A stretch of DNA of 64,000 nucleotides from Candidatus Magasanikbacteria bacterium RIFCSPHIGHO2_01_FULL_41_23. GTDB lineage: Bacteria; Patescibacteriota; Patescibacteriia; Magasanikbacterales; UBA922. The notes beneath the pieces were generated by a model. It saw nothing but the letters and a program-made list of their open reading frames with translations, was not told where the DNA came from and made no database searches. The stretch is taken from positions 13,162 to 77,161 of the forward strand of contig MFPT01000008.1 of the NCBI GenBank assembly GCA_001782805.1, in the 5' to 3' direction. The position numbers were made by a program, and so were the translations under genes. Positions 1 through 64,000 of the stretch are shown here, in pieces (position 1 is the stretch's first letter; every line of letters begins with the position of its first letter).

Positions 1-2096
1 CTGCTGAAGTTCGTGACGTGGTTCACCGCGCGCGTAAATTATATTTACTGGCCGGTTTGGAATTGGAACAAGTTGATATCAAAAAAACAGCCGAAAGTCA
101 GATTGAAAAATTAACGGGTAAAAAAATCGGTTGGCGCAAATTTGTCTATGGAGCCGGTGGGGCAATTGGCGGTTTGCTTCTTGGTAAAGGAATTGAAGCG
201 TATAGAAATCTGATGGGTTTTGGGCAACCAACCGAGAGCTTTAAAACTACAGAGGATAATACTGCTGTGGCTAACCATGAAGCCGTCGCGCCAACAGTTG
301 TTGTGGCACCAGCTTTAGAAGCGCTTGAACCAGCATCACCAGAAGTTCCAGTTGAATCTGGTCCGGCACCAATCCAAAATATTTTTTCTGAAGCACTTAC
401 CGCTGGCAAAGGACATACCAGCACATTGGCTATGCTTGATGATGCCCGAGGAATGGAAACTCAGGGATTATCTGATGATTTGTCTGCAAAATGGGAAGCT
501 CTAACAAAATCTCCCGGCAAATTCCACACTTGGGAAATGCAACAGCTCAAAGATTTGGGCTATGTGTACAAAGATGGCCAATGGGGACATCCATTTACTG
601 TTCTTACTGGCGCCAAGCTAAATATATCTTGGGATGAAGCGGCCAATAATGGCCAAGGTGGTTTTAAAGCCGAATACGAAAAACATGATTTGGGTTTTAG
701 CGAGGCGCAAAAACGTGGGGGAGTACATTTCCGTGATTCTGGTGCTGGCAAAAATACTGCGTCACCCAATGTAGAAGCAAGTGCAAAAGCCGAACGAGTT
801 TTGCCAACAGGAACCAAAGAAATGTCTCCCGCAGATAAGTCAGCGTTCTTGACACAGTATAAATCTCAATTTCAAGGATTATCTACCACCGAACAGACTT
901 CAGGCAACACTTCACCAGACACTCAAAAAATCCAAATTGATCCTACAAAAAATCATTTTGAATTGTATCCAAATGATGTCGTGGGAGAACAAACGCCAAT
1001 AGTTCCCCGAGGAGTTCCCATTACCGGAGTGGAATTTTTTAATAACGGAACTTTGGCCATGAGTTTTGACGGATCAAATAAGTCTGTGCTTCTTGAACCA
1101 GTTTTGTCCGGATCAAACGAAGTTATTAAATTTATGCCTGTTAGTGCGGCTCGTGAGGCATTACCTTCTGTTACTAACACGGCTCCAAATAGTTCGGTAA
1201 ATCTTGGATATAGTGGAAGAGTGGCTAGTGCCGGAGGCGGTGGAGTTGCGCGCATGGCATTTTATGAATCCTACAAAAATTCCGCCAATGCTCCTGCGAC
1301 AAATGCGACAAGAGTCGAGTCAGGAGGAGGGAAAGCGGATACTGTTGAAGCGCCGAAAGCTGTTGAAAACAAGCCAGAAGTGCCTAAAGCTGGTGAAGTT
1401 AAATCAGGTGCAAGTGGTGCGGATAAAGCTGTTAAACCAGAAGTTGTTAGTGACAAAAAAATAGTTGGAGGGGCAAGCGCGGAAACAGAACCTGTTGATG
1501 ACCGATCTCGGGCTGAGGCATCATCAAAAACCGACAAAATTTTAACAAATGAACAAATTGGCAAAGCAATTGCAGGTTTTGAAAGGCAAATTAGGGTAAA
1601 TTTTATTGACGATATACAAGGATCAGGCACGAATATTCAGAGATTATGGAAAGACGTTCAAGATGGTTTAGTAACTTTGGCAGCAACCGACAACAATTTA
1701 AAAACTATTCTTTCTATCCCAGATGAAATTGATCGTGCTGCAGCAATCATGGGTTATATTGAGAATAGCCCCCGATTCACACCTGATCAAAAATTACTAC
1801 TGACACCGTTTGAGGGTAATGAAGAAACTACAAGAGAAATTCTCGTTGAAGCTAAAGGTAATACAGGATTGGAAAGAACATCTGCTTTAGTGGCACCAGA
1901 TGACACTGGTCGTGGAGTCAAGGTTTTTTATAAGGGGAACGAATATTTTTTTACCGTAGATACTGGAACTATAGGGTATAATAGACAAGGCTTGGTGGTT
2001 GTACATCAACCTGGTGCTGAGGATCTATTGTTGGGTTTACATATTGAGGAGAATACCAAGCCAACTTTAAAATTTTTACAAATCAAGAATACCTAA
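1..2096 (+). CDS. hypothetical protein, 5'-truncated at window edge; one predicted TM segment followed by an A/P/E/K-rich low-complexity region
   Basis: 692-codon ORF (track 18..2096, GTG at 18) whose frame stays open upstream to nt 1. Hydrophobic stretch FVYGAGGAIGGLLLG. No motif I recognise. Confidence 0.5.
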   Translation, partial: AEVRDVVHRARKLYLLAGLELEQVDIKKTAESQIEKLTGKKIGWRKFVYGAGGAIGGLLLGKGIEAYRNLMGFGQPTESFKTTEDNTAVANHEAVAPTVVVAPALEALEPASPEVPVESGPAPIQNIFSEALTAGKGHTSTLAMLDDARGMETQGLSDDLSAKWEALTKSPGKFHTWEMQQLKDLGYVYKDGQWGHPFTVLTGAKLNISWDEAANNGQGGFKAEYEKHDLGFSEAQKRGGVHFRDSGAGKNTASPNVEASAKAERVLPTGTKEMSPADKSAFLTQYKSQFQGLSTTEQTSGNTSPDTQKIQIDPTKNHFELYPNDVVGEQTPIVPRGVPITGVEFFNNGTLAMSFDGSNKSVLLEPVLSGSNEVIKFMPVSAAREALPSVTNTAPNSSVNLGYSGRVASAGGGGVARMAFYESYKNSANAPATNATRVESGGGKADTVEAPKAVENKPEVPKAGEVKSGASGADKAVKPEVVSDKKIVGGASAETEPVDDRSRAEASSKTDKILTNEQIGKAIAGFERQIRVNFIDDIQGSGTNIQRLWKDVQDGLVTLAATDNNLKTILSIPDEIDRAAAIMGYIENSPRFTPDQKLLLTPFEGNEETTREILVEAKGNTGLERTSALVAPDDTGRGVKVFYKGNEYFFTVDTGTIGYNRQGLVVVHQPGAEDLLLGLHIEENTKPTLKFLQIKNT

Positions 2097-2154
2097 TGTT
2101 TTTGCCTCATTTTAACTAAGATATAGTATACACAACTTATCCTCATTATAGGCC

Positions 2155-2190
2155 TTGACAAAAGTTCTATTTTTTGGTATTCTCACCAGT
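2155..2190 (+). promoter_or_regulatory. sigma70-like promoter: TTGACA, 17-nt spacer, TATTCT
   Basis: Read directly: ttgacaaaagttctattttttggtattct. It is followed by ~500 nt with no convincing ORF. Confidence 0.3.
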
Positions 2191-2321
2191 CAATTTAAAT
2201 GGTAAGTTGTGGGAAGAATCCTACCTTACCTATTGACGCCGCTCATTACAAATAATTTATCTGGAAAACAATCAGCAGAGCTTTCCTGGTGGCTAACAAG
2301 CAAAGAATTTTTTCTTTCTTT

Positions 2322-2415
2322 ATTACCCACCAGGAAAACCACCCCATCAGGGGGCTTTGCCTCGACTTGGTCGGGACGAAGTTTACTTCATCCCGAAGGT
2401 CGGGGTGAGCTTCCT
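2322..2415 (+). ncRNA. conserved ~95-nt structured element, copy A (second copy at 4990..5082); putative cis-regulatory leader or small RNA
   Basis: Shares an exact 14-mer ggggtgagcttcct with 4990..5082. The flanks are collinear at ~65-70% identity (cccaccaggaaaaccacccc / cctcacaggaatagcacccc; gaagtt...ggggtgagcttcct in both). Three hairpins are kept in both copies with different sequence: CCCC-ATCA-GGGG vs CCCC-GCTT-GGGG; CTCGAC-TTG-GTCGGG vs CCCCG-ACT-CGGGG; GAAG..CTTC in both. Confidence 0.4.
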
Positions 2416-2671
2416 ATGTGGATACGAGGGTTACCTAAACATACGATTCGTCGTACTGGGTTTTCCCCTCGGCTTGGACTAGATCTGAACTTTTCTCACG
2501 CCAATACTTGTGGAGTGACCGGCATCCAGACATGAAGTTTGGATTCGCTACCGCGATTAACTCCCCGTTCCCACCGTGGAACAAGGGAATCGTGCAAGCG
2601 TTAAAGCTGTGAACAACAACAAGGAGTGATGAGAGCTCATAGAAGGTTTGAGTGGTGTTTCATTCAACGAC

Positions 2672-2690
2672 GGGGCTTTCGAAAAGCCCC
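2672..2690 (+). promoter_or_regulatory. strong GC hairpin GGGGCTTT-CGA-AAAGCCCC immediately 5' of the RBS of the 2702 gene; no U-tract (attenuator or processing hairpin?)
   Basis: Perfect 8-bp stem with a 3-nt loop, seen in sequence. AGGAG at 2691-2695 and ATG at 2702 follow directly. Confidence 0.3.
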
Positions 2691-2701
2691 AGGAGTCACT
2701 C

Positions 2702-3442
2702 ATGAACTGCACCGCTGGACATCTCCTCCCGACCCCGACTCCCGCCTTCTGCCCGACCTGCGGGGTGGCCGTCGTCGCCCCCCCCCCGACCACCTTGACG
2801 GTGACCATCCCGGTCACTGTTCCCCCTGCCAACCTCACGTTCGGGGGGTTGACCCCCCCCCCGACCACCGGGACGACGGCGACCGCGGCGACCACGACCC
2901 CGACGGGCTTCTGCCCCGACTGGATCGTCCGCGGTCTGATCCTCCTGCTCCTTCTGGCCGTCGCCTATGGTCTGATCAAGACCGAGAACCACGCGACGAA
3001 GCAGGACGTGGCCGAGGTCGGGCTGACCACCAACGCCATCCTCGCGATCAGCGTGGAGGCGAGTGGAGCCAGCGTCGACGAGAACGGGACCTACATCGTC
3101 CCGCGTCTCGCGGGGAAGGCCGACCTCGCTGGTCTGGCGAAGAAGTCGGATCTCTCCGGTCTCGCGACCAGTTCGGCTCTGACGGCGCTCGGCAACGAGG
3201 TCGACGGCAACGAGGCGGCGCGAAAGGCCGACGCGAAGGCCTTCCGATCGGCGGTCTACCGCGCCTCGAAGCGGCACGCGACGGCTCTCGCCGCGCTTCC
3301 GCCGCCTGCCACGACCGACCTTTCCGGCCTCGCGACGAAGCAGGACGTGGCCGAGATTCGCGCGGCGATCGACGACGCCCGCGCCCAGGTCGTCGTGACG
3401 CCCGCCGCCCTCCCCCTGCCCGCCCTGCCCGAGGCGCCCTAA
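2702..3442 (+). CDS. hypothetical membrane protein (high-GC cassette): P/T-rich N-terminus, one TM helix, Ala-rich C-terminal region with repeated ATKQDVAE motif
   Basis: The frame of track ORF 2648..3442 gives a coherent protein (TM LILLLLLAVAYGLI; repeats LATKQDVAEV / LATKQDVAEI). The overlapping frames give Arg/Gly-rich nonsense. AGGAG lies 6 nt upstream of ATG 2702 (track start 2648 is TTG). Codon third positions are almost all G/C. Confidence 0.5.
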   Translation: MNCTAGHLLPTPTPAFCPTCGVAVVAPPPTTLTVTIPVTVPPANLTFGGLTPPPTTGTTATAATTTPTGFCPDWIVRGLILLLLLAVAYGLIKTENHATKQDVAEVGLTTNAILAISVEASGASVDENGTYIVPRLAGKADLAGLAKKSDLSGLATSSALTALGNEVDGNEAARKADAKAFRSAVYRASKRHATALAALPPPATTDLSGLATKQDVAEIRAAIDDARAQVVVTPAALPLPALPEAP

Positions 3443-3481
3443 AGCGCAGGGCAACAAACCCCTCCAGATAAACGCCCACCC

Positions 3482-3517
3482 GACGGTCGTGCAGCGCAAT
3501 AGCGTAGCACGACCGTC
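3482..3517 (+). terminator. putative intrinsic terminator: 11-bp perfect stem GACGGTCGTGC / GCACGACCGTC with a 14-nt loop, then a weak T-rich tract
   Basis: Begins 40 nt after the TAA at 3440-3442. Followed by cctcaacctttcttc. Confidence 0.4.
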
Positions 3518-3586
3518 CCTCAACCTTTCTTCATCAACCTAATTGGTGGAGAGCTATATGAGGCTACCAGTTCTTTAAAAAATTTT

Positions 3587-3653
3587 GCACACAGAAGAGT
3601 GATATTGACAGAACGCCATTTGGCGCAAGTTTAAATAGTAGTCTTCTGTGTGC
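3587..3653. repeat. 12-bp perfect inverted repeat GCACACAGAAGA ... TCTTCTGTGTGC enclosing a promoter-like TTGACA (3605-3610) and TTTAAAT
   Basis: Seen in sequence, ~65 nt upstream of the 3718 gene start. Could be an operator framing the promoter or an RNA hairpin. Confidence 0.4.
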
Positions 3654-3717
3654 GAATCAATCTACATTAACCGTAACCGCAACCGCCCCGTGGTCGGGGC
3701 AAGACTGGAGTTGAAGC

Positions 3718-4362
3718 GTGAAGGCGACTTTTTTTTCTTTGCTTTTTTTTCTTTTCCTCAACAACACCCTCAACCCCCGGCTCGCCGCCGGCCAGACGCC
3801 TCCGACCACGACCGTCAGCTGTCTCGGCTGCACGGTGCGGGTGCATCTGCCCCCTCCCGTCGCCCCCCTCCCGTCGCCGTTGCCTCGTGTCCACCTGTCG
3901 GTCGGCGCCAGTGGGGTTTACCTCACGGGCACCACGCTCGGGCAGTACGGATCCGGTTCCGGCGAAGCGAACGTTGAGTTCGTGTTCCCCCTCGGACGAG
4001 TGCGTTGGTTCGAGATTATCGGGCAAGCCTCGTTCGGCGGTGCCTCCGGTGTTCTCTCGGGCTCGGGATCGGTCGGTCTCGGATTCGTCCTCAACGGCGA
4101 CTCGGACATCCGACCGCTCGGCAGCACCCGCCTCTCGACCCTCTTCACCACCCGCGGCCGCGGAACCGGAGACTCCCAGGACTTGCTCACCCTCGGTGGC
4201 AAGCTCCAAATCAACGTCTCGCTCGGTACTACGGCAGGTGTCCAGTGGAATTACTTCCTCGCCTGCGAGGCAGGTAGTTCCATCTATAAGGACGCTGACG
4301 GTCGATCTCACAACGACGGCTGGTACGTCGCTCCCTCCACTGGCCTCCTCCTCCGCCTCTAG
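3718..4362 (+). CDS. secreted beta-rich protein, outer-membrane-beta-barrel-like (high-GC cassette)
   Basis: GTG start with GGAG 8 nt upstream. N-terminal signal-like MKATFFSLLFFLFLNNTLNPRLAAGQ. Gly/Ser/Thr-rich alternating pattern; C-terminus ...GWYVAPSTGLLLRL. A porin-like character is odd for a presumed monoderm CPR organism. Confidence 0.5.
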   Translation: MKATFFSLLFFLFLNNTLNPRLAAGQTPPTTTVSCLGCTVRVHLPPPVAPLPSPLPRVHLSVGASGVYLTGTTLGQYGSGSGEANVEFVFPLGRVRWFEIIGQASFGGASGVLSGSGSVGLGFVLNGDSDIRPLGSTRLSTLFTTRGRGTGDSQDLLTLGGKLQINVSLGTTAGVQWNYFLACEAGSSIYKDADGRSHNDGWYVAPSTGLLLRL

Positions 4363-4579
4363 CGCCCCCCCTACACCCCACCTTGTGCCCCCCCGCACCG
4401 TAAGAGATGGCATCGCAAGACGTCATCAATTCGGTCATCGGCACCCCCGCGCGTCGCAAGACCTCGGGATCCCTCTGGGTTAATGAGTTTGACTCGTTAA
4501 TCAAGAAGGATAATGTTCATTAAAACAAAATAAAAAAACAACCTTGTTATTTTCAAAGTTGTTTGATTTATTTATGTAG

Positions 4580-4652
4580 TGGACCGGACGGGAGTTGAAC
4601 CCGCGCCACTCCGTGTCAAGAGGAGCATGCTGACCGTTAACACTACCGACCC
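4580..4652 (-). tRNA. tRNA-like gene, 73 nt, atypical anticodon arm (isotype undetermined; possibly a degenerate tRNA or attachment-site remnant)
   Basis: Minus-strand sequence: GGGTCGG TA GTGT TAACGGTCA GCAT G CTCCT CTTGACA CGGAG TGGC GCGGG TTCAACT CCCGT CCGGTCC A. The acceptor stem has 7 bp (2 G-U pairs), the D stem 4 bp, the T stem 5 bp, and the T-loop is TTCAACT. The anticodon stem is only 4 bp plus a U-C mismatch with loop CUUGACA (anticodon UGA, C at position 37), or 5 bp with a 9-nt loop. There is no encoded CCA. It lies between the two high-GC islands. Confidence 0.5.
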
Positions 4653-4989
4653 ATAATCCACTACACAAATGAGATTATACTACAAAACTCTTCCGGATGG
4701 AAGAGTCGTAGTGACACGGAGTATGAACCGGCATTTGCCAGCTTGTCCTCTATGTAAGTTAGAATAACACGAGGGGAATTGATTGTCAAAATTGTCAATG
4801 TGTATAACTGTCGCCCGCGCTTTGTTTCTAACATTTAGAACCAGAGCACGCGTGATAACGCGATCGACTTGCTTTAAACTTGTTTATTCTGAGCATATCG
4901 AAGAGTCGAAGAGATCTTTACAACATAAGCAAATATTTTAATTAATACAATTCCTGTGAAGCAAAATGCTGACTACAATAGTCATCAGC

Positions 4990-5082
4990 TTGCCTCACAG
5001 GAATAGCACCCCGCTTGGGGAGCGAACCCCGACTCGGGGGTGAAGTTCTGCTTTACTCCGGCTAGTCTGGGGTGAGCTTCCT
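4990..5082 (+). ncRNA. conserved ~95-nt structured element, copy B, immediately 5' of the Cys-rich lipoprotein gene
   Basis: See copy A. Here the shared 3' block ggggtgagcttcct is followed by a GGAAG hairpin, then GGAGG (5114-5118) and ATG 5126. Confidence 0.4.
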
Positions 5083-5125
5083 GGCGGAAGGTATGTTCTG
5101 TTCTGTTTTTTTTCGGAGGTGTCTT

Positions 5126-6817
5126 ATGGCGAAGTTCGCCATCAACATCGTCGGCCTCTTGGCCGTTGCCCTCGTGGGGTGTATGCCTCACGTGGATTCC
5201 AACAACCCCAATCCCTCCTCGGTGGTGGTCAACACCGGGGACAACATCAGTCTGACCGTCGACCACGATGGCGACGGCTGGACCGACTTCAAGGACAAAG
5301 TGGAGGCCTGTCTGGCCACCACCTCGTCCAAGAAGGAGTACGACATGTGTCTCGACCAGTTCGAGGTCGCCCTCATGACGGGGGCGCTCAAGACCGGTGA
5401 CTGCGACGACGACAACGCGCTCGTTAAGCCGGGAGCGATCGAGGTGTGCGACGGCAAGGACAACAACTGTGTTGGCGGCGTAGACGAGGGATGCACGGAC
5501 GCATCCTGCGCCGACACCAACGCGTGTACCGACGACGACTTCGTCGTGGGCAAGGGGTGTGAAAACACCACCAAGTCCTGCGACGACGGCAACGTCTGCA
5601 CGACGGATTCGTGCAACCCCGCGACCGGCTGCACGACGACGCCGAACACGGTCATCTGCAACGACGGCGACGCGTGTACGGACGACAACGTCTGCTTTCA
5701 AGGCGCCTGCATCAGCGGCGCCGAGAAGGACTGCGACGACGGTAACGTCTGTACGACCGACGCGTGCAACCCCGCGACCGGCTGCACGACGACGCCGAAC
5801 ACGGCCACCTGCAACGACGGGAACGTCTGCACGACCGGCGACGTCTGCAAAGACAGCGCCTGTACGACAGGGCTGGTCGTCACGATCTGTGACGACAAGA
5901 ACCCGTGTACCACGGACTCGTGTGACCCGAAGATGGGTTGCAAAAACGTGGACACCGTCGACGGCTCGTGTTGCTTCGGCAACACAGGCAAGTACGGCGA
6001 TGCGTTCTGTGTCCCGTCCGAGCCGAAGCCTCCCTCCTCCCTCCCTCTTCCAACCGGTTACAAGTGGGGGTGCATGGGCGGCGCCACCGTGTCCTCTCCT
6101 GGCCACTGTACGAGTTGCAAGGAGGCGGACGACGACGGTGTCTGCGCGATCGGGGAGCTCTGCTCGAACGATCTCGACGACGACGGCGACGGACTCGTTG
6201 ATTGCGAGGACAGCGAGTGCGCGGCCAACACGGCGTGCAACCCGGTCTGTGCGACTAACGCCGACTGCGACGACGCCGATCCGACCACGGTTGACACCTG
6301 CACCCTCACCGGGTGCTGGCACGTCAAGCCGGTTCCTCCCGCCTGCACTCCGGCCTGCGCTGGCAAGACTTGCGGCGACGACGGCTGTGGCGGATTCTGC
6401 GGTGCATGTATCGGCGGGCAAATCTGCCAGCTCGGTGCGTGCGTCGCTCCACCCTCCACGTCTGAGTGCGTGGTCGACAACGACTGCGCGCCCGGCGGCC
6501 AGTACGCCAAGTGCTGGCAGGGGAAGTGTGTCCAGGTCTTGCCGGGTTCCTGCGGACCTTTCTCTATCTCGGTGATCGCACCGAGTGCAAAGAAAGTGGA
6601 TCTGGAATGGTACAAGCAGAGTGGTCCAGCCTCCACGACGGAGTCGGTGAGCACGGGTACCTTCAACAGCCACACCGGCGAGTGCTCGGTCGTGGCCTGG
6701 GGGTTCGTCGCCCCCAACGGGTGCACGTGCGAGTCCCTCTACGGGACGTCGCCCTGCGGTCAGCAACCTGCCTCTCCTGGGGTCTACGGATGCTGGCATA
6801 ACAAGCCGGCTCAGTAG
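5126..6817 (+). CDS. cysteine-rich tandem-repeat lipoprotein (high-GC cassette 1): lipobox signal, ~10 repeats of C-x-D-G-N-x-C-T-x-D-x-C-x4-G-C (~25-aa period), a DDDGDG acidic motif, CGDDGCGGFCGAC, C-terminal domain
   Basis: Signal MAKFAINIVGLLAVALVGC (lipobox LVGC). Repeats such as CDDGNVCTTDSCNPATGCTTTPNT are visible. GC3-rich codons (acg, gcg, gtg, ggc). I take the ATG at 5126 with GGAGG upstream rather than the track start 5072. The 636-aa antisense ORF is considered an artefact. Confidence 0.75.
   Translation: MAKFAINIVGLLAVALVGCMPHVDSNNPNPSSVVVNTGDNISLTVDHDGDGWTDFKDKVEACLATTSSKKEYDMCLDQFEVALMTGALKTGDCDDDNALVKPGAIEVCDGKDNNCVGGVDEGCTDASCADTNACTDDDFVVGKGCENTTKSCDDGNVCTTDSCNPATGCTTTPNTVICNDGDACTDDNVCFQGACISGAEKDCDDGNVCTTDACNPATGCTTTPNTATCNDGNVCTTGDVCKDSACTTGLVVTICDDKNPCTTDSCDPKMGCKNVDTVDGSCCFGNTGKYGDAFCVPSEPKPPSSLPLPTGYKWGCMGGATVSSPGHCTSCKEADDDGVCAIGELCSNDLDDDGDGLVDCEDSECAANTACNPVCATNADCDDADPTTVDTCTLTGCWHVKPVPPACTPACAGKTCGDDGCGGFCGACIGGQICQLGACVAPPSTSECVVDNDCAPGGQYAKCWQGKCVQVLPGSCGPFSISVIAPSAKKVDLEWYKQSGPASTTESVSTGTFNSHTGECSVVAWGFVAPNGCTCESLYGTSPCGQQPASPGVYGCWHNKPAQ
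5612..5651 (+). repeat. 40-nt exact intragenic direct repeat, copy 1 (tgcaaccccgcgaccggctgcacgacgacgccgaacacgg)
   Basis: Identical string at 5765..5804; one Cys-repeat unit duplicated at the DNA level. Confidence 0.6.
5765..5804 (+). repeat. 40-nt exact intragenic direct repeat, copy 2
   Basis: Identical to 5612..5651. Confidence 0.6.
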
Positions 6818-7109
6818 GTTCCCTCCCACCTCACGATCTCGTACGCAAGTACTTGAGATCACCACGCCACCTGTCGTGAAGAAAACAACAGGCAATCCAC
6901 ATTTTTTATTTTTCTATTAAGGAAAGTAGAAAGTGCAGATTCAAATAATCCTCTTTACAATTTAGGTTTTAACTAGGCCAGTGATTATAACAGTAATAAT
7001 TTAGTGTTTTAATCGCTGGCTTAGTTTTGTTTTACCGCATGAGGGATTTCGTAGCTGGCATTCCTTACACCAAAATGCGGTTCAACTGCAAACGAGCAAG
7101 GAGCTCCAA

Positions 7110-9149
7110 ATGCAGCGTTCTATGTTTCTTATCGTGACCCTCTGGGTCTTGGCCCTCGTTGGCTGTGCTGACGAGAACATCATCAACCTCGTGGCCCCGG
7201 ACAACGACCACGACAACTACACGAGCCTGACGGAGGAACAGGCTCACGAGATGGGTTACGCGTCAGTGGACGCTGCCCTCAAGTTCGGCGACTGTGCCGA
7301 TGCCAACCCGGCCATCAACCCGGGTGCGGCGGAGGTGTGCGACGGCAAGGACAACGACTGCGACGGCAAGACCGATGGGCAGGACGACAATCTCGTCGCC
7401 TGCAACGACGGTAGTGCCTGCACCACCGACGCCTGCACGAGCGGTCAGTGCGTGAGCACGGCCGTGACTTGCAACGACAACTCGGCCTGCACCACGGACT
7501 CTTGCGACCCGGCGACGGGCTGCACGAACACCGCGGTGAACTGCAACGACGGCAACGTGTGTACGACGGACGCGTGCGATCTCGTGCTGGGATGCACGCA
7601 TTCGAACAACACGGCGCAATGCGACGACAGCAACGTGTGCACGACTGAGGTGTGCAACTCGCTGACTGGCGGTTGCACCTACGCGGCCAACAACTGCAAC
7701 GACGGCAACGTGTGTACGACGGACGCGTGCGATCTCGTGCTGGGATGCACGACGACGCCGAACAACACGGCGCAGTGCGATGACGACGATGCGTGCACGA
7801 TAGAGGACGCCTGTTTTCAGGGGTTCTGCATCGGCGGCGCCCCGGCACAGTGCGACGACGGCAACGTCTGCTTCGACGATGCATGCAACGACGGAGCTTG
7901 TGTTCAGGGTTCGTCGATCGCGTGCGATGACGGCAACGCCTGTACGACGGACTCGTGCGATCCCGCGCTGGGATGCACGACCGCGGCAGTCAACTGCAAC
8001 GACAGCAACGTGTGCACGACCGACTCCTGCGACACGGACACGGGTTGTGTCAACACGAACAACGCGTTGACCTGTACCGATTCAAACGCCTGCACCACCG
8101 ACGACTTCTGTCTCGGCGGTGCTTGCGTGTCCGGCGCAACCACCAACTGCAACGACAGTTCGGCCTGCACCACGGATTCGTGCGATCCCGCGCTGGGATG
8201 CATGAACACCGCGGTGGACTGCAACGACGGCAACGTCTGCACGACCGACGCCTGTGACGCGGCGACCGGTTGCAAGCACACCGACAACACGGCGCAGTGC
8301 GACGATGGGAACATGTGCACCGTTGACACCTGCGACGGGGTGGACGGGTGCGAAAACGCACCAATGCCCGACTGCTGTGTCGGGGACGCCATGTGCGCCG
8401 GCTCTGAGCCGGCTGGGCTTACGGCTGACTTCCGGTGGGGATGTACGGTCAACTCCGGTCCCCCGACCGGAACCTGCGTGTCCTGCTTGGACTCGGACGG
8501 GGATGGCTGGTGCGACTCGCCTACGGAGTCGGACTGCGACAACACGTTCGACGAGGACGGCGACGGACTCGTGGACTGCGCTGACGCGGACTGCGACAAC
8601 GATGCGGCCTGTGTCGTCCCCTGTGTGCCCGATTGTACGGGCATGGAGTGCGGCGACGATGGTTGTGGCGGTTCGTGCGGATCGTGCGCGGACGGCGACA
8701 AGTGCAACGCAACTTTCCAGTGTGAGGAGGAGCCTCGGCTCTCGATCACCTGGACCGCTCCCATGAGCGGTGTGCCCCAGAACGCGGGCGGGCAGTTGGT
8801 CCTCCTGGCCAAGTGCTACGACGCGGTTGGGGGAACGGTTGTGTCGTGGGGCGTCAAGGCCTACGGCCCCACCGCCTCCACCTCTCTCTCATGGACGGCT
8901 GACACCTGGTTCGAGCCAGCCGACTGCATCGCCCAAGTCGTGGAAGTGGTCGGCGGCAAGACCGTCTGGTATGCGAACGGACTCTACGGAGTCCTGTCGT
9001 ACATCTGGGATGGTCTCGCCGTCACCACTGTCAAGGGCAACGGCACGTCGGGCTGGCCCTTCTTCCCAGACACGGACAGCGACGGTGACTGCACGCTCGA
9101 TGGCGCCGACGCGTGCCCGTTCGATGGCTACGACACCTGCGTCCCGTAG
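7110..9149 (+). CDS. cysteine-rich tandem-repeat lipoprotein (high-GC cassette 2), paralog of 5126..6817: lipobox, ~11 Cys repeats, DSDGDGWCD / DEDGDGLVDCADADCDND Ca-binding-like acidic motifs, CGDDGCGGSCGSC, C-terminal domain
   Basis: AAGGAG 7 nt upstream of ATG 7110. Signal MQRSMFLIVTLWVLALVGC. Same repeat consensus and domain order as cassette 1. High GC3. The antisense ORF 7904..8812 is considered an artefact. Confidence 0.75.
   Translation: MQRSMFLIVTLWVLALVGCADENIINLVAPDNDHDNYTSLTEEQAHEMGYASVDAALKFGDCADANPAINPGAAEVCDGKDNDCDGKTDGQDDNLVACNDGSACTTDACTSGQCVSTAVTCNDNSACTTDSCDPATGCTNTAVNCNDGNVCTTDACDLVLGCTHSNNTAQCDDSNVCTTEVCNSLTGGCTYAANNCNDGNVCTTDACDLVLGCTTTPNNTAQCDDDDACTIEDACFQGFCIGGAPAQCDDGNVCFDDACNDGACVQGSSIACDDGNACTTDSCDPALGCTTAAVNCNDSNVCTTDSCDTDTGCVNTNNALTCTDSNACTTDDFCLGGACVSGATTNCNDSSACTTDSCDPALGCMNTAVDCNDGNVCTTDACDAATGCKHTDNTAQCDDGNMCTVDTCDGVDGCENAPMPDCCVGDAMCAGSEPAGLTADFRWGCTVNSGPPTGTCVSCLDSDGDGWCDSPTESDCDNTFDEDGDGLVDCADADCDNDAACVVPCVPDCTGMECGDDGCGGSCGSCADGDKCNATFQCEEEPRLSITWTAPMSGVPQNAGGQLVLLAKCYDAVGGTVVSWGVKAYGPTASTSLSWTADTWFEPADCIAQVVEVVGGKTVWYANGLYGVLSYIWDGLAVTTVKGNGTSGWPFFPDTDSDGDCTLDGADACPFDGYDTCVP
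7538..7598 (+). repeat. 61-nt exact intragenic direct repeat, copy 1 (aactgcaacgacggcaacgtgtgtacgacggacgcgtgcgatctcgtgctgggatgcacg)
   Basis: Identical at 7691..7751 (153 nt apart, two repeat units). A shorter repeat tgcgatcccgcgctgggatgca also occurs at ~7955 and ~8185. Confidence 0.6.
7691..7751 (+). repeat. 61-nt exact intragenic direct repeat, copy 2
   Basis: Identical to 7538..7598. Confidence 0.6.
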
Positions 9150-9304
9150 ACGCGCCCTCCCACCCGCTCTTTCCTTCTCCACCGCCCTCCTGAGGCATGC
9201 GGTGGCACACGATAGTGTGAGCCTCTCCCTTTGCGCAAGCCAAGGGACTCTCATCATTTTCTTCATCTGGAATGGAGAAACGTGACTAGAGTCATGTTTG
9301 ACGT

Positions 9305-9351
9305 CACACCGAAATTATAACTTGACATATTATAATTTCGGTGTGTATACT
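9305..9351 (+). promoter_or_regulatory. perfect 16-bp palindrome CACACCGAAATTATAA-n9-TTATAATTTCGGTGTG overlapping a promoter (TTGACA 9322-9327, 18-nt spacer, TATACT 9346-9351) for the DUF4143 ATPase gene
   Basis: Seen in sequence. The -35 box sits inside the 9-nt spacer of the palindrome, the classic geometry of a repressor operator. The ATG at 9360 gives a very short leader. Confidence 0.4.
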
Positions 9352-9359
9352 TATCCTGT

Positions 9360-10595
9360 ATGGTTATAAAAATACGACAATTATCCCAAAAATTGGTACA
9401 GGCGGCACGATCCTTTCCGGCGGTTGTTATCACTGGTCCGCGCCAATCCGGCAAGACGACACTGGTGCGTAATTTGTTCAAAAAAACGCACAACTATGTT
9501 AACTTGGAAGATCCTGATACGCGCGCCCGTGCCCTCTCTGATCCACGGCTATTTTTTGCATCCTTCAATTCGCCGCGTCTTATCCTTGACGAGATACAGT
9601 ATGTACCGCAACTTTTATCGTATGTTAAATCTGCTATTGATGAACACCGTACTTCCGGGCGTTTCATCATAACTGGATCACAGCAATTTAGCCTGATGCA
9701 AGGAGTGAGTGAATCATTGGCCGGCAGAGCCGCTATCCTGACTTTATTGCCGTTTTCGTATGGTGAAAGGATTGGACAAGGAGAAAAATTATTACCTTTC
9801 ACTAATTGGACAAACCGTCTGGCTCAAAAAAAAATAAATACCAGTCCGCATCCCTCGATTGCTTCGCTGTTGGTGCGAGGATCATATCCAACACCAACTC
9901 GCTCTTCTGTGGATTATTCTTTATGGTACGGTTCGTATTTGGCTACGTACCTTGAACGGGACATTCGTAATCTGTCTCAGGTGGGTGATCTTCAGCAATT
10001 TGAACATTTTTTGCGCTTATTGGCGAGCCGTACCGGACAGATACTGGATTTGGCCGGCTTAGCACGTGATTTAGGAATTTCTCAGCCAACTGCGAAACGC
10101 TGGTTGTCTATTCTTGAAACTGGCTACCAAGTTTTACTCCTCTATCCTTATTTCAAAAATATAGGTAAGCAGGTAGTAAAGCGCCCTAAAGTTTTTATCA
10201 CTGACACTGGTCTCGCTTGTTACTTACTAGGGATAAATGATCCTAAAACTTTAACGAACCATCCACAATTTGGCTCGCTGTTTGAAACCTTTGTAGTGAC
10301 CGACATCTGGAAGAGATCTTTGCACAGCGGTATCAAGCCGCGTTTATATTATTTTAGAAGTCACGATGATTTGGAAGTTGATCTGGTGATTGAAGACGGT
10401 AAGGGGCTGCACTGTGTTGAAATTAAAAGTTCTATGACTGTAAAACCCCAACACGCCTCGAGTTTGGTTCGTTTTATCCGTACGCCAACAATTGCTCGAT
10501 ATATTCAATCGTCATCCTTAATATCTTTATCTACTACCGGCCCGATTTCTGCCGGAATTGTGAATTATCATTGGTCAGATTTCTTCTCTATCTAA
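9360..10595 (+). CDS. AAA+ ATPase, DUF4143 family (COG1373-like)
   Basis: Walker A VITGPRQSGKTT. The domain order and C-terminal DUF4143-like region are typical of this family, which is common in CPR and archaeal genomes. Confidence 0.8.
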   Translation: MVIKIRQLSQKLVQAARSFPAVVITGPRQSGKTTLVRNLFKKTHNYVNLEDPDTRARALSDPRLFFASFNSPRLILDEIQYVPQLLSYVKSAIDEHRTSGRFIITGSQQFSLMQGVSESLAGRAAILTLLPFSYGERIGQGEKLLPFTNWTNRLAQKKINTSPHPSIASLLVRGSYPTPTRSSVDYSLWYGSYLATYLERDIRNLSQVGDLQQFEHFLRLLASRTGQILDLAGLARDLGISQPTAKRWLSILETGYQVLLLYPYFKNIGKQVVKRPKVFITDTGLACYLLGINDPKTLTNHPQFGSLFETFVVTDIWKRSLHSGIKPRLYYFRSHDDLEVDLVIEDGKGLHCVEIKSSMTVKPQHASSLVRFIRTPTIARYIQSSSLISLSTTGPISAGIVNYHWSDFFSI

Positions 10596-10603
10596 AAGAA
10601 GCT

Positions 10604-12124
10604 ATGTTAAATTTTATTTCTTCAACTATTCCTGATTTTTTACTGCCGGGATTTTTTTTATTTTTTATTTTTGCCTTACTGATTTTTTTCTTAATCAGAG
10701 AACGCAAAACCGAATATGTTTTGTACGCGTTAATGATTTGGTTCCCACTGGAAAATTTCGCGCTTAATTTTGTGAGTCCGTATTGGTACGATGTTTTCAA
10801 ATATGTACCGGAAGTAATTTTATATTCTATTTTAATCGGTCTTTTTTTTAAACATTGGTCTCGTAATCGGACTGTTATATTACCACAATCACTCCGTCGT
10901 CCTTTTTTATTTTTTATTATTGTGGCAATTTTGTCATTACTATTTAATTGGTATGATCCGACAATTTGGCTTTTGGGTGTACGACAATTGATTCGTTTTG
11001 TGGCGGTTTTTTTGATTGTGTTATTGGCGTCATATTCTGAATCAGTCCGACGCACATTGTTAAAGTTGATGATTGGGATGGTTATGTTTCAGGCCTTGTT
11101 TGGTTTAGTGCAATTTGCGTTTGGTGGTCGACTAGATGTTTATTTATTTCCCGTTCGGGTAGTAAGTATCGGAAATTTGGCAACGGTTGGTGGTAATGAA
11201 TTATTTTGGACACCGGGCACACGAGTGTTTGCCACTATGGGGCGGTATGATCAGTTGGGAAGTTTTTTAATGCTTGGATTAATTGTGGTTGTTTCTTGGC
11301 TTGTGGTATATAAAAAAATAATCACGACAAATCTGGAAAAAAAAGTATTTCCTCCGCTCGCAATAACCGTGTTAGGATTATTAGTGAGTGTTTTAATTTT
11401 AACAAAATCTCGCGCCAGTTGGACTGCTGTGCTTGTTTCAATCGTATTGACTAGTTATTATTTATTTAAAAACAAAAAAATTATTTATTTAATTTCCACC
11501 GGTGTCGTTGTACTTACTTTATATGTGTTTGGTTTTATTTTAACGCATGATAATATAATGGCTTTAACCGAAAAAGATAATCAAACTGTGGCCGAACGAA
11601 TTATTGAAGCGGGAAGTTGGCGCGCGTGGCAAGAAAGTTATGAAGGCTATGGCCGAATTTTTTTTATGGTGAATACGCCGCGCGTGGTGGTGGCTGATTC
11701 GCCGGTTTTTGGGGTTGGTCCGGGAAATTATGGTGGGGGAGTTGCCGCGGCACTGGGGAATACTAAAGTTTATGATCGGTTACATTTGCCGTTTGGCGTG
11801 CAAAATACCTATGGACAAATTGATAACAGTTGGTTTAGTGTTTGGGGGGAATTTGGTACAATGGGATTGGGAGTGATAATTTGGATTTTTATTATTATGG
11901 GTAGAGATGCCAAAAAAATATATGGCGAAACGTCTCATGCGGACACAAAATTTTTGTCCGCCACGTTGTTTGGCTTGATTATTGCGATTGTGGTGATTGG
12001 TTTTTTTGGGCCTTATTTTGAATTCCGAACACTGATGTTTAATTTTTGGTTGATTGTGGGATTATTTTATACTACTGGCCAGCATGAAACTAGATCGGCT
12101 AATTTTCTTTTTAGAAAAGTTTAA
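10604..12124 (+). CDS. polytopic membrane protein, O-antigen ligase / Wzy_C-like
   Basis: About 12 predicted TM helices. The periplasmic-loop motif LTKSRASWTAVLV resembles the Wzy_C signature. ATG 10604 is taken as the start (track 10571 is TTG and overlaps the upstream gene). Confidence 0.6.
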   Translation: MLNFISSTIPDFLLPGFFLFFIFALLIFFLIRERKTEYVLYALMIWFPLENFALNFVSPYWYDVFKYVPEVILYSILIGLFFKHWSRNRTVILPQSLRRPFLFFIIVAILSLLFNWYDPTIWLLGVRQLIRFVAVFLIVLLASYSESVRRTLLKLMIGMVMFQALFGLVQFAFGGRLDVYLFPVRVVSIGNLATVGGNELFWTPGTRVFATMGRYDQLGSFLMLGLIVVVSWLVVYKKIITTNLEKKVFPPLAITVLGLLVSVLILTKSRASWTAVLVSIVLTSYYLFKNKKIIYLISTGVVVLTLYVFGFILTHDNIMALTEKDNQTVAERIIEAGSWRAWQESYEGYGRIFFMVNTPRVVVADSPVFGVGPGNYGGGVAAALGNTKVYDRLHLPFGVQNTYGQIDNSWFSVWGEFGTMGLGVIIWIFIIMGRDAKKIYGETSHADTKFLSATLFGLIIAIVVIGFFGPYFEFRTLMFNFWLIVGLFYTTGQHETRSANFLFRKV

Positions 12125-12131
12125 TTTTTTT

Positions 12132-13130
12132 ATGTCTTCAATTCCGCTTCCAATTGACTGTGTGATTGGCATCAATTATATTTGTAATTCGCGTTGTGTT
12201 ATGTGCGATATTTGGAAAATAAAATCATTTCCGGAATTGTTGCCCGAAGAATATCTTAAATTACCGGCCAGTTTGTTGGATGTGAATATTTCCGGAGGCG
12301 AAACATTTTTGCGCAAAGATATTCCGGAAGTGATTAGAGCAGTACGAACGGCTTGTCCCCAAGCGCGGGTGGTTATTTCCACCAATGGTTTTATGCCCGC
12401 GTTCATTGAACAACAAATGAAAAAAATTTTGGAAATTGATCCGACCATTGGCGTGGCCATATCGATTGACGGGGTTGGTGCAATGCATGAAACCGTTCGC
12501 CGAATTCCTGATGCGTATAAAAAATCAACGGAAACTCTGGAACGTTTGCAATCGTTGGGCATGAAAAATTTACGATTTGCGTTTACGATTATTCCGGAAA
12601 ACGTAACGCATTTCAGTAAAGTGTATGATGATGCCTGTGAGCGGCGGATTCAATTTACACATTCGTATGCCCAGAGTTCGGATAATTATTTTGGCGGTAT
12701 CCATATTATGAATGATCCGGATTTGCGGGTGTTGCGCCAACAATACGAACATATTATCGGGCGTGAATTGCAATCGTGGAATCTAAAGCGCTGGGCGCGG
12801 GCTTTTTATGCGTATAGTTTGTATCGGTTTATCAATGAAAAAAAACAAGTTTTAAATAATGATCCGGGGACACGGTTTTTCTTTATGGCGTCTGACGGAG
12901 TGGTATATCCATCGGTTGTTCACAATTACGCAATGGGGAATTTGAAAAATTTTAATTCGTGGGGAGAATTGTGGAATAGTGAGGAAGCTGAAACCGCGCG
13001 CGCAAAAGTACGAACTGAAGGCAAACCAGCCTGGATGATTTGTACAGCGCGGACGGCGATTAAAAAACATCCGTGGCAGGTAGCGAGCTGGGTGGTTAAA
13101 AATAAATTTTTTGGTTTGGAATTGGTTTGA
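12132..13130 (+). CDS. radical SAM protein
   Basis: CNSRCVMC = CxxxCxxC cluster near the N-terminus. The internal ATG 12132 is chosen because track start 12054 overlaps the previous gene by 70 nt. Confidence 0.7.
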   Translation: MSSIPLPIDCVIGINYICNSRCVMCDIWKIKSFPELLPEEYLKLPASLLDVNISGGETFLRKDIPEVIRAVRTACPQARVVISTNGFMPAFIEQQMKKILEIDPTIGVAISIDGVGAMHETVRRIPDAYKKSTETLERLQSLGMKNLRFAFTIIPENVTHFSKVYDDACERRIQFTHSYAQSSDNYFGGIHIMNDPDLRVLRQQYEHIIGRELQSWNLKRWARAFYAYSLYRFINEKKQVLNNDPGTRFFFMASDGVVYPSVVHNYAMGNLKNFNSWGELWNSEEAETARAKVRTEGKPAWMICTARTAIKKHPWQVASWVVKNKFFGLELV

Positions 13131-13135
13131 TTTTT

Positions 13136-14341
13136 ATGCGAGTTTTGCTCGTCAACAAATTTTGGTATCATCGGGGTGGAGCCGAGCAAGTGGTTTTTGT
13201 GACCAAGCAATTGTTGGAAGGAGCTGGGCATACGGTGGCGATTTTTGGAATGCATGATAGTCGCAATGAAATTACTGAACCGTATTTAGCTGATTTTGTT
13301 GATACGGCCAAACCGAGTTGGCGTGATGTTTGGCGAATTTTGTATAATCGCGAAGCCAAGAATAAATTTAGTGAACTTATAAAAAAATTTAAACCTGATA
13401 TTATTCATTTTCATAATATTTATCATCAATTATCTTTTTCCTTGATTGATGCGGGGCGAGAACTGGGGATCCCGATGGTGATGACACTGCATGATTATCA
13501 TTGGTTGTCGCCAAATTATAAATTGTTTCATCATGGACAGATTGATCAAAAATTAATCGGGAAAAAGTTTTTTCGGCCATTATTTACTAATTGTTTGGAG
13601 GATTGGCAAAAAACAGTGGTTGGGATGATTGATTTTATATTTCGTTCGCAAAAAAAATATAGAAATGCGATTGATCAATTTATTTGTCCCAGTGAATTTA
13701 TTAAACAGCTTCATGTGCGCGCCGGATGGAATGAAAGTCAACTGGCAGTGGTTGGTAATCCGATTAATCAATTTAATCAATTGCCTGATACGGATAATTT
13801 TGTGGATGGTTTATATGTGGCCTATGTTGGGCGTCTGGCCAAAGAAAAGGGGATTGAAACATTTATTTTTGCGGCAAAAATCACACCGGAGATTCCGTAT
13901 AAGATTTTTGGGACTGGTCCGGATGAAAGTAGATTGCGCGCGTTGGTAGAAAATAACGGAGTAGCTAATGTTTCGTTTGCCGGTTTTAAAATCGGTGTGG
14001 AATTAAAACAGGCGATTAACAACGCTCGCATAGTGGTTGTGCCGTCGGTGTGGTATGAAAATGCGCCGTACAGTATTTTGGAACCAATGGCATTGGGTAA
14101 AATTGTTATTGGTTCTAATATTGGCGGTATTCCGGAATTGTTACCAAAAGAATTTTTGGTGGAGCCGGGCAATCCCGAAGCTTTGGCAATCGTAATAAAA
14201 ATGTGGTTTAACAAATCTCTTGAAGAGCGAAATAGGTGGGGGAATGTTTTGCGCACAGAGGCGTTGGCGCGTCACGATTCTCATCTGTATCTTAAAAAAA
14301 TTGAAGATTTATATGAAAAATTGTTAATAAATGCCGGTTGA
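13136..14341 (+). CDS. glycosyltransferase family 4 (GT1 fold)
   Basis: C-terminal motif VVPSVWYENAPYSILEPMALGKIVIGSNIGGIPELL (E-x7-E). ATG 13136 is used; track start 13127 is TTG. Confidence 0.8.
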   Translation: MRVLLVNKFWYHRGGAEQVVFVTKQLLEGAGHTVAIFGMHDSRNEITEPYLADFVDTAKPSWRDVWRILYNREAKNKFSELIKKFKPDIIHFHNIYHQLSFSLIDAGRELGIPMVMTLHDYHWLSPNYKLFHHGQIDQKLIGKKFFRPLFTNCLEDWQKTVVGMIDFIFRSQKKYRNAIDQFICPSEFIKQLHVRAGWNESQLAVVGNPINQFNQLPDTDNFVDGLYVAYVGRLAKEKGIETFIFAAKITPEIPYKIFGTGPDESRLRALVENNGVANVSFAGFKIGVELKQAINNARIVVVPSVWYENAPYSILEPMALGKIVIGSNIGGIPELLPKEFLVEPGNPEALAIVIKMWFNKSLEERNRWGNVLRTEALARHDSHLYLKKIEDLYEKLLINAG

Positions 14342-14370
14342 CAATGGATTATTTTTTAGTATACTAGGTG
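14338..14370 (+). promoter_or_regulatory. promoter plus SD for the toxin-antitoxin operon: TTGACA-16-TATACT, then AGGTG
   Basis: ttgacaatggattattttttagtatactaggtg, then tat, then ATG 14374. Seen in sequence. Confidence 0.45.
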
Positions 14371-14373
14371 TAT

Positions 14374-14631
14374 ATGATGATGAAAATTGAGAGAAATAAC
14401 AATAGGTTTGATCAGATAAAATCTTGGATTCATTCTTTATTTTGCAATGAATCAGATAAATCGGTTAATTTTCAAACCAAACAATTACTCAATCAAAAAT
14501 TTAGTGATAGTTGTGACATCGTTTCATTTTCTGACTCGGCATCAGCTATAAATCATCTTGATGCTATTATTAAAAAACAACAAGGAGGGTATGGAGATAC
14601 ATTACAGGAGGAGTTTTATCAAAGAATTTGA
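14374..14631 (+). CDS. putative antitoxin (small protein upstream of and overlapping the RelE/YafQ-like toxin)
   Basis: 85-aa ORF with its own promoter and SD, overlapping the toxin by ~40 nt. No family motif recognised, so the call rests on context. Confidence 0.35.
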   Translation: MMMKIERNNNRFDQIKSWIHSLFCNESDKSVNFQTKQLLNQKFSDSCDIVSFSDSASAINHLDAIIKKQQGGYGDTLQEEFYQRI

Positions 14632-14848
14632 AAAAGTACCACTAAAAATTCAAATAGCTTGTCGAGATCGGATTAAACTTTTTTCTTCAGATCAATTTCA
14701 TCCGCAACTTCATAATCATGCCTTATTGGGGAATTTTTTAGGATATCGTAGTATAAATGTTATGGCTGACTGGCGAGCAATCTTTGTCAAAGAAGGCGAA
14801 GACTGTACATTTTTTTATGTTAGGACACATAGTCAGTTGTACCACTGA
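14591..14848 (+). CDS. type II toxin, RelE/YafQ family (mRNA interferase)
   Basis: The C-terminus HALLGNFLGYRSINVMADWRAIFVKEGEDCTFFYVRTHSQLY parallels the YafQ/RelE pattern (H-x-L-x-G-x-x-x-G-Y-R ... I-Y ... R-x-G-x-H-x-x-L-Y). AAGGAGG precedes the ATG. Confidence 0.6.
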   Translation: MEIHYRRSFIKEFEKVPLKIQIACRDRIKLFSSDQFHPQLHNHALLGNFLGYRSINVMADWRAIFVKEGEDCTFFYVRTHSQLYH

Positions 14849-16847
14849 AAATAAAAAAAACGCGCGCTTTTTGGGTTTATTTTTGCTAATTTTTTTGGGT
14901 ATTTGTGCTCCTATTTTTGTATATCAAACAAAAGCTCAAAGCGGGGGAGCGAAATTGGTGAACTATCATTTAGGTCAGCTATATTCTGGAATGACCAATG
15001 ATTTATCTAAGTATGACATATTGGTGCTGTCTCCGGCACAGATTGCGACTCATCAAGGAATAATGGGCGATATAAAAAAGTTGAATCCACAGATAATTAT
15101 TTTAGCATACGTCCCAAGTCAAAGTTATAACACTAATTATTGGCCAAGAGATGTGGTTTTTAGTGCTCTTAACGTGTCTGATGCTTGGTGGTTGCGCGAT
15201 AGTCGTGGCAAAATTATATCAGCGTGGCCCGGTATAAAAAATATAAATTTGGATCAAACATGGAGTGAATATTTTCTTCCATTTGTGCGGGATCATATTA
15301 GCGTCCTCTCCGGAGTGGATGGGATTTTTTTTGATATGGTTTCGCCTAATATTTCGTGGTTGAATAATGGTGACATTGATTTGAATGGCGATGGTGTGCG
15401 TGATATTTCCAGTCAAGCCGATGCACTGTGGCTTAATCGCACTGAATATTTTTTTAAGCGAGCCAAAGAAATAATGCCTACGATGTATATTGTTGATAAT
15501 GGAACTTCCGCTGCTGTGGTTCAGCCTTATGTTCATGGTCGGATGTATGAAAATTTTCCTACGCCTTGGGAAGGCGATGGTTCGTGGGGTACGGTAATGA
15601 ATCGAGTGCATGAAACACAAAAAAATAATCGTGTTCCTCATATTTCAATTATAAATTCCAATACTGCTAATACTGGCGTACAAAATTACCGTGATGTTCG
15701 GTTCGGTTTGGGGAGTGCGCTATTGGAGAACGGTTATTTTTCCTATGATTATGGTGACCAAAATCATGGTCAAACATGGTGGTATGATGAATATAATGTT
15801 CGACTTGGCCAGCCAATTGGTGGTTCAGTATCGCGGGCGAATTATGCAACGTATCAACCGGATCTGTGGCATCGGGATTTTGATCATGGTTTGGTGTTGG
15901 TAAACAGTACGCCGCAATTGGTGGCTGTGGATTTGGGCGGGGATTATGAAAAAATTAATGGCAGACAAGATCCGACGGTTAATGATGGCTCAATTGTGTC
16001 TGAAGTTGAGATTGCTCCCAACGATGGATTGGTTTTGTTGAAAACCACTTCGCGGCTTGATGATGTGATTTTTTCCAACGGTTCTTTTGCGCGGTTTTAC
16101 AAGCCTGATGGCATCCGTGTGCGGAATGGTTTTTTTGTTTTCGATGAGGAATATAAAGGTGGCGCGCAGATTTTATATTTTGATTTTGATGGCAATGCAA
16201 AACATGATACTTTGGTTGCGAGCGGGAATAAAATTACGGCCACGCGCGACGATGGTCAGCCGTTTTTCAAAATTTATCCGTACACGGCGAATTATTCCGG
16301 CAATTTAGTCTTGGCGGTTGGTGATCTTGATAACGATGGTTTTGATGAACTGTATGTTGCGCCGGATAAAGGGTCGTATCCGATTAAAATTTACAATTTG
16401 TTTGGCGAAGAAATTTTGCCTGAAGGCTGGTATCCGTTTGGTAAAAAATATCAGGATGGTTATTCTTTGGCAATTGCGGGCAAAGGATATGATGGTCGGT
16501 TAGTGATTGGAGCGAATCATGCTACGGGTCAGAATGATCATGATTCAACCGTCGGACTATATGATGCCGGATTAAAAAAAACCGCGGAATGGTCGATTTT
16601 TAAACAATCAAATCATGAACTAATGGTTGGAGCAGGGGATTTGGATGGTGATGGTATGCCGGAGATTGTCGCCGGATTTGGTAGTGGACGAAAGCCGACT
16701 CTTAAATTATATACACTTGAAGGAAAAGAATTTGGTCAGCCGATTATTTTTGCCGGTGAAATTTTTCGGAACGCGCAGATTCAAATTACTGATGTTAATT
16801 TTGATGGCGCGGCCGATATTGTGCTTCTGACAAGTGGGGCTTTATAA
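14812..16847 (+). CDS. secreted FG-GAP/VCBS-repeat (beta-propeller-like) protein with an N-terminal ~400-aa domain of unknown function
   Basis: Signal/TM FLGLFLLIFLGICAPIFVYQTKAQS. Repeats GDLDNDGFDELYVAPD, GDLDGDGMPEIVAGF and VNFDGAADIVLL. Start is uncertain (ATG 14812, or TTG ~14871). Confidence 0.6.
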
Positions 16848-16858
16848 ATTATAAAAAT

Positions 16859-17989
16859 TTATGCTTTGTACATTTCAATAATCCGCGGCATAATTGCGTC
16901 CCACCGATACTGTTTTTCAATAATCAATACATTTTCTTCGCCAAGTTTTTTTTGTTCATCAGATGATAATGATAAAAATGTGTTTAATTTGGTTTTAAGA
17001 TCAGACGAATCATTTTGATTAAAAATAATTTTTGGATTATTGATTAATTCCAAATGTTCCGGAATGTTTGACAGCAATACCGGTTTAGCCCAGTTCATGG
17101 CTTCAAGCACTGTAATGGGCAGGCCTTCATTGAGTGAAGGATGCACCAAGACTTTGGCATGGGCAAACAATGTTTCCAATGCTTGGCCACTTTGAAAATC
17201 AGTAAACACAATGTCATTGCATAAATTGGCCTTCTGATGAAGATTTTTTATATACTCATTGGTATACGCCGATCCGCCGACAATTACCAATTTTAAGTTG
17301 GTGATTGCCGGATTATTTATGTTTTGTTTGAGAGCGCTAAACGCATCAATTAAAATATGCGCTCCTTTGTGCGGTACGAGACGCGCGACCATAAGGATAT
17401 ATTGACTACTGACTAATCCAAATTTTTTCAATAATTCTTCCGAATTAATTGTTTCAACTTGGTTTACTGCATTCGGAATGTACGTTGTTTCTCGATCAAA
17501 TTCATTCAGGCAATATAATTGTAAACTGCGCGACACCGTGATTGTTTTGTGCGCAAATAAAACCGTTGCCTTTTCACCGATCCGTAAAAATAATTTTGCG
17601 ATCAGCCCCCATTTTTGGTGATAGCGGTCAATGGAGTGAAATGTTGTTATCACTTTTGTTCGTGGCGAAAAAAGACGAGGGATCCAAGACACAAGTGCCG
17701 GACCAACTCCATGATAATGGATTACGTCATATTTTTGACTCAGGGCATGTAGTGAAGACAAGAGGGTGTGCGTAAACGTATCAAGATGTTTTGTTTTAAT
17801 TGATGCGAGATGTTTGATTATTACGCCGTCAATATTTATTGTTCCTTGGTTTTTGGTGTACCAAGATCGGCCATAGACAGTTACGTCATGGTTCAATTTT
17901 GCCAAATGCACTGCCAGGTCGTGGACATGGCGTTCCACTCCACCAAAGCTGGCCGGCATTCCTTTTTGTCCGATCATGGCGATACGCAT
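16859..17989 (-). CDS. glycosyltransferase family 4
   Basis: MRIAMIGQKGMPASFGGVERHV at the N-terminus and LVHPSLNEGLPITVLEAMNWAKPVLLSNIPE at the C-terminus, typical of GT4. Confidence 0.8.
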   Translation of the reverse strand: MRIAMIGQKGMPASFGGVERHVHDLAVHLAKLNHDVTVYGRSWYTKNQGTINIDGVIIKHLASIKTKHLDTFTHTLLSSLHALSQKYDVIHYHGVGPALVSWIPRLFSPRTKVITTFHSIDRYHQKWGLIAKLFLRIGEKATVLFAHKTITVSRSLQLYCLNEFDRETTYIPNAVNQVETINSEELLKKFGLVSSQYILMVARLVPHKGAHILIDAFSALKQNINNPAITNLKLVIVGGSAYTNEYIKNLHQKANLCNDIVFTDFQSGQALETLFAHAKVLVHPSLNEGLPITVLEAMNWAKPVLLSNIPEHLELINNPKIIFNQNDSSDLKTKLNTFLSLSSDEQKKLGEENVLIIEKQYRWDAIMPRIIEMYKA

Positions 17990-18142
17990 ATTGTTTAACT
18001 AACAAATAACAGAGTATGATAGCCCAGTTTTGGTTTTTTGTCAATGGAACGGAGGCTAAAAAATCCTAACCAATAGCCCGGCCTCGCCCTCCCGTATAGG
18101 TATGTTGCGTACCTTTCGAGACGAGCCATTGGTTAGGGTCTT

Positions 18143-19204
18143 TTAGACCCCGGAATATTCTTGAACCAAGCCAACAAATTGGTGAAACAGACGCCGGTTT
18201 TGTTTTGAGATTGGCAGGTCATGAACCAAGTCATGACAGAGACCGGTATGATCCTGAACCATATCAAGAATTTTTTCGCGAATTTTATATTTCCCGCATA
18301 GTTCACGAACATAATTGGCCTGTGACAAAGGAATTTGATCCAACCAAAATGTATAGTTGAATTTTTCTTTTTCTGAGCGATTTAACTCAGGCAAAAGCAG
18401 TGCGCACCACAGCGTTGGTTGTTTATTGTTAAGATCCTCAATGAGGTTTTTACTGTTACCATTTTCATTGAAGCCGGCCAGATCATCAAGCGCTTGGAAA
18501 GCAATACCAAGAGATTCACCTATGGCTTTCAGAAATAAGCGGGTGGTTTCATCTGGCGTATGACTTAGTATAAATCCGGATACCAGCGGTAAGACAAAAC
18601 TATATGCTCCGGTTTTACTTTCGTATAAATGCAAGACGTCGTCTATGTTATGTGTTGGTTCATGAGCCACGGCATCATATACTTGCGCGCGTGTAGTACG
18701 AGTGAGTATGTTCAGAAAAAGAGTTAGTAATTCCACTTTGGTTTCATTGGCGCATTCCAAACTAATCAGTTGATTCAGTACAAATTGGATTAAATAATCT
18801 CCGACCGCGATAGCAGTGCCAACCCCATGTCGTTCATATGCCAACACGCCTCGTCCTTCAAAAATTGCTTTTAGACGAGCGGGAAAACTTAAGGTATCGC
18901 GTCTGATGGGGCTTTCATCAATAATGTCATCATGAATTAAGAGCGCATAATGCAAGACCTCGATTAATCCGGCGACTTGTTCTACGATTTTTGTTTCTTT
19001 TGCGCCAAAACTCTCTGCTGACAACAGACAAAGACCGCCTCTCCAGGCTTTGCCGATTTGTGAGGCGAGCTGTAATTCTTTAAAAATATAATGGTCGTTC
19101 GAAAAATCTTCGCGTGCTTGATTTTCTACATCATCAATAACAGTTCTTACTTGTGCGGCAATATTTTGTCGCCATGTTGCCAGATTGCGCTCTATGTCTT
19201 TCAT
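18143..19204 (-). CDS. trans-polyprenyl diphosphate synthase (trans-IPPS_HH; GGPPS/IspA/ComQ-like)
   Basis: GKAWRGG substrate motif, FARM LIHDDIIDESPIRRD, SARM GIAFQALDDLAGF. Last gene of the peptide-kinase-cyclase operon, 3 nt from the upstream gene. Confidence 0.85.
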   Translation of the reverse strand: MKDIERNLATWRQNIAAQVRTVIDDVENQAREDFSNDHYIFKELQLASQIGKAWRGGLCLLSAESFGAKETKIVEQVAGLIEVLHYALLIHDDIIDESPIRRDTLSFPARLKAIFEGRGVLAYERHGVGTAIAVGDYLIQFVLNQLISLECANETKVELLTLFLNILTRTTRAQVYDAVAHEPTHNIDDVLHLYESKTGAYSFVLPLVSGFILSHTPDETTRLFLKAIGESLGIAFQALDDLAGFNENGNSKNLIEDLNNKQPTLWCALLLPELNRSEKEKFNYTFWLDQIPLSQANYVRELCGKYKIREKILDMVQDHTGLCHDLVHDLPISKQNRRLFHQFVGLVQEYSGV

Positions 19205-19206
19205 AA

Positions 19207-21099
19207 CTAATTATAATGTTTGATTAAAGCTTGCATGGTTTGATGTTCGCGCATTACTGTGTGCAGAGCATCTCCCAATCGGTTAATGGTTTTAGAAAGC
19301 ATAATTGGTGCGGAAGCACGCCATGATATTTTTTTCATTATGTATAGCGCTTGTTCGATTTCTTGTTGTGCCTGACGAATGGCAATTACAATCCCTTCTT
19401 CCCAAAATATTTCTTTTGCCGCTCCACTATTATTGAGCGCGGGGAAAGCATAACATGACAGAAATAATGGCTTGGTCACGCCGGTCAGACGATTGGCCGC
19501 ATAATCTTCATTCCAATCATGTAAATCATCGCACATCTGGCGCGCGTTCAGATAATGGGTAAATAGTTTTTTTAACTGCTGTTGCGTTTCTTTTGTTTGG
19601 CGAGAAATAATTGAAATTAATTGTGGTCCCAGAGTGTGACCAAACGAGCGTTCGCATAAATTAAGAGTCGTGGATCCGAGCAATTCTTTGGCATACGCAG
19701 AATCCGCAAAAAAATGAGTTCGTTCTTTCAATTCATGGGCATGAGCCAAATCAATATGATCAAGAGTGTCAGTTACCAATTCGGTTGGTATGCGATATTC
19801 GGTTGCGACTGCATGGTATCCCAGTGTTGCTTCGCGCAAACAAATATTGGCCAATGATAAATTTTGGGAAATAGTTCCCTCGTCATAGCATCCATCGTAC
19901 AATTGATATGAGAGCCAGCCCCACAAATTGGCTGTTCCCAGTTCGATGTATAATTGCAAAGGGAGTTCAGCTTCAAACGCGCGAGCAATATCAAAACTGA
20001 TTAGGGTAATTTCGCGTGCCAGTGGTGTACCGACTAATGTACTGAATTCTTGCAGGCCTACGGTGAATAAATTATGATCAAGCTTGTTTAATTTTCCGGC
20101 CACTGTGGTAATTATTACATCATGGAGCTGATTTTCCACTGATGAAATGATTGGTGATTTACTGCATCTTCCTACTTCATAATCATCATAATAGTTTATC
20201 GCGAGCGCGCAAACCGTGGCTGTTAATGCTACGCATCCGGATATTTCCGTGGTTGCATTCTCTTGTTTTTCCAGAATGCACGGATCAGCGGCATATGCTT
20301 GTCCGGCTCCAATTATTTTTTTAGCGTATTCAGTAATTATTATGGAGTCACTGCCGATTTTTATCATGAGTATTAATGTTAATCCCAATTCCAGAAGTGA
20401 TAATCCATCAATTTTTTGTGAATAACCATTTACTATTTTTTTAATCTCCGTGTCACACTGGCCATTTAATCCTCGATCCAATAAAAATAACATTAGTGGT
20501 TCAGAGACATAATATGGTGATCGCCAATTATTAGTGGCTATTCTATCAATAATATAATTATTCAAATTGTTTAAAACAACGTCTTGTTGTTTTAACGCGT
20601 AAGCAATTCCGGCATTAACCACCGGATCAATGTCAGACCATTTTTCCTCGTTTTTAGTCATTATCCATGTTTTGTATGGTCCGCCCGGTTTTTCTTCGTT
20701 ATTTGTGAGAGATTGGATGTACTGTATTAATGTTTGTATTTCCAGATTTTTGGTTACTGATTGAACCACAATCGCCAGACTGCTGTCATCAAGATCAGCC
20801 GGATACGGAAATTGCGTATTGTGCGTATCTGTTTGTGCCCAATATGACCATAGTTCGTTGTCAGATTTTTCTGATTGCAAAAAATAATTTATTTTTTTTA
20901 TTATATCGTGCGTTTCTTTTCTTTTGAGCATAGCCAGTATGCTGCCAATTAAGGCGGGATAGAAAATAGTACTATGGTTCACCGGAGATTTGTCCAATGA
21001 ATTACGCGTTATACTGGTAAAACCGCCATCATTGTTTTGATTGTGGGTAACAAAAATAATTGCGGAGCGCACATACTCGGCGCTATCAAAAATAGGCAT
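19207..21099 (-). CDS. terpene-cyclase-like protein: class-II motifs (QW-like QNNDGGF; DxDD as FPYPADLDDSSLAIV) plus a C-terminal DDxxD (MCDDLHDWNEDY)
   Basis: Motifs read directly from the translation. Sits between the HK and the polyprenyl synthase with 7-nt and 3-nt gaps (operon). Function inferred from motifs only. Confidence 0.5.
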   Translation of the reverse strand: MPIFDSAEYVRSAIIFVTHNQNNDGGFTSITRNSLDKSPVNHSTIFYPALIGSILAMLKRKETHDIIKKINYFLQSEKSDNELWSYWAQTDTHNTQFPYPADLDDSSLAIVVQSVTKNLEIQTLIQYIQSLTNNEEKPGGPYKTWIMTKNEEKWSDIDPVVNAGIAYALKQQDVVLNNLNNYIIDRIATNNWRSPYYVSEPLMLFLLDRGLNGQCDTEIKKIVNGYSQKIDGLSLLELGLTLILMIKIGSDSIIITEYAKKIIGAGQAYAADPCILEKQENATTEISGCVALTATVCALAINYYDDYEVGRCSKSPIISSVENQLHDVIITTVAGKLNKLDHNLFTVGLQEFSTLVGTPLAREITLISFDIARAFEAELPLQLYIELGTANLWGWLSYQLYDGCYDEGTISQNLSLANICLREATLGYHAVATEYRIPTELVTDTLDHIDLAHAHELKERTHFFADSAYAKELLGSTTLNLCERSFGHTLGPQLISIISRQTKETQQQLKKLFTHYLNARQMCDDLHDWNEDYAANRLTGVTKPLFLSCYAFPALNNSGAAKEIFWEEGIVIAIRQAQQEIEQALYIMKKISWRASAPIMLSKTINRLGDALHTVMREHQTMQALIKHYN

Positions 21100-21105
21100 A
21101 GAAAT

Positions 21106-22608
21106 TTAATTTTTTGACCACGAGATGATAAAAGAAGTACCTTTCGTCGGTTCGCTCTCGACTGAAATATCCGCACTTAATTCCTGACGCAATAATTCTT
21201 GAGCGATATTTAAACCAAGTCCTATCCCTCGTTCAGATTTGGTGCTAAAAAACGGATCAAAAATAAATGGTAAAAGTTTTGAATCAATTCCGCATCCCGT
21301 ATCCTTAATAATCAATTGACATTTTTGTTTATCTCGAGCGATTTGTCCTGAGTGGCTTGTGGTGAGCGACTTGTGGTGAGCACAGTCGAACCAAGTCGAA
21401 CCGAGTCGAGGGAAATCGATGGATTCAATCGTGAATGAAATAAATACGGTTCGTTCGCGATCGATTGGATTTTCCGCACAGGATTCAATGGCATTGGTTA
21501 AGATATTCACCCAAGCTCGGTACAGACGCAGTGGATTGGCAGTTACTTTACACGATGCGAAATCAGGGCACTCAATTTTTGTACTGACCTGATTTGCATT
21601 ATATTGTACTGCGTGAATGGCTTGTTTGACTGTTTCTCCAATTTCAATTACCCGTGATTCATTTCTATTTGATAATTCGCGTCTTATTCTATCAATCAGT
21701 TCTGACAACTGATTGGTCGCCGATAAAGCGACATTAATTTGTTCGCGTATTTCTCCTGCGTTAATGGAATTATTTTTACTTAATTGATCAATATGCATGG
21801 TTACGGCCGTGAGCGGATTAATTAAATCATGCATCAGTCCGGCTGATAATTTGCCGATTTCAGTTAGTCGCGATGTTTCTTTTAATCGCTCCAGCTGTGT
21901 ATGCTCCAATTCTTTGGTACGGGCAAGAACGCGCTCTTCCAGTGTGTCTCTTTCTTTTTTAACCAATACTTCGGAACGTCGCGCGCGACGAAGACTATTT
22001 TCAATCTCTTGATACGCGAGCCAAGTAATTCCGGAAATTACCAATAATATAATCGTAATTTCCATACTGTAATTGGCATACAATGTATTGTGCATCCAGC
22101 TTTCATCCACCGATATAAGGTTGTGCTGGTGTGCATAATCAAGGAGGCCAAGATAACTACCCAATGCAATCGCCATTATAATCGCTGATCGCGTATTTAA
22201 TAGAATACCAATCAAAACAATAATCAGACTAAGAGTCAAAAGCGGTATTGGTAATAGCGTACCCCAGCGGGTGAGTGAATATAGGGTTGGTATAATCAAC
22301 AGACCCAAAAATGCGTATGAGGAAAATTTCCACCAGCCTTTTCTGGCTAGGTATAACAGACCAAGAAAAAGGCCGGAAATTATGACTGATATCCAAATAG
22401 GAATTCCTCGCGGCGACGTTCCCGGTATGGTTGCTAAAGAAGCCACTGAAACAGTGAACAAAATTGAAAGAGCTGACAAAAAGATGAGCAAGACGCATAA
22501 AATATATTCGCGCCGCGCATCATCCTCTCGTCGTGAGGTTGGCTGAGTTATTTTTTGCCAAAATGTCCTCAGCCGGAAAAGAATGGAAAAGAAAAAATCT
22601 TTTGACAC
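21106..22608 (-). CDS. sensor histidine kinase (HisKA + HATPase_c), N-terminal polytopic membrane domain
   Basis: H-box LSAGLMHDLINPLTAV, N-box NILTNAIESC, G-boxes IIKDTGCGID and GIGLGLNIAQELL. About 6 TM helices over the first 200 aa. GTG start 2 nt after the stop of the small peptide ORF. Confidence 0.85.
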   Translation of the reverse strand: MSKDFFFSILFRLRTFWQKITQPTSRREDDARREYILCVLLIFLSALSILFTVSVASLATIPGTSPRGIPIWISVIISGLFLGLLYLARKGWWKFSSYAFLGLLIIPTLYSLTRWGTLLPIPLLTLSLIIVLIGILLNTRSAIIMAIALGSYLGLLDYAHQHNLISVDESWMHNTLYANYSMEITIILLVISGITWLAYQEIENSLRRARRSEVLVKKERDTLEERVLARTKELEHTQLERLKETSRLTEIGKLSAGLMHDLINPLTAVTMHIDQLSKNNSINAGEIREQINVALSATNQLSELIDRIRRELSNRNESRVIEIGETVKQAIHAVQYNANQVSTKIECPDFASCKVTANPLRLYRAWVNILTNAIESCAENPIDRERTVFISFTIESIDFPRLGSTWFDCAHHKSLTTSHSGQIARDKQKCQLIIKDTGCGIDSKLLPFIFDPFFSTKSERGIGLGLNIAQELLRQELSADISVESEPTKGTSFIISWSKN

Positions 22609-22610
22609 AT

Positions 22611-22721
22611 CTAGCCTGACCAGGGGGGTGTATTAACCGCTGTCTTTTGGGCAAGACTGGCTAACATTTTCTTTTGACGACCTTCGGTGCTTTCAAGAAT
22701 TGCGCTAATGAGGTTTGACAT
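22611..22721 (-). CDS. small peptide, 36 aa, MSNLISAILESTEGRQKKMLASLAQKTAVNTPPWSG; candidate precursor/signal peptide with Trp at position -3
   Basis: Canonical SD AAGGAGA 3-4 nt before the ATG (SD is rare elsewhere in this window). Its stop lies 2 nt before the HK start codon. C-terminal ...PPWSG resembles ComX pheromone tails (...QWGD). Confidence 0.4.
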   Translation of the reverse strand: MSNLISAILESTEGRQKKMLASLAQKTAVNTPPWSG

Positions 22722-22750
22722 ATGTCTCCTTATATTAGTAAATAAATAGG

Positions 22751-22781
22751 GTGCAAGCGATGTCGACCTAGTGCAATCGCT
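22751..22781 (-). promoter_or_regulatory. direct repeat GTGCAAGCGAT / GTGCAATCGCT (20-nt phasing) upstream of the peptide-HK operon; candidate OmpR-type regulator binding site, with TTGCAC / TATAAG promoter-like hexamers
   Basis: Seen in sequence in the 310-nt gap between the RR and the operon. OmpR-family regulators bind tandem direct repeats. Confidence 0.25.
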
Positions 22782-22917
22782 GTGATTTTCCCTATAGAAC
22801 ATTAATTGTTTGTTCCTATATATATCATAGCGGTTTTGAGCTTAAATTTTCTTCAATTATTTCTTAAATTCTTTTTTCATAAAAAAGTTACAACACAGCC
22901 TAGTTTTTACCATAGTC

Positions 22918-23592
22918 TTAAATTTTTACGCTCAAACGATAACCGCGACCTTGAACCGTGTGGATAAGTTTGTGCCGATTGCCAATGTCCAATTGTTTAC
23001 GCAACTCGCAAATATGCGCTTCAAGCGTGTTTGACCACACATCAGCATTCATATCCCACACATGCTCCATAATTTGCGCGCGGGTTATTATTTCATCGGG
23101 TCGACGGATGAGATATTCCAAAAGCATATATTGTTTGCGTGACAAATCAACAAAATATTTTCCGCGATGAACAACTTGCTTGGCTGTATCCAATACCACA
23201 TCATCGATTTTGTAAATGGTGTTATTCGGTAGGCTTGGTCGACGAGTCAAGGCTCTTAAGCGCGCCAGTAATTCTGCGGTGGAAAATGGTTTGGTCAAAT
23301 AATCATCAGCGCCAAGATTCAAGAGACTGACTTTTTTGTCCACTTCATGATTAATTGATAAAACCAAAATGGGAACATACTTGCCTCGGCCGCGAATATG
23401 AGAGCAGACTTGTTCGCCATTTTTCTTGGGCAAATTATAATCCAGAATGATAAGATCATAATCATTCACACAGGCTAATGACGTCGCGGTTTCACCGTCA
23501 CCGGCGGTATCAACAGCGTATGATTCATACTTTAACGCTGTTTTAAGACTGCTGAGGAGAATGGGATCATCATCAACAATAAGAATTCGCAT
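22918..23592 (-). CDS. response regulator, OmpR/PhoB family (REC + winged-helix)
   Basis: MRILIVDDDPILL...DLIILDYNLP receiver domain, C-terminal trans_reg_C-like region (...HTVQGRGYRLSV). The internal ATG at 23592 is taken as the start; the track extends to 23628. Confidence 0.85.
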   Translation of the reverse strand: MRILIVDDDPILLSSLKTALKYESYAVDTAGDGETATSLACVNDYDLIILDYNLPKKNGEQVCSHIRGRGKYVPILVLSINHEVDKKVSLLNLGADDYLTKPFSTAELLARLRALTRRPSLPNNTIYKIDDVVLDTAKQVVHRGKYFVDLSRKQYMLLEYLIRRPDEIITRAQIMEHVWDMNADVWSNTLEAHICELRKQLDIGNRHKLIHTVQGRGYRLSVKI

Positions 23593-23696
23593 AGATTGTA
23601 ATTGTACCGCACTTATGGCACTGGGCACAAAAATTTTATGCGCAATGGGGAAGACGGACGATTCGGAAAAAATCGTCCGTGCCGATTGAGGTGGGT

Positions 23697-24680
23697 TTAG
23701 CCGTTGTTTCCATCCGGGTCGCAGGTGTCCCCGAAACCCAAACCATCAGCGTCGTTATCAATTTGCGTCGGATTGAATTTCCAGGCGCAATTGTCAACAG
23801 CGTCAGGAATGCCGTCGTTGTCGTCGTCTATGTCGATATTGTTTGGAACTCCGTCGTTGTCCAAATCCGTGTCACATCCGCCGAAGATTCCATCTTGGTC
23901 ATTGTCTCCCTTATTGTACACACATTCGGATTTCGAGGGATTGCACACTCCTATGTAACAGGGGATCGACTCAGGAATGACGCAAACGTACGGACTTCCG
24001 GCGCATTTACCAGACGTACAGACATCGTTTTCTGTACACCAATTACCATCGTCACATAAAGCGACGTTGGCCACAAACGAGCAACCAATCTTTGGATCAC
24101 AGGCATCGTTAGTGCAGGAGTTTTTGTCATCGCAGTCAAGATCCACACACTTGGGAAGTTCTATTACTTCAGGTGCACTAATCGAACCATGGTCTGATAT
24201 TTGATTAGTGTCATCTGAAATATCGTTTGACCACGTTTTAATGTCATTGTCGTAGGTATCCACAATTTCATTTTCAGACGTGGTCGTGGTATCAACATTA
24301 AGGACATCATTAATCACATCGCTCGTGTCCGAGACATTAATGTCCATCGACGTTTCAAAATTTTCCGAAACATCGGCATCGTTGTAGGATCCATCTGCAG
24401 TATCATTCGGCCTGAACACTTCGTCCGTCATCGTAACGATGTCTTTCTGATCCGTATCCTGCTGCGTCACGTCTTGATACGTCGTCTCGGTTTGAGACAT
24501 CACGTCGGGCAACACGCTGGACACATCGTCCGTAACATCGCTCTGGAACACGAAAGTCGCCTGCGCTTCTTTGCCTACATCAGCAGACATTTTTCGTTGG
24601 AAAGAGATTTCATCGATATTTCTGTCAAACACGCATCCGGCTAGAAAAAAAATAACGAACAAGACAATAAAACTTCTCAT
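23697..24680 (-). CDS. cysteine-rich repeat lipoprotein with thrombospondin-type-3-like Ca-binding repeats (native low-GC paralog of the high-GC cassettes)
   Basis: Lipobox MRSFIVLFVIFFLAGC. Repeat units CDDKNSCTNDACDPKIGCSFVANVALCDDGNWCTENDVCTSGKC. TSP3-like DTDLDNDGVPNNIDIDDDNDGIPDAVDNC and DNDADGLGFGDTCDPD. Ordinary AT-rich codons. Confidence 0.7.
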   Translation of the reverse strand: MRSFIVLFVIFFLAGCVFDRNIDEISFQRKMSADVGKEAQATFVFQSDVTDDVSSVLPDVMSQTETTYQDVTQQDTDQKDIVTMTDEVFRPNDTADGSYNDADVSENFETSMDINVSDTSDVINDVLNVDTTTTSENEIVDTYDNDIKTWSNDISDDTNQISDHGSISAPEVIELPKCVDLDCDDKNSCTNDACDPKIGCSFVANVALCDDGNWCTENDVCTSGKCAGSPYVCVIPESIPCYIGVCNPSKSECVYNKGDNDQDGIFGGCDTDLDNDGVPNNIDIDDDNDGIPDAVDNCAWKFNPTQIDNDADGLGFGDTCDPDGNNG

Positions 24681-24785
24681 TGGATTTTTTCCACCTATTC
24701 AAAAGGCTATGGTCTAAAGAACAATATTTTAACCATAACACAAACAACCTTAAGGAAGTCTTAAATTTTCAAAGTTATCAACAGG

Positions 24786-26639
24786 TTATTGTACAAGCAC
24801 ACCTTTTTTTCGGGCGATTGCATCATCGGGTAAACTAGTATCAATATTAGAACCAAAACCAATAACTGTTTTATTAATAAATGTATCCCATCCTGAAATA
24901 TGTACATTAGCAAGAAGAGGTAAAATTGTACCGCGTTCGCTTGGTGTTGGCATAATTGCCAATTCAAAATTTACTTGCGCACTTTCGTGCGCCGAAAGAT
25001 GGGAAATTTCCCAGGAAACAGTGCGATTTTCCGGAGAATAGATTGGTTCTCGTCCTTGATTCACGCTTGTTTTTCCTGTCCAATTAACTCCTGACGGCAA
25101 AGTCGCTGTTAGTTTGAGTCCGGAAACAGCACTCGTTCCATTTTGGATTTCCAAAAGTGCCCAATATTTTGTTTCTTTTCCAACCACTGGAGGCAAATGT
25201 CCGCGGCCAATTTGATCACCTTCCGCAGAATAATAATGCGCGCTCGCATTGATGTTTAGACTTGTACCAATTGCCAAAGGATTTAATTGTGCGTTTGTTT
25301 CAAACAATTGAGTAATTCCAACTACTTCAGCAGTAATTTTTGGATTAAGGACAAGATTAAGATTCGTCGCTCCACTTGGATGTAAGGAAATGGGAATTAT
25401 TATGGGGATTTGTATTGCTGTGCCGCGAGCGAGAAAATTAAGTTCGGGGAATTTTTTTTGCGATATGATTAAATTTGATCCTTGGCTGGAAAAATTGTTT
25501 TTTTGTCGAGCCGCAGCTATTGATACGAGAGCTGAAGGCAGAGGAATACTCAAATTAAGATTTTTTAAATCAACGCTCCCAGTATTTTTTAGCCGGATTA
25601 TTATTTGGGCTATGTCTCCGGGACTGGCTGTATTGACTGACCATTGGCCGGAGATTTCAATATTCGGATGGGCCACTGCACTTTTGGCCGCAATTTTATT
25701 TTGATTGAATATAGTACCGTTAATTATAATTGATGGCGTCAACTCAAGAGAAATCGTGTCAATATTTTTTGGTACGGAAGCCGTAATCGTCAGAGTAGTA
25801 GTCGCACTTTCATTGGCATTCAGATGGGGAATATACCATTTTTCTCGATCGATTTTCCCCGCTGTAGTTGAGTCTATTTTGTAACTCGTATATTTATTGG
25901 ATTCGACGGGAATAACAATATTTTCCAAATCATGATGATTGTTATTTTTTATTACCAGTTCACTTTTCCAACTACTGTTTTCAAAAATAGTCGCGGGTGC
26001 GGATAATGATCCAATCAAAGTGGAATCTCGAAGTGTGGCGATTACTCCTGTAGTCACAACTTCAAAAATGTTACGATTTTTTTGCCGGTAGACCAATTCA
26101 ATTCCCGTAGGATAATTATGATTTGGTTCACCGAAAAATTGACCGGCAAATATAATTTCACCTTCAGTTTTTGGCTCAATGTTTGGCACGCTAATTGAGT
26201 GAGTGTTGGTAACAAAATTTTTGCCGTTTACATTAAATAGAATAAAACCAACAGGGAAATTAATGTGCATTATTGGGTCAACCAATACTACCTCGCTATT
26301 ATTTTTATAGGTGACGGAAAAAAATAAATGCTCGCCACTCTGGACTCGATTTAATTCACTTTGCTCATGTCCATTGATTTTTATTGAAATTGCGACATTT
26401 TTTTGAACAGTTGGATCATACCAGTGCCAAAAGAGGCCGATACCACCAATAATAAAAATACTGGCCAAAAGTAGCATGTCAAACAAAAAAAGTTTGCGAG
26501 CATGGGCAAACCGCAGATGATATTTTTTTTGATAATGAACTTCCAGCGCATGAATCGGGGAAATCAAGAAAGCCAGAAACCATTTGTGCGGAGCATGAAG
26601 AAGGTGATGTTTGGTAAGATGATTGGAGACATACCTCAT
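24786..26639 (-). CDS. hypothetical membrane-anchored extracellular protein (N-terminal TM, large beta-rich ectodomain)
   Basis: TM LLLASIFIIGGIGLFWHWY, then ~540 aa with many N-x-S/T sites and no recognised catalytic motif. Confidence 0.55.
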   Translation of the reverse strand: MRYVSNHLTKHHLLHAPHKWFLAFLISPIHALEVHYQKKYHLRFAHARKLFLFDMLLLASIFIIGGIGLFWHWYDPTVQKNVAISIKINGHEQSELNRVQSGEHLFFSVTYKNNSEVVLVDPIMHINFPVGFILFNVNGKNFVTNTHSISVPNIEPKTEGEIIFAGQFFGEPNHNYPTGIELVYRQKNRNIFEVVTTGVIATLRDSTLIGSLSAPATIFENSSWKSELVIKNNNHHDLENIVIPVESNKYTSYKIDSTTAGKIDREKWYIPHLNANESATTTLTITASVPKNIDTISLELTPSIIINGTIFNQNKIAAKSAVAHPNIEISGQWSVNTASPGDIAQIIIRLKNTGSVDLKNLNLSIPLPSALVSIAAARQKNNFSSQGSNLIISQKKFPELNFLARGTAIQIPIIIPISLHPSGATNLNLVLNPKITAEVVGITQLFETNAQLNPLAIGTSLNINASAHYYSAEGDQIGRGHLPPVVGKETKYWALLEIQNGTSAVSGLKLTATLPSGVNWTGKTSVNQGREPIYSPENRTVSWEISHLSAHESAQVNFELAIMPTPSERGTILPLLANVHISGWDTFINKTVIGFGSNIDTSLPDDAIARKKGVLVQ

Positions 26640-26699
26640 ATATTAGAAGTATAACAATAAAAAAATCCTTCGCCTATCTCTAGGTCTAAAGGATTTTTT

Positions 26700-26990
26700 T
26701 TATTCCGGTTTAATTGACTTGTTGCTGGGAGAATAGAGTGTATTACTGATTTTCCATTGATCCACGAATTGTCCTATTCCCTTTTGATTTGTTTTATTTT
26801 TAACCGTTGTTTTGCGTTGCGACCATTTGATGAGACTTTCAAAATTTATTTTGTAGCGTCCGGCCACTACCACATAGGTAATTTCTTGATCTCTGATAGC
26901 GCGCCGAACAGTTTGGGGATTAACACCAAACAAACGAGCTGCTTCTGAGATGGAAACGCGGATTAATTCTTTCTGTTTATTTGGCTCCAT
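26700..26990 (-). CDS. excisionase/MerR-family helix-turn-helix DNA-binding protein
   Basis: IRVSISEAARLFGVNPQTVRRAIRDQEI is a classic HTH_17 pattern. ATG 26990 is used because track start 27032 is a TTG lying inside the promoter. Confidence 0.65.
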   Translation of the reverse strand: MEPNKQKELIRVSISEAARLFGVNPQTVRRAIRDQEITYVVVAGRYKINFESLIKWSQRKTTVKNKTNQKGIGQFVDQWKISNTLYSPSNKSIKPE

Positions 26991-27022
26991 AAAGCATTGT
27001 TTGGATACATTTGTATACACAG

Positions 27023-27052
27023 ATATTAACAAAAAACAGTACTTTTGTCAAG
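27023..27052 (-). promoter_or_regulatory. sigma70-like promoter TTGACA-17-TAATAT for the HTH gene
   Basis: Minus-strand read: TTGACAaaagtactgttttttgtTAATAT, ~30 nt upstream of ATG 26990. Confidence 0.45.
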
Positions 27053-27105
27053 TATATTTTATAGTTTGCTTACTTGTAAAAAACAAGTATTCTTGATCGG
27101 TAAAA

Positions 27106-27155
27106 GTATACACTAGTCTATACTTTTAATAATATTTGTATACACTAGTGTACTC
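27106..27155. repeat. two copies of the near-palindromic operator-like motif GTATACACTAGT(C/G)TA(T)AC (27106..27123 and 27138..27155), plus a half-site GTATACAC at 27013..27020
   Basis: Seen in sequence, in the divergent intergenic region between the HTH gene and the ECF sigma gene. Copy 1 is 16/18 self-complementary around ACTAGT. Confidence 0.4.
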
Positions 27156-27307
27156 TTTTAAAAATATCTAAAAAATTTTTGTTATTTAGATTTTTCCCTA
27201 TTTTTCATGTTGCCATATTTACTTATACTGGTTTTTATTATACTATATATAGAAGTGTGCAAGTGTTCCTTAGGTGTAACACTTTTTTATTCTCCACGTC
27301 TTCTATT

Positions 27308-27856
27308 ATGCCAGCAGAGATTAATCAGAAAAAACTGGTTTACCGAATTATCAAGAATCATGATCCTGAGGCATACGGACAATTATACGATTTGTTTGTT
27401 GCTCGTATTTATCGTTTCATCTTTTTCAAAGTCGGAAGTAAAGAAGAAGCTGAGGATTTGACCAGTGATGTTTTTTTGAAAACGTGGCAGTATTTAACCA
27501 AAAATAAAAGTTTAGAAATTAAAAGTTTTAGCGGTTTGATTTATCAGATCGCGCGCAATGCTTTGGTTGATTTGTATCGAGCAAAAGCAAATCGCCAAGA
27601 ATTTTCGTTGGATCTGGCAAATGAATTTATTATTGATGAGGAAAAATTTGGGGCCATTGACGCGAGCCACGATGTAGCTAGAATTTTACAGGCTTTGAAA
27701 AAAATTAAACAAGAGTATCAAGAAGTGTTGGTATTCAAATATATTGAAGAGTTATCAATCAAGGAGATCGCGGAAATCTTAAAAAAGACACCGATTAATG
27801 TACGCGTCACATTGCATCGGGCAATGATTGTTTTAAAAAAGTCGCTCAAAGTATGA
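27308..27856 (+). CDS. RNA polymerase sigma factor, sigma-70 ECF-like
   Basis: Region 2 LFVARIYRFIFFKVGSKEEAEDLTSDVFLKTW. Region 4 HTH LSIKEIAEILKKTPINVRVTLHRAMIVLKK. Internal ATG 27308 is used as the start. Confidence 0.8.
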   Translation: MPAEINQKKLVYRIIKNHDPEAYGQLYDLFVARIYRFIFFKVGSKEEAEDLTSDVFLKTWQYLTKNKSLEIKSFSGLIYQIARNALVDLYRAKANRQEFSLDLANEFIIDEEKFGAIDASHDVARILQALKKIKQEYQEVLVFKYIEELSIKEIAEILKKTPINVRVTLHRAMIVLKKSLKV

Positions 27857-29019
27857 ATCATGTTAAGCGACAATTAAGGCAGATAAAAGAAATAAAAGGT
27901 TTGGTTAATCCCGATCTTTTTTGGGTTACAAACAATCGCGCGCGACTGTTACAACAAATTAATAATACCGTAGTGCCGATTGAAAAACCGATAATTGGAG
28001 AAACAGCTCGTGTTTTCTGGTTTCAATTTCGTTCCAGCACTGCCTTCCGTGTTATGCGTCCGGTTTTGACCGCGCTGACTGTGGCTGCGCTCGCAACCAG
28101 TGGCTGGATTGCCAGTGTCAGTGCTTCGTTCAATAGTTTGCCCGGAGATCGTTTGTGGGCAGTCAAACGCGCGGCTCAGAATACTGAAGTGGCAGTTAAA
28201 AGTTTTGGTGCTTCAAACGATAGAAAAGTGCAGTTGCAACTTAATCTGGCAAAAAATCGAGTTGATGATATTAAAAAGGCAGTGGCGCAAAAATTAATTA
28301 ATACTTCGCCCAGTGATTTGAAAAAGGCAGTTAAGGATTTAAGTGTCGCGACACAAGATGTCCAGACCGCGGTCAAACAAGTATCGTCCAACATTGTTGA
28401 TCAGGAAAAAGTAGCCACTACCAAAAATAATCAATTGCAAGTTGTAGAAACAGTAAAAGACGTAGCCAAAGATACGAATAATTTAACCAAAGAATTAACA
28501 TCAACCATTGTATCATCCACAGCCGCTGGAGCGGAGGTGACAAAACAAGTTTTGGAAACGGTTAGAGTGGTAAACCAAACAAGCATTAATGCCATTGAAG
28601 TGGCAGTCAGAAATCAGGATGAGCTCAGTAAGAGCGGAGGAGAAACCGGATCGGCCAGAAATATTGTTTCGGAAAAAGTAGCTGATTTGGTACGATCAAA
28701 CGAAGCTTTGACACAAGAAGTTAAAAATACAAATGATGATTTGAAAATTATCGTTGCTGCACCAACAGGAACAGCCGCAATAATTGTACCGAATGTCAGC
28801 TCAACTCTTCCCGCTACTTTAACAACAAAGGAAATTAGTAGGGAAGCTGAAGAAAAAATAACAGCGACGCGCGAATCAGTCGCCGATATTAGAAAAAATA
28901 TTGACAGTGGAAATTTGCAGGAAGCAGTAAATGGTTTGCGCGCGCTGAACGAAAGCGCGGTCACAGCCCAACAACTTTTGGTAAAAATCAAAACCAAAGT
29001 TGAAATCGATAAACGATAA
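27853..29019 (+). CDS. putative anti-sigma factor: membrane-anchored DUF5667-like coiled-coil protein
   Basis: ATGA overlap with the sigma gene. Single TM VLTALTVAALATSGWIASVSA. Long K/Q/E-rich helical ectodomain. DUF5667 proteins typically follow ECF sigma factors in CPR genomes (assignment from context). Confidence 0.5.
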   Translation: MNHVKRQLRQIKEIKGLVNPDLFWVTNNRARLLQQINNTVVPIEKPIIGETARVFWFQFRSSTAFRVMRPVLTALTVAALATSGWIASVSASFNSLPGDRLWAVKRAAQNTEVAVKSFGASNDRKVQLQLNLAKNRVDDIKKAVAQKLINTSPSDLKKAVKDLSVATQDVQTAVKQVSSNIVDQEKVATTKNNQLQVVETVKDVAKDTNNLTKELTSTIVSSTAAGAEVTKQVLETVRVVNQTSINAIEVAVRNQDELSKSGGETGSARNIVSEKVADLVRSNEALTQEVKNTNDDLKIIVAAPTGTAAIIVPNVSSTLPATLTTKEISREAEEKITATRESVADIRKNIDSGNLQEAVNGLRALNESAVTAQQLLVKIKTKVEIDKR

Positions 29020-29021
29020 TG

Positions 29022-29086
29022 GCCGTTATACTGTATAGCTCTCAGTTTATTAGATTAACAAATTGTGAGCCATACAGTAACGGCTC
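29022..29086 (+). terminator. imperfect ~18-bp inverted repeat (GCCGTTATACTGTATAGCTC ... GAGCCATACAGTAACGGC) after the anti-sigma gene; no clear U-tract
   Basis: Seen in sequence 3 nt after the stop at 29019. Confidence 0.3.
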
Positions 29087-29187
29087 CCACGACATAAAGT
29101 CGGCGGGCTACTATCACTAAAAGGTCGAATCCCGATTAAGTCGGGAAAGTGTATAGTTTTATTTAAAGATACATTAGTATATTTATT

Positions 29188-32100
29188 ATGAATGATTTGA
29201 AGAAATTCGGTAAGAAGCTCTTCACTATGTCAGTGGTTAGTATGACCATTGCTTGGAGCGTTGGCTTGTCAGCCCTCGTCCCAGCCGGTGTTGTCGCCGC
29301 TACTTGTCCAGAGCTTGAAGCCGGAGACTTGTTCAAAGTTAAAGGGAACGCAGCAGTATATCTGTTGAATTCCAACATGGAACGTATGTACTTCCCCAAT
29401 TCGGAAGTTTATAACACATGGTACAAGGATTTTAGTGGTATCACTACCATTGAACCGGCCTGTGTTGACGCGTATCCATCCGGTGGTGGTGTTAACTTCC
29501 GCCCCGGTGCCCGTTTGGTAAAGAGCGCGGTTTCTCCGTCTGTCTTTGCCGTCGGTCCAGACAACATGAAACATAAAATCGCTGATGAGAAAGTTGCCGC
29601 TGCCCTTTATGGCAGTGCTTGGAGCAAACTTGTCCGCGTAATTCCTGATGTTTTTGACTCCAACTACAAAGTTGGCGCAGAACTTAAGGAAGCCAAACTT
29701 CATGATGGTCAATTGGTTATGAAGTCAGGTGATACGACTGTCTACTATGTTTGGATGGGAATGTTGAAGAAAGTAGATGGAACATTGCCTTCTCAGACAA
29801 GTGGTGATGTACGAACGGTTTCCGTTGAAACTTTAGCTTCAGTGTCAATGGACACAGCTACTGTTACCGGCGCAACCGTGACCACAAACCCAGCTCAGAA
29901 AGGTACTGCTACGAGTCCGACTACTCCGACAAGTGCGGGTAAGTTGAAGGTTAGTATTGCCGCCAATACCCCAAGTGGTACTTACGCAGTTAAGAGTGCG
30001 GCTCGCGTTCCATTTACTAACGTAGTATTTGAAAATACGAGTGGCGACACAGTTACCATTGATTCATTTAAAGTTGTTCGCGGTGGAGCTCCAGCAGTAA
30101 ATGCTGACTTTACCACTGTCAACGTAGTTGATGAAATGGGTAATCTTTTGAATGATGCTGGCAAATCACTCAACTCCGAGAATATGGTTACTTTCACCGA
30201 GGACATTGTCCTTACAGCTGGTGCAAAGAAAACCTATACTTTGGTTGGTGATATGGCTGGATCAGGTTTGACCGGTGGCAATGTTCCTACATTGGGTTTG
30301 TATTCGGTAGATACTAAGGCCACTGTTGAAGGTGTTTTACCAATGTATGGTAACGCGGTAGTGACCAATGCTAACGTTACGCTGGGTACTGTTACTTTGG
30401 CCGAAGGTTCAACTATCGGTACGGTAACCAAACAGGTCGGCACTAAGGATGTTAACTTAGCCAGTTTGAAAATTACCGTTGCTACGGAAGATTTTCAAAT
30501 CGGACGGGTTGTATTCTACAACTCCGGTACTGCGGCTGATGGTGACATTGAAAAATTCGTTTTGAAATACAATGGTAACATTGTTGCTCAAGGCGCAATG
30601 AAAAATAAGTATTTGACCTTTGATTTATCCGCTTGTACGGCTGATTGTAAGTTGGAAAAAGGCAATGACAAGACCTTTAATGTCTATGCCGATTTGATCG
30701 CCGGTTCAGCTCGTACCTCAAATCTTGATATCCAGCGGACAGTTCATGTCTTAGCCAAGGATCTTAAGAACAATTACTATGTAACTCCAACCAACAATGC
30801 CTCGGCCATGACCAATACGGTCACCGTGTCACAAGGTAAGTTGGATGTTTCTAAGACTAACAATGTTCCGACAGGCAATGTTCCTCGGAACGCAACCAAT
30901 CAATCACTTGGTACTTGGAATTTCAAGGTTACAGGTGAACCGGTTGATGTTCGTACCATTGTTTTCCGCCTCACGACCACTGGTACCATCGTACCAACCG
31001 GTCTTGACAGCATTACTTTGTACAACGCAGCTGGTAAAGCTTTGATCGGCGGTGTTGATGGTGCTGGATCAGCCAGCCCAGGATACGCCACTAGTACTGA
31101 TTCCTTTACTCTCCCAGTCGGTGATAATATCCTGACTTTGAAAGCAAAAGTTGACAGTACAGCTGTGGCCAATGACACAATTGCTGTGGCCATTGACTTG
31201 ACTAACACCAGCAACTTTGATGCTCGTGGGGTAAACAGTGGTGAAACTATCACTCTGGGAACCTATGCCACACCACAATCAGCAGTGTCGGCTAACACCA
31301 TGACAGTCAAAGGTTCAGCTTTGCGCGTGACCACATTGTCAACTCCTCCCGCCACAACCTATGCGGCTGGTACGAATGACGTGGTCTTTGCCAAAGTTCT
31401 CTTCGATACTTCTGATTCTTCAGAAGATGCCAAAGTAACTCAATTCATCATTACCAATACTACTGCAGGCGGTGCGAAGGGTATAAATATCCAAAGCGTT
31501 CGTTTGTTCGTGGATCTTGACGGAGATAGTTATGATGGAAAAGGCTCAGCAGTGGCATTGACTGAAACCCAAAGTGGAGCACAGTCAACCGCTAACACGG
31601 CCGAAGACCTAACCTTTAATCTTAGTGGCACTGATCAATTCTTGGTCAAAGCCGGTAAGAAAGTAGAAGTATGGGTCAAAGGTAATATTGCTGGTGGCGC
31701 GGCCGCTGGTACTCATACCTTCTCGGTTGATACAGCCAATGATATTGCTGCGACCGGTGCAACTACTGGCGGAACAATTACTGAAGTAATTGATTCAGCT
31801 GCCGGTCAGGCTATGACGGTTGGTGCGGCTGGTGGTACAGTTGAAGTATCGCTTGATCCTTCCAACCAAACTGCCAAGCAGTACGCCGCTGGTACTAAGG
31901 GTGTAACCCTAGCCACTTTCCGTTTCTATGCCACTTCCAGTGAAGACGTAGAATTGGACAAGATTAACTTGACCCAGTTAGTAACCGCCACTGCCAGCTC
32001 ATCGTTCAAAGACTATGATATGGTCTACTTGTACAATGCGGCCGGAGATATGGTTGGTTCAGCCAGTCCAACAAGTACATCGGTCTTCATTGATTTGGCA

Positions 32101-32946
32101 GACAAAGCATTTGTGGCGAAATCAAGTGATACGAGTGGTACATTGTTGGTAATTAAAGCTGATCTTTCCAGTATTGGTCCAAGCCAGAATGTAACTACTG
32201 GTGGACACAGTCTTGGTTATAAGATATTGGCGGCCAGTGCAGTAGGAGCTAAGGGTTCATTGACTGGTTCTACTTCCGTTGTGTATCTTGGTTCCAGTGT
32301 TCCGACTGGTCAAACTCATGTGATGTTTAAGGCTATCCCTACTGTCCAAGTATGTACTGGTACAGTTGATGATGCCTCTAACTGTAAACAAGTTAATGGT
32401 GTCTTGGCTAATGGTTCAAATGACTTGATTCGTTTCCGTGTCAAAGCTAATACCTCTGATGTCGGTCTCTACAAGTTTACCTTTGACATTACCACGACTA
32501 CTGCTAGTGTTACTTCAGTTGAATTGTTCGATACCACTGAATCCAATGAAATATCATTGTATTCTAATACCGCTCTTGCTAGTACTCCTTATGTCGAAGC
32601 TCTATTCGATACGGATAGTAGCGGTGTTACTTCCGGTGGAGAAGAACGAACTGTTTCGGCCGGCACATCTCGTTACTTCGCTTTGCGTGGTACCCTAACT
32701 GCTGTTGCTACAGGAGCCTCAGTTTCTACCCGCTTAGGTGGTGATGCTGCTTCCTCTGCTGGTACAGTAAGTGCTACTCTTATGGATAGTGCTGTTACAG
32801 CTGATTCAACCGCTTTGCACGATGACTTTATCTGGTCAGATCGCAGTGCTGGCGCTCATGCCACCACAACCCTTGACTGGACTAACGGTTATTTGGTTAA
32901 TGGTTTGAACTCAGCTTCATCCACTCCGATTGTTGTCGCGAAATAA
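29188..32946 (+). CDS. large secreted cell-surface protein (1252 aa), T/V/A/G/S-rich beta-repeat architecture; S-layer or adhesin candidate
   Basis: N-terminal signal MNDLKKFGKKLFTMSVVSMTIAWSVGLSALVPAGVVAA. Composition dominated by T, V, A, G and S with many N-x-T/S sites and no Cys beyond the N-terminal domain. Immediately upstream of the glycosylation cluster. Confidence 0.7.
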   Translation: MNDLKKFGKKLFTMSVVSMTIAWSVGLSALVPAGVVAATCPELEAGDLFKVKGNAAVYLLNSNMERMYFPNSEVYNTWYKDFSGITTIEPACVDAYPSGGGVNFRPGARLVKSAVSPSVFAVGPDNMKHKIADEKVAAALYGSAWSKLVRVIPDVFDSNYKVGAELKEAKLHDGQLVMKSGDTTVYYVWMGMLKKVDGTLPSQTSGDVRTVSVETLASVSMDTATVTGATVTTNPAQKGTATSPTTPTSAGKLKVSIAANTPSGTYAVKSAARVPFTNVVFENTSGDTVTIDSFKVVRGGAPAVNADFTTVNVVDEMGNLLNDAGKSLNSENMVTFTEDIVLTAGAKKTYTLVGDMAGSGLTGGNVPTLGLYSVDTKATVEGVLPMYGNAVVTNANVTLGTVTLAEGSTIGTVTKQVGTKDVNLASLKITVATEDFQIGRVVFYNSGTAADGDIEKFVLKYNGNIVAQGAMKNKYLTFDLSACTADCKLEKGNDKTFNVYADLIAGSARTSNLDIQRTVHVLAKDLKNNYYVTPTNNASAMTNTVTVSQGKLDVSKTNNVPTGNVPRNATNQSLGTWNFKVTGEPVDVRTIVFRLTTTGTIVPTGLDSITLYNAAGKALIGGVDGAGSASPGYATSTDSFTLPVGDNILTLKAKVDSTAVANDTIAVAIDLTNTSNFDARGVNSGETITLGTYATPQSAVSANTMTVKGSALRVTTLSTPPATTYAAGTNDVVFAKVLFDTSDSSEDAKVTQFIITNTTAGGAKGINIQSVRLFVDLDGDSYDGKGSAVALTETQSGAQSTANTAEDLTFNLSGTDQFLVKAGKKVEVWVKGNIAGGAAAGTHTFSVDTANDIAATGATTGGTITEVIDSAAGQAMTVGAAGGTVEVSLDPSNQTAKQYAAGTKGVTLATFRFYATSSEDVELDKINLTQLVTATASSSFKDYDMVYLYNAAGDMVGSASPTSTSVFIDLADKAFVAKSSDTSGTLLVIKADLSSIGPSQNVTTGGHSLGYKILAASAVGAKGSLTGSTSVVYLGSSVPTGQTHVMFKAIPTVQVCTGTVDDASNCKQVNGVLANGSNDLIRFRVKANTSDVGLYKFTFDITTTTASVTSVELFDTTESNEISLYSNTALASTPYVEALFDTDSSGVTSGGEERTVSAGTSRYFALRGTLTAVATGASVSTRLGGDAASSAGTVSATLMDSAVTADSTALHDDFIWSDRSAGAHATTTLDWTNGYLVNGLNSASSTPIVVAK

Positions 32947-33079
32947 TTTTGCCTCAACTCGTTCGGAATACAAGACTCCTCCTTTTGGGGGAGTTTTGTA
33001 TATCCCGAGTTTAGTCGCAGGGGTTATCCCTTGATAATTTATGTGTCCTCTGTTATTATATGGAGGTATAACTTTTTAA

Positions 33080-33766
33080 TTGATAGTTATGGAGAAAAAA
33101 TGGGTTGTTATTTTGCTAGGCATTGCTTTTTTATTGTTTGGTTTGGGAAGTTGGTATTTTTTGTATATACAAAAAAGTGATGATATCTCTGTTAATGAAG
33201 ATCCGTTGGCTGATATTAAAATACCAAATGCAGATGCCACTACAAAAAAAATATACGAAGAAAAAATTAGCGCGACCAAAGAAATGTACCTAAAAATGCC
33301 TGATATTTGGGAAACATGGGTGGCAATTGGTAATTTGAAAAGCCTGTTTGGTGATTATGTTGGTGCATTGGCAGCTTATGAACAATCAGTGGCAATACAG
33401 CCAAATAATATTGTGGCTCAACGTAATATTGCAGTATTGTACGCCGAAAATTTACAGGATTATAAACAAGCAGAAGCGCATTATCGTCTGGCCATCAGGA
33501 ATGAATTAAATAGAGCGGAGTTATACATGGATTTAATTAAAATCCAATGGAAAAAATTAAATAATGAAAACGCGGCCAAAATTACGTTGGAGGAAGGCTT
33601 AAAACGAACAAAGAATGATTATGATTTGGTATATTTTGCCATAGCATTTTATACTGAAATTGGCGATAAAGAAACTGCGGACAGTTATCAAAAAAAACTG
33701 GAAACAATTAGTCGACCGACTACACCACAACCAAGCTTATTGGTTGTGCCAAACCAGAAACAATAA
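33080..33766 (+). CDS. TPR-repeat protein with N-terminal TM anchor
   Basis: TM VVILLGIAFLLFGLGSWYFLYI. TPR-like WVAIGNLKSLFGDYVGALAAYEQSVAIQPNN / AQRNIAVLYAENLQDYKQAEAHYRLAI. Confidence 0.7.
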   Translation: MIVMEKKWVVILLGIAFLLFGLGSWYFLYIQKSDDISVNEDPLADIKIPNADATTKKIYEEKISATKEMYLKMPDIWETWVAIGNLKSLFGDYVGALAAYEQSVAIQPNNIVAQRNIAVLYAENLQDYKQAEAHYRLAIRNELNRAELYMDLIKIQWKKLNNENAAKITLEEGLKRTKNDYDLVYFAIAFYTEIGDKETADSYQKKLETISRPTTPQPSLLVVPNQKQ

Positions 33767-33771
33767 TTATT

Positions 33772-35826
33772 ATGAAAAAAAATTATCCGCGCGCGTTGTG
33801 GTGGTTGACAGTGGCAACATTTTTAGTACCACTCATTGTATTGCCGTCATACTTTATTTTTCCGTTTATAGTTCCAAAGGTGTTGGTGTTTAGAACATTG
33901 GTTTTGTGTCAATTGGGAGTATTTTTGCTATGGTATTTTTCTAAACAGACAACGGTTCGGATAAGTCGAACACCGATTTCAATAGCGGTTTTATTTTTTT
34001 TCGCCAGTTTTACCTTATCCACTTTTTTTGGGACAGATTGGTATCATAGTTTTTGGGATAATCACGAACGCATGTTAGGTTTGTTTACGATTGCGCACTA
34101 TGTACTGTATTACTTTATAATTACCACGACTTTCAAAGAAATGGATACGTGGCGTCGGTTATTATTATATTTTGTCATGGCAGCCAGTGTTGTGTTGGCA
34201 ATAGCGTTATGGCAAAAAATTCAACCAAACTTTTTATTGAATAATAATAATGGTCGTACTTCGGCTACGTTGGGTAATGCCATCTATTTGGGAGGATATT
34301 GTGTTTGGCTTTTTTTTGTCAGTTGTTATCTGGCAGTTACGGATACATTGGTGTGGCGACGTTGGTTACTGGGTTGTCTCGCTGTTTTGGCGATTTTGGG
34401 AATTATTGCGAGCGGAACACGCGGTTCAGTCCTTGGATTGGTAGTAGGTTTGGTCATCTTGTTTATCGTCTATTTTTGTATTCTCCCAAAAGAAAAACAG
34501 CGCGAGCGACGTATTATTGGGGTTGGGGGAGCTGTGGCAGTGCTTGGTTTTTTGGTTTTGTTTGCTTTTAGAACCACGTCTCTCGTCGCTCATATTCCGG
34601 CAGTGGGAAGTTTGTTAAATACTAATTTTATCGCCGGCACAGCCAGTACTCGTATCATGGCTTGGAAAATCGCTTGGCAAGCGACGGAAGATCACCCATT
34701 GTTTGGTTGGGGACCAAACAATTTTGTCTATGCTTTTAATAAATATTATAATCCTAGATTTTTGGAACATGGATGGGGAGAAACGTGGTTTGATAACGCG
34801 CATAATATTATTATGAACACTCTGACCACTCAGGGATTTGTGGGACTCTTGGCGTATCTATCATTGTTTGGTGCTACATTTTGGCAATTATTTCGGGCGT
34901 TTAAAAAAAATCATTTGTCAGTTCATTTGGTGGCGCTCAGCTCGGGTTTTTTAGTGGCGCATCTGGTACAAAATATATTTGTCTTTGAAAATATTACGTC
35001 GTATTTGTTTTTCTTTTTTTATCTGGCTTTTATTAATAGTATAACGCATTCGACTGATAAATTAGCCACCAACGAGACAATGTTTCGGTCAGTGTTTGGT
35101 GGTGTGACGAGGGTAGCAATTTGGGTGATGGTGATATTATCAATTTGGGTGACTAATATTAGTCCGGCTCGAGCCAATATGGCCATGATTGATGTTTTTC
35201 GTACGATATATACGCAAGGCGATGTGGTAGCTGCTTATAATGGCGTATTGGCGATTAGTTCGCCTCATCACGATGATAATCGCATGGATATGGCTCGTTT
35301 GATAACTCAATCTGCGTCCGAGTATTTACGGATCGGCAAAAAAGTCGAAGCTCAGCGTTTATTGAATTTGGCAATTTCAGAGTTGGATAAAAATCGGCTT
35401 TTGCATCCCAATGATATTCGCAATCATATTCAAGAAGCGCAATTATTACAAATCACTTTTGATGTGTCTAAAAATCCCGATTATTTGTTTAAAGCGGAAA
35501 GACTTTTGGAAGAAGCGCAGGTTTTTTCTCCGGCACGGCAACAAATTCAGTATGTGTTATCGATTTTGAAGAGTATGCTGGGTAAGCATAATGAAGCGAT
35601 TGCTATTTTACGTAAAAGTGTGGCCGACAGTCCTACAATCCCCGAAGGATGGTGGCGATTAGCATATATTCTGCAAAATGCCAAAAAAATTGAAGAGGCA
35701 CAAAATGTAGTTCGTGAGGCACGAGCTCAAGGAATATTATTTATCGGAGTGGGTGAAAACGTTGTTAACGAGATTTTGCCATTACCGGTTTCACCGACCA
35801 GTACGACCGGAACTAAAACTAAATAG
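33772..35826 (+). CDS. O-antigen ligase / Wzy_C-like polytopic membrane protein with C-terminal TPR domain
   Basis: About 12 TM helices. Loop motif IASGTRGSVLGLVVGLV is Wzy_C-like. C-terminal ~230 aa has TPR-like helices. Confidence 0.6.
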   Translation: MKKNYPRALWWLTVATFLVPLIVLPSYFIFPFIVPKVLVFRTLVLCQLGVFLLWYFSKQTTVRISRTPISIAVLFFFASFTLSTFFGTDWYHSFWDNHERMLGLFTIAHYVLYYFIITTTFKEMDTWRRLLLYFVMAASVVLAIALWQKIQPNFLLNNNNGRTSATLGNAIYLGGYCVWLFFVSCYLAVTDTLVWRRWLLGCLAVLAILGIIASGTRGSVLGLVVGLVILFIVYFCILPKEKQRERRIIGVGGAVAVLGFLVLFAFRTTSLVAHIPAVGSLLNTNFIAGTASTRIMAWKIAWQATEDHPLFGWGPNNFVYAFNKYYNPRFLEHGWGETWFDNAHNIIMNTLTTQGFVGLLAYLSLFGATFWQLFRAFKKNHLSVHLVALSSGFLVAHLVQNIFVFENITSYLFFFFYLAFINSITHSTDKLATNETMFRSVFGGVTRVAIWVMVILSIWVTNISPARANMAMIDVFRTIYTQGDVVAAYNGVLAISSPHHDDNRMDMARLITQSASEYLRIGKKVEAQRLLNLAISELDKNRLLHPNDIRNHIQEAQLLQITFDVSKNPDYLFKAERLLEEAQVFSPARQQIQYVLSILKSMLGKHNEAIAILRKSVADSPTIPEGWWRLAYILQNAKKIEEAQNVVREARAQGILFIGVGENVVNEILPLPVSPTSTTGTKTK

Positions 35827-37017
35827 TTTGTTGTATAAAACAGTAGTTTTCGAAATCATTGGCAATAGTGAGTTTGAAAAAGAATTAATCAATATGATTG
35901 ATTTTTTGTCCGAGAGGATGCGGTTAATATTGTCGGTAATAACATTGGCGAGTGTTGTGGCATTATTAGGTTCTGTTAGCTCAAGTTGTGTATAGTGGTT
36001 AGTTAGGCTTGGTAAACCGCCAACTCTGGTCGCGACTATAGGGAGATCCGCGGCCATTGCTTCCAGAATAGTGTATGGCAGGCCTTCTTTGCGCGAAGGC
36101 AAAACAAACAAATCAAATGCCGGCAAGAGTTCGGCTGCGTTGTCGTAATTGCCGAGTAAGTGTACATTGTTACTTTTTTGGGCAGTGATTAAATTTCGCA
36201 AATTGGTTTCTTCATGCCCGGAACCAATAATAAAAAAATGCACGGTTGGCTTGTCCCGAGCAGCTTGTTCCGAGCGGAGTCGAGAGAATTCGAGAGAATT
36301 TTTTTCCATCATTATTTTCGCCGCGGCAATTAAAATATCCAGGCCTTTATTTTTATACAAATTCGCAATCGTGCCAATTAAAAAATCATCATTATTTTTT
36401 AAACCGGCCAACGTTAAAATTTTTTCTCGTGCTTCTTTTTTTGGCAAAAACTGTGGCGGAGCAATCCCAATGGGAATAACAGTTAATTTTTCCGTAGGGA
36501 TATGCAGAATTTTTTCCGCGTCATTTTTTTCTTGGGGCGATAAAACAATGATCGCGTCTTTTAAAAGCGCTGTCCATTTTTCCAAATAAAGATACAGTTT
36601 TTTTATAAACCAACTTCGTGATTCGTGAAATACCCAGCCATGGACTGTATAAATAATTTTCGGTTTATTTTTAAGACCAATTCCTGCGAGGGATCCGAAA
36701 ATTCCCGCTTTTGAGCTATTCAGATGAACAATTGACGGCTGTTGTTTTTTATACAGTAGTCGCAGTTCAAAAATTGCCAAAATATCATGATAGGGATTAA
36801 TAGCTCTGCGCAAATGCTGTAACTGGAAAATTTTGGAGGGATTATTTTTTAGTTTATTTTGCAAATCTTGTGCAGTATTTGGCTCGCCAACAGCCACTGA
36901 AACAGAAAAGTCTTGATTTATTTTGGACGATAAATCAAAAACATAGCGCTGCGCTCCCCCCCAAGTCCCTTGGGTAATTACATAAAGAATCTTTTGTTTT
37001 TCTGATTGACTTTTCAT
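35791..37017 (-). CDS. glycosyltransferase family 4
   Basis: N-terminal ILYVITQGTWGGAQRYVFDL and C-terminal FVLPSRKEGLPYTILEAMAADLPIVATRVGGLP. Convergent with the preceding gene. Confidence 0.8.
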   Translation of the reverse strand: MKSQSEKQKILYVITQGTWGGAQRYVFDLSSKINQDFSVSVAVGEPNTAQDLQNKLKNNPSKIFQLQHLRRAINPYHDILAIFELRLLYKKQQPSIVHLNSSKAGIFGSLAGIGLKNKPKIIYTVHGWVFHESRSWFIKKLYLYLEKWTALLKDAIIVLSPQEKNDAEKILHIPTEKLTVIPIGIAPPQFLPKKEAREKILTLAGLKNNDDFLIGTIANLYKNKGLDILIAAAKIMMEKNSLEFSRLRSEQAARDKPTVHFFIIGSGHEETNLRNLITAQKSNNVHLLGNYDNAAELLPAFDLFVLPSRKEGLPYTILEAMAADLPIVATRVGGLPSLTNHYTQLELTEPNNATTLANVITDNINRILSDKKSIILINSFSNSLLPMISKTTVLYNKLFSFSSGRTGR

Positions 37018-37070
37018 AGAGCCTATAGCATACTATATTCTGTAATAATTTTCAATATTTTGGCTAGAAT

Positions 37071-38603
37071 ATGAGGATATTAGTAACGGGTGGCGCTGGT
37101 TTTATCGGATCGCACTTGTGTGGTCGTCTTCTTCGTGAAGGCCATAATGTTATTTGTATTGATAGTTTTTATAGTGGTAAAAAAGAAAACGTTGCTGAAT
37201 ATTTAGCCAATCCAAAATTTACATTAATTAAACATGATATCCGCCAACCGTTAAATGAAATCAAAAAATTGGATAGAATTTATAATTTGGCGTGCCCCGC
37301 TTCACCGACGCAATATCAATTTGATCCGATTTTAACGATTGAAACAGCGATTATCGGTACGCAAAATATGTTGAAACTGGCTCGTAAAACCGGTGCCAGA
37401 ATGTTACAAGCCTCAACATCTGAAGTGTATGGCGACCCGTTGGAACATCCGCAAAAAGAATCATATTGGGGAAATGTTGATCCGCTTGGTAAGCGTTCCT
37501 GTTATGATGAAGGCAAACGAGCCGGGGAAACACTATGCAAAGATTACGCGATTGAATATGGTGTGGATGTCCGTTTAATCCGGATTTTTAATACGTATGG
37601 TCCGCGCATGATGTTCAATGATGGCCGAGTATTATCAAATTTTATTGTGCAAGCATTGCTTGGCGAAGATATTACCGTGCATGGTGATGGAACGCAAACT
37701 AGAAGTTTCTGTTTTGTAGAAGATTTAATGGAAGGTATGATTCGTCGGTTAGAACACTCGGCTGTTGATTGGTCGCCGATTAATCTGGGAAATCCTGATG
37801 AACGAAGTATTGGAGATTTGGCGCGTTTGGTCAAAGAAACTACGGGATCAAACAGTGAAATTGTTTTTCAATCTTTTTCGCAGATTCCCAATCGTGAAGG
37901 TGATCCTAAACAACGCTGTCCCGATATTACTCGGGCGAAAACAGTATTAATTTGGGAACCAAAAGTTGGTTTTGCACAAGGGTTGGCCACAACGATCGCG
38001 GATTTTAAAAAACGATTGGAGAACAAACCACGTCTATTAATTTTTCTTGGCGTTGACAAAAATCGTTCAGAGATAGCCAGAGAAATTTTGACAAGCGTAG
38101 TTACGACTTCTCCTGGTTGGGAATTTGATGTAGTGACCAATGATAGTTCGCTTAAAGAAATGCTTGGGTTGACTGTTCATCAGGTTTTTAGCACACAGAA
38201 TCCAATTTTGTTCGCGTTTTCATCAGCAAGATTGGCCAAACAATTGCAAAAAAAAAATAATTATCAAGTTGGTTGGGCGATTGCAGTGGGCAAAGCGCAG
38301 ATTGGCGCAGCACTTTTTTCGTGGCGCATGCGTGGTCGCGTCCCTTTACTTTTGACTGTTTTGGAAAGTGAAGTTAGTGAAACAATGCTTAATCGCGGAA
38401 AATCATTATCTCATTGGTATAATATTTTGATGCGATATGTATATCGTTGGCAAGTCGTTGCGCCATTAACTACTGAACAGCAACGTTGGCTGGAAGATGA
38501 ACGACATGTCTCGGCAATCAATTACACAGGCGACACTGATGCTGTGGCGCAAAATGTAAAACAACTTTTTCAAGAATTAGAAATTTTAGCGACGCGTTTA
38601 TAA
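37071..38603 (+). CDS. UDP-glucuronate decarboxylase (UDP-xylose synthase)-like SDR, fused to a ~195-aa C-terminal domain of unknown function
   Basis: [20 protein letters not shown] Rossmann motif. [37 protein letters not shown] is characteristic of UXS/ArnA-decarboxylase SDRs (catalytic YxxxK in YDEGKR). The extension beyond ~315 aa is unassigned. Confidence 0.75.
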
Positions 38604-38605
38604 GT

Positions 38606-39754
38606 ATGTCCAAACGCCGAATTCTTATTTTTTCCACGGCGTACGCGCCTTTCGTGGGAGGCGCGGAAATTGCGGTCAGAGAAATTACTGACCGGTTGTC
38701 TAACGAGTTTGACTTTGTTTTAGTTACCGCGCGGATTAATCAGGCATTGTCCGCAAGAGAAAAAATTGGAGTGGTTGAAGTGATTCGTGTGGGCAATGGC
38801 ACTTGGTTTGATAAAATTAATTTGTGGTGGAATGGTTGGAAAGTCGCAGAAGAGAATGGCCAGTTTGATGTCGTGTGGGGAATCATGGCCAGTTACGGTG
38901 GACTGGCCGCGCTTCGATATAAAACCCTTCGACTTCGCTCACTTCGTGGTGACTCGGTGGATCCAGTACAAGAAAAAATTCCCTTTTTATTGACTTTGCA
39001 AGAAGGGGATAGCTTGTCGCGTATTTATTCTCGCGCATTTTTTATTTGGCCGTGGTTTAAACAAATTTTTAGGAAAGCGGATAGAATCCAAGCAATTAGT
39101 AATTATTTGGCAGTTTGGGCCAAAAAAATGGGAGCGACATGTTTGGTTGATGTAGTGCCAAACGGCGTTGCTTTAGCGGATGAGAAAATTTTTTTGCCAG
39201 TGAAAAAATTTAATTCCGGTAAAAAATTAATTTTGTCAGTGTCTCGATTGGTTGAAAAAAATGGTTTGGAATATTTGATTCGTGCTATGATTGATTTGCC
39301 AGAGAGTTATATTTTGGAAATTGTCGGTGAAGGAAAATTGCGGCCTAGATTAGAAAAAATGATTAAGGATTTAGAATTGTCAGAGCGAGTAATTTTAAGA
39401 GGGGAAGTTCCCTATCAAGAAGTCGGTGATTATTATGCGCGTGCTGATGTATTTGTTCGGCCATCGCTATCCGAAGGACTGGGAAATGTTTTTTTGGAAG
39501 CCATGCAAAAAAATGTTCCGGTGATTGCGACACCAGTTGGCGGAATTGTGGATTTTTTGGAAGAAGGCAAAACCGGTTGGTTTTGTCAGGCTCGAGATTC
39601 CCGTGACATTGCGAAGAAAATTGAGTATGTGTTGGCTGAAAAAAATGCGGAAGAAGTGGAACAAGTTAAAGCGCGGGCGAAACAAATGATCAGCGAGAAA
39701 TTTACATGGGAAATAGTCGCCAAACAAATGAAACATATTTTTGATAATATATGA
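38606..39754 (+). CDS. glycosyltransferase family 4
   Basis: FSTAYAPFVGGAEIAV N-domain. FVRPSLSEGLGNVFLEAMQKNVPVIATPVGG. Confidence 0.8.
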   Translation: MSKRRILIFSTAYAPFVGGAEIAVREITDRLSNEFDFVLVTARINQALSAREKIGVVEVIRVGNGTWFDKINLWWNGWKVAEENGQFDVVWGIMASYGGLAALRYKTLRLRSLRGDSVDPVQEKIPFLLTLQEGDSLSRIYSRAFFIWPWFKQIFRKADRIQAISNYLAVWAKKMGATCLVDVVPNGVALADEKIFLPVKKFNSGKKLILSVSRLVEKNGLEYLIRAMIDLPESYILEIVGEGKLRPRLEKMIKDLELSERVILRGEVPYQEVGDYYARADVFVRPSLSEGLGNVFLEAMQKNVPVIATPVGGIVDFLEEGKTGWFCQARDSRDIAKKIEYVLAEKNAEEVEQVKARAKQMISEKFTWEIVAKQMKHIFDNI

Positions 39755-40902
39755 ATATTTTAATCGCGGCAGATATTTTTCCGCCTTTATCTGGTGGTCC
39801 GGCTACTTACGTGGTGGGTCTGGCAAACGCGTTAACTGCAAAAAATGTTGATGTAAAAATCATATCTCTCACACCGCAATCCGACATTACCAAAGTACAT
39901 TGTCCGATTTTTGTGGTCAGACAAAAAAATAAAATTCTGCGGTATTTGGAATATATTGGTTTACTGTTAAAGCATAGTCGTGAAGCTGATTGTATCTATG
40001 CCATGGGGCCGGTGAACGCCGGTTTGCCCGCTCTCGTTGTCTCAATATTGTTACGCAAAAAATTAATTGTTAAAGTTGTTGGAGATTATGCGTGGGAACA
40101 GGGAACGCAACGTTTTGGCGTTACTGATTTGATGGATGATTTCCAAACTAAAAAATATACTGGCGCAGTTGGTTGGTTGCAACGATTGGAACGTTTGGTT
40201 GTTCGACAGGCCGATCAGGTAATTGTTCCCAGCAATTATTTGCGGAAAATTGTTTTAGGTTGGGGCGCGCACGAGGAAAAAATATCGGTAATTTATAACG
40301 CGATTTCTTTATCAGCGTCTAATAATGGGGAGAATGTTTTGGTTAAACCAAATATTGAACAATGGATTGTGACTGTCGCGCGATTAACGCCGTGGAAAGG
40401 CATAAAAGAAATTATTGAAGTCTTGGTTGAATTAAAATCCCAATTTCCGAATGCGCGCTATAAAGTTGTGGGCGATGGGCCGGATTTGGATCGATTAAAA
40501 AAAACAATTCAAGATTGTCGGGCGGAAAATTATGTGGAATTATTGGGAAATCTCTCACATAAATTGGCTTTGGACTACATGAAATTATCTGACCTGGTAA
40601 TTTTAAATAGCGGCTATGAAGGCCTATCTCATGTTTTGGTCGAAGCTCTTAGTTTGGATTGTCGTGTTCTTGTCAGTGATATTGGTGGTAATCCGGAAGT
40701 GGTTATTCCTGGTGAGACAGGTGATGTGTTTCCGTATAATAATAAAGAAATTATTAAAGAAAAAATTGTTTTGGCATTAAACGGGAGTATGCCTAAACCA
40801 TTTAGTGCAAAAATTTCTCGCGCGGATTGGTTTAAAAAATTTACATTTGAGACAATGGTCAGTGAAACTAGAACTTTGTTGGAAAAAATATGCGCACATT
40901 AA
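39751..40902 (+). CDS. glycosyltransferase family 4
   Basis: ADIFPPLSGGPATYV. ILNSGYEGLSHVLVEALSLDCRVLVSDIGGNPE. 4-nt overlap with the upstream gene. Confidence 0.8.
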   Translation: MNILIAADIFPPLSGGPATYVVGLANALTAKNVDVKIISLTPQSDITKVHCPIFVVRQKNKILRYLEYIGLLLKHSREADCIYAMGPVNAGLPALVVSILLRKKLIVKVVGDYAWEQGTQRFGVTDLMDDFQTKKYTGAVGWLQRLERLVVRQADQVIVPSNYLRKIVLGWGAHEEKISVIYNAISLSASNNGENVLVKPNIEQWIVTVARLTPWKGIKEIIEVLVELKSQFPNARYKVVGDGPDLDRLKKTIQDCRAENYVELLGNLSHKLALDYMKLSDLVILNSGYEGLSHVLVEALSLDCRVLVSDIGGNPEVVIPGETGDVFPYNNKEIIKEKIVLALNGSMPKPFSAKISRADWFKKFTFETMVSETRTLLEKICAH

Positions 40903-41885
40903 TGCTTAGCCTTGACCAAGAAATTTTGAATCCCGATTCGCGCGTTGCCGCGCGGATGCGTTCGTATGGACAAAATAAAACCATTGATATTATTATTCCA
41001 TCGGTCAAAAATAATACCGTAAATTTGTCTCCAACGGTGACTGCGTATGGTAGTGGAGGAACGAAATGGCAACAATTTTTTTATCTTTTGAAGCGTGGTA
41101 GTGGATTATTACAATTAAATAATTATGAAATAATTACTGCCCAAGATCCTTTTTTGGTTGGTTTTGCGGGTATGCTGTTGAAGCAAAAAAAACAAATTTT
41201 TGAAATTCAAATTCACGGTGATTTTTTTGGCGGATCATATTATCGTAACAGTGGCTTGAAAAATTGGCTTTATTATTATCTGGCGCGATGGCTGGTGATT
41301 CCTTATGCCGATCAAATTCGAGTGGTGGGAGAACGAGTTAAACAGAGTATAATAAAATTAGGAATTCGAGAAGAAAAAATCAGTGTTCAGCCAATCGTCG
41401 TGCCGGTTAAAGAAATTCAAGAGTACATTCCCAAACAAAATGCGCATGATTTGTTTCCCGAATTTAATAAAATTTTTCTATGCCTTGGGCGACTGGATAC
41501 CGTAAAAAATGTAGGGTGGTTGATTGCTGTTTTTAATGATTATGTGCATAATAATCATGTTCCGGTTTTACTCCTCATTGCCGGCGATGGATCAGAGCGA
41601 AATCAGTTGGAAATACAGGTTAAAAATTTGGACGCAAAAAATTACATTCGTTTTTTGGGCGCGCTGAAAAATCCTTTGGATTATTTAAAAACAGTTGATT
41701 GTTTGTTGTTTCCCAGTTTGTCCGAAGGTTATGGATTAGTAGCTATGGAAGCGGCCGCGGCCGGAACCAAAATTATAATGAATGACGTAGGTGTGGCGAA
41801 TTATGAATTAAAAGCCAGTGAACGAGTAACAATTGTGGCGGTGAATGATTGGGTAGAATTTATGACTGCCTTAAAAAACATCTAG
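40890..41885 (+). CDS. glycosyltransferase family 4
   Basis: LFPSLSEGYGLVAMEAAAAGTKIIMNDVG. Confidence 0.75.
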   Translation: MRTLMLSLDQEILNPDSRVAARMRSYGQNKTIDIIIPSVKNNTVNLSPTVTAYGSGGTKWQQFFYLLKRGSGLLQLNNYEIITAQDPFLVGFAGMLLKQKKQIFEIQIHGDFFGGSYYRNSGLKNWLYYYLARWLVIPYADQIRVVGERVKQSIIKLGIREEKISVQPIVVPVKEIQEYIPKQNAHDLFPEFNKIFLCLGRLDTVKNVGWLIAVFNDYVHNNHVPVLLLIAGDGSERNQLEIQVKNLDAKNYIRFLGALKNPLDYLKTVDCLLFPSLSEGYGLVAMEAAAAGTKIIMNDVGVANYELKASERVTIVAVNDWVEFMTALKNI

Positions 41886-41906
41886 GTATTATGAAAAACA
41901 TTTAAT

Positions 41907-42770
41907 ATGCCGCATTTTTCTGCCGTCATCGTATCACTTCGACCAAAACAGTGGCTCAAAAACAGCTTTGTTTTGGCCGCGGTAATTTTTGTTGGGGCGT
42001 TTAATGATCCAGCAGTAGTGGGAAAAGCGTTAATCGCGGCCGCTATTTTTTGTTTGGCCTCGAGCGCTGTGTATATCGTGAATGATATTCGCGATGCTCC
42101 GGCCGATCGTCTGCATCCGACTAAAAAAAATCGGCCAATTGCGGCTGGCCAAATTTCAATATCTCACGCTTTTTTATTGGCCAGTGTTTTGGGAATCAGT
42201 GCCTTAATATTCGGGTGGTGGTTGCGACCGCAATTTGGCTTGGTTGTTGCTGCCTATATTATTGTGCAGATTTTTTATTCATTGTGGTTAAAGAAAATTG
42301 TCATTATTGATGTGATAACGATCGCTCTTGGTTTTGTAGCGCGCGTCGTGGCCGGTGCCGTGGCAATCAGTGTTTCATTTTCACCGTGGATTATTTTTTG
42401 TACATTTTTCTTGACATTATATTTGGCGATAACTAAACGACGGGAAGAATTGATTGTGGTAAATGGAACAGAGACGCGGACAGTTTTAGCTGATTATACG
42501 TCCGCGTTTTTGGATCAGATGAATGCGATTATTTTGCCTTTGACATTGGTGACGTATACTTTTTATACATTTGGTTCTCAGCATAGCCAGTGGCTCATGG
42601 TAACAGTGCCCGTGGTACTGTATGGATTGTTTCGGTATCAATATGTGAGCAATCGCACTATTGGTAATCACGATGGTCCGACTGATATTGTCTGGCAGGA
42701 TCGGCCGCTCCAGATAACACTTATTTTGTGGATCATGATCGCGGCTATGATTATTTGGTTTTTTGATTAA
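41907..42770 (+). CDS. UbiA-family prenyltransferase, decaprenyl-phosphate phosphoribosyltransferase (DPPR synthase)-like
   Basis: NDIRDAPADRLHPTKKNRPIAAGQIS (Asp-rich UbiA motif 1). 8-9 TM helices. This family is frequent in CPR glycan loci. Confidence 0.7.
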   Translation: MPHFSAVIVSLRPKQWLKNSFVLAAVIFVGAFNDPAVVGKALIAAAIFCLASSAVYIVNDIRDAPADRLHPTKKNRPIAAGQISISHAFLLASVLGISALIFGWWLRPQFGLVVAAYIIVQIFYSLWLKKIVIIDVITIALGFVARVVAGAVAISVSFSPWIIFCTFFLTLYLAITKRREELIVVNGTETRTVLADYTSAFLDQMNAIILPLTLVTYTFYTFGSQHSQWLMVTVPVVLYGLFRYQYVSNRTIGNHDGPTDIVWQDRPLQITLILWIMIAAMIIWFFD

Positions 42771-43242
42771 TATGTCATTTGCCACTGCGCCAATTTTTGA
42801 TCAATTAGAATTGTCCGAAATTAATCGAACAATTATTTTGGATATTGATGGAACATTGGTGCCGGATGGTGAAGAAGATTGTTCGGAAAAGACACGGGCA
42901 AAAGTAATGAACTTAATGAAAAATAATAACGTGGTCTTGTTTTCCAATTCTAAAAATACTGAACGTGGTAAAAAAATGGCCAATGCTTTGGGAATTTCAT
43001 TTTTGTCCGCGGATAAAAATAAGCCAAATCCGGCGGTAATTATGGCCACTGGTCGACGGGTCGGGGATTGTACTGTGATTGGTGATAAATTTTTGACTGA
43101 TTATTTGTTGGCAGTATTCAGTGGCGCGCGCTTTGTGCCAGTACGAAGAATATATTCGGGACGAGAATCGTTTAAAATAAAAATAATTTATTTGGTTGAT
43201 GATTTTTTTAATTTTTTATCCCGACTGGTCGGAATTGGTTAG
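42763..43242 (+). CDS. HAD-superfamily phosphatase
   Basis: Motif I ILDIDGTLVPDG. Small 159-aa HAD fold, overlapping the UbiA gene by 8 nt. Confidence 0.6.
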   Translation: MINMSFATAPIFDQLELSEINRTIILDIDGTLVPDGEEDCSEKTRAKVMNLMKNNNVVLFSNSKNTERGKKMANALGISFLSADKNKPNPAVIMATGRRVGDCTVIGDKFLTDYLLAVFSGARFVPVRRIYSGRESFKIKIIYLVDDFFNFLSRLVGIG

Positions 43243-43251
43243 TCAAAAAAT

Positions 43252-44307
43252 ATGTTGGAAAATAATTCTGTCCAATTCTATTTAATTACCGGCGGATCTG
43301 GTTTTTTGGGTATTAATTTGACGCGGTATTTGTTGGTGCAAGGACATCGCGTTCGTACCTTGGATTTGTTGCCTTTTGATTATCCTGAATCCGATCGAGT
43401 GGAGGCGATTATCGGTGATATTCGGGATAAAGAATGTGTTGATACGGCGATGAAAAATATTGACATTGTCGTGCATGCGGCCGCGGCTTTGCCGCTGTAT
43501 TCTGAGGAAGATATTATGACGACTGATGTGAATGGAACCGGAAATATTTTGACCAGCGCATTCACGCACAATGTGCAACGCGTTATTCATATTTCTTCTA
43601 CGGCAGTATATGGAATTCCGGATCATCATCCATTGCTGGAAACCGATAAGCTCGACGGTGTCGGCTCGTACGGCCAAGCCAAAATTTTGGCCGAAGAAGA
43701 ATGTTTGAAATTTCGCGCTAATGGCCAATGCGTTCCGATTATTCGTCCTAAATCTTTTGTGGGGCCTGAGCGTTTGGGAGTATTTGCTTTGTTTTATGAT
43801 TGGGCCAAAGACGGACATAATTTTCCCATGATTGGTAATGGTAAAAATCAATATCAATTGCTGGATGTGGAAGATTTGTGTGTGGCGATTTATTTGTGCG
43901 CGATCAAAGATCGCATCGTAGTGAATGATACTTTTAACATTGGTGCCAAAGAATTTACGACTATGGGAGAGGATTATCAGGCAGTTTTGGATCGCGCGGG
44001 TTTTGGTAAAAAAATTATTGGTTTGCCAGCCGTGCCAGTTATTTTGACTTTGCGTTTGTTGGAAGCTTTGAGATTATCGCCACTATACAAATGGGTATAT
44101 GAAACCGCGCATAAAGATTCCTTTGTTTCTATAGAAAAGGCTGAACAAAAATTGGATTGGCATCCCAGATTTTCCAATAAGCAGGCATTAGTCAAAAATT
44201 ACGAATGGTATTTGGCTAACTTGAAAAGTTTTGCCGGAAAATCCGGTGTTTCGCACCGTGTGCCGTGGAAACAGGGGATACTGGGATTGGTAAAATTATT
44301 CTTTTGA
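43252..44307 (+). CDS. NAD-dependent epimerase/dehydratase family SDR
   Basis: ITGGSGFLGINLTRYLLVQGHRV Rossmann motif. YGQAKILAEEE contains YxxxK. Confidence 0.7.
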   Translation: MLENNSVQFYLITGGSGFLGINLTRYLLVQGHRVRTLDLLPFDYPESDRVEAIIGDIRDKECVDTAMKNIDIVVHAAAALPLYSEEDIMTTDVNGTGNILTSAFTHNVQRVIHISSTAVYGIPDHHPLLETDKLDGVGSYGQAKILAEEECLKFRANGQCVPIIRPKSFVGPERLGVFALFYDWAKDGHNFPMIGNGKNQYQLLDVEDLCVAIYLCAIKDRIVVNDTFNIGAKEFTTMGEDYQAVLDRAGFGKKIIGLPAVPVILTLRLLEALRLSPLYKWVYETAHKDSFVSIEKAEQKLDWHPRFSNKQALVKNYEWYLANLKSFAGKSGVSHRVPWKQGILGLVKLFF

Positions 44308-44325
44308 AGACATCAAGAAATAAAT

Positions 44326-45396
44326 ATGAAATTGTTGGTAATTACTCAAAAAGTTGACAAAAATGATTCTAATTTGGGATTTTTTCACGCTTGGCTGGAA
44401 AAAATCGCTCAGCGCGTGGATTATTTGTATGTCATCTGTTTAGAAAAAGGAGAGTATTCTTTGCCTGAAAATGTTACGGTCTTGTCGCTTGGTAAAGAAG
44501 AAAATCGATCGCGGCTAAAATATCTTTGGCGTTTTTATTTTTATATTTTTAAATATGAGAAAGAATACGATGGAGTTTTGGTACACATGAATCCGGAATA
44601 TATTGTTTTGGGAGGATGGTTGTGGCGGCTTTGGCAGAAGAAAGTTTTATTATGGTACACGCATAAATCAGTGGATTTGAAATTAAAAATTGCGGAAAAA
44701 TTGGTCACAAAAATTTTTACCGCATCAAAAGAAAGTTTTCGTTTAAAGAGCAATAAAGTTGAAATTGTTGGGCATGGGATTAATGTCGCAGAATTTTGGT
44801 CATCAACAAGCTCAGGACGAGCATATTATGACCAGAACTTGGTACTGAAATTAATTACCGTGGGCAGAATCGCTCCAGCAAAGGATTTGGAAACTATTAT
44901 TAAAGCCGTTGTTTATTTAATTGAAAAAAAATCAGGATTGTCTGTTTCGCTCGATATTATTGGCGAAGCGATTTTGCCGCAGGATATTGTGTATCAAGAA
45001 AATTTAAAAAATAAATACGCGCAATTTTCCCAGACGATTAAATTTTTAGGCAAAAGAAATCATCAAGAGATGCCAAAGGAATATCAAAGTCATCAACTTT
45101 TCGTACATTCAAGCAAAACGGGGAGTGTTGATAAAGTTGTGCTGGAAGCTTTGGCCTCAGGCTGCCCAGTGGTGACATCAGGTGAAGCTTATGCCGACGC
45201 TGTGCAACAAGGAGTCGTCTTTGTTTTTCCTATTGGAGATTATAAAAAATTAGCTGAAGCTATTGAAAAAACCCAGAGTTCTGGCATACTTAACTCGGAT
45301 AAATTGCCAAATGTGTCTGCGATTGAATATGTGCGGAAAAATCATAATCTGGATTTATTAATAAATAGAATTCAAGGTTATTTTAGCCAAAAATAA
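44326..45396 (+). CDS. glycosyltransferase family 4
   Basis: [35 protein letters not shown]. Confidence 0.7.
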
Positions 45397-45397
45397 T

Positions 45398-46093
45398 ATG
45401 AAATTGTCGATTGTGGTGCCAGTGTATAATGAAGCCAAGACAATTATTTCACTTTTGGCCGCGGTTGAGGCGGTGGCTTTGCCTAACCTAGAGAAAGAAA
45501 TAATTATTGTCGATGATGGTTCAACTGACGGCACGTGTGATATTTTAAAAGGATTGTCCGGATCATTATATACAATTCATTTTCAGGGAAAAAATCAAGG
45601 TAAGGGAGCGGCGCTGCGTCAGGGTTTTTCTTTGGCTACTGGCGATTTTATTATTATTCAAGACGCGGATTTGGAATATGATCCAGAAGAGTATCCGTTG
45701 TTATTGGGGCCTCTCCAAAGTGGAAAAGCCGATGTAGTATTTGGTTCTCGTTTTATCGGGGATCGGCCGCATCGAGTTTTATTTTTTTGGCATTCAGTGG
45801 GAAATAAATTGTTGACAATTTTTTCTAATATGCTGACTGACTTGAATTTGACTGATATGGAAACGTGTTACAAAGCGTTTACGCGTGAAGCTTTGCAGAA
45901 AATTTTGCCACAATTAACCGCCAATCGATTTAATATTGAACCGGAAATTACCGCGCGCGTGGCTAAAGCCAACTTAAGGATTTATGAAGTTGGAGTTTCA
46001 TATTATGGTCGTACTTATGAAGAGGGTAAAAAAATTGGCATAAAAGATGGTTTTTGTGCGCTTTGGGCGATTATCAAATTTAACCTCCTTTAG
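45398..46093 (+). CDS. glycosyltransferase family 2 (polyprenol-phosphate sugar synthase, DPM1-like)
   Basis: [14 protein letters not shown] ... [11 protein letters not shown] ... [14 protein letters not shown]. Soluble, 231 aa. Confidence 0.8.
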
Positions 46094-46095
46094 TT

Positions 46096-47328
46096 ATGGA
46101 AAATAAAGGCAAAATTTTAATTGTTACGCCACGTTTCCCCATACCGACCGCCGGTGCTTGTGAGCAAGACCGGTTGGAAGGGATCAAACAGCTTAAGCGT
46201 CTCGGATATGATATCAGAGTGATAGGAAAAATTTTTGATTTCCAAGACAAAAGTAAAATTGAATCTTTTTCAAAAGAGTTTGGTATCCACGTGGAAACGG
46301 TGCCATATATCTATACAAGGAAAAGAGATCATTTGGAAAAAATACGTTATTATATAAAACGATTTTTGTGGCCACCGTATTGGGACGGCGCGGCCGCTGA
46401 GTTTACTGAGCCGAACATCCGGCGCGTTGTTAGGGAATCTCTGCAAACATTTAAGCCCGATGTTGTTTGGTTTGACTATACCTATCTGTGGCCTTTGTAT
46501 AAGGAAATTAAACAGAAAAATATTCCTATTATTACTCGTTCAATTAATTTTGAACCTCGACATTTTCTTGAAGAAGATGGCCTATCGTTGATCAATCTTA
46601 TTCGTTGCCTCCCCAAGTTTATAAGTGAAATATTGGTAGCCAGGAGGAGTGACTGCATAGTTGCTCTTAATCCCAATGAAGCGAAAATATATGCAGCACT
46701 TGGTGCGAAACAAGTTTTTGTCCTTCCTTTACGAAAATTACCAGCTCTCATCGGAAAAAATACTGATATAAAAGACAATCACCCGTTACATGTTTTATAT
46801 ATGAGTTCTTCTTATACGGTTGCTCATAATCAGAGAGCGCTTCGCCTTCTCTTGAATAAAATAATTCCAATAATTCATCAAAAATATCCTAATCAATTCG
46901 TATTTCATTTTTCTGGATCAAAACTCCCGCCCAGCTTGTTTACTTTTATTGATGGCAAGACAGTAAAATATGAAGGTTATATTCCCATTGACCAGATGGA
47001 GTCTTTTTTGGCGAGGATTGATATTGTGGTAAGCCCATCTTCAAAAAAAGTAGGAATGCAACAGAAAGTCTTTGAGCCTCTAGTGCGGGGAATACCTCTT
47101 GTTACCTCTCCTTGCAATATTGTCGGTTATCCTTTTTATCACGAAGAGTCTGTCCTACTCGCTGTCACTCCGGATCAGTATGTGGATGCTTTACAAAAAC
47201 TTCGAGATTATGATCTTCGTAAAAAATTATCAAAAAATGCGGTGGATATAGCCACTACTTTATTTTCCAGGGAAATAGTAGATTCAACCGGTCAGTCAAT
47301 TATTGACAGTACTAAGAAATTAGACTAA
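46096..47328 (+). CDS. glycosyltransferase, GT4-like (divergent)
   Basis: C-terminal VVSPSSKKVGMQQKVFEPLVRGIPLVTS resembles the GT1-fold E-x7-E region. Weaker match than the other GT4 genes here. Confidence 0.5.
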   Translation: MENKGKILIVTPRFPIPTAGACEQDRLEGIKQLKRLGYDIRVIGKIFDFQDKSKIESFSKEFGIHVETVPYIYTRKRDHLEKIRYYIKRFLWPPYWDGAAAEFTEPNIRRVVRESLQTFKPDVVWFDYTYLWPLYKEIKQKNIPIITRSINFEPRHFLEEDGLSLINLIRCLPKFISEILVARRSDCIVALNPNEAKIYAALGAKQVFVLPLRKLPALIGKNTDIKDNHPLHVLYMSSSYTVAHNQRALRLLLNKIIPIIHQKYPNQFVFHFSGSKLPPSLFTFIDGKTVKYEGYIPIDQMESFLARIDIVVSPSSKKVGMQQKVFEPLVRGIPLVTSPCNIVGYPFYHEESVLLAVTPDQYVDALQKLRDYDLRKKLSKNAVDIATTLFSREIVDSTGQSIIDSTKKLD

Positions 47329-47369
47329 GATAATCTTTATTAAGTAGTAAATAGAATGATAAAATAAGT

Positions 47370-48653
47370 ATGAAAAAAATACAGGCTAGCACAAAAGAAA
47401 GAAAAACGTGTAGAATCTCAGGAGAAAAATTGATTCCACTTTTCTCTTTGGGTGAATTATTTGTTTCTGATTTTATTGCAGATGGTGTCTCGCCTCAACA
47501 AAAAAAAGTAGAATTACAATTTTGTCTTGCACCAAAATCAGGATTAGTTCAACTCGCACACTCAGCACCCGTTGATGATATGTATAGAAATTATTGGTAC
47601 CGATCAGGGACTAATACTGCCATGAAGGGTGAATTACGACAAATTGCTGAATCAGCACAGGCACTTGTCCGACATGAGAGAGGTGATTTGTTTGTTGATA
47701 TTGGGTGTAATGACGGCACCCTTTTAAGTTTTGTAGACACGACCATGGTTCGAGTGGGGTTTGATCCAGCAAAAAATAACTTTAAAGAGGCATCTAAAAA
47801 ATATGCAAATTTAATTATCAATGATTATTTTACGGCAGCATCTTTTTTAAAATCACGTTTCAAGAATAAAAAGGCAAAAATCATTACATCAATTGCCATG
47901 TTCTATGACTTGGAAGATCCGCACGCCTTTGTAGAAGATGTAAAATCTATCCTTGATACAGAAGGGTTATGGGTCATTCAGATGAGCTATCTTCCTCTCA
48001 TGTTACAGCAGTTAGCTTTTGATAATATTTGCCATGAACATTTAGAATATTATAGTCTTTCTTCATTGAAATTTTTGTTAGACAAACACGGTTTGGTGAT
48101 AGTAGATTGTCAATTAAATGATATAAACGGAGGGAGCTTTCGAATCTATATTAGAAAACAGGAGGCGAACCCGATCACTTTCGCAAATGCTCCGTGGAGA
48201 GATGTGGCTCGGTATCGAGTAGCCAGCATCCTTTCTCACGAAGAAAAATTAAAGCTAAAAGATGTCCAGACTTATAAAGAGTTCTATTTTCAAATAGAAC
48301 TTTTAAAGAAAAAGACTGTTTCCTTCATTAAGAAAGAAAAAGCCAAGGGGAAGAAAATCTGGGCATACGGAGCCTCTACAAAAGGTAATACTTTGCTGCA
48401 ATGGTTTGGACTTGATCATACTCTGATAGATGGTGTGGCCGAAAGACAGTCTACGAAATATGGGCTAAAGACTATTGGTACAAATATTCCCATTTATTCT
48501 GAATCAGTCATGCGCGACGCCAAGCCTGATTATGCTCTGGTCTTGCCATGGCACTTTATAGAAGAATTTCAAAGACGAGAACAGGATTTTTTAAAAAGCG
48601 GAGGAAAATTCATCGTGCCATGTCCTCAATTTGAGATTTTATCCTACTCATAA
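47370..48653 (+). CDS. SAM-dependent sugar C-methyltransferase (TylCIII/NDP-hexose C-methyltransferase-like)
   Basis: Class I MTase core [16 protein letters not shown]-terminal domain [21 protein letters not shown]...[15 protein letters not shown] matches the C-methyltransferase C-terminal domain pattern. Confidence 0.65.
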
Positions 48654-48666
48654 TGAAGCTGTTCGT

Positions 48667-49656
48667 ATGAATAATAGTAAGAAAGCTTTAATTACTGGTA
48701 TTTCTGGACAAGACGGTAGCTATCTTGCTGAATTATTATTGTCCAAAGGATATGAGGTGCATGGTATTGTCCGTCGATCAAGTAGCGTGGTCAGGGAACG
48801 GCTGGAACATTTGTATCCACAATATCAAAATAAACTTTTATTCCTCCATTATGGCGATATGATGGATGGTAGTAGTCTTGCTCGTTTGCTTTACACTATT
48901 CAGCCGGATGAAATTTATAATCTAGCTGCCCAAAGCCACGTTAAAATTAGTTTTGATATTCCCGAGTATACTGCCGATGTTGGTGCTATCGGAGTTGTTC
49001 GTCTGTTGGAGTCAATACGTGATACCGGTATTAAGACTAAATTCTATCAAGCCTCTAGTAGTGAAATGTTTGGAAAAATTTTAGAAACACCACAAAAAGA
49101 AACCACACCATTTTATCCGCGCAGTCCCTATGCTTGCGCCAAAGCTTTTGCACATTACATTGCGGTTAATTACCGCGAGAGCTATGGTTTATTCACTTGT
49201 GGTGGCATTTTGTTTAATCATGAATCGCCACGCCGCGGAGAGAATTTTGTTACTCGTAAAATTACTCTTGGCGTAGCGAGTATATTGGCCGGTAAAGAGA
49301 AGAATATACACCTAGGCAATTTAGATGCCAAGCGTGATTGGGGGTATGCGCCTGATTATGTAGAGGCAATGTGGCGGATGTTGCAGTACCCTGAACCAGA
49401 TGATTATGTAATCGCGACCGAGGAAACACACTCAGTAAGAGAATTTGCTGAAGAAGCTTTCAAATTGGTAAATCTCGATTGGGAAAAGTATGTAATTGCA
49501 GACGAAAAATATTTTCGTCCTGCGGAAGTCGATTTATTGGTTGGTGATGCTACAAAAGCTCGCGAAAAATTGGGTTGGCGGCCGACTATCAAGTTTAAAC
49601 AACTCGTAAAAATAATGGTAGAGGCGGACTGCGAGACGCTTGGTATTAGTATTTAA
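48667..49656 (+). CDS. gmd: GDP-mannose 4,6-dehydratase
   Basis: [56 protein letters not shown] (YxxxK). The whole length resembles Gmd. ATG 48667 is used as the start. Confidence 0.85.
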
Positions 49657-49674
49657 GAGTTAGCGCAAAATTAA

Positions 49675-50658
49675 ATGTCAAAAAAGACGGCTTTTATAAC
49701 TGGAATTACCGGTCAAGACGGCGCGTATCTGGCGCAGTTTTTGTTAGAAAAAAAATATCAGGTAATCGGCTTAACTCATTCCTCGGAACGTCAAAGAATG
49801 TGGCGCTTGGATTATCTGGGTATACACGATCGAATAAAAATAATTTCAGGAAGTCTTCTTAATAACAAGTTCATAAAAAAAATACTGAGCGAGTACCAAC
49901 CACGGGAAATATACAATTTGGCGGGCGAATCAAATGTCGCAAAGTCTTGGGAACATCCGCAGGATACCTTCTTAATTAATAGTTTTGTCGTGGCTCAGTT
50001 GTTGGAGAATATTCGAGTGTACGCCCCTACCACCCGACTATTTCAAGCTTCCAGTGCCGAAATTTATGGCAACTCGTTACAACCAGCTACTGAAGAAATC
50101 AATTCTTTTTCGCCTTTGAATCCCTATGCTACTTCAAAATTGGCGGCACATTTTTTGATAAGAAATTACCGCGAACAATATAATTTATTTTTAAGCAACG
50201 GGGTGTTATTTACACATACTTCGCCGCTGCAAATAGATTCCGCCTTCGTTAAAAATATCGTCCGCGGTGTAGCTAAAATTTTTTTGGGTCAGACGGATTG
50301 TATTATTATTGGAGATATTCGTATGCAAAGAGATTTTTCTTTTGCCGGCGATGTAGTTGGTGCGATGTGGCTGATACTGCAACAAAAACAGCCACGAGAT
50401 TTTATTATTTCTTCCGGCATTACTCGAACTGTAGAAGAGTTTGTTGAATTAGCTTTTGAGTGTGTTGGTATTAAAAAATGGCGTCGGTATATTAGAAAAA
50501 ATCCGGAGTTAATTGGAAAACGAAGTTTACGAAAAATGTCAGGCTCTAACGAGGCTTTAAAAAAAATTGGCTGGAAGCCAAAGGTCAGCCTAGACCAGTT
50601 AGTAAACATGATGATGGATTTTGAGTTAAAAAATACCAAAAAAGATTTTATTTTATGA
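49675..50658 (+). CDS. Gmd-paralog SDR, probable GDP-4-keto-6-deoxy-D-mannose reductase (Rmd-like)
   Basis: AFITGITGQDGAYLAQFLLEKKYQVIGL. YATSKLAAHFLIRNYREQYNLF. Immediately follows gmd, the usual gmd-rmd arrangement for GDP-D-rhamnose. Confidence 0.55.
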   Translation: MSKKTAFITGITGQDGAYLAQFLLEKKYQVIGLTHSSERQRMWRLDYLGIHDRIKIISGSLLNNKFIKKILSEYQPREIYNLAGESNVAKSWEHPQDTFLINSFVVAQLLENIRVYAPTTRLFQASSAEIYGNSLQPATEEINSFSPLNPYATSKLAAHFLIRNYREQYNLFLSNGVLFTHTSPLQIDSAFVKNIVRGVAKIFLGQTDCIIIGDIRMQRDFSFAGDVVGAMWLILQQKQPRDFIISSGITRTVEEFVELAFECVGIKKWRRYIRKNPELIGKRSLRKMSGSNEALKKIGWKPKVSLDQLVNMMMDFELKNTKKDFIL

Positions 50659-52949
50659 ATGAAAAAATATTTATTTCCATTGCCACTTATAATGAAAAGG
50701 AAAATATAGAAAAACTAATTCGAAGAATTTTTGATCTAAAGATTAATAATTTGTCAGTGATAGTAGTGGACGACAATTCACCTGATGGCACTAGTGCAGT
50801 GGTGAAAAAAATGCAAAATCAATTTCCTTCTATTTTTTTGATTGAACGTTCAGACAAGTTGGGTTACGGAGCTGCTCACAAGGTCGCTTTTGTTAAGGCT
50901 CTAGAAAGTGGGGCAGAAATAATTATTTCAATGGATGCGGATTTCTCTCATGATCCAAATGAAATACCGAATTTAATTACTCAAATTGAAAAAGGCTATG
51001 ATGTTGTTGTAGGTTCACGTAAAGTAAATGGTGGAAAAATTGTCGGCTGGGGTTTATGGAGAAAATTTTGTAGCATCGGAGCTACTGTGGTTGCCAGATT
51101 GGTACTGGGTATTAGGACTCGTGATTTGACAACCGGCTTTAGAGCGTACAAAAGAAAGGTATTTGAAATTATCAGTATCGATGAAATCACGAGCACAGGG
51201 TATTCTTTTTTGGAAGAATCCATTTACCTGATAGAAAAATACGATTTTAATGTCAAAGAAATTCCCGTAGTGTTTTTAAACAGGGAGTACGGAAAATCCA
51301 AATTAACGTGGCAGGAAATCATTTATTTTTTTAAAACCATTTTTGAATTAAGAATTAATTCATGGAATAAATTTTTTTTGAATAAACAAAATATTCCTTT
51401 AATTTTATTGAGCGTTTCTTTTTTTATTGGTATATGGCATGCTCTGCCGATGTTAGATGTCGTAGGAGACGAAATGTATTATGTCGGGGGTGTTTTAAGA
51501 GCGATGGAAAACTTTACTTTGATACCCGCGTTCGGAGAAGTGCCCTATGGCACTATAACTTATTTACTGAATTATGTTTTAATTGGCGGATTTGTCTTGA
51601 TACTTTTTTTCTTTTTCGAATTTAATATATACAATTTAAAACTTTTTTTAATACAATCGCCTGGGATAATGTATTTGATACCAAGACTGTTAAGCGCATT
51701 TTTAGCAATGGTTTATTTGGGTTTATTCAACAAAGTCTTAAAAAGAGAAATAAAGGATTATAAAAGTCGGATGTTTATTCTAGTTTTAACATTTACTAAC
51801 ATGCTGATTGTTTCCGTACTTCATACGGGAAAAATGTGGATTTTGAGCACACTCTTAGTTTTGATTTCTTTTTATTACCTTTTTCAAACTTTAGATAGCG
51901 AAATAAATTTGGATAAGAGTAAAAAAAATGGGTACATTTTTTTGAGCATTTTATTTGGTTTTTTGGCTACTGCAAACTTTATTTTTTTTGGTTTTGCCCT
52001 TATAAATATTCCATTACTTTTGATATTTTTTAGACGTGATAAAGAAAAACAAATAAAGATATTGAAATACACGTTTATTTCTTTGTTAGTTTTTGCAGTC
52101 ATTCTTTGTCTGAATTTTGCCAACACCAAGGAATTGATTATGGGGCTGTGGATTGAACGTAATCAGACAGCAGTAGGGCAGAATTTGACTATTATGAGTT
52201 CTTTTTGGCTTTATTTTAAGAAAATTTTAGTTTTTTTCCCATTGCATATTTTGGCTATTGCTTTGACCTTGAAAGAAAATATTAAAAATAAAAAACTCTT
52301 TGTAATCTCAGTTATTTATTTTTTTACTTATTTTATTTTAGTTTCCGTAATTGGTACACGGTCATTCACCGTTTACGCCTATTATCGCTATGTGTTTCCA
52401 CTCGGATTTTTTTTATCCCTGATTTTAATCAGTTTAAATTTTAAATTTAGAAAATATTTTTATATAATCAGTGCGATTTCCATATTTTATTTTATTTTTA
52501 TTCTTTATTTTATTTCCGTTCCTACTACCTATAACAAAGCTCATAATTGGGTTATAAATAATTTGAATCAGGGAAATGTGGTAGTATTAAATGGAATTCG
52601 TCTTTTGGAATTGCCTAAAAATAAGGAATCTTATATGTCGTACCAGAAAGAAGCGTGTGCCACTAAGTGTCGTAATACCATAGATAATAATCTGAATGCA
52701 AGTATAAAATTTTTTACCAAAGATTGGCATAGTGAACCTAGTACGGTACCCGTGGCTGGTAGCGAGGTATATTATATTGAATACGACCAAAATCCGAAAG
52801 TCGGACAGGAACAAGTGGCTGAATTTTCAAACAAGGCGAATAACGCATTTGACCTTGAGACACATGTGGCAAATTATTTTGATCTTGATTTTTTTCATAT
52901 CAAAAATTTTGGATCAGATATTTTTATTTACAAAGATAAAATTAAATGA
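50655..52949 (+). CDS. fusion protein: N-terminal GT2 polyprenol-phosphate glycosyltransferase plus C-terminal polytopic GT-C-like membrane domain
   Basis: IFISIATYNEKENI ... VIVVDDNSPDGT ... MDADFSHDPNEIP (GT2). It is followed by more than 12 TM helices over ~500 aa. Confidence 0.7.
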   Translation: MNEKIFISIATYNEKENIEKLIRRIFDLKINNLSVIVVDDNSPDGTSAVVKKMQNQFPSIFLIERSDKLGYGAAHKVAFVKALESGAEIIISMDADFSHDPNEIPNLITQIEKGYDVVVGSRKVNGGKIVGWGLWRKFCSIGATVVARLVLGIRTRDLTTGFRAYKRKVFEIISIDEITSTGYSFLEESIYLIEKYDFNVKEIPVVFLNREYGKSKLTWQEIIYFFKTIFELRINSWNKFFLNKQNIPLILLSVSFFIGIWHALPMLDVVGDEMYYVGGVLRAMENFTLIPAFGEVPYGTITYLLNYVLIGGFVLILFFFFEFNIYNLKLFLIQSPGIMYLIPRLLSAFLAMVYLGLFNKVLKREIKDYKSRMFILVLTFTNMLIVSVLHTGKMWILSTLLVLISFYYLFQTLDSEINLDKSKKNGYIFLSILFGFLATANFIFFGFALINIPLLLIFFRRDKEKQIKILKYTFISLLVFAVILCLNFANTKELIMGLWIERNQTAVGQNLTIMSSFWLYFKKILVFFPLHILAIALTLKENIKNKKLFVISVIYFFTYFILVSVIGTRSFTVYAYYRYVFPLGFFLSLILISLNFKFRKYFYIISAISIFYFIFILYFISVPTTYNKAHNWVINNLNQGNVVVLNGIRLLELPKNKESYMSYQKEACATKCRNTIDNNLNASIKFFTKDWHSEPSTVPVAGSEVYYIEYDQNPKVGQEQVAEFSNKANNAFDLETHVANYFDLDFFHIKNFGSDIFIYKDKIK

Positions 52950-52983
52950 ATTTGAACCCAAGCGGTCAGAAAGATGATTAAGT

Positions 52984-54333
52984 ATGAACTGGAGTATTTT
53001 GAAAAAAATTAAAGATAAAAAATCATATTCAATTATTATTTTCTTGGTAATTTTTTGTGTTACGTTGGGTTACTCGTTCTATCACAGAATCGAGCCTGTA
53101 GTAGACGCCAAAGCGTACGATAAAATAGCAGTCAATCTGGTCAATGGGTTTGGTTTTAGGGAAGATCGTACACAGAACTATCAGTTTGATACGGCAATTA
53201 TTAGGGCTGGTCCGGGCTATGAATTTTTTTTGGCGACTATTTACAACGTGTTTGGCTATCATTATGAAGCAGTCTGGATTATTCAGGCTATTCTTCATGT
53301 ACTTTCCGCTCTTTTGTTATTTTTTATCAGTCGTAAATTATTTGTGGAAAAAGGTGAGCAGATTGGTTTAATTGCCGCCGGTCTCTTTGGCTTTCATCCT
53401 GATCTGATTGAGATTTCTGCCATGCTTATGACAGAGACGCTCTATCTGTTTTTTATTATTCTCGTGGCATGGTTTTTGGTAGATAGCTACCAAGCTTTGC
53501 GACGAACGTTTTGGCACAGCATAGTATTTGGTTTGGTGACCGGCTTTGCCATCCTCACTCGTCCGACCGTTATCTTGTTTATTGTAGTCATTGGAGCTTT
53601 CTGTCTGTATCAAAAAAAATACCGTATTTTATTTTTATTTGGTCTGGGATTGGTGGCAACGCTCACGCCCTGGGTTATACACAATTATCTTATTTTTCAT
53701 CAATTTATCTTGACCACCCTTATTGGGAGCTATAATCTGTGGGTAGGGAATACGCTTTTGGCGAATGGTGGACAAATTGCCGGCGGTTTTAACCCTCTCA
53801 CTACCTATACTGCCGTGCACGGATTTTTTAATTTAAAAGAGCAGGCGAATCAGGAGTTTCTGACCTTTGTTTTTACCTATCCGTTCGTTTTTTTGAAACT
53901 GGTCGCGCTTCGTTTTATCCGCTACTTTAGTCTAATCCGTCCGATGGGTTTTTGGTTTTACCAAACTGGTTTTAGCCAAGCTCTTTTTGTGGCATCTTCG
54001 GCTTTTGCTCAAGCACTACTTTTCGTCTGTGGTTTTTCTGGTATGCTGGTGGCATGGCGAACCAGGCAACTACTATGGCGGTATCTTGTTATTCTGGCTT
54101 TAATGGCACCCATCCCACTTATCGCCACAGTTGTCGAATCACGTTATCGTTTTCAAATTTATCCTTTTTTAGCTTTGTTCGGTGGCTATGCAATAGTGCA
54201 GTGGGAACAAAAACTAAGCTGGTTTAAACAGAGGTATTTTATGATCCCATTTTTGTTTTTTGTAATAGTGAGTATTATCGATTTATTTTTGTTTAGCGAT
54301 GTGGTATTAGAACACTTAAATCGCCTATTTTAA
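52984..54333 (+). CDS. GT-C family membrane glycosyltransferase (ArnT/PMT-like, GT39/GT83)
   Basis: Polytopic protein. First periplasmic loop carries the acidic motif IEPVVDAKAYDKIAV (DxD/AKxYD-like). Architecture typical of polyprenyl-phosphate-sugar-dependent transferases. Confidence 0.65.
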   Translation: MNWSILKKIKDKKSYSIIIFLVIFCVTLGYSFYHRIEPVVDAKAYDKIAVNLVNGFGFREDRTQNYQFDTAIIRAGPGYEFFLATIYNVFGYHYEAVWIIQAILHVLSALLLFFISRKLFVEKGEQIGLIAAGLFGFHPDLIEISAMLMTETLYLFFIILVAWFLVDSYQALRRTFWHSIVFGLVTGFAILTRPTVILFIVVIGAFCLYQKKYRILFLFGLGLVATLTPWVIHNYLIFHQFILTTLIGSYNLWVGNTLLANGGQIAGGFNPLTTYTAVHGFFNLKEQANQEFLTFVFTYPFVFLKLVALRFIRYFSLIRPMGFWFYQTGFSQALFVASSAFAQALLFVCGFSGMLVAWRTRQLLWRYLVILALMAPIPLIATVVESRYRFQIYPFLALFGGYAIVQWEQKLSWFKQRYFMIPFLFFVIVSIIDLFLFSDVVLEHLNRLF

Positions 54334-54336
54334 AGT

Positions 54337-55773
54337 ATGTTTTTTGTTTGGTTGGAACAATTTGTCGAAACACACTACAAAAAAATTTTATTATTTTTAG
54401 TGATACTATTTTTGGGCGTGGCCACTTGGCATGTGTCTGCGAGTCCGGCTACTTGGTTTGACGAGGGAATTAATTTGGGGATTGCCAAAAGTTGGTTGGT
54501 TAATGGTGTTTATAGTTTGCCTTTGGCGCCATATACTTTTGTGACTGATCGCGCTTTTTTGATTACGACTAATTATCCCGTATTGTTGCCCGTGGCTCTC
54601 TCCCTAAAATTATTTGGTTTTTCATTATTCAGCGCGCGTCTGCCAATGATTTTATTTTTATTTCTTTTTGTGTGCGCCATGTATGTATTGGCGCGTCGCC
54701 TGTATGGAAAAAATGCGGCTTTGGTGACCATGGCTTTGGTGATCTCTTTCGCGCCTTTTTATGGAGATGGTAAAGCTGTCTTGGGCGAAGTGCCCGGACT
54801 GGTTTATTTTTTGTTTGGGTTATTTTTGCTGCCAAAAGAATTGGATTCGCGACGTTTATTTTTATCTGGTTTGTTGTTGGGATTAAGCGCTGCTACTAAA
54901 CCATTTTTTTTGATTCTGGCTCCGGCCATTTTTGTGGGTGAGTGGTTTGCGTATTCAATTAAAACAAAAATGTTTTGGCAGAGGATCGGTAGTTTATCCC
55001 TGGGTGCAATTTTGCCTGTATTGATTTGGCTTAAGACAATTTTACCCAGTTTTTCTTGGAACGGAATTTTGACGGCCACGAAGTATTATTCCAATTCGTA
55101 TGCCGGTACTGATTTTTTTGTTTTAATGGCACATAACGTATGGCGTTTTTTTTCTGAAAGTACGCCGTTACATTTTTTGTTTTTACTAATTATCTTTTTA
55201 GGTGGTTTGTGGCAGGCCAAGAAACAGGGAAAAAAAATACATAAAATAGAAATTATAATTCTAACTTTTTGTTTGATTAATTTGGCTTGGTATTTGAAAA
55301 CTCCGGGTTGGTATCGATATTTTTTTACCGCGCACATTTTATTATTTTTATTTACGCCCGCTTTTTTGATCCGACTGATTCCACGCCGCGTGGCGATTGC
55401 GCTATTAGTCGGGTTGTTTATTTTTCAATCCATTCATTTGTTCACACGACGGAATGATTCGCTGTATAATGACGATACTGCCACTGTCTTTAGTCGGCAA
55501 GTTATGACCTTTACCAAGCCGAGCGATAAAATTTTAATTATCAACAGCCCGAGCGCGGCTTTTTTATTGAATGATCGTGAGATATATCAATATTTGCAAA
55601 TCAATCCCAAGCTTCATTTTGGTGACGCGGATTTTTTCAATCAGTATCAGTATATTATTTTGAGCGGGAGTACAGCGGATTTGGATATTCCGGATGTGGA
55701 TACTGATATTTTCAGTCGGTATACTCCTTTGTATGGATCGGGTCATTATATGTTGTACAAAAGACGTCTATGA
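54337..55773 (+). CDS. GT-C family membrane glycosyltransferase (ArnT-like)
   Basis: Polytopic protein. Early loop ATWFDEGINLGIAKSW. 478 aa, with the same topology class as the preceding gene. Confidence 0.65.
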   Translation: MFFVWLEQFVETHYKKILLFLVILFLGVATWHVSASPATWFDEGINLGIAKSWLVNGVYSLPLAPYTFVTDRAFLITTNYPVLLPVALSLKLFGFSLFSARLPMILFLFLFVCAMYVLARRLYGKNAALVTMALVISFAPFYGDGKAVLGEVPGLVYFLFGLFLLPKELDSRRLFLSGLLLGLSAATKPFFLILAPAIFVGEWFAYSIKTKMFWQRIGSLSLGAILPVLIWLKTILPSFSWNGILTATKYYSNSYAGTDFFVLMAHNVWRFFSESTPLHFLFLLIIFLGGLWQAKKQGKKIHKIEIIILTFCLINLAWYLKTPGWYRYFFTAHILLFLFTPAFLIRLIPRRVAIALLVGLFIFQSIHLFTRRNDSLYNDDTATVFSRQVMTFTKPSDKILIINSPSAAFLLNDREIYQYLQINPKLHFGDADFFNQYQYIILSGSTADLDIPDVDTDIFSRYTPLYGSGHYMLYKRRL

Positions 55774-56507
55774 ATATTTTTGAACTCTCGGTTGTGATTC
55801 CGGTTTTTAATGGCGCTGATTTTATTGGACAGTCGCTATCCGCATTGCGCGAGTGGCGTGATTCTCAAGCATCCAAAAGCGTTGAAATTATTATCGTGAA
55901 TGACGGCAGTACTGATGGCACGGCTAAAATTTTATCTTCTCAAATTCAAAATTTTGTTGGCTTGAAAATTATCAATCTGGATTCGAATGAAGGAAAGGGC
56001 GTGGCAATTCGAGCGGGGTTGCAAATGGCGACCGGTGAATATAGTGTGTATACTGACGCTGACTTGCCCTACGGAGTAAAAGTGCTGGGAAATATGTTGG
56101 AAGAAATGAAAAAATATCCGACATTGGATTTCCTGTATGGCTCGCGGACTCATTTTGAGTCAGGCGTGGAAAAGGAATATGGGCTCGTGCGAAAACTGGG
56201 ACGATTATTTTTTTCTGGCGTGGTGCGCGGCTTGGTTTTGTCTGATATCCCTGACACGCAATGCGGCATAAAAATGATGCGCCAGTCATTGGTGAAATTG
56301 GTTGTGGCAAGATCAGTAATCTCGCGTTTTGCTTTTGACATTGAAGTATTTGTTTTGGTCAAAGCGAGAAAATTGCCGATGAAAGATTTTCCCGTACTGC
56401 TCAATCATCGCAAAGAAAGTAGTGTGCGCATTATCAAGGATACGGCAGTGATGTTGATGGATATTTTTTTAATTAAAAAAAATCAGCGAAAAGGTGTATA
56501 TAATTAG
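55770..56507 (+). CDS. glycosyltransferase family 2 (DPM1/GtrB-like polyprenol-phosphate sugar synthase)
   Basis: LSVVIPVFNGADFI ... IIVNDGSTDGT ... YTDADLPYG. Confidence 0.8.
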   Translation: MNIFELSVVIPVFNGADFIGQSLSALREWRDSQASKSVEIIIVNDGSTDGTAKILSSQIQNFVGLKIINLDSNEGKGVAIRAGLQMATGEYSVYTDADLPYGVKVLGNMLEEMKKYPTLDFLYGSRTHFESGVEKEYGLVRKLGRLFFSGVVRGLVLSDIPDTQCGIKMMRQSLVKLVVARSVISRFAFDIEVFVLVKARKLPMKDFPVLLNHRKESSVRIIKDTAVMLMDIFLIKKNQRKGVYN

Positions 56508-56508
56508 T

Positions 56509-58293
56509 ATGTGTGGAGTAAATGGTTTTAATTTCAGAGATGAAAATTTGGTTCAGAAAATGGACCAGGTTACGGCACATCGCGGTCCAGATCAAAGTGC
56601 TTTTTGGTGTGATGAAAAAATTTCCTTGGGTCATAATCGTTTGGCAATTATTGATTTGTCCCCGCGTGGTGTTCAGCCCATGTGGGATGCGGCGCATGAA
56701 GTCGTGATTGTCTTTAACGGTGAAATTTATAATTATCAAGAATTGCGTAGTGAATTGGAAGTTGAATACCAGTTTAATTCCCAGAGCGACACGGAAGTTA
56801 TTTTGAATGCCTATAAAAAATATGGCGCCGAATGCCTGAATAAATTCAATGGCATTTTTGCATTTGCGATTTGGGATACGCGCACCGAGGAATTATTTTT
56901 GACGCGCGACAGAATGGGCGTGAAGCCGTTATATTATTTTTTTGATGGTGCACGCTTTATTTTTTCTTCAGAAATTAAAGGGATTTTGGAGCATGTTGTG
57001 TCGCGCGAAGTTGATCGGCAAGCGTTTAATCTTTTTTTTCAATTGCTGTATGTGCCAGAGCCATTGACGATGTTCAAAAATATTTTGAAATTGCCGGCCG
57101 CGCATTACGCGATTTTAAAAGAAAATAAATTGGAAATAAAAAAATATTGGGACAGCGCACCCGATTTTTTACCCTGCCCTAAAAAATCATATCAACAAAC
57201 AGTGGCTGAAATTCGGGAAACTTTTCGCGATAGCGTGAAACATCAGCTGATTTCTGATCGGCCAGTGGGAATTTTTTTGAGCGGGGGATTGGATTCGACT
57301 GCTGTGCTGGGCGCGGCTGTGGAATTCCATTCCGGACCGATTAAAACTTTTTCTGTTGGGTTCAAAGATAGTATTGATCCAAAAAAATTTAATGCTGATT
57401 TTGATTTGGCGCGACAAACTGCGGCGTATTATAAAACCGATCATCATGAATTACTCGTTGGGCCAAATGATATTTGGAATGAGATTGAACAGATTGTTTG
57501 GCATTTGGACGAACCGAATTTCAATCCTACGGCTGGAGCCATTTATTTATTATCAAAATATGCGAAGCAGTCAGTGGCTGTCGTTCTTGGCGGTGATGGA
57601 GCTGATGAATTGTTTGGTGGTTATCCGCGCTATTATTATAGCCGCTTGATGGGTTTATTTTTATTTGATGAAAAGCGCGTGTTGCGTTTTTTGGCGCAGA
57701 AATCCGATCACTTAGAAAAAATTATTTCAGCAAATATCTATCATCCTACGCAAGCCGCGGAGAATTTGCAACAGCGTTATTTTATTAATGCCAAAAATCG
57801 TCCTTGTGATTTTGAAAATTATTTTATGCGTATTGACCGCGAAGGCTGGCTGGCAGATGAGTCGCTTTTGCGCAGTGATAAAATGACCATGGCCAATGGT
57901 GTGGAAGCCCGCGTGCCGATTTTGGATTATCGACTGGTAAAATTAAGTGAAACAATTCCCGTGAAGTGGAAATTTAATTTGTGGCAGAATCCGAAAAATT
58001 TTCAAGGCAAGAAAATTTGGAAAGAGGCGATAAAGTCATATTTGCCTGAGCATGTCTTGAATCAACAAAAACGTGGTTGGTTTACGCCCATGGCCAAATG
58101 GCTACGTGGTGAATTGCGCGCGCCGGTGTATGAAATTTTACAACAAGCCAAACAAAATATCACGCACTTTAATCCGGAAGGAATTGAGGAAATGTGGCAA
58201 AAACATTTGACCGGCCAAGTCTATAATCTGAACAGTATATGGGCAATCGTGATGTGGCAGCTGTGGTATAATAAATTTTTTAAAAAAATGTAA
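56509..58293 (+). CDS. asnB: asparagine synthetase B-type glutamine amidotransferase (probable sugar amidotransferase)
   Basis: N-terminal nucleophile MCG. HRGPDQSAFW. PP-loop GIFLSGGLDST. Confidence 0.85.
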   Translation: MCGVNGFNFRDENLVQKMDQVTAHRGPDQSAFWCDEKISLGHNRLAIIDLSPRGVQPMWDAAHEVVIVFNGEIYNYQELRSELEVEYQFNSQSDTEVILNAYKKYGAECLNKFNGIFAFAIWDTRTEELFLTRDRMGVKPLYYFFDGARFIFSSEIKGILEHVVSREVDRQAFNLFFQLLYVPEPLTMFKNILKLPAAHYAILKENKLEIKKYWDSAPDFLPCPKKSYQQTVAEIRETFRDSVKHQLISDRPVGIFLSGGLDSTAVLGAAVEFHSGPIKTFSVGFKDSIDPKKFNADFDLARQTAAYYKTDHHELLVGPNDIWNEIEQIVWHLDEPNFNPTAGAIYLLSKYAKQSVAVVLGGDGADELFGGYPRYYYSRLMGLFLFDEKRVLRFLAQKSDHLEKIISANIYHPTQAAENLQQRYFINAKNRPCDFENYFMRIDREGWLADESLLRSDKMTMANGVEARVPILDYRLVKLSETIPVKWKFNLWQNPKNFQGKKIWKEAIKSYLPEHVLNQQKRGWFTPMAKWLRGELRAPVYEILQQAKQNITHFNPEGIEEMWQKHLTGQVYNLNSIWAIVMWQLWYNKFFKKM

Positions 58294-58294
58294 T

Positions 58295-58930
58295 ATGCGA
58301 GAATTATTTACTGAATTGTGGCGGGGGAAAGATGTCTACCGAATCTTGATGAATACTGAATGTCGTCGATTTTTTTTGCGCGGTTTGACGGTGGATGTGG
58401 GGAGTGGAAAAAATTTGGCCAGCTATCATCGGTTTTTTCAGTGTACGTCTGAAACAGAAATAAAATGTTTGGATTTGGCACTGGGAAATATTGATTTGGA
58501 GACTGACGCCCTGCCGTACACGGACAATTCCATTGATACGATTTTGGTAATGAATTTATTGGAGCATATTTATAATTTTAAACAGGTGATTTCTGAATCG
58601 CACCGCACTATAAAATCCGACGGACAGGTTATTGGCGTGGTGCCATTTCTGGTAGCCTATCATCCTGATCCACATGATTATTGGCGCTACAGCGAAGAGA
58701 CTTTGAAAAATATTTTTACTGCGGCTGGATTTTCTTCAATTGAAATCAAACCGTTTGGCCGTGGAGTGGGAATCGCCGCTTATTCTCAAATTGAAATTAT
58801 TTTGCCGAAAATTATTAAGATGATACTCCTGCCATTAGTTTTTGGTTTTGACGCTGGGGTTGGTCGGCTCTGTAAGCGATCGAGCGTGCGTCATTATCCA
58901 TTGGGATATTTTTTTGTCGCGAAAAAATAA
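58295..58930 (+). CDS. class I SAM-dependent methyltransferase
   Basis: LTVDVGSGKN... and LPYTDNSIDTILVMNLLEHI (Methyltransf_11-like). Confidence 0.7.
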   Translation: MRELFTELWRGKDVYRILMNTECRRFFLRGLTVDVGSGKNLASYHRFFQCTSETEIKCLDLALGNIDLETDALPYTDNSIDTILVMNLLEHIYNFKQVISESHRTIKSDGQVIGVVPFLVAYHPDPHDYWRYSEETLKNIFTAAGFSSIEIKPFGRGVGIAAYSQIEIILPKIIKMILLPLVFGFDAGVGRLCKRSSVRHYPLGYFFVAKK

Positions 58931-58938
58931 AAGAAAAT

Positions 58939-60069
58939 ATGAAAATTATTTATTGTGTCACGGTTCGTCTGCCCACGGAAAAAGCGCATGGTTTGCAAAT
59001 CATGAAAACTAACGCGGCTTTGGTTCAATCTGGGGCAAAAGTCGAGCTGGTGATTCCTGATCGGACTAATCCGATTACGGTTGATCCGTTTGTGTTTTAT
59101 GGTGTGGAAAAAACTTTTTCAATCACGAAACTAAAGTGTCCTGATTTGATTACGAATAATCGTCTGGGTTTGGTTGGGTATTGGTTGCAAAGTTATTTAT
59201 TTGTCCGAGCTATTCGTCGGCACTGCGATTTTAAAAATATTATTTTGTATACTCGTGATTTGCCTTTGGCATTTTGGTTTACCAAGATTAACGCGCCGTT
59301 GTTTTATGAGATTCATAGTTTGCCGAAAAATATAACATTCGTGCATCGGCGCGCATGGAGGAAGGCACGGGGGATTATTGTGATTAGTGATGGGCTACGC
59401 GCTGAATTAATCGCGGCTGGCATGGCATCGGAAAAAATTATTGTAGTGCGCGATAGCGTAGATGTGGCGCAATTTCAAAATGTCCCGAGCAAAAATGACT
59501 GTCGTGATCAATTGGGAATTCCGCTTGATCAAAAAGTCGCCGTCTATACCGGGCATTTGTATGGTTGGAAAGGTGCGGATACTTTGGCACGCGCGGGAAA
59601 ACTGTTGGCGGGGGAAAATATCCACACCTATGTGGTCGGCGGAACTGACGCGGAAATTGTTACATTTCGCGCCGAATTTTCTTCACGATTTGTGCATGTG
59701 ATTGGTCGGCGTGATCATAACGAGATGCCGCGCTGGCTGGCGGCCGCGGATGTGCTGGTTATTCCGAACAGCGCGAAATATAAAATCGGCGCGGTGTACA
59801 CTTCACCCCTGAAATTATTTGAATACATGGCAGCCGGCCGGCCAATTGTGGCCACTGCAGTGCCGGCCTTGCGCGAAGTGTTGGGAGAGAACGCGATTTT
59901 TGCTGAGGCTGATAATCCTGATTCAATCGCTGCTGCCATACAAAAAACTTTTGACAATTATTCGGTTTTGGAAAATCAAGCAAAAAAAATAGCCGAAACC
60001 GTGGCCACAAAATATAGCTGGGAACGGCGCGGAGAATTGATTATTAATTTTATGAAACAACATGTTTAA
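58939..60069 (+). CDS. glycosyltransferase family 4
   Basis: ADVLVIPNSAKYKIGAVYTSPLKLFEYMAAGRPIVATAVPALREV. Confidence 0.8.
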   Translation: MKIIYCVTVRLPTEKAHGLQIMKTNAALVQSGAKVELVIPDRTNPITVDPFVFYGVEKTFSITKLKCPDLITNNRLGLVGYWLQSYLFVRAIRRHCDFKNIILYTRDLPLAFWFTKINAPLFYEIHSLPKNITFVHRRAWRKARGIIVISDGLRAELIAAGMASEKIIVVRDSVDVAQFQNVPSKNDCRDQLGIPLDQKVAVYTGHLYGWKGADTLARAGKLLAGENIHTYVVGGTDAEIVTFRAEFSSRFVHVIGRRDHNEMPRWLAAADVLVIPNSAKYKIGAVYTSPLKLFEYMAAGRPIVATAVPALREVLGENAIFAEADNPDSIAAAIQKTFDNYSVLENQAKKIAETVATKYSWERRGELIINFMKQHV

Positions 60070-61555
60070 TTCTATTTGGCTAATGACACTTATCGCTAGG
60101 GTGACTGGACAAGCGTATACCCCGTTGTGGGGGGAAAAAATACCGTTTATACTTTTGGGTTTAGGGTGTTTCAGTTTTTTTATTGTTGCGTTTACTTTGG
60201 CGTACCTGCGATATTTTCGTGAAGATAAATCATGGCGAAAGTTATTTTTTATCACGTCCAGCTTTACTATGGCTGTAGTCGTGGCTAAATATACTGTCTA
60301 TCATTTTGTGAAGGGGTATATACCCGATCGGCTATTACTGTATGCCTTACCATCGCCTCGGGTTGAAAATTTTTTCTGGTTTTTATTACCAATAATTGTT
60401 TTTGGTATTTTTCTGTATTATCGTGAACGTATTGAAAAATTGCCAATTAATAAATTTTTAATAACACTTTGGTTTACCCTAGTGTTATTTTCTTTAAGTG
60501 TGGCTGCAATTCGGAATGGAATTTTTAGTATTTACGAACCGTTCACGCGTACTTACTGGGAGTATACGGGGAATCTGCCGTTCGTTAAGAGTGTTCCTGA
60601 TTTTTTACATAATTACATTATATTACAACCAAAACTTGCACAACACAGTATCACCCATCCTCCTGGTTATACGATTACCCTGTATCTTTTTCAAAAATAT
60701 TTTCACGCTAATCTTTTTGGACTATCGGTTCTGGTGGTGATATTGGGTACATCCGTAATTTTTCCTTTATATTTTTTTCTGAAAAATTTTTTATCCGAAA
60801 AAGATCTTCGACGCGGCTTACAACTTTTTATATTTCTACCAAGTGTAGTTTTGCTCGGAGCAACTTCAATGGAGTTTACGCTACTATTTTTTACGTGGCT
60901 TACCATATATGTCTTATATGCAGGTTGGCAACGCAGTAATTTGATTTCGTTCGTCGGTGGTTTATTAGTAGGGCTCACGTTATTCCAAAATTTTTTGGTC
61001 TTGCTTCTTACCCCGTTATTTTTGGCCTTGCTTCTCCATGTTTATGGTAAAATACAACCAAAGGATCGAAAGTATTTTTGGCTACGTTTAGGATACTCAA
61101 TTATAGGTTTTTTAATATTTTTTAGTGTTCTGCAAATGGAATTTGGTTATTCGATTATCACCAATTTTCTAATTGGTCGACAAGCTAATGCTGAAGTAGT
61201 GGAAAGTAATTGGCGATCAGTTGGCACCTACGGGACATATTTGATCATGAACATTCTAGCTTTTTTTATCTATCTGGGTGTGATTCATATTCCATGGATA
61301 ATTCGTTATTTTAAATCATTTTTTAATCGGCATAATATTTGGCTTAGTTTGGGCTTTTTAATCGTTTTATTTTTTTTACTTATTGGTGTTTTTCAGGGAG
61401 AAATCGAACGACTCTGGCTTTTTATCACACCTTTGTTTATTATACCACTAAGTTCACTGTATCGTGATGTTGAAGGACGCCAGTTTTCAGGGATTTTAGC
61501 TTTACTTTTTTTTCAAATTTTTATAACCCAAATTCTTTTTTATACCTATTGGTAA
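60062..61555 (+). CDS. polytopic membrane protein of unknown function (glycan-cluster associated)
   Basis: More than 12 predicted TM helices; no catalytic motif recognised. Confidence 0.55.
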   Translation: MFNSIWLMTLIARVTGQAYTPLWGEKIPFILLGLGCFSFFIVAFTLAYLRYFREDKSWRKLFFITSSFTMAVVVAKYTVYHFVKGYIPDRLLLYALPSPRVENFFWFLLPIIVFGIFLYYRERIEKLPINKFLITLWFTLVLFSLSVAAIRNGIFSIYEPFTRTYWEYTGNLPFVKSVPDFLHNYIILQPKLAQHSITHPPGYTITLYLFQKYFHANLFGLSVLVVILGTSVIFPLYFFLKNFLSEKDLRRGLQLFIFLPSVVLLGATSMEFTLLFFTWLTIYVLYAGWQRSNLISFVGGLLVGLTLFQNFLVLLLTPLFLALLLHVYGKIQPKDRKYFWLRLGYSIIGFLIFFSVLQMEFGYSIITNFLIGRQANAEVVESNWRSVGTYGTYLIMNILAFFIYLGVIHIPWIIRYFKSFFNRHNIWLSLGFLIVLFFLLIGVFQGEIERLWLFITPLFIIPLSSLYRDVEGRQFSGILALLFFQIFITQILFYTYW

Positions 61556-62295
61556 TTAGTATGGCCTCATTCAATCAATATCAATTCGATGATTTATTAG
61601 TCCGAGATGAAGATGTGTATGCTCAAACCAAGTATGAAATGATTCTGGCAGTGCTCAAAGATAGTGGAATATTGACTATCCTGAATGCTGGTTGCGGTTC
61701 GGGAGAATTATCTTTTCTCTTGGCCGCGGCCGGGCATAAGGTCGTTGGGATTGACCCCTCTTTCGAATATATTGCTTTGGCTGAAAAACGTTGTCCGAAT
61801 CAGCTGTCGGCTCAGTGCAATTTTTTAGTTAGTTCAATTGAAACATTACCAATCACTGAACAGTACGATTGTATTATTGCCACCGATGTCCTAGAGCATA
61901 TTGAAGATCATGTAACGGCTATCCAAAAGCTTGTCCGTCTCATCAAACCGGGTGGAACATTAATTATTACCGTACCGGCTCTCGCGTTTTTGTTCGGGTA
62001 CCATGATGAATTATTGGGTCATTATCGTCGGTATAATCGGGCAAACTTGAATTTTTTAATCAAAAAAAATAATGATATAACCGTTTCTTCTATTCGTTAT
62101 TTTGGTTTCACATTAATTCCAATTTGTTATTTATATAGCAAAATACTTCGTCGGCCATATCCGGTTGCCCCAAAAAATTTAGGAATTATGGCTACTATCC
62201 GCCAACGTATCATCATGTTTATTTTGAGGCTCGATCGCCATCTCCCTATCCCGCTGGGGATCAGTTTATTGGCTATTGGCCGCAAAAATTTTTAA
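61549..62295 (+). CDS. class I SAM-dependent methyltransferase
   Basis: ILNAGCGSGELSFLLAAAGHKVVGIDPS. ATDVLEHIEDH. Confidence 0.75.
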   Translation: MVISMASFNQYQFDDLLVRDEDVYAQTKYEMILAVLKDSGILTILNAGCGSGELSFLLAAAGHKVVGIDPSFEYIALAEKRCPNQLSAQCNFLVSSIETLPITEQYDCIIATDVLEHIEDHVTAIQKLVRLIKPGGTLIITVPALAFLFGYHDELLGHYRRYNRANLNFLIKKNNDITVSSIRYFGFTLIPICYLYSKILRRPYPVAPKNLGIMATIRQRIIMFILRLDRHLPIPLGISLLAIGRKNF

Positions 62296-62360
62296 ACAAT
62301 ATTTGGGTTGACAATTAAGCCTTTCTTGCTATAATTCTAGCAATCAATCTTCAAGTTTCT

Positions 62361-63287
62361 ATGATTTCAATAGTCATTCCCGTCTACAATGAAGAGGATA
62401 ATGTCGCTCTTCTCCATAATAAAATTGTCGCTGTGTGCACTAATTTATCCGAAGAATACGAGATAATTTTTGTCGATGACGGTTCTACTGATCAAACAAT
62501 TAAAAAACTTAAAGAATTGCCCAAAGTTAAAATTGTGGTCTTGGCCATGGACTTTGGTCAGACATCGGCGCTTGACGCGGGGATTCATGATGCCAAAGGA
62601 GACATAATTATTACCATGGATGGTGATTTGCAGAATGATCCCGCTGACATTCCCAATTTGATTGCCAAAATTAACGAAGGCTACGATGTTGTCTCTGGCT
62701 GGCGACAGATGCGAGATGATTCATTTGGACGACGGGTTCTTTCACGATTGGCCAATTGGCTCACCGCACGAATGACCGGTCTATATTTGCATGATTCTGC
62801 CTGTGCACTCAAAGCCTATCGTCGTGAAGTAATTACACAAGTTCATTTATACGGTGAAATGCATGTTTTTCTGCCAGCGTATTTATACGGTCGCGGAGCA
62901 AAAGTTGCAGAAATTCCCGTTCGACATTACGCGCGACAATTTGGTCTTTCCAAACATTATTTTATGAAGGCGGTCAAAGATATTTTTGATCTCCTGACCA
63001 TTAAATTTTTGGCGACCATGACTGGTCGCCCGCTTTTATTTTTTGGTGGTACTGGTTTAGTAGCTTTTTTGATTGGTATTCTGATTAGCGCAGTGGCGGT
63101 GTATCTGAAAATAATAGGTTTAAGAAATTTCGGACAGACACCCCTGCCAATTTTGTCAGTATTTTTTATTTTGTCGGGCATACTGTTTTTTATGTTAGGA
63201 TTTTTGGCTGAGTTGATTCTAAGAGTTTATTTCGAAACCAGTAAACGAACTCCGTATATTATTCGTGAACGGATTGAAAATAAATAA
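62361..63287 (+). CDS. glycosyltransferase family 2 with C-terminal TM helices (GtrB/bactoprenol glycosyltransferase-like)
   Basis: ISIVIPVYNEEDNV ... IIFVDDGSTDQT ... TMDGDLQNDPADIP. Two C-terminal TM segments. Confidence 0.8.
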   Translation: MISIVIPVYNEEDNVALLHNKIVAVCTNLSEEYEIIFVDDGSTDQTIKKLKELPKVKIVVLAMDFGQTSALDAGIHDAKGDIIITMDGDLQNDPADIPNLIAKINEGYDVVSGWRQMRDDSFGRRVLSRLANWLTARMTGLYLHDSACALKAYRREVITQVHLYGEMHVFLPAYLYGRGAKVAEIPVRHYARQFGLSKHYFMKAVKDIFDLLTIKFLATMTGRPLLFFGGTGLVAFLIGILISAVAVYLKIIGLRNFGQTPLPILSVFFILSGILFFMLGFLAELILRVYFETSKRTPYIIRERIENK

Positions 63288-63293
63288 TTGTAT

Positions 63294-63968
63294 ATGCAGG
63301 TTATTATTATTGCTGCGGGTGAAGGAATTCGGATGCGTCCTCTAACACTTACTCTTCCTAAACCATTAGTTAGTGTTGGTAATAAGACTTTACTCGATCA
63401 TATTTTTTTAGCATTACCTGACGAAGTTACTGAAGCGGTAATTGTGGTTCGTTATTTGGCAAACAAAATTAAAAATTATTGTGGTGTTACATTTCATGGT
63501 CGTTCGATTATCTATGCCGAAGGCTCATCGCTCGGTAGTGCCTATAGTTTCTTAGCGGCTCAGCCGTTTATAATCGAGGATCGTTTTCTTTTTATTAATG
63601 GCGATGAATTTCCTGATCCGGAAGATATTAAAAATTGTTTATCTTACCCGGTTAGTATTTTATGTTTTAGACCTAATGATCCTTGGAACCATGGTGTTGT
63701 CACGCTTCGGCCTGATGGAACCGTTGAACAAATTACAGAAAAACCTGTTCAGCCCAAAAGTAACCTAGCTTCATTGGGTGTGCTTGTACTTTCCAAAAAA
63801 ATTTTTTCCTATGTCCCTGAAAAAAATGACACAACTGAATTTTTTTTTACTAGTCTTGTTAATCAGTTTCTTCGTGATGAAGACGTTGTGGCCGTAGAAT
63901 CAAAACGTGGTATTGGAGGAATTTCTACAGTGGCTGATGTGGAAAAACTTAATAATTTACTTTTATGA
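63294..63968 (+). CDS. sugar-1-phosphate nucleotidyltransferase (NTP_transferase family)
   Basis: MQVIIIAAGEGIRMRPLTLTLPKPLV is the G-x-G-x-R-x-x-P-x-T-x-x-x-P-K signature of nucleotidyl-sugar pyrophosphorylases. The stop is inside the window. Confidence 0.75.
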   Translation: MQVIIIAAGEGIRMRPLTLTLPKPLVSVGNKTLLDHIFLALPDEVTEAVIVVRYLANKIKNYCGVTFHGRSIIYAEGSSLGSAYSFLAAQPFIIEDRFLFINGDEFPDPEDIKNCLSYPVSILCFRPNDPWNHGVVTLRPDGTVEQITEKPVQPKSNLASLGVLVLSKKIFSYVPEKNDTTEFFFTSLVNQFLRDEDVVAVESKRGIGGISTVADVEKLNNLLL

Positions 63969-64000
63969 TCTTTACTCGTACACCGTTTAGATTGCCGTTG

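Follow-up and report, generated by a model that had tools for sequence, protein, structure and literature searches.

A UbiA–HAD–SDR gene module in a Magasanikbacteria surface-glycan operon that probably makes a lipid-linked pentofuranose donor

The mycobacterial decaprenyl-phospho-arabinose pathway consists of the DPPR synthase Rv3806c, the phosphatase Rv3807c, the oxidase DprE1 and the reductase DprE2. Rv3807c is of the PAP2 type, and DprE2 is a classical short SDR. The Citrobacter youngae O1/O2 system combines ORF15 (PRP::PPPRS), the MATE flippase ORF14, the SDR epimerase ORF13 and the GT-C/GT136 enzyme ORF12 (Kelly et al., PNAS 2024, PMC11127046). As presented in that account, ORF13 is a single SDR that converts lipid-linked ribofuranose into xylofuranose, the C3 epimer, while residues N247, D248, D251 and D255 of ORF15 are required for activity; Rv3807c is described there as unrelated to the HAD PRPs. 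In the rhizobial arabinosylation operon noeCHOP, noeH and noeO are reported as DprE1/DprE2 orthologues (PMC5080398).

The kind of pathway considered here has been known since 2024; the locus described below brings to it a different phosphatase and an uncharacterised, highly conserved epimerase-like SDR. The host of this locus, in contrast to C. youngae, belongs to the CPR, bacteria that live attached to other cells and whose surface chemistry is, to our knowledge, almost unknown. If true, a lipid-linked pentofuranose pathway would provide one concrete route of sugar decoration in CPR with named genes. The window, which is the whole stretch of 64,000 nucleotides that was analysed, contains three consecutive genes, verified on the + strand in the list of open reading frames, that probably constitute a module for a lipid-linked pentofuranose donor. 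These genes and the features discussed with them are as follows.

41907..42770, + strand: UbiA-family polyprenyl-phosphate 5-phosphoribosyltransferase (PPPRS/DPPRS type), 287 aa (Pfam UbiA, NCBIfam)
42763..43242, + strand: HAD-IIIA phosphatase, 159 aa, proposed polyprenyl-phospho-ribose-5-phosphate 5'-phosphatase (Pfam, NCBIfam)
43252..44307, + strand: extended SDR, GalE-like in fold, 351 aa; an NAD-dependent epimerase proposed to act on polyprenyl-phospho-ribofuranose (Pfam Epimerase)
45398..46093, + strand: GT2, AglJ/Dpm1-like, 231 aa (Glycos_transf_2, TIGR04182)
50655..52949, + strand: GT2 fused to a domain of about 11 spans, 764 aa (Glycos_transf_2, span count)
52984..54333, + strand: GT-C (PMT_2), polytopic, 449 aa (Pfam PMT_2)
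54337..55773, + strand: second GT-C (PMT_2), polytopic, 478 aa (Pfam PMT_2)
33772..35826, + strand: Wzy_C protein (O-antigen ligase/polymerase-like) with TPR repeats, 684 aa (Wzy_C, 77.7 bits)
40890..63968, + strand: surface-glycan operon holding the trio, 21 co-directional genes (gaps of -23 to 65 nt)

Besides the trio and the glycosyltransferases listed, the operon encodes GT4 and further GT2 enzymes, a C-methyltransferase, a GDP-mannose 4,6-dehydratase pair, an AsnB-like enzyme, methyltransferases, a nucleotidyltransferase and a protein with 12 predicted spans that belongs to no Pfam family (60062–61555, by span count).

The UbiA protein belongs to the decaprenyl/polyprenyl-phosphate 5-phosphoribosyltransferase clade, and PRPP-dependent transfer is predicted for it. 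Residues 23–247 match Pfam UbiA with 100.9 bits, and the full protein scores above the cut-offs of two NCBIfam models, NF008977 (244.3 bits, cut-off 234) and NF008978 (223 bits, cut-off 207), while falling below that of NF008976 (175.5 bits, cut-off 474); the best UbiA model outside the DPPRS group reaches 58.5 bits. At E ≤ 0.01 the protein matches just two PDB entries, 8j8j and 8j8k, both Rv3806c, the decaprenyl-phosphate phosphoribosyltransferase (E 4.5e-42), with a full-length alignment to 8j8j (6–281). The first enzyme is thus of the same family as in mycobacteria, and Rv3806c is its only solved relative. Specifically, N59, D60, D63 and D67 form the NDxxDxxxD motif of cytoplasmic loop II and align with the same residues in 8j8j; from profile coordinates, they would also correspond to N247, D248, D251 and D255 of ORF15, so that the protein appears to share the essential N/D residues of the C. 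youngae enzyme. Additionally, a KRxxEL motif, the R/E motif of loop IV, is present at K177-R-x-x-E-L182 and likewise aligns with 8j8j, and the protein has 8–9 predicted membrane spans, of which a simple hydropathy scan recovers 8 hydrophobic segments, against approximately nine helices in the UbiA fold. The preliminary description had called this protein DPPR-synthase-like on account of its NDxxDxxxD motif, an assignment now borne out by the two NCBIfam cut-offs, the Rv3806c structures and the motif itself. The placement it had named as contrary, among quinone or chlorophyll prenyltransferases, is excluded by the profiles and PDB matches, as is one among haem prenyltransferases.

Analysis of the genome (24 contigs, marker-gene completeness 100%) reveals no PRPP synthetase, no AMP phosphorylase and no PhnN above cut-off. 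Of the 45 genomes in the CPR sample that carry the UbiA type, 11 have a PRPP synthetase match and 34 have none; the lack of a recognisable synthetase in most of them is a metabolic puzzle of its own. It also speaks for a reading in which UbiA works without PRPP here, either on a different donor or as a lipid-metabolism prenyltransferase, with the HAD and SDR enzymes working on its product, and the mevalonate kinase/decarboxylase-like neighbours of UbiA in three Chloroflexota-type loci point the same way. In those loci, the UbiA gene is co-directional with mevalonate kinase and adjoins a mevalonate decarboxylase-like gene; supply of the polyprenyl phosphate acceptor, however, explains these neighbours equally well. 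Moreover, the protein passes two DPPRS cut-offs while lying far below those of all other UbiA families, and its donor-binding ND/D residues are kept. The PRPP-dependent enzymes Apt and PyrE are encoded in the genome, and therefore PRPP must be available somehow, which limits the weight of the missing synthetase. A UbiA enzyme that dispenses with PRPP is accordingly regarded as very improbable. More speculatively, in CPR bacteria that lack a PRPP synthetase the phosphoribosyl group might be supplied by the reverse reaction of the salvage enzymes Apt or PyrE with pyrophosphate, or by a donor that is not PRPP.

The HAD gene opens with a TTG start that overlaps the UbiA stop by 8 nt, with an ATG located 3 codons in. 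Its product matches Pfam PGP_phosphatase (26.7 bits) and Hydrolase_3 (22.6 bits) and scores 36.2 bits for HAD-SF-IIIA; PGP phosphatase, the nearest Pfam family, acts on a lipid head-group phosphate. All four HAD motifs are intact (D27-x-D29-G-T, S61-N, K87 and G-D108-K-x-x-T-D113), and all 12 aligned relatives share them. YqeG (TIGR01668) is the best NCBIfam model (58.7 bits, E 5.1e-16), and the protein shares core motifs, small size and best profile matches with YqeG and with mitochondrial PGP phosphatase (PF09419), as would be expected of a housekeeping YqeG-type phosphatase that had entered the operon by chance. Yet the score fails to reach the curated cut-off of 89.1 bits, and the gene sits in, or is fused into, a UbiA module rather than a housekeeping context: 11 of 80 loci have the HAD type next to SDR/UbiA, in two loci (L010 and L030) it and UbiA make up one fused ORF, and in another (L041) it is joined to a membrane protein of 10 spans adjoining UbiA. 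The YqeG match, which had been singled out beforehand as the result that would count against this gene, is thus borderline, being the top model but sub-cut-off and outside a housekeeping setting, and a chance housekeeping passenger is scarcely plausible. The preferred role, a phosphatase for the 5-phosphate, parallels the HAD-superfamily phosphatase of the C. youngae system. Unlike in C. youngae, the enzyme is a separate HAD-IIIA gene (YqeG/PGP-phosphatase-like) and not an NF006088-type HAD: it has no match to the HAD half of that fusion model, which fits an NGR234 protein with 617 bits. It also differs from the mycobacterial pathway, where the phosphatase is of the Rv3807c type.

The third gene encodes an extended SDR, with an NAD-binding glycine motif and YxxxK, alongside the PPPRS. 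It matches Pfam Epimerase with 130.3 bits and contains G14-x-x-G17-x-x-G20, S115/S116/T117 and Y140-x-x-x-K144, while motif inspection finds no dehydratase-type 'TDE'. The family is unnamed but 69–81% identical across phyla (CPR, Chloroflexota and Ignavibacteriota), with 569 relatives confirmed in one genome collection. For the SDR of the ORF13 type, a match was absent in the E. coli genomes searched. The SDR is the most useful lead of the locus, in that assigning its reaction (C2 or C3, on lipid-linked ribose) would annotate at least 569 relatives and reveal whether arabinofuranose donors can form without the DprE1/DprE2 pair. The AlphaFold model (pLDDT 83.5) is closest to nucleotide-sugar epimerases and dehydratases in the PDB (TM 0.7–0.75), a distant match is 1orr, the CDP-tyvelose 2-epimerase (E 9e-9), and no feature of the predicted structure singles out a lipid substrate. 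The best neighbours in both sequence and structure are UDP- and dTDP-sugar enzymes. These neighbours, together with further nucleotide-sugar genes in the operon, favour a module that ends at polyprenyl-phospho-ribofuranose, with the SDR an ordinary nucleotide-sugar epimerase or reductase that serves the GT4 and GT2 enzymes and lies beside UbiA only through their shared setting in glycan operons. The CPR sample adds to this reading, as the SDR is missing from 36 of the 45 UbiA-type genomes, so that the UbiA pathway works SDR-free there.

The distribution of the SDR stands against it. In the CPR sample of 201 genomes, the SDR occurs in 10 and the UbiA type in 45, with both in 9 of the 10 SDR genomes; the lone exception involves a broken gene, in a genome that is 84% complete. 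Among 151 Chloroflexota genomes, the SDR is found in 26 and the UbiA type in 103, and all 26 SDR genomes (26/26) have the UbiA type. Genomes with a standalone SDR likewise carry the UbiA type elsewhere, above cut-off, in 5 of 5 cases. The SDR thus occurs almost only in sampled genomes that carry the UbiA type, in samples whose related, non-independent genomes cause the statistical strength to be overstated. In Chloroflexota and Ignavibacteriota, the SDR is not adjacent to the UbiA gene, which is surrounded by mevalonate-pathway or methylmalonyl-CoA mutase genes rather than glycan genes; the Chloroflexota SDR stands alone, distant from glycan genes, and is still about 70% identical. Homologues of 30–51% identity again adjoin UbiA in archaea, actinobacteria, rhizobia and a phage record. 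Three plasmids carry such pairs with SDRs of 35–51% identity, accompanied by an SMR transporter (pNGR234a), GT-C/GT39 genes (Natronococcus) or GT2 genes (Streptomyces), and the phage record, 6.6 kb in length, carries a homologue of 30.5% identity next to UbiA. With this distribution, a nucleotide-sugar role for the SDR appears quite unlikely.

At the level of gene order, 80 loci with a 69–76% identical SDR were compared. A same-strand UbiA gene lies within the examined flanks in 18 of them; 11 have the HAD type there, and 10 combine all three genes, arranged in three different orders. The UbiA–HAD–SDR arrangement is beyond chance. Because of the fusions, the shuffled yet conserved adjacency and the nested genome-level co-occurrence, the HAD and SDR enzymes are taken to be functionally tied to UbiA.

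The locus can now be set beside the known redox steps. No ALO domain is matched in the genome, its single FAD_binding_4 protein is MurB (272 bits, cut-off 259), and the GMC oxidoreductase of NGR234 has no homologue in it. Since the genome holds no DprE1-type oxidase, a single SDR responsible for both oxidation and reduction is the economical reading. The preliminary description had proposed just such an SDR within a simplified polyprenyl-phospho-pentose pathway; the logic of the trio holds and matches the C. youngae system (Kelly et al. 2024), and ORF13 of C. youngae O2 provides a published precedent for the one-enzyme step (PMC11127046). As in C. youngae, one SDR with GxxGxxG and YxxxK would act as auxiliary epimerase, and a GT-C enzyme is encoded in the same glycan locus. 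Unlike in mycobacteria, the DprE1-type flavoenzyme is absent from the genome, and the SDR is an extended, GalE-like protein of 351 aa in place of DprE2. The rhizobial noeCHOP/noeN genes and the pNGR234a UbiA–SMR–GMC–SDR cluster resemble the locus in combining a DPPRS-type UbiA with redox enzymes, and have small transporters in addition. The SDR of the pNGR234a cluster is 35% identical to that of the window and its reciprocal best match; the cluster also includes a GMC oxidoreductase and another SDR, for which no counterparts exist in the Magasanikbacteria genome.

The identity of the sugar is a matter of the carbon that is epimerised. Arabinose, as originally suggested for this locus, is no better supported than xylose, given that a single SDR makes xylofuranose in the system described in PMC11127046. 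A single-enzyme 2'-epimerase yielding polyprenyl-phospho-arabinofuranose would amount to a DprE1/DprE2-free route. It is consistent with the presence of the UbiA type in a genome that lacks a DprE1-like or GMC oxidase, and with a GalE-like catalytic set fit for transient oxidation and reduction; in addition, one extended SDR of solved structure, 1orr, is a C2 epimerase. On the other hand, the arabinofuranose loci presented in PMC11127046 all have DprE1/DprE2 homologues, with the SDR-type epimerase going with xylofuranose, and noeCHOP, as reported in PMC5080398, also relies on DprE1/DprE2 orthologues. No result of the present analysis favours C2 over C3, and the arabinofuranose route is put forward as a tentative possibility. 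Weighing these points, and by analogy with ORF13, the C3 epimer xylofuranose would be the likeliest single product, at somewhat less than an even chance, followed by the C2 epimer arabinofuranose as a minority prospect, with another redox change, or none, making up the rest. A broader version, in which the family is a universal one-enzyme polyprenyl-phospho-ribofuranose epimerase that here yields an arabinofuranose donor without DprE1/DprE2, is doubtful; if true, the SDR together with UbiA would mark a widespread, unseen pentofuranose envelope glycan in CPR, Chloroflexota and Ignavibacteriota.

The proposed pathway, a lipid-linked pentofuranose donor route, would then run as follows. From its family membership, the UbiA enzyme is expected to move 5-phosphoribose from PRPP to polyprenyl phosphate at the cytoplasmic membrane face. 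The HAD-IIIA enzyme, to judge from context and fusions, would take off the 5-phosphate to leave polyprenyl-phospho-ribofuranose. Co-occurrence and the one published precedent suggest that the SDR is a one-enzyme epimerase of the lipid-linked sugar, in which bound NAD would allow transient oxidation and then re-reduction of one ring hydroxyl. Either a transporter whose gene lies elsewhere or a family-less polytopic protein would flip the donor, and a GT-C enzyme, with the 52984–54333 protein as best candidate, would add the sugar extracytoplasmically to the glycan built by the operon. This order matches that of the mycobacterial steps, from phosphoribosyl transfer through dephosphorylation and ring-carbon change to GT-C use.

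Two GT-C genes lie 8.7–11.5 kb downstream of the trio in the same operon. The first (52984–54333) scores 43.7 bits for PMT_2 against a gathering cut-off of 26.1 and has about 11 predicted spans, and a 35% identical homologue is located 1.1 kb upstream of UbiA–SDR–HAD in another locus (L038); it is the best candidate user of the lipid-linked pentose. The second (54337–55773; 46.6 bits, above the gathering cut-off; about 10 predicted spans) has no detectable similarity to the first. Whereas the C. youngae GT-C is assigned to GT136, those here are classed by the PMT_2 profile. The 764-aa protein (50655–52949) combines an N-terminal Glycos_transf_2 domain (96.3 bits) with about 11 predicted membrane spans; its best NCBIfam match is a dolichyl-phosphate hexose transferase, sub-cut-off at 73.8 bits, and its C-terminal 549 aa belong to no Pfam family. 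It resembles polyprenyl-phosphate hexose synthases, which makes it a rival source of donor, and it may be a third GT-C. Of three GT-C enzymes previously counted within 12 kb, two therefore stand as PMT_2 proteins above cut-off, and the third, probably this protein, has a C-terminal part without a Pfam family. The 231-aa GT2 (45398–46093; Glycos_transf_2, 116.7 bits; TIGR04182 AglJ, 122 bits, below the cut-off of 325) is a possible polyprenyl-phosphate hexose synthase and hence another rival donor source. In a further Magasanikbacteria locus (L073), UbiA–SDR is followed by a 44% identical relative of this GT2 and then by a PMT_2 protein. Altogether, three GT2 genes of the operon resemble polyprenyl-phosphate hexose synthases and could supply rival lipid-linked donors, which is why the link between the trio and the GT-C enzymes is plausible, as first proposed, but not exclusive. 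Among the 18 loci with UbiA and SDR, Pfam GT-C families are found above cut-off in 5, with more polytopic proteins there that belong to no family; the density of polytopic ORFs is 24 per 250 kb for loci with UbiA and 29 per 829 kb for the others.

Unlike the C. youngae locus, the operon has no MATE or other flippase gene: the flippase families MATE, SMR and GtrA are absent among the 31 window proteins or protein parts scanned with Pfam. GtrA and Wzx-like candidates are located on other contigs of the genome or 23 kb away, and the 12-span protein at 60062–61555 is a candidate flippase. The Wzy_C type encoded at 33772–35826 recurs near the module elsewhere, with TPR repeats in L030 and L036 and as Wzy_C in L019.

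The window's trio of UbiA, HAD and SDR genes (SDR, the proposed epimerase of lipid-linked ribofuranose) follows the logic of a lipid-linked pentose pathway, a reading for which the support is comparative and not biochemical. The preliminary description had proposed such a pathway with an arabinose-like product; the logic stands, and the arabinose part is unsupported. The three ORFs are present at the location it had given, and the motifs it had named are found in the translated sequences:

41907-42770, + strand, UbiA gene (ORF call; Pfam UbiA)
42763-43242, + strand, HAD gene (ORF call; Pfam HAD)
43252-44307, + strand, SDR gene (ORF call; Pfam NAD-dependent epimerase/dehydratase family)

The trio belongs to a series of 21 genes read in one direction (40890-63968), with intergenic distances of -23 to 65 nt, and nearly all of these genes have Pfam-assigned roles in glycan synthesis. 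The source genome comprises 0.99 Mb in 24 contigs. Within the operon (47370-50658), a gene for a sugar C-methyltransferase (Methyltransf_14, 154 bits) precedes those for a GDP-mannose 4,6-dehydratase (462 bits) and for another SDR of the GDP_Man_Dehyd type, which points to a C-methylated 6-deoxyhexose as a component of this glycan. Large proteins of the Wzy_C type (O-antigen ligase-like) lie near the UbiA-SDR module in the window (33772-35826) and in three loci from unrelated MAGs (L019, L030 and L036); TPR repeats are present as well in the proteins from L030, L036 and the window. Positions 2000-10000 are rich in GC (0.56-0.61, compared with about 0.39 elsewhere) and gave no rRNA match, and an Rfam scan of the window returned one tRNA.

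Placement of the UbiA protein, which the preliminary description had left to phylogeny, favours the clade of Rv3806c, the mycobacterial decaprenyl-phosphate 5-phosphoribosyltransferase (DPPRS). The protein exceeds the cut-offs of two NCBIfam models that both bear the name decaprenyl-phosphate phosphoribosyltransferase, NF008977 (244.3 bits, cut-off 234) and NF008978 (223 bits, cut-off 207), and the best non-DPPRS UbiA-family model reaches a far lower 58.5 bits. The only solved structures matching it at E<=0.01 are 8j8j and 8j8k, both of Rv3806c (E 4.5e-42 over residues 6-281). Additionally, UbiA residues N59, D60, D63 and D67 correspond, via NCBIfam profile coordinates, to N247, D248, D251 and D255 of Citrobacter youngae ORF15, which Kelly et al. 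(PMC11127046) showed to be required for activity.

For the HAD protein the best NCBIfam model is YqeG, at 58.7 bits under a cut-off of 89.1, and the best Pfam family is PGP phosphatase, whose substrate is a lipid head-group phosphate. A sequence search against solved structures at E<=1 gave no match. The window's protein keeps all four HAD motifs, as do 11 relatives encoded in SDR loci. Specifically, this HAD type and the UbiA enzyme form a single ORF in L010 and L030, and in L041 the same type makes up the C-terminal part of a membrane protein with 10 spans, encoded next to the UbiA gene. A separate arrangement occurs in L019, where a HAD phosphatase domain (GT87::HAD_2) sits on the C-terminus of a polytopic protein, again adjoining the UbiA gene; judged from the encoded domains, the L019 and L041 fusions would link phosphatase with transferase in one chain. 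Fusion model NF006088 fits a 489-aa pNGR234a protein at 617 bits, and its HAD half finds no match in the window's HAD, so that at least two HAD lineages have been recruited to the UbiA enzyme. The 148-aa gene that follows the UbiA gene in L090 was considered as a further member of the HAD type and ruled out (BLASTP E 0.46).

Association between the SDR and the UbiA type was assessed in 80 loci holding the closest SDR relatives, and in two genome samples. A same-strand UbiA relative lies within the examined flanks of 18 of the 80 loci and the HAD type within those of 11, with both present in 10, in the orders UbiA-SDR-HAD, HAD-UbiA-SDR and UbiA-HAD-SDR. The genes typically adjoin one another on the CPR side of the SDR tree; the SDR genes of Chloroflexota and Ignavibacteriota sit among unrelated genes, and all five genomes examined with a lone SDR encode the UbiA type elsewhere above cut-off. 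In the CPR sample (201 genomes, among them that of the window), the SDR (E<=1e-60) occurs in 10, the UbiA type (E<=1e-20) in 45 and both in 9; the sole genome with SDR and without UbiA has a broken copy and is 84% complete. Among 151 Chloroflexota genomes, the UbiA type occurs in 103, including two unpublished, SDR-negative genomes (G243 and G350), and all 26 SDR-bearing genomes fall within these 103. The p values for co-occurrence, 6e-6 in CPR and 1.5e-5 in Chloroflexota, are nominal, as related genomes are not independent. Since 36 of the 45 UbiA-positive CPR genomes lack the SDR, its distribution fits an optional, auxiliary enzyme.

The pairing extends to distant SDR homologues (35-51% identical), which also adjoin UbiA genes on pNGR234a, together with an SMR transporter, on a Natronococcus plasmid with GT-C/GT39 genes, and on a Streptomyces plasmid with GT2 genes. 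Other kinds of phosphatase occur in the two last-named clusters, namely PHP in Natronococcus and an endonuclease/exonuclease/phosphatase in Streptomyces. Moreover, MT837543.1, a 6.6-kb entry named 'Bacteriophage sp.' and derived from samples of human faeces, carries UbiA and SDR relatives, 36% and 30.5% identical, about 1 kb apart. An apparent UbiA::SDR fusion in L036 was dismissed on translation, which revealed a stop codon between the two genes. In the lone-SDR genomes G001-G003, all three Chloroflexota-type loci (L092-L094) have the UbiA gene co-directional with mevalonate kinase (TIGR00549, 251 bits) and divergent from a diphosphomevalonate-decarboxylase-like gene. In L090 and L091, from two Ignavibacteriota/Bacteroidota MAGs, the UbiA gene comes after methylmalonyl-CoA mutase.

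The SDR carries a glycine-rich NAD motif, the triad serine/threonine in SST and YGQAK, and has no acid/base pair of the kind usual in dehydratases. Among 5.8 billion proteins searched, the relatives retrieved bear generic names only; the best 120 matches, query excluded, are 71-81% identical and come, where a source is named, from CPR lineages and Chloroflexota. Relatives were confirmed in species genomes in 569 cases, of which the best 80, 69-76% identical, were kept. A 26-sequence alignment contains well over 100 invariant columns, and a tree built from these 80 and the window's SDR groups largely by phylum, with 3 changes for Chloroflexota against 25.4 in shuffles and 1 for Ignavibacteriota; given this grouping, the conservation reflects constraint and not recent spread. 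UbiA sequences, in contrast to the invariant SDR, diverge to 30-40% identity, which argues against a conserved UbiA-SDR interface. The AlphaFold model (pLDDT 83.5) resembles nucleotide-sugar epimerases/dehydratases at TM 0.7-0.75; searches of solved structures by sequence and fold yielded generic extended-SDR neighbours that do not discriminate the substrate, and ESM Atlas clusters bear only generic 'epimerase/dehydratase' names. The C-terminal tail (residues 333-351, HRVPWKQG..L...K..F) does not vary among the 26 aligned sequences, which span many phyla; it is modelled at pLDDT <50 and could be a membrane-binding or partner-binding tail. Within the tree, loci labelled as uncultured Gammaproteobacteria (L019, L030 and L041) nest in the CPR group, and L012 (Bacteroidetes label) and L034 (Pleurocapsa label) nest in Chloroflexota, which points to mis-binned contigs or gene transfer.

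This kind of system has been known since 2024 (Kelly et al.). That account (PMC11127046) describes C. youngae ORF15 as a fusion of a phosphoribose phosphatase of HAD type with a DPPRS-like synthase, converting PRPP to undecaprenyl-phospho-ribofuranose, with ORF14, a MATE transporter, as predicted flippase and ORF12, a GT-C, as the periplasmic transferase of the sugar. Serotype O2 (GenBank MH325884.1) has one SDR, ORF13, through which the ribofuranose side chain becomes xylofuranose, the C3 epimer; candidate xylofuranose-glycan systems are there assigned an ORF13 homologue and arabinofuranose ones DprE1/DprE2 homologues. DprE1/DprE2 orthologues also serve the rhizobial noeCHOP operon (PMC5080398). 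The window's genome contains no detectable ALO domain and no homologue of the pNGR234a GMC oxidase, and its sole FAD_binding_4 protein is MurB; the SDR would thus need to work by itself. The arabinose assignment is thus unsupported, as the arabinofuranose loci described carry DprE1/DprE2 and the single SDR ORF13 gives xylofuranose. The epimerised carbon may be C2 or C3, and xylofuranose, the C3 epimer, is favoured by analogy only. A DNA search of E. coli genomes, aimed at a comparison with ORF13, gave no match. In contrast to the C. youngae system, the window has a free-standing HAD-IIIA phosphatase, GT-C candidates of PMT_2 type, an operon without a flippase, and an uncharacterised, exceptionally conserved SDR. 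Literature searches found no paper on decaprenyl-phosphate phosphoribosyltransferase in the Candidate Phyla Radiation, and on polyprenyl-linked xylofuranose with its phosphoribosyltransferase and epimerase Kelly et al. alone was relevant.

Neither PRPP synthetase nor AMP phosphorylase is found in the window's genome, and PhnN is absent above cut-off. In the CPR sample, PRPP synthetase was detected in 61 of the 201 genomes, the unpublished G159 among these 61, and in only 11 of the 45 UbiA-positive ones. PRPP is presumably available by some other route, because the genome encodes Apt and PyrE, both above cut-off; we infer as one possibility that these could run in reverse to yield PRPP.

Three GT-C genes had been proposed downstream. 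Two are PMT_2 GT-C genes, and the third is probably a GT2 fusion whose membrane domain has no Pfam family; all lie within 11.5 kb after the trio:

50655-52949, GT2 fused to about 11 membrane spans, 764 aa (Pfam, span prediction)
52984-54333, first PMT_2 GT-C gene (Pfam)
54337-55773, second PMT_2 GT-C gene (Pfam)

The GT2 domain of the fusion resembles polyprenyl-phosphate hexose synthases, and the protein could be donor synthase and transferase in one. In L038, a homologue 35% identical to the first GT-C is encoded 1.1 kb upstream of UbiA-SDR-HAD, and the Magasanikbacteria locus L073 has the order UbiA-SDR-gene-GT2-PMT_2. A Pfam scan of the 22 non-UbiA polytopic ORFs in the 18 UbiA-bearing SDR loci placed GT-C families above cut-off in 5 loci and left nine polytopic proteins without a family; pairwise BLASTP of the window's polytopic proteins gave no meaningful similarity. 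The GT-C enzymes may use other donors, because three GT2 genes of the operon (45398-46093, the N-terminus of 50655-52949, and 55770-56507) resemble polyprenyl-phosphate hexose synthases. Pfam detected no flippase family in the window, and GtrA and Wzx-like genes lie elsewhere in the genome. The glycan operon also encodes a 497-aa protein (60062-61555) that belongs to no Pfam or NCBIfam family and is predicted to cross the membrane about 12 times; it could be a flippase, a polymerase or a GT-C.
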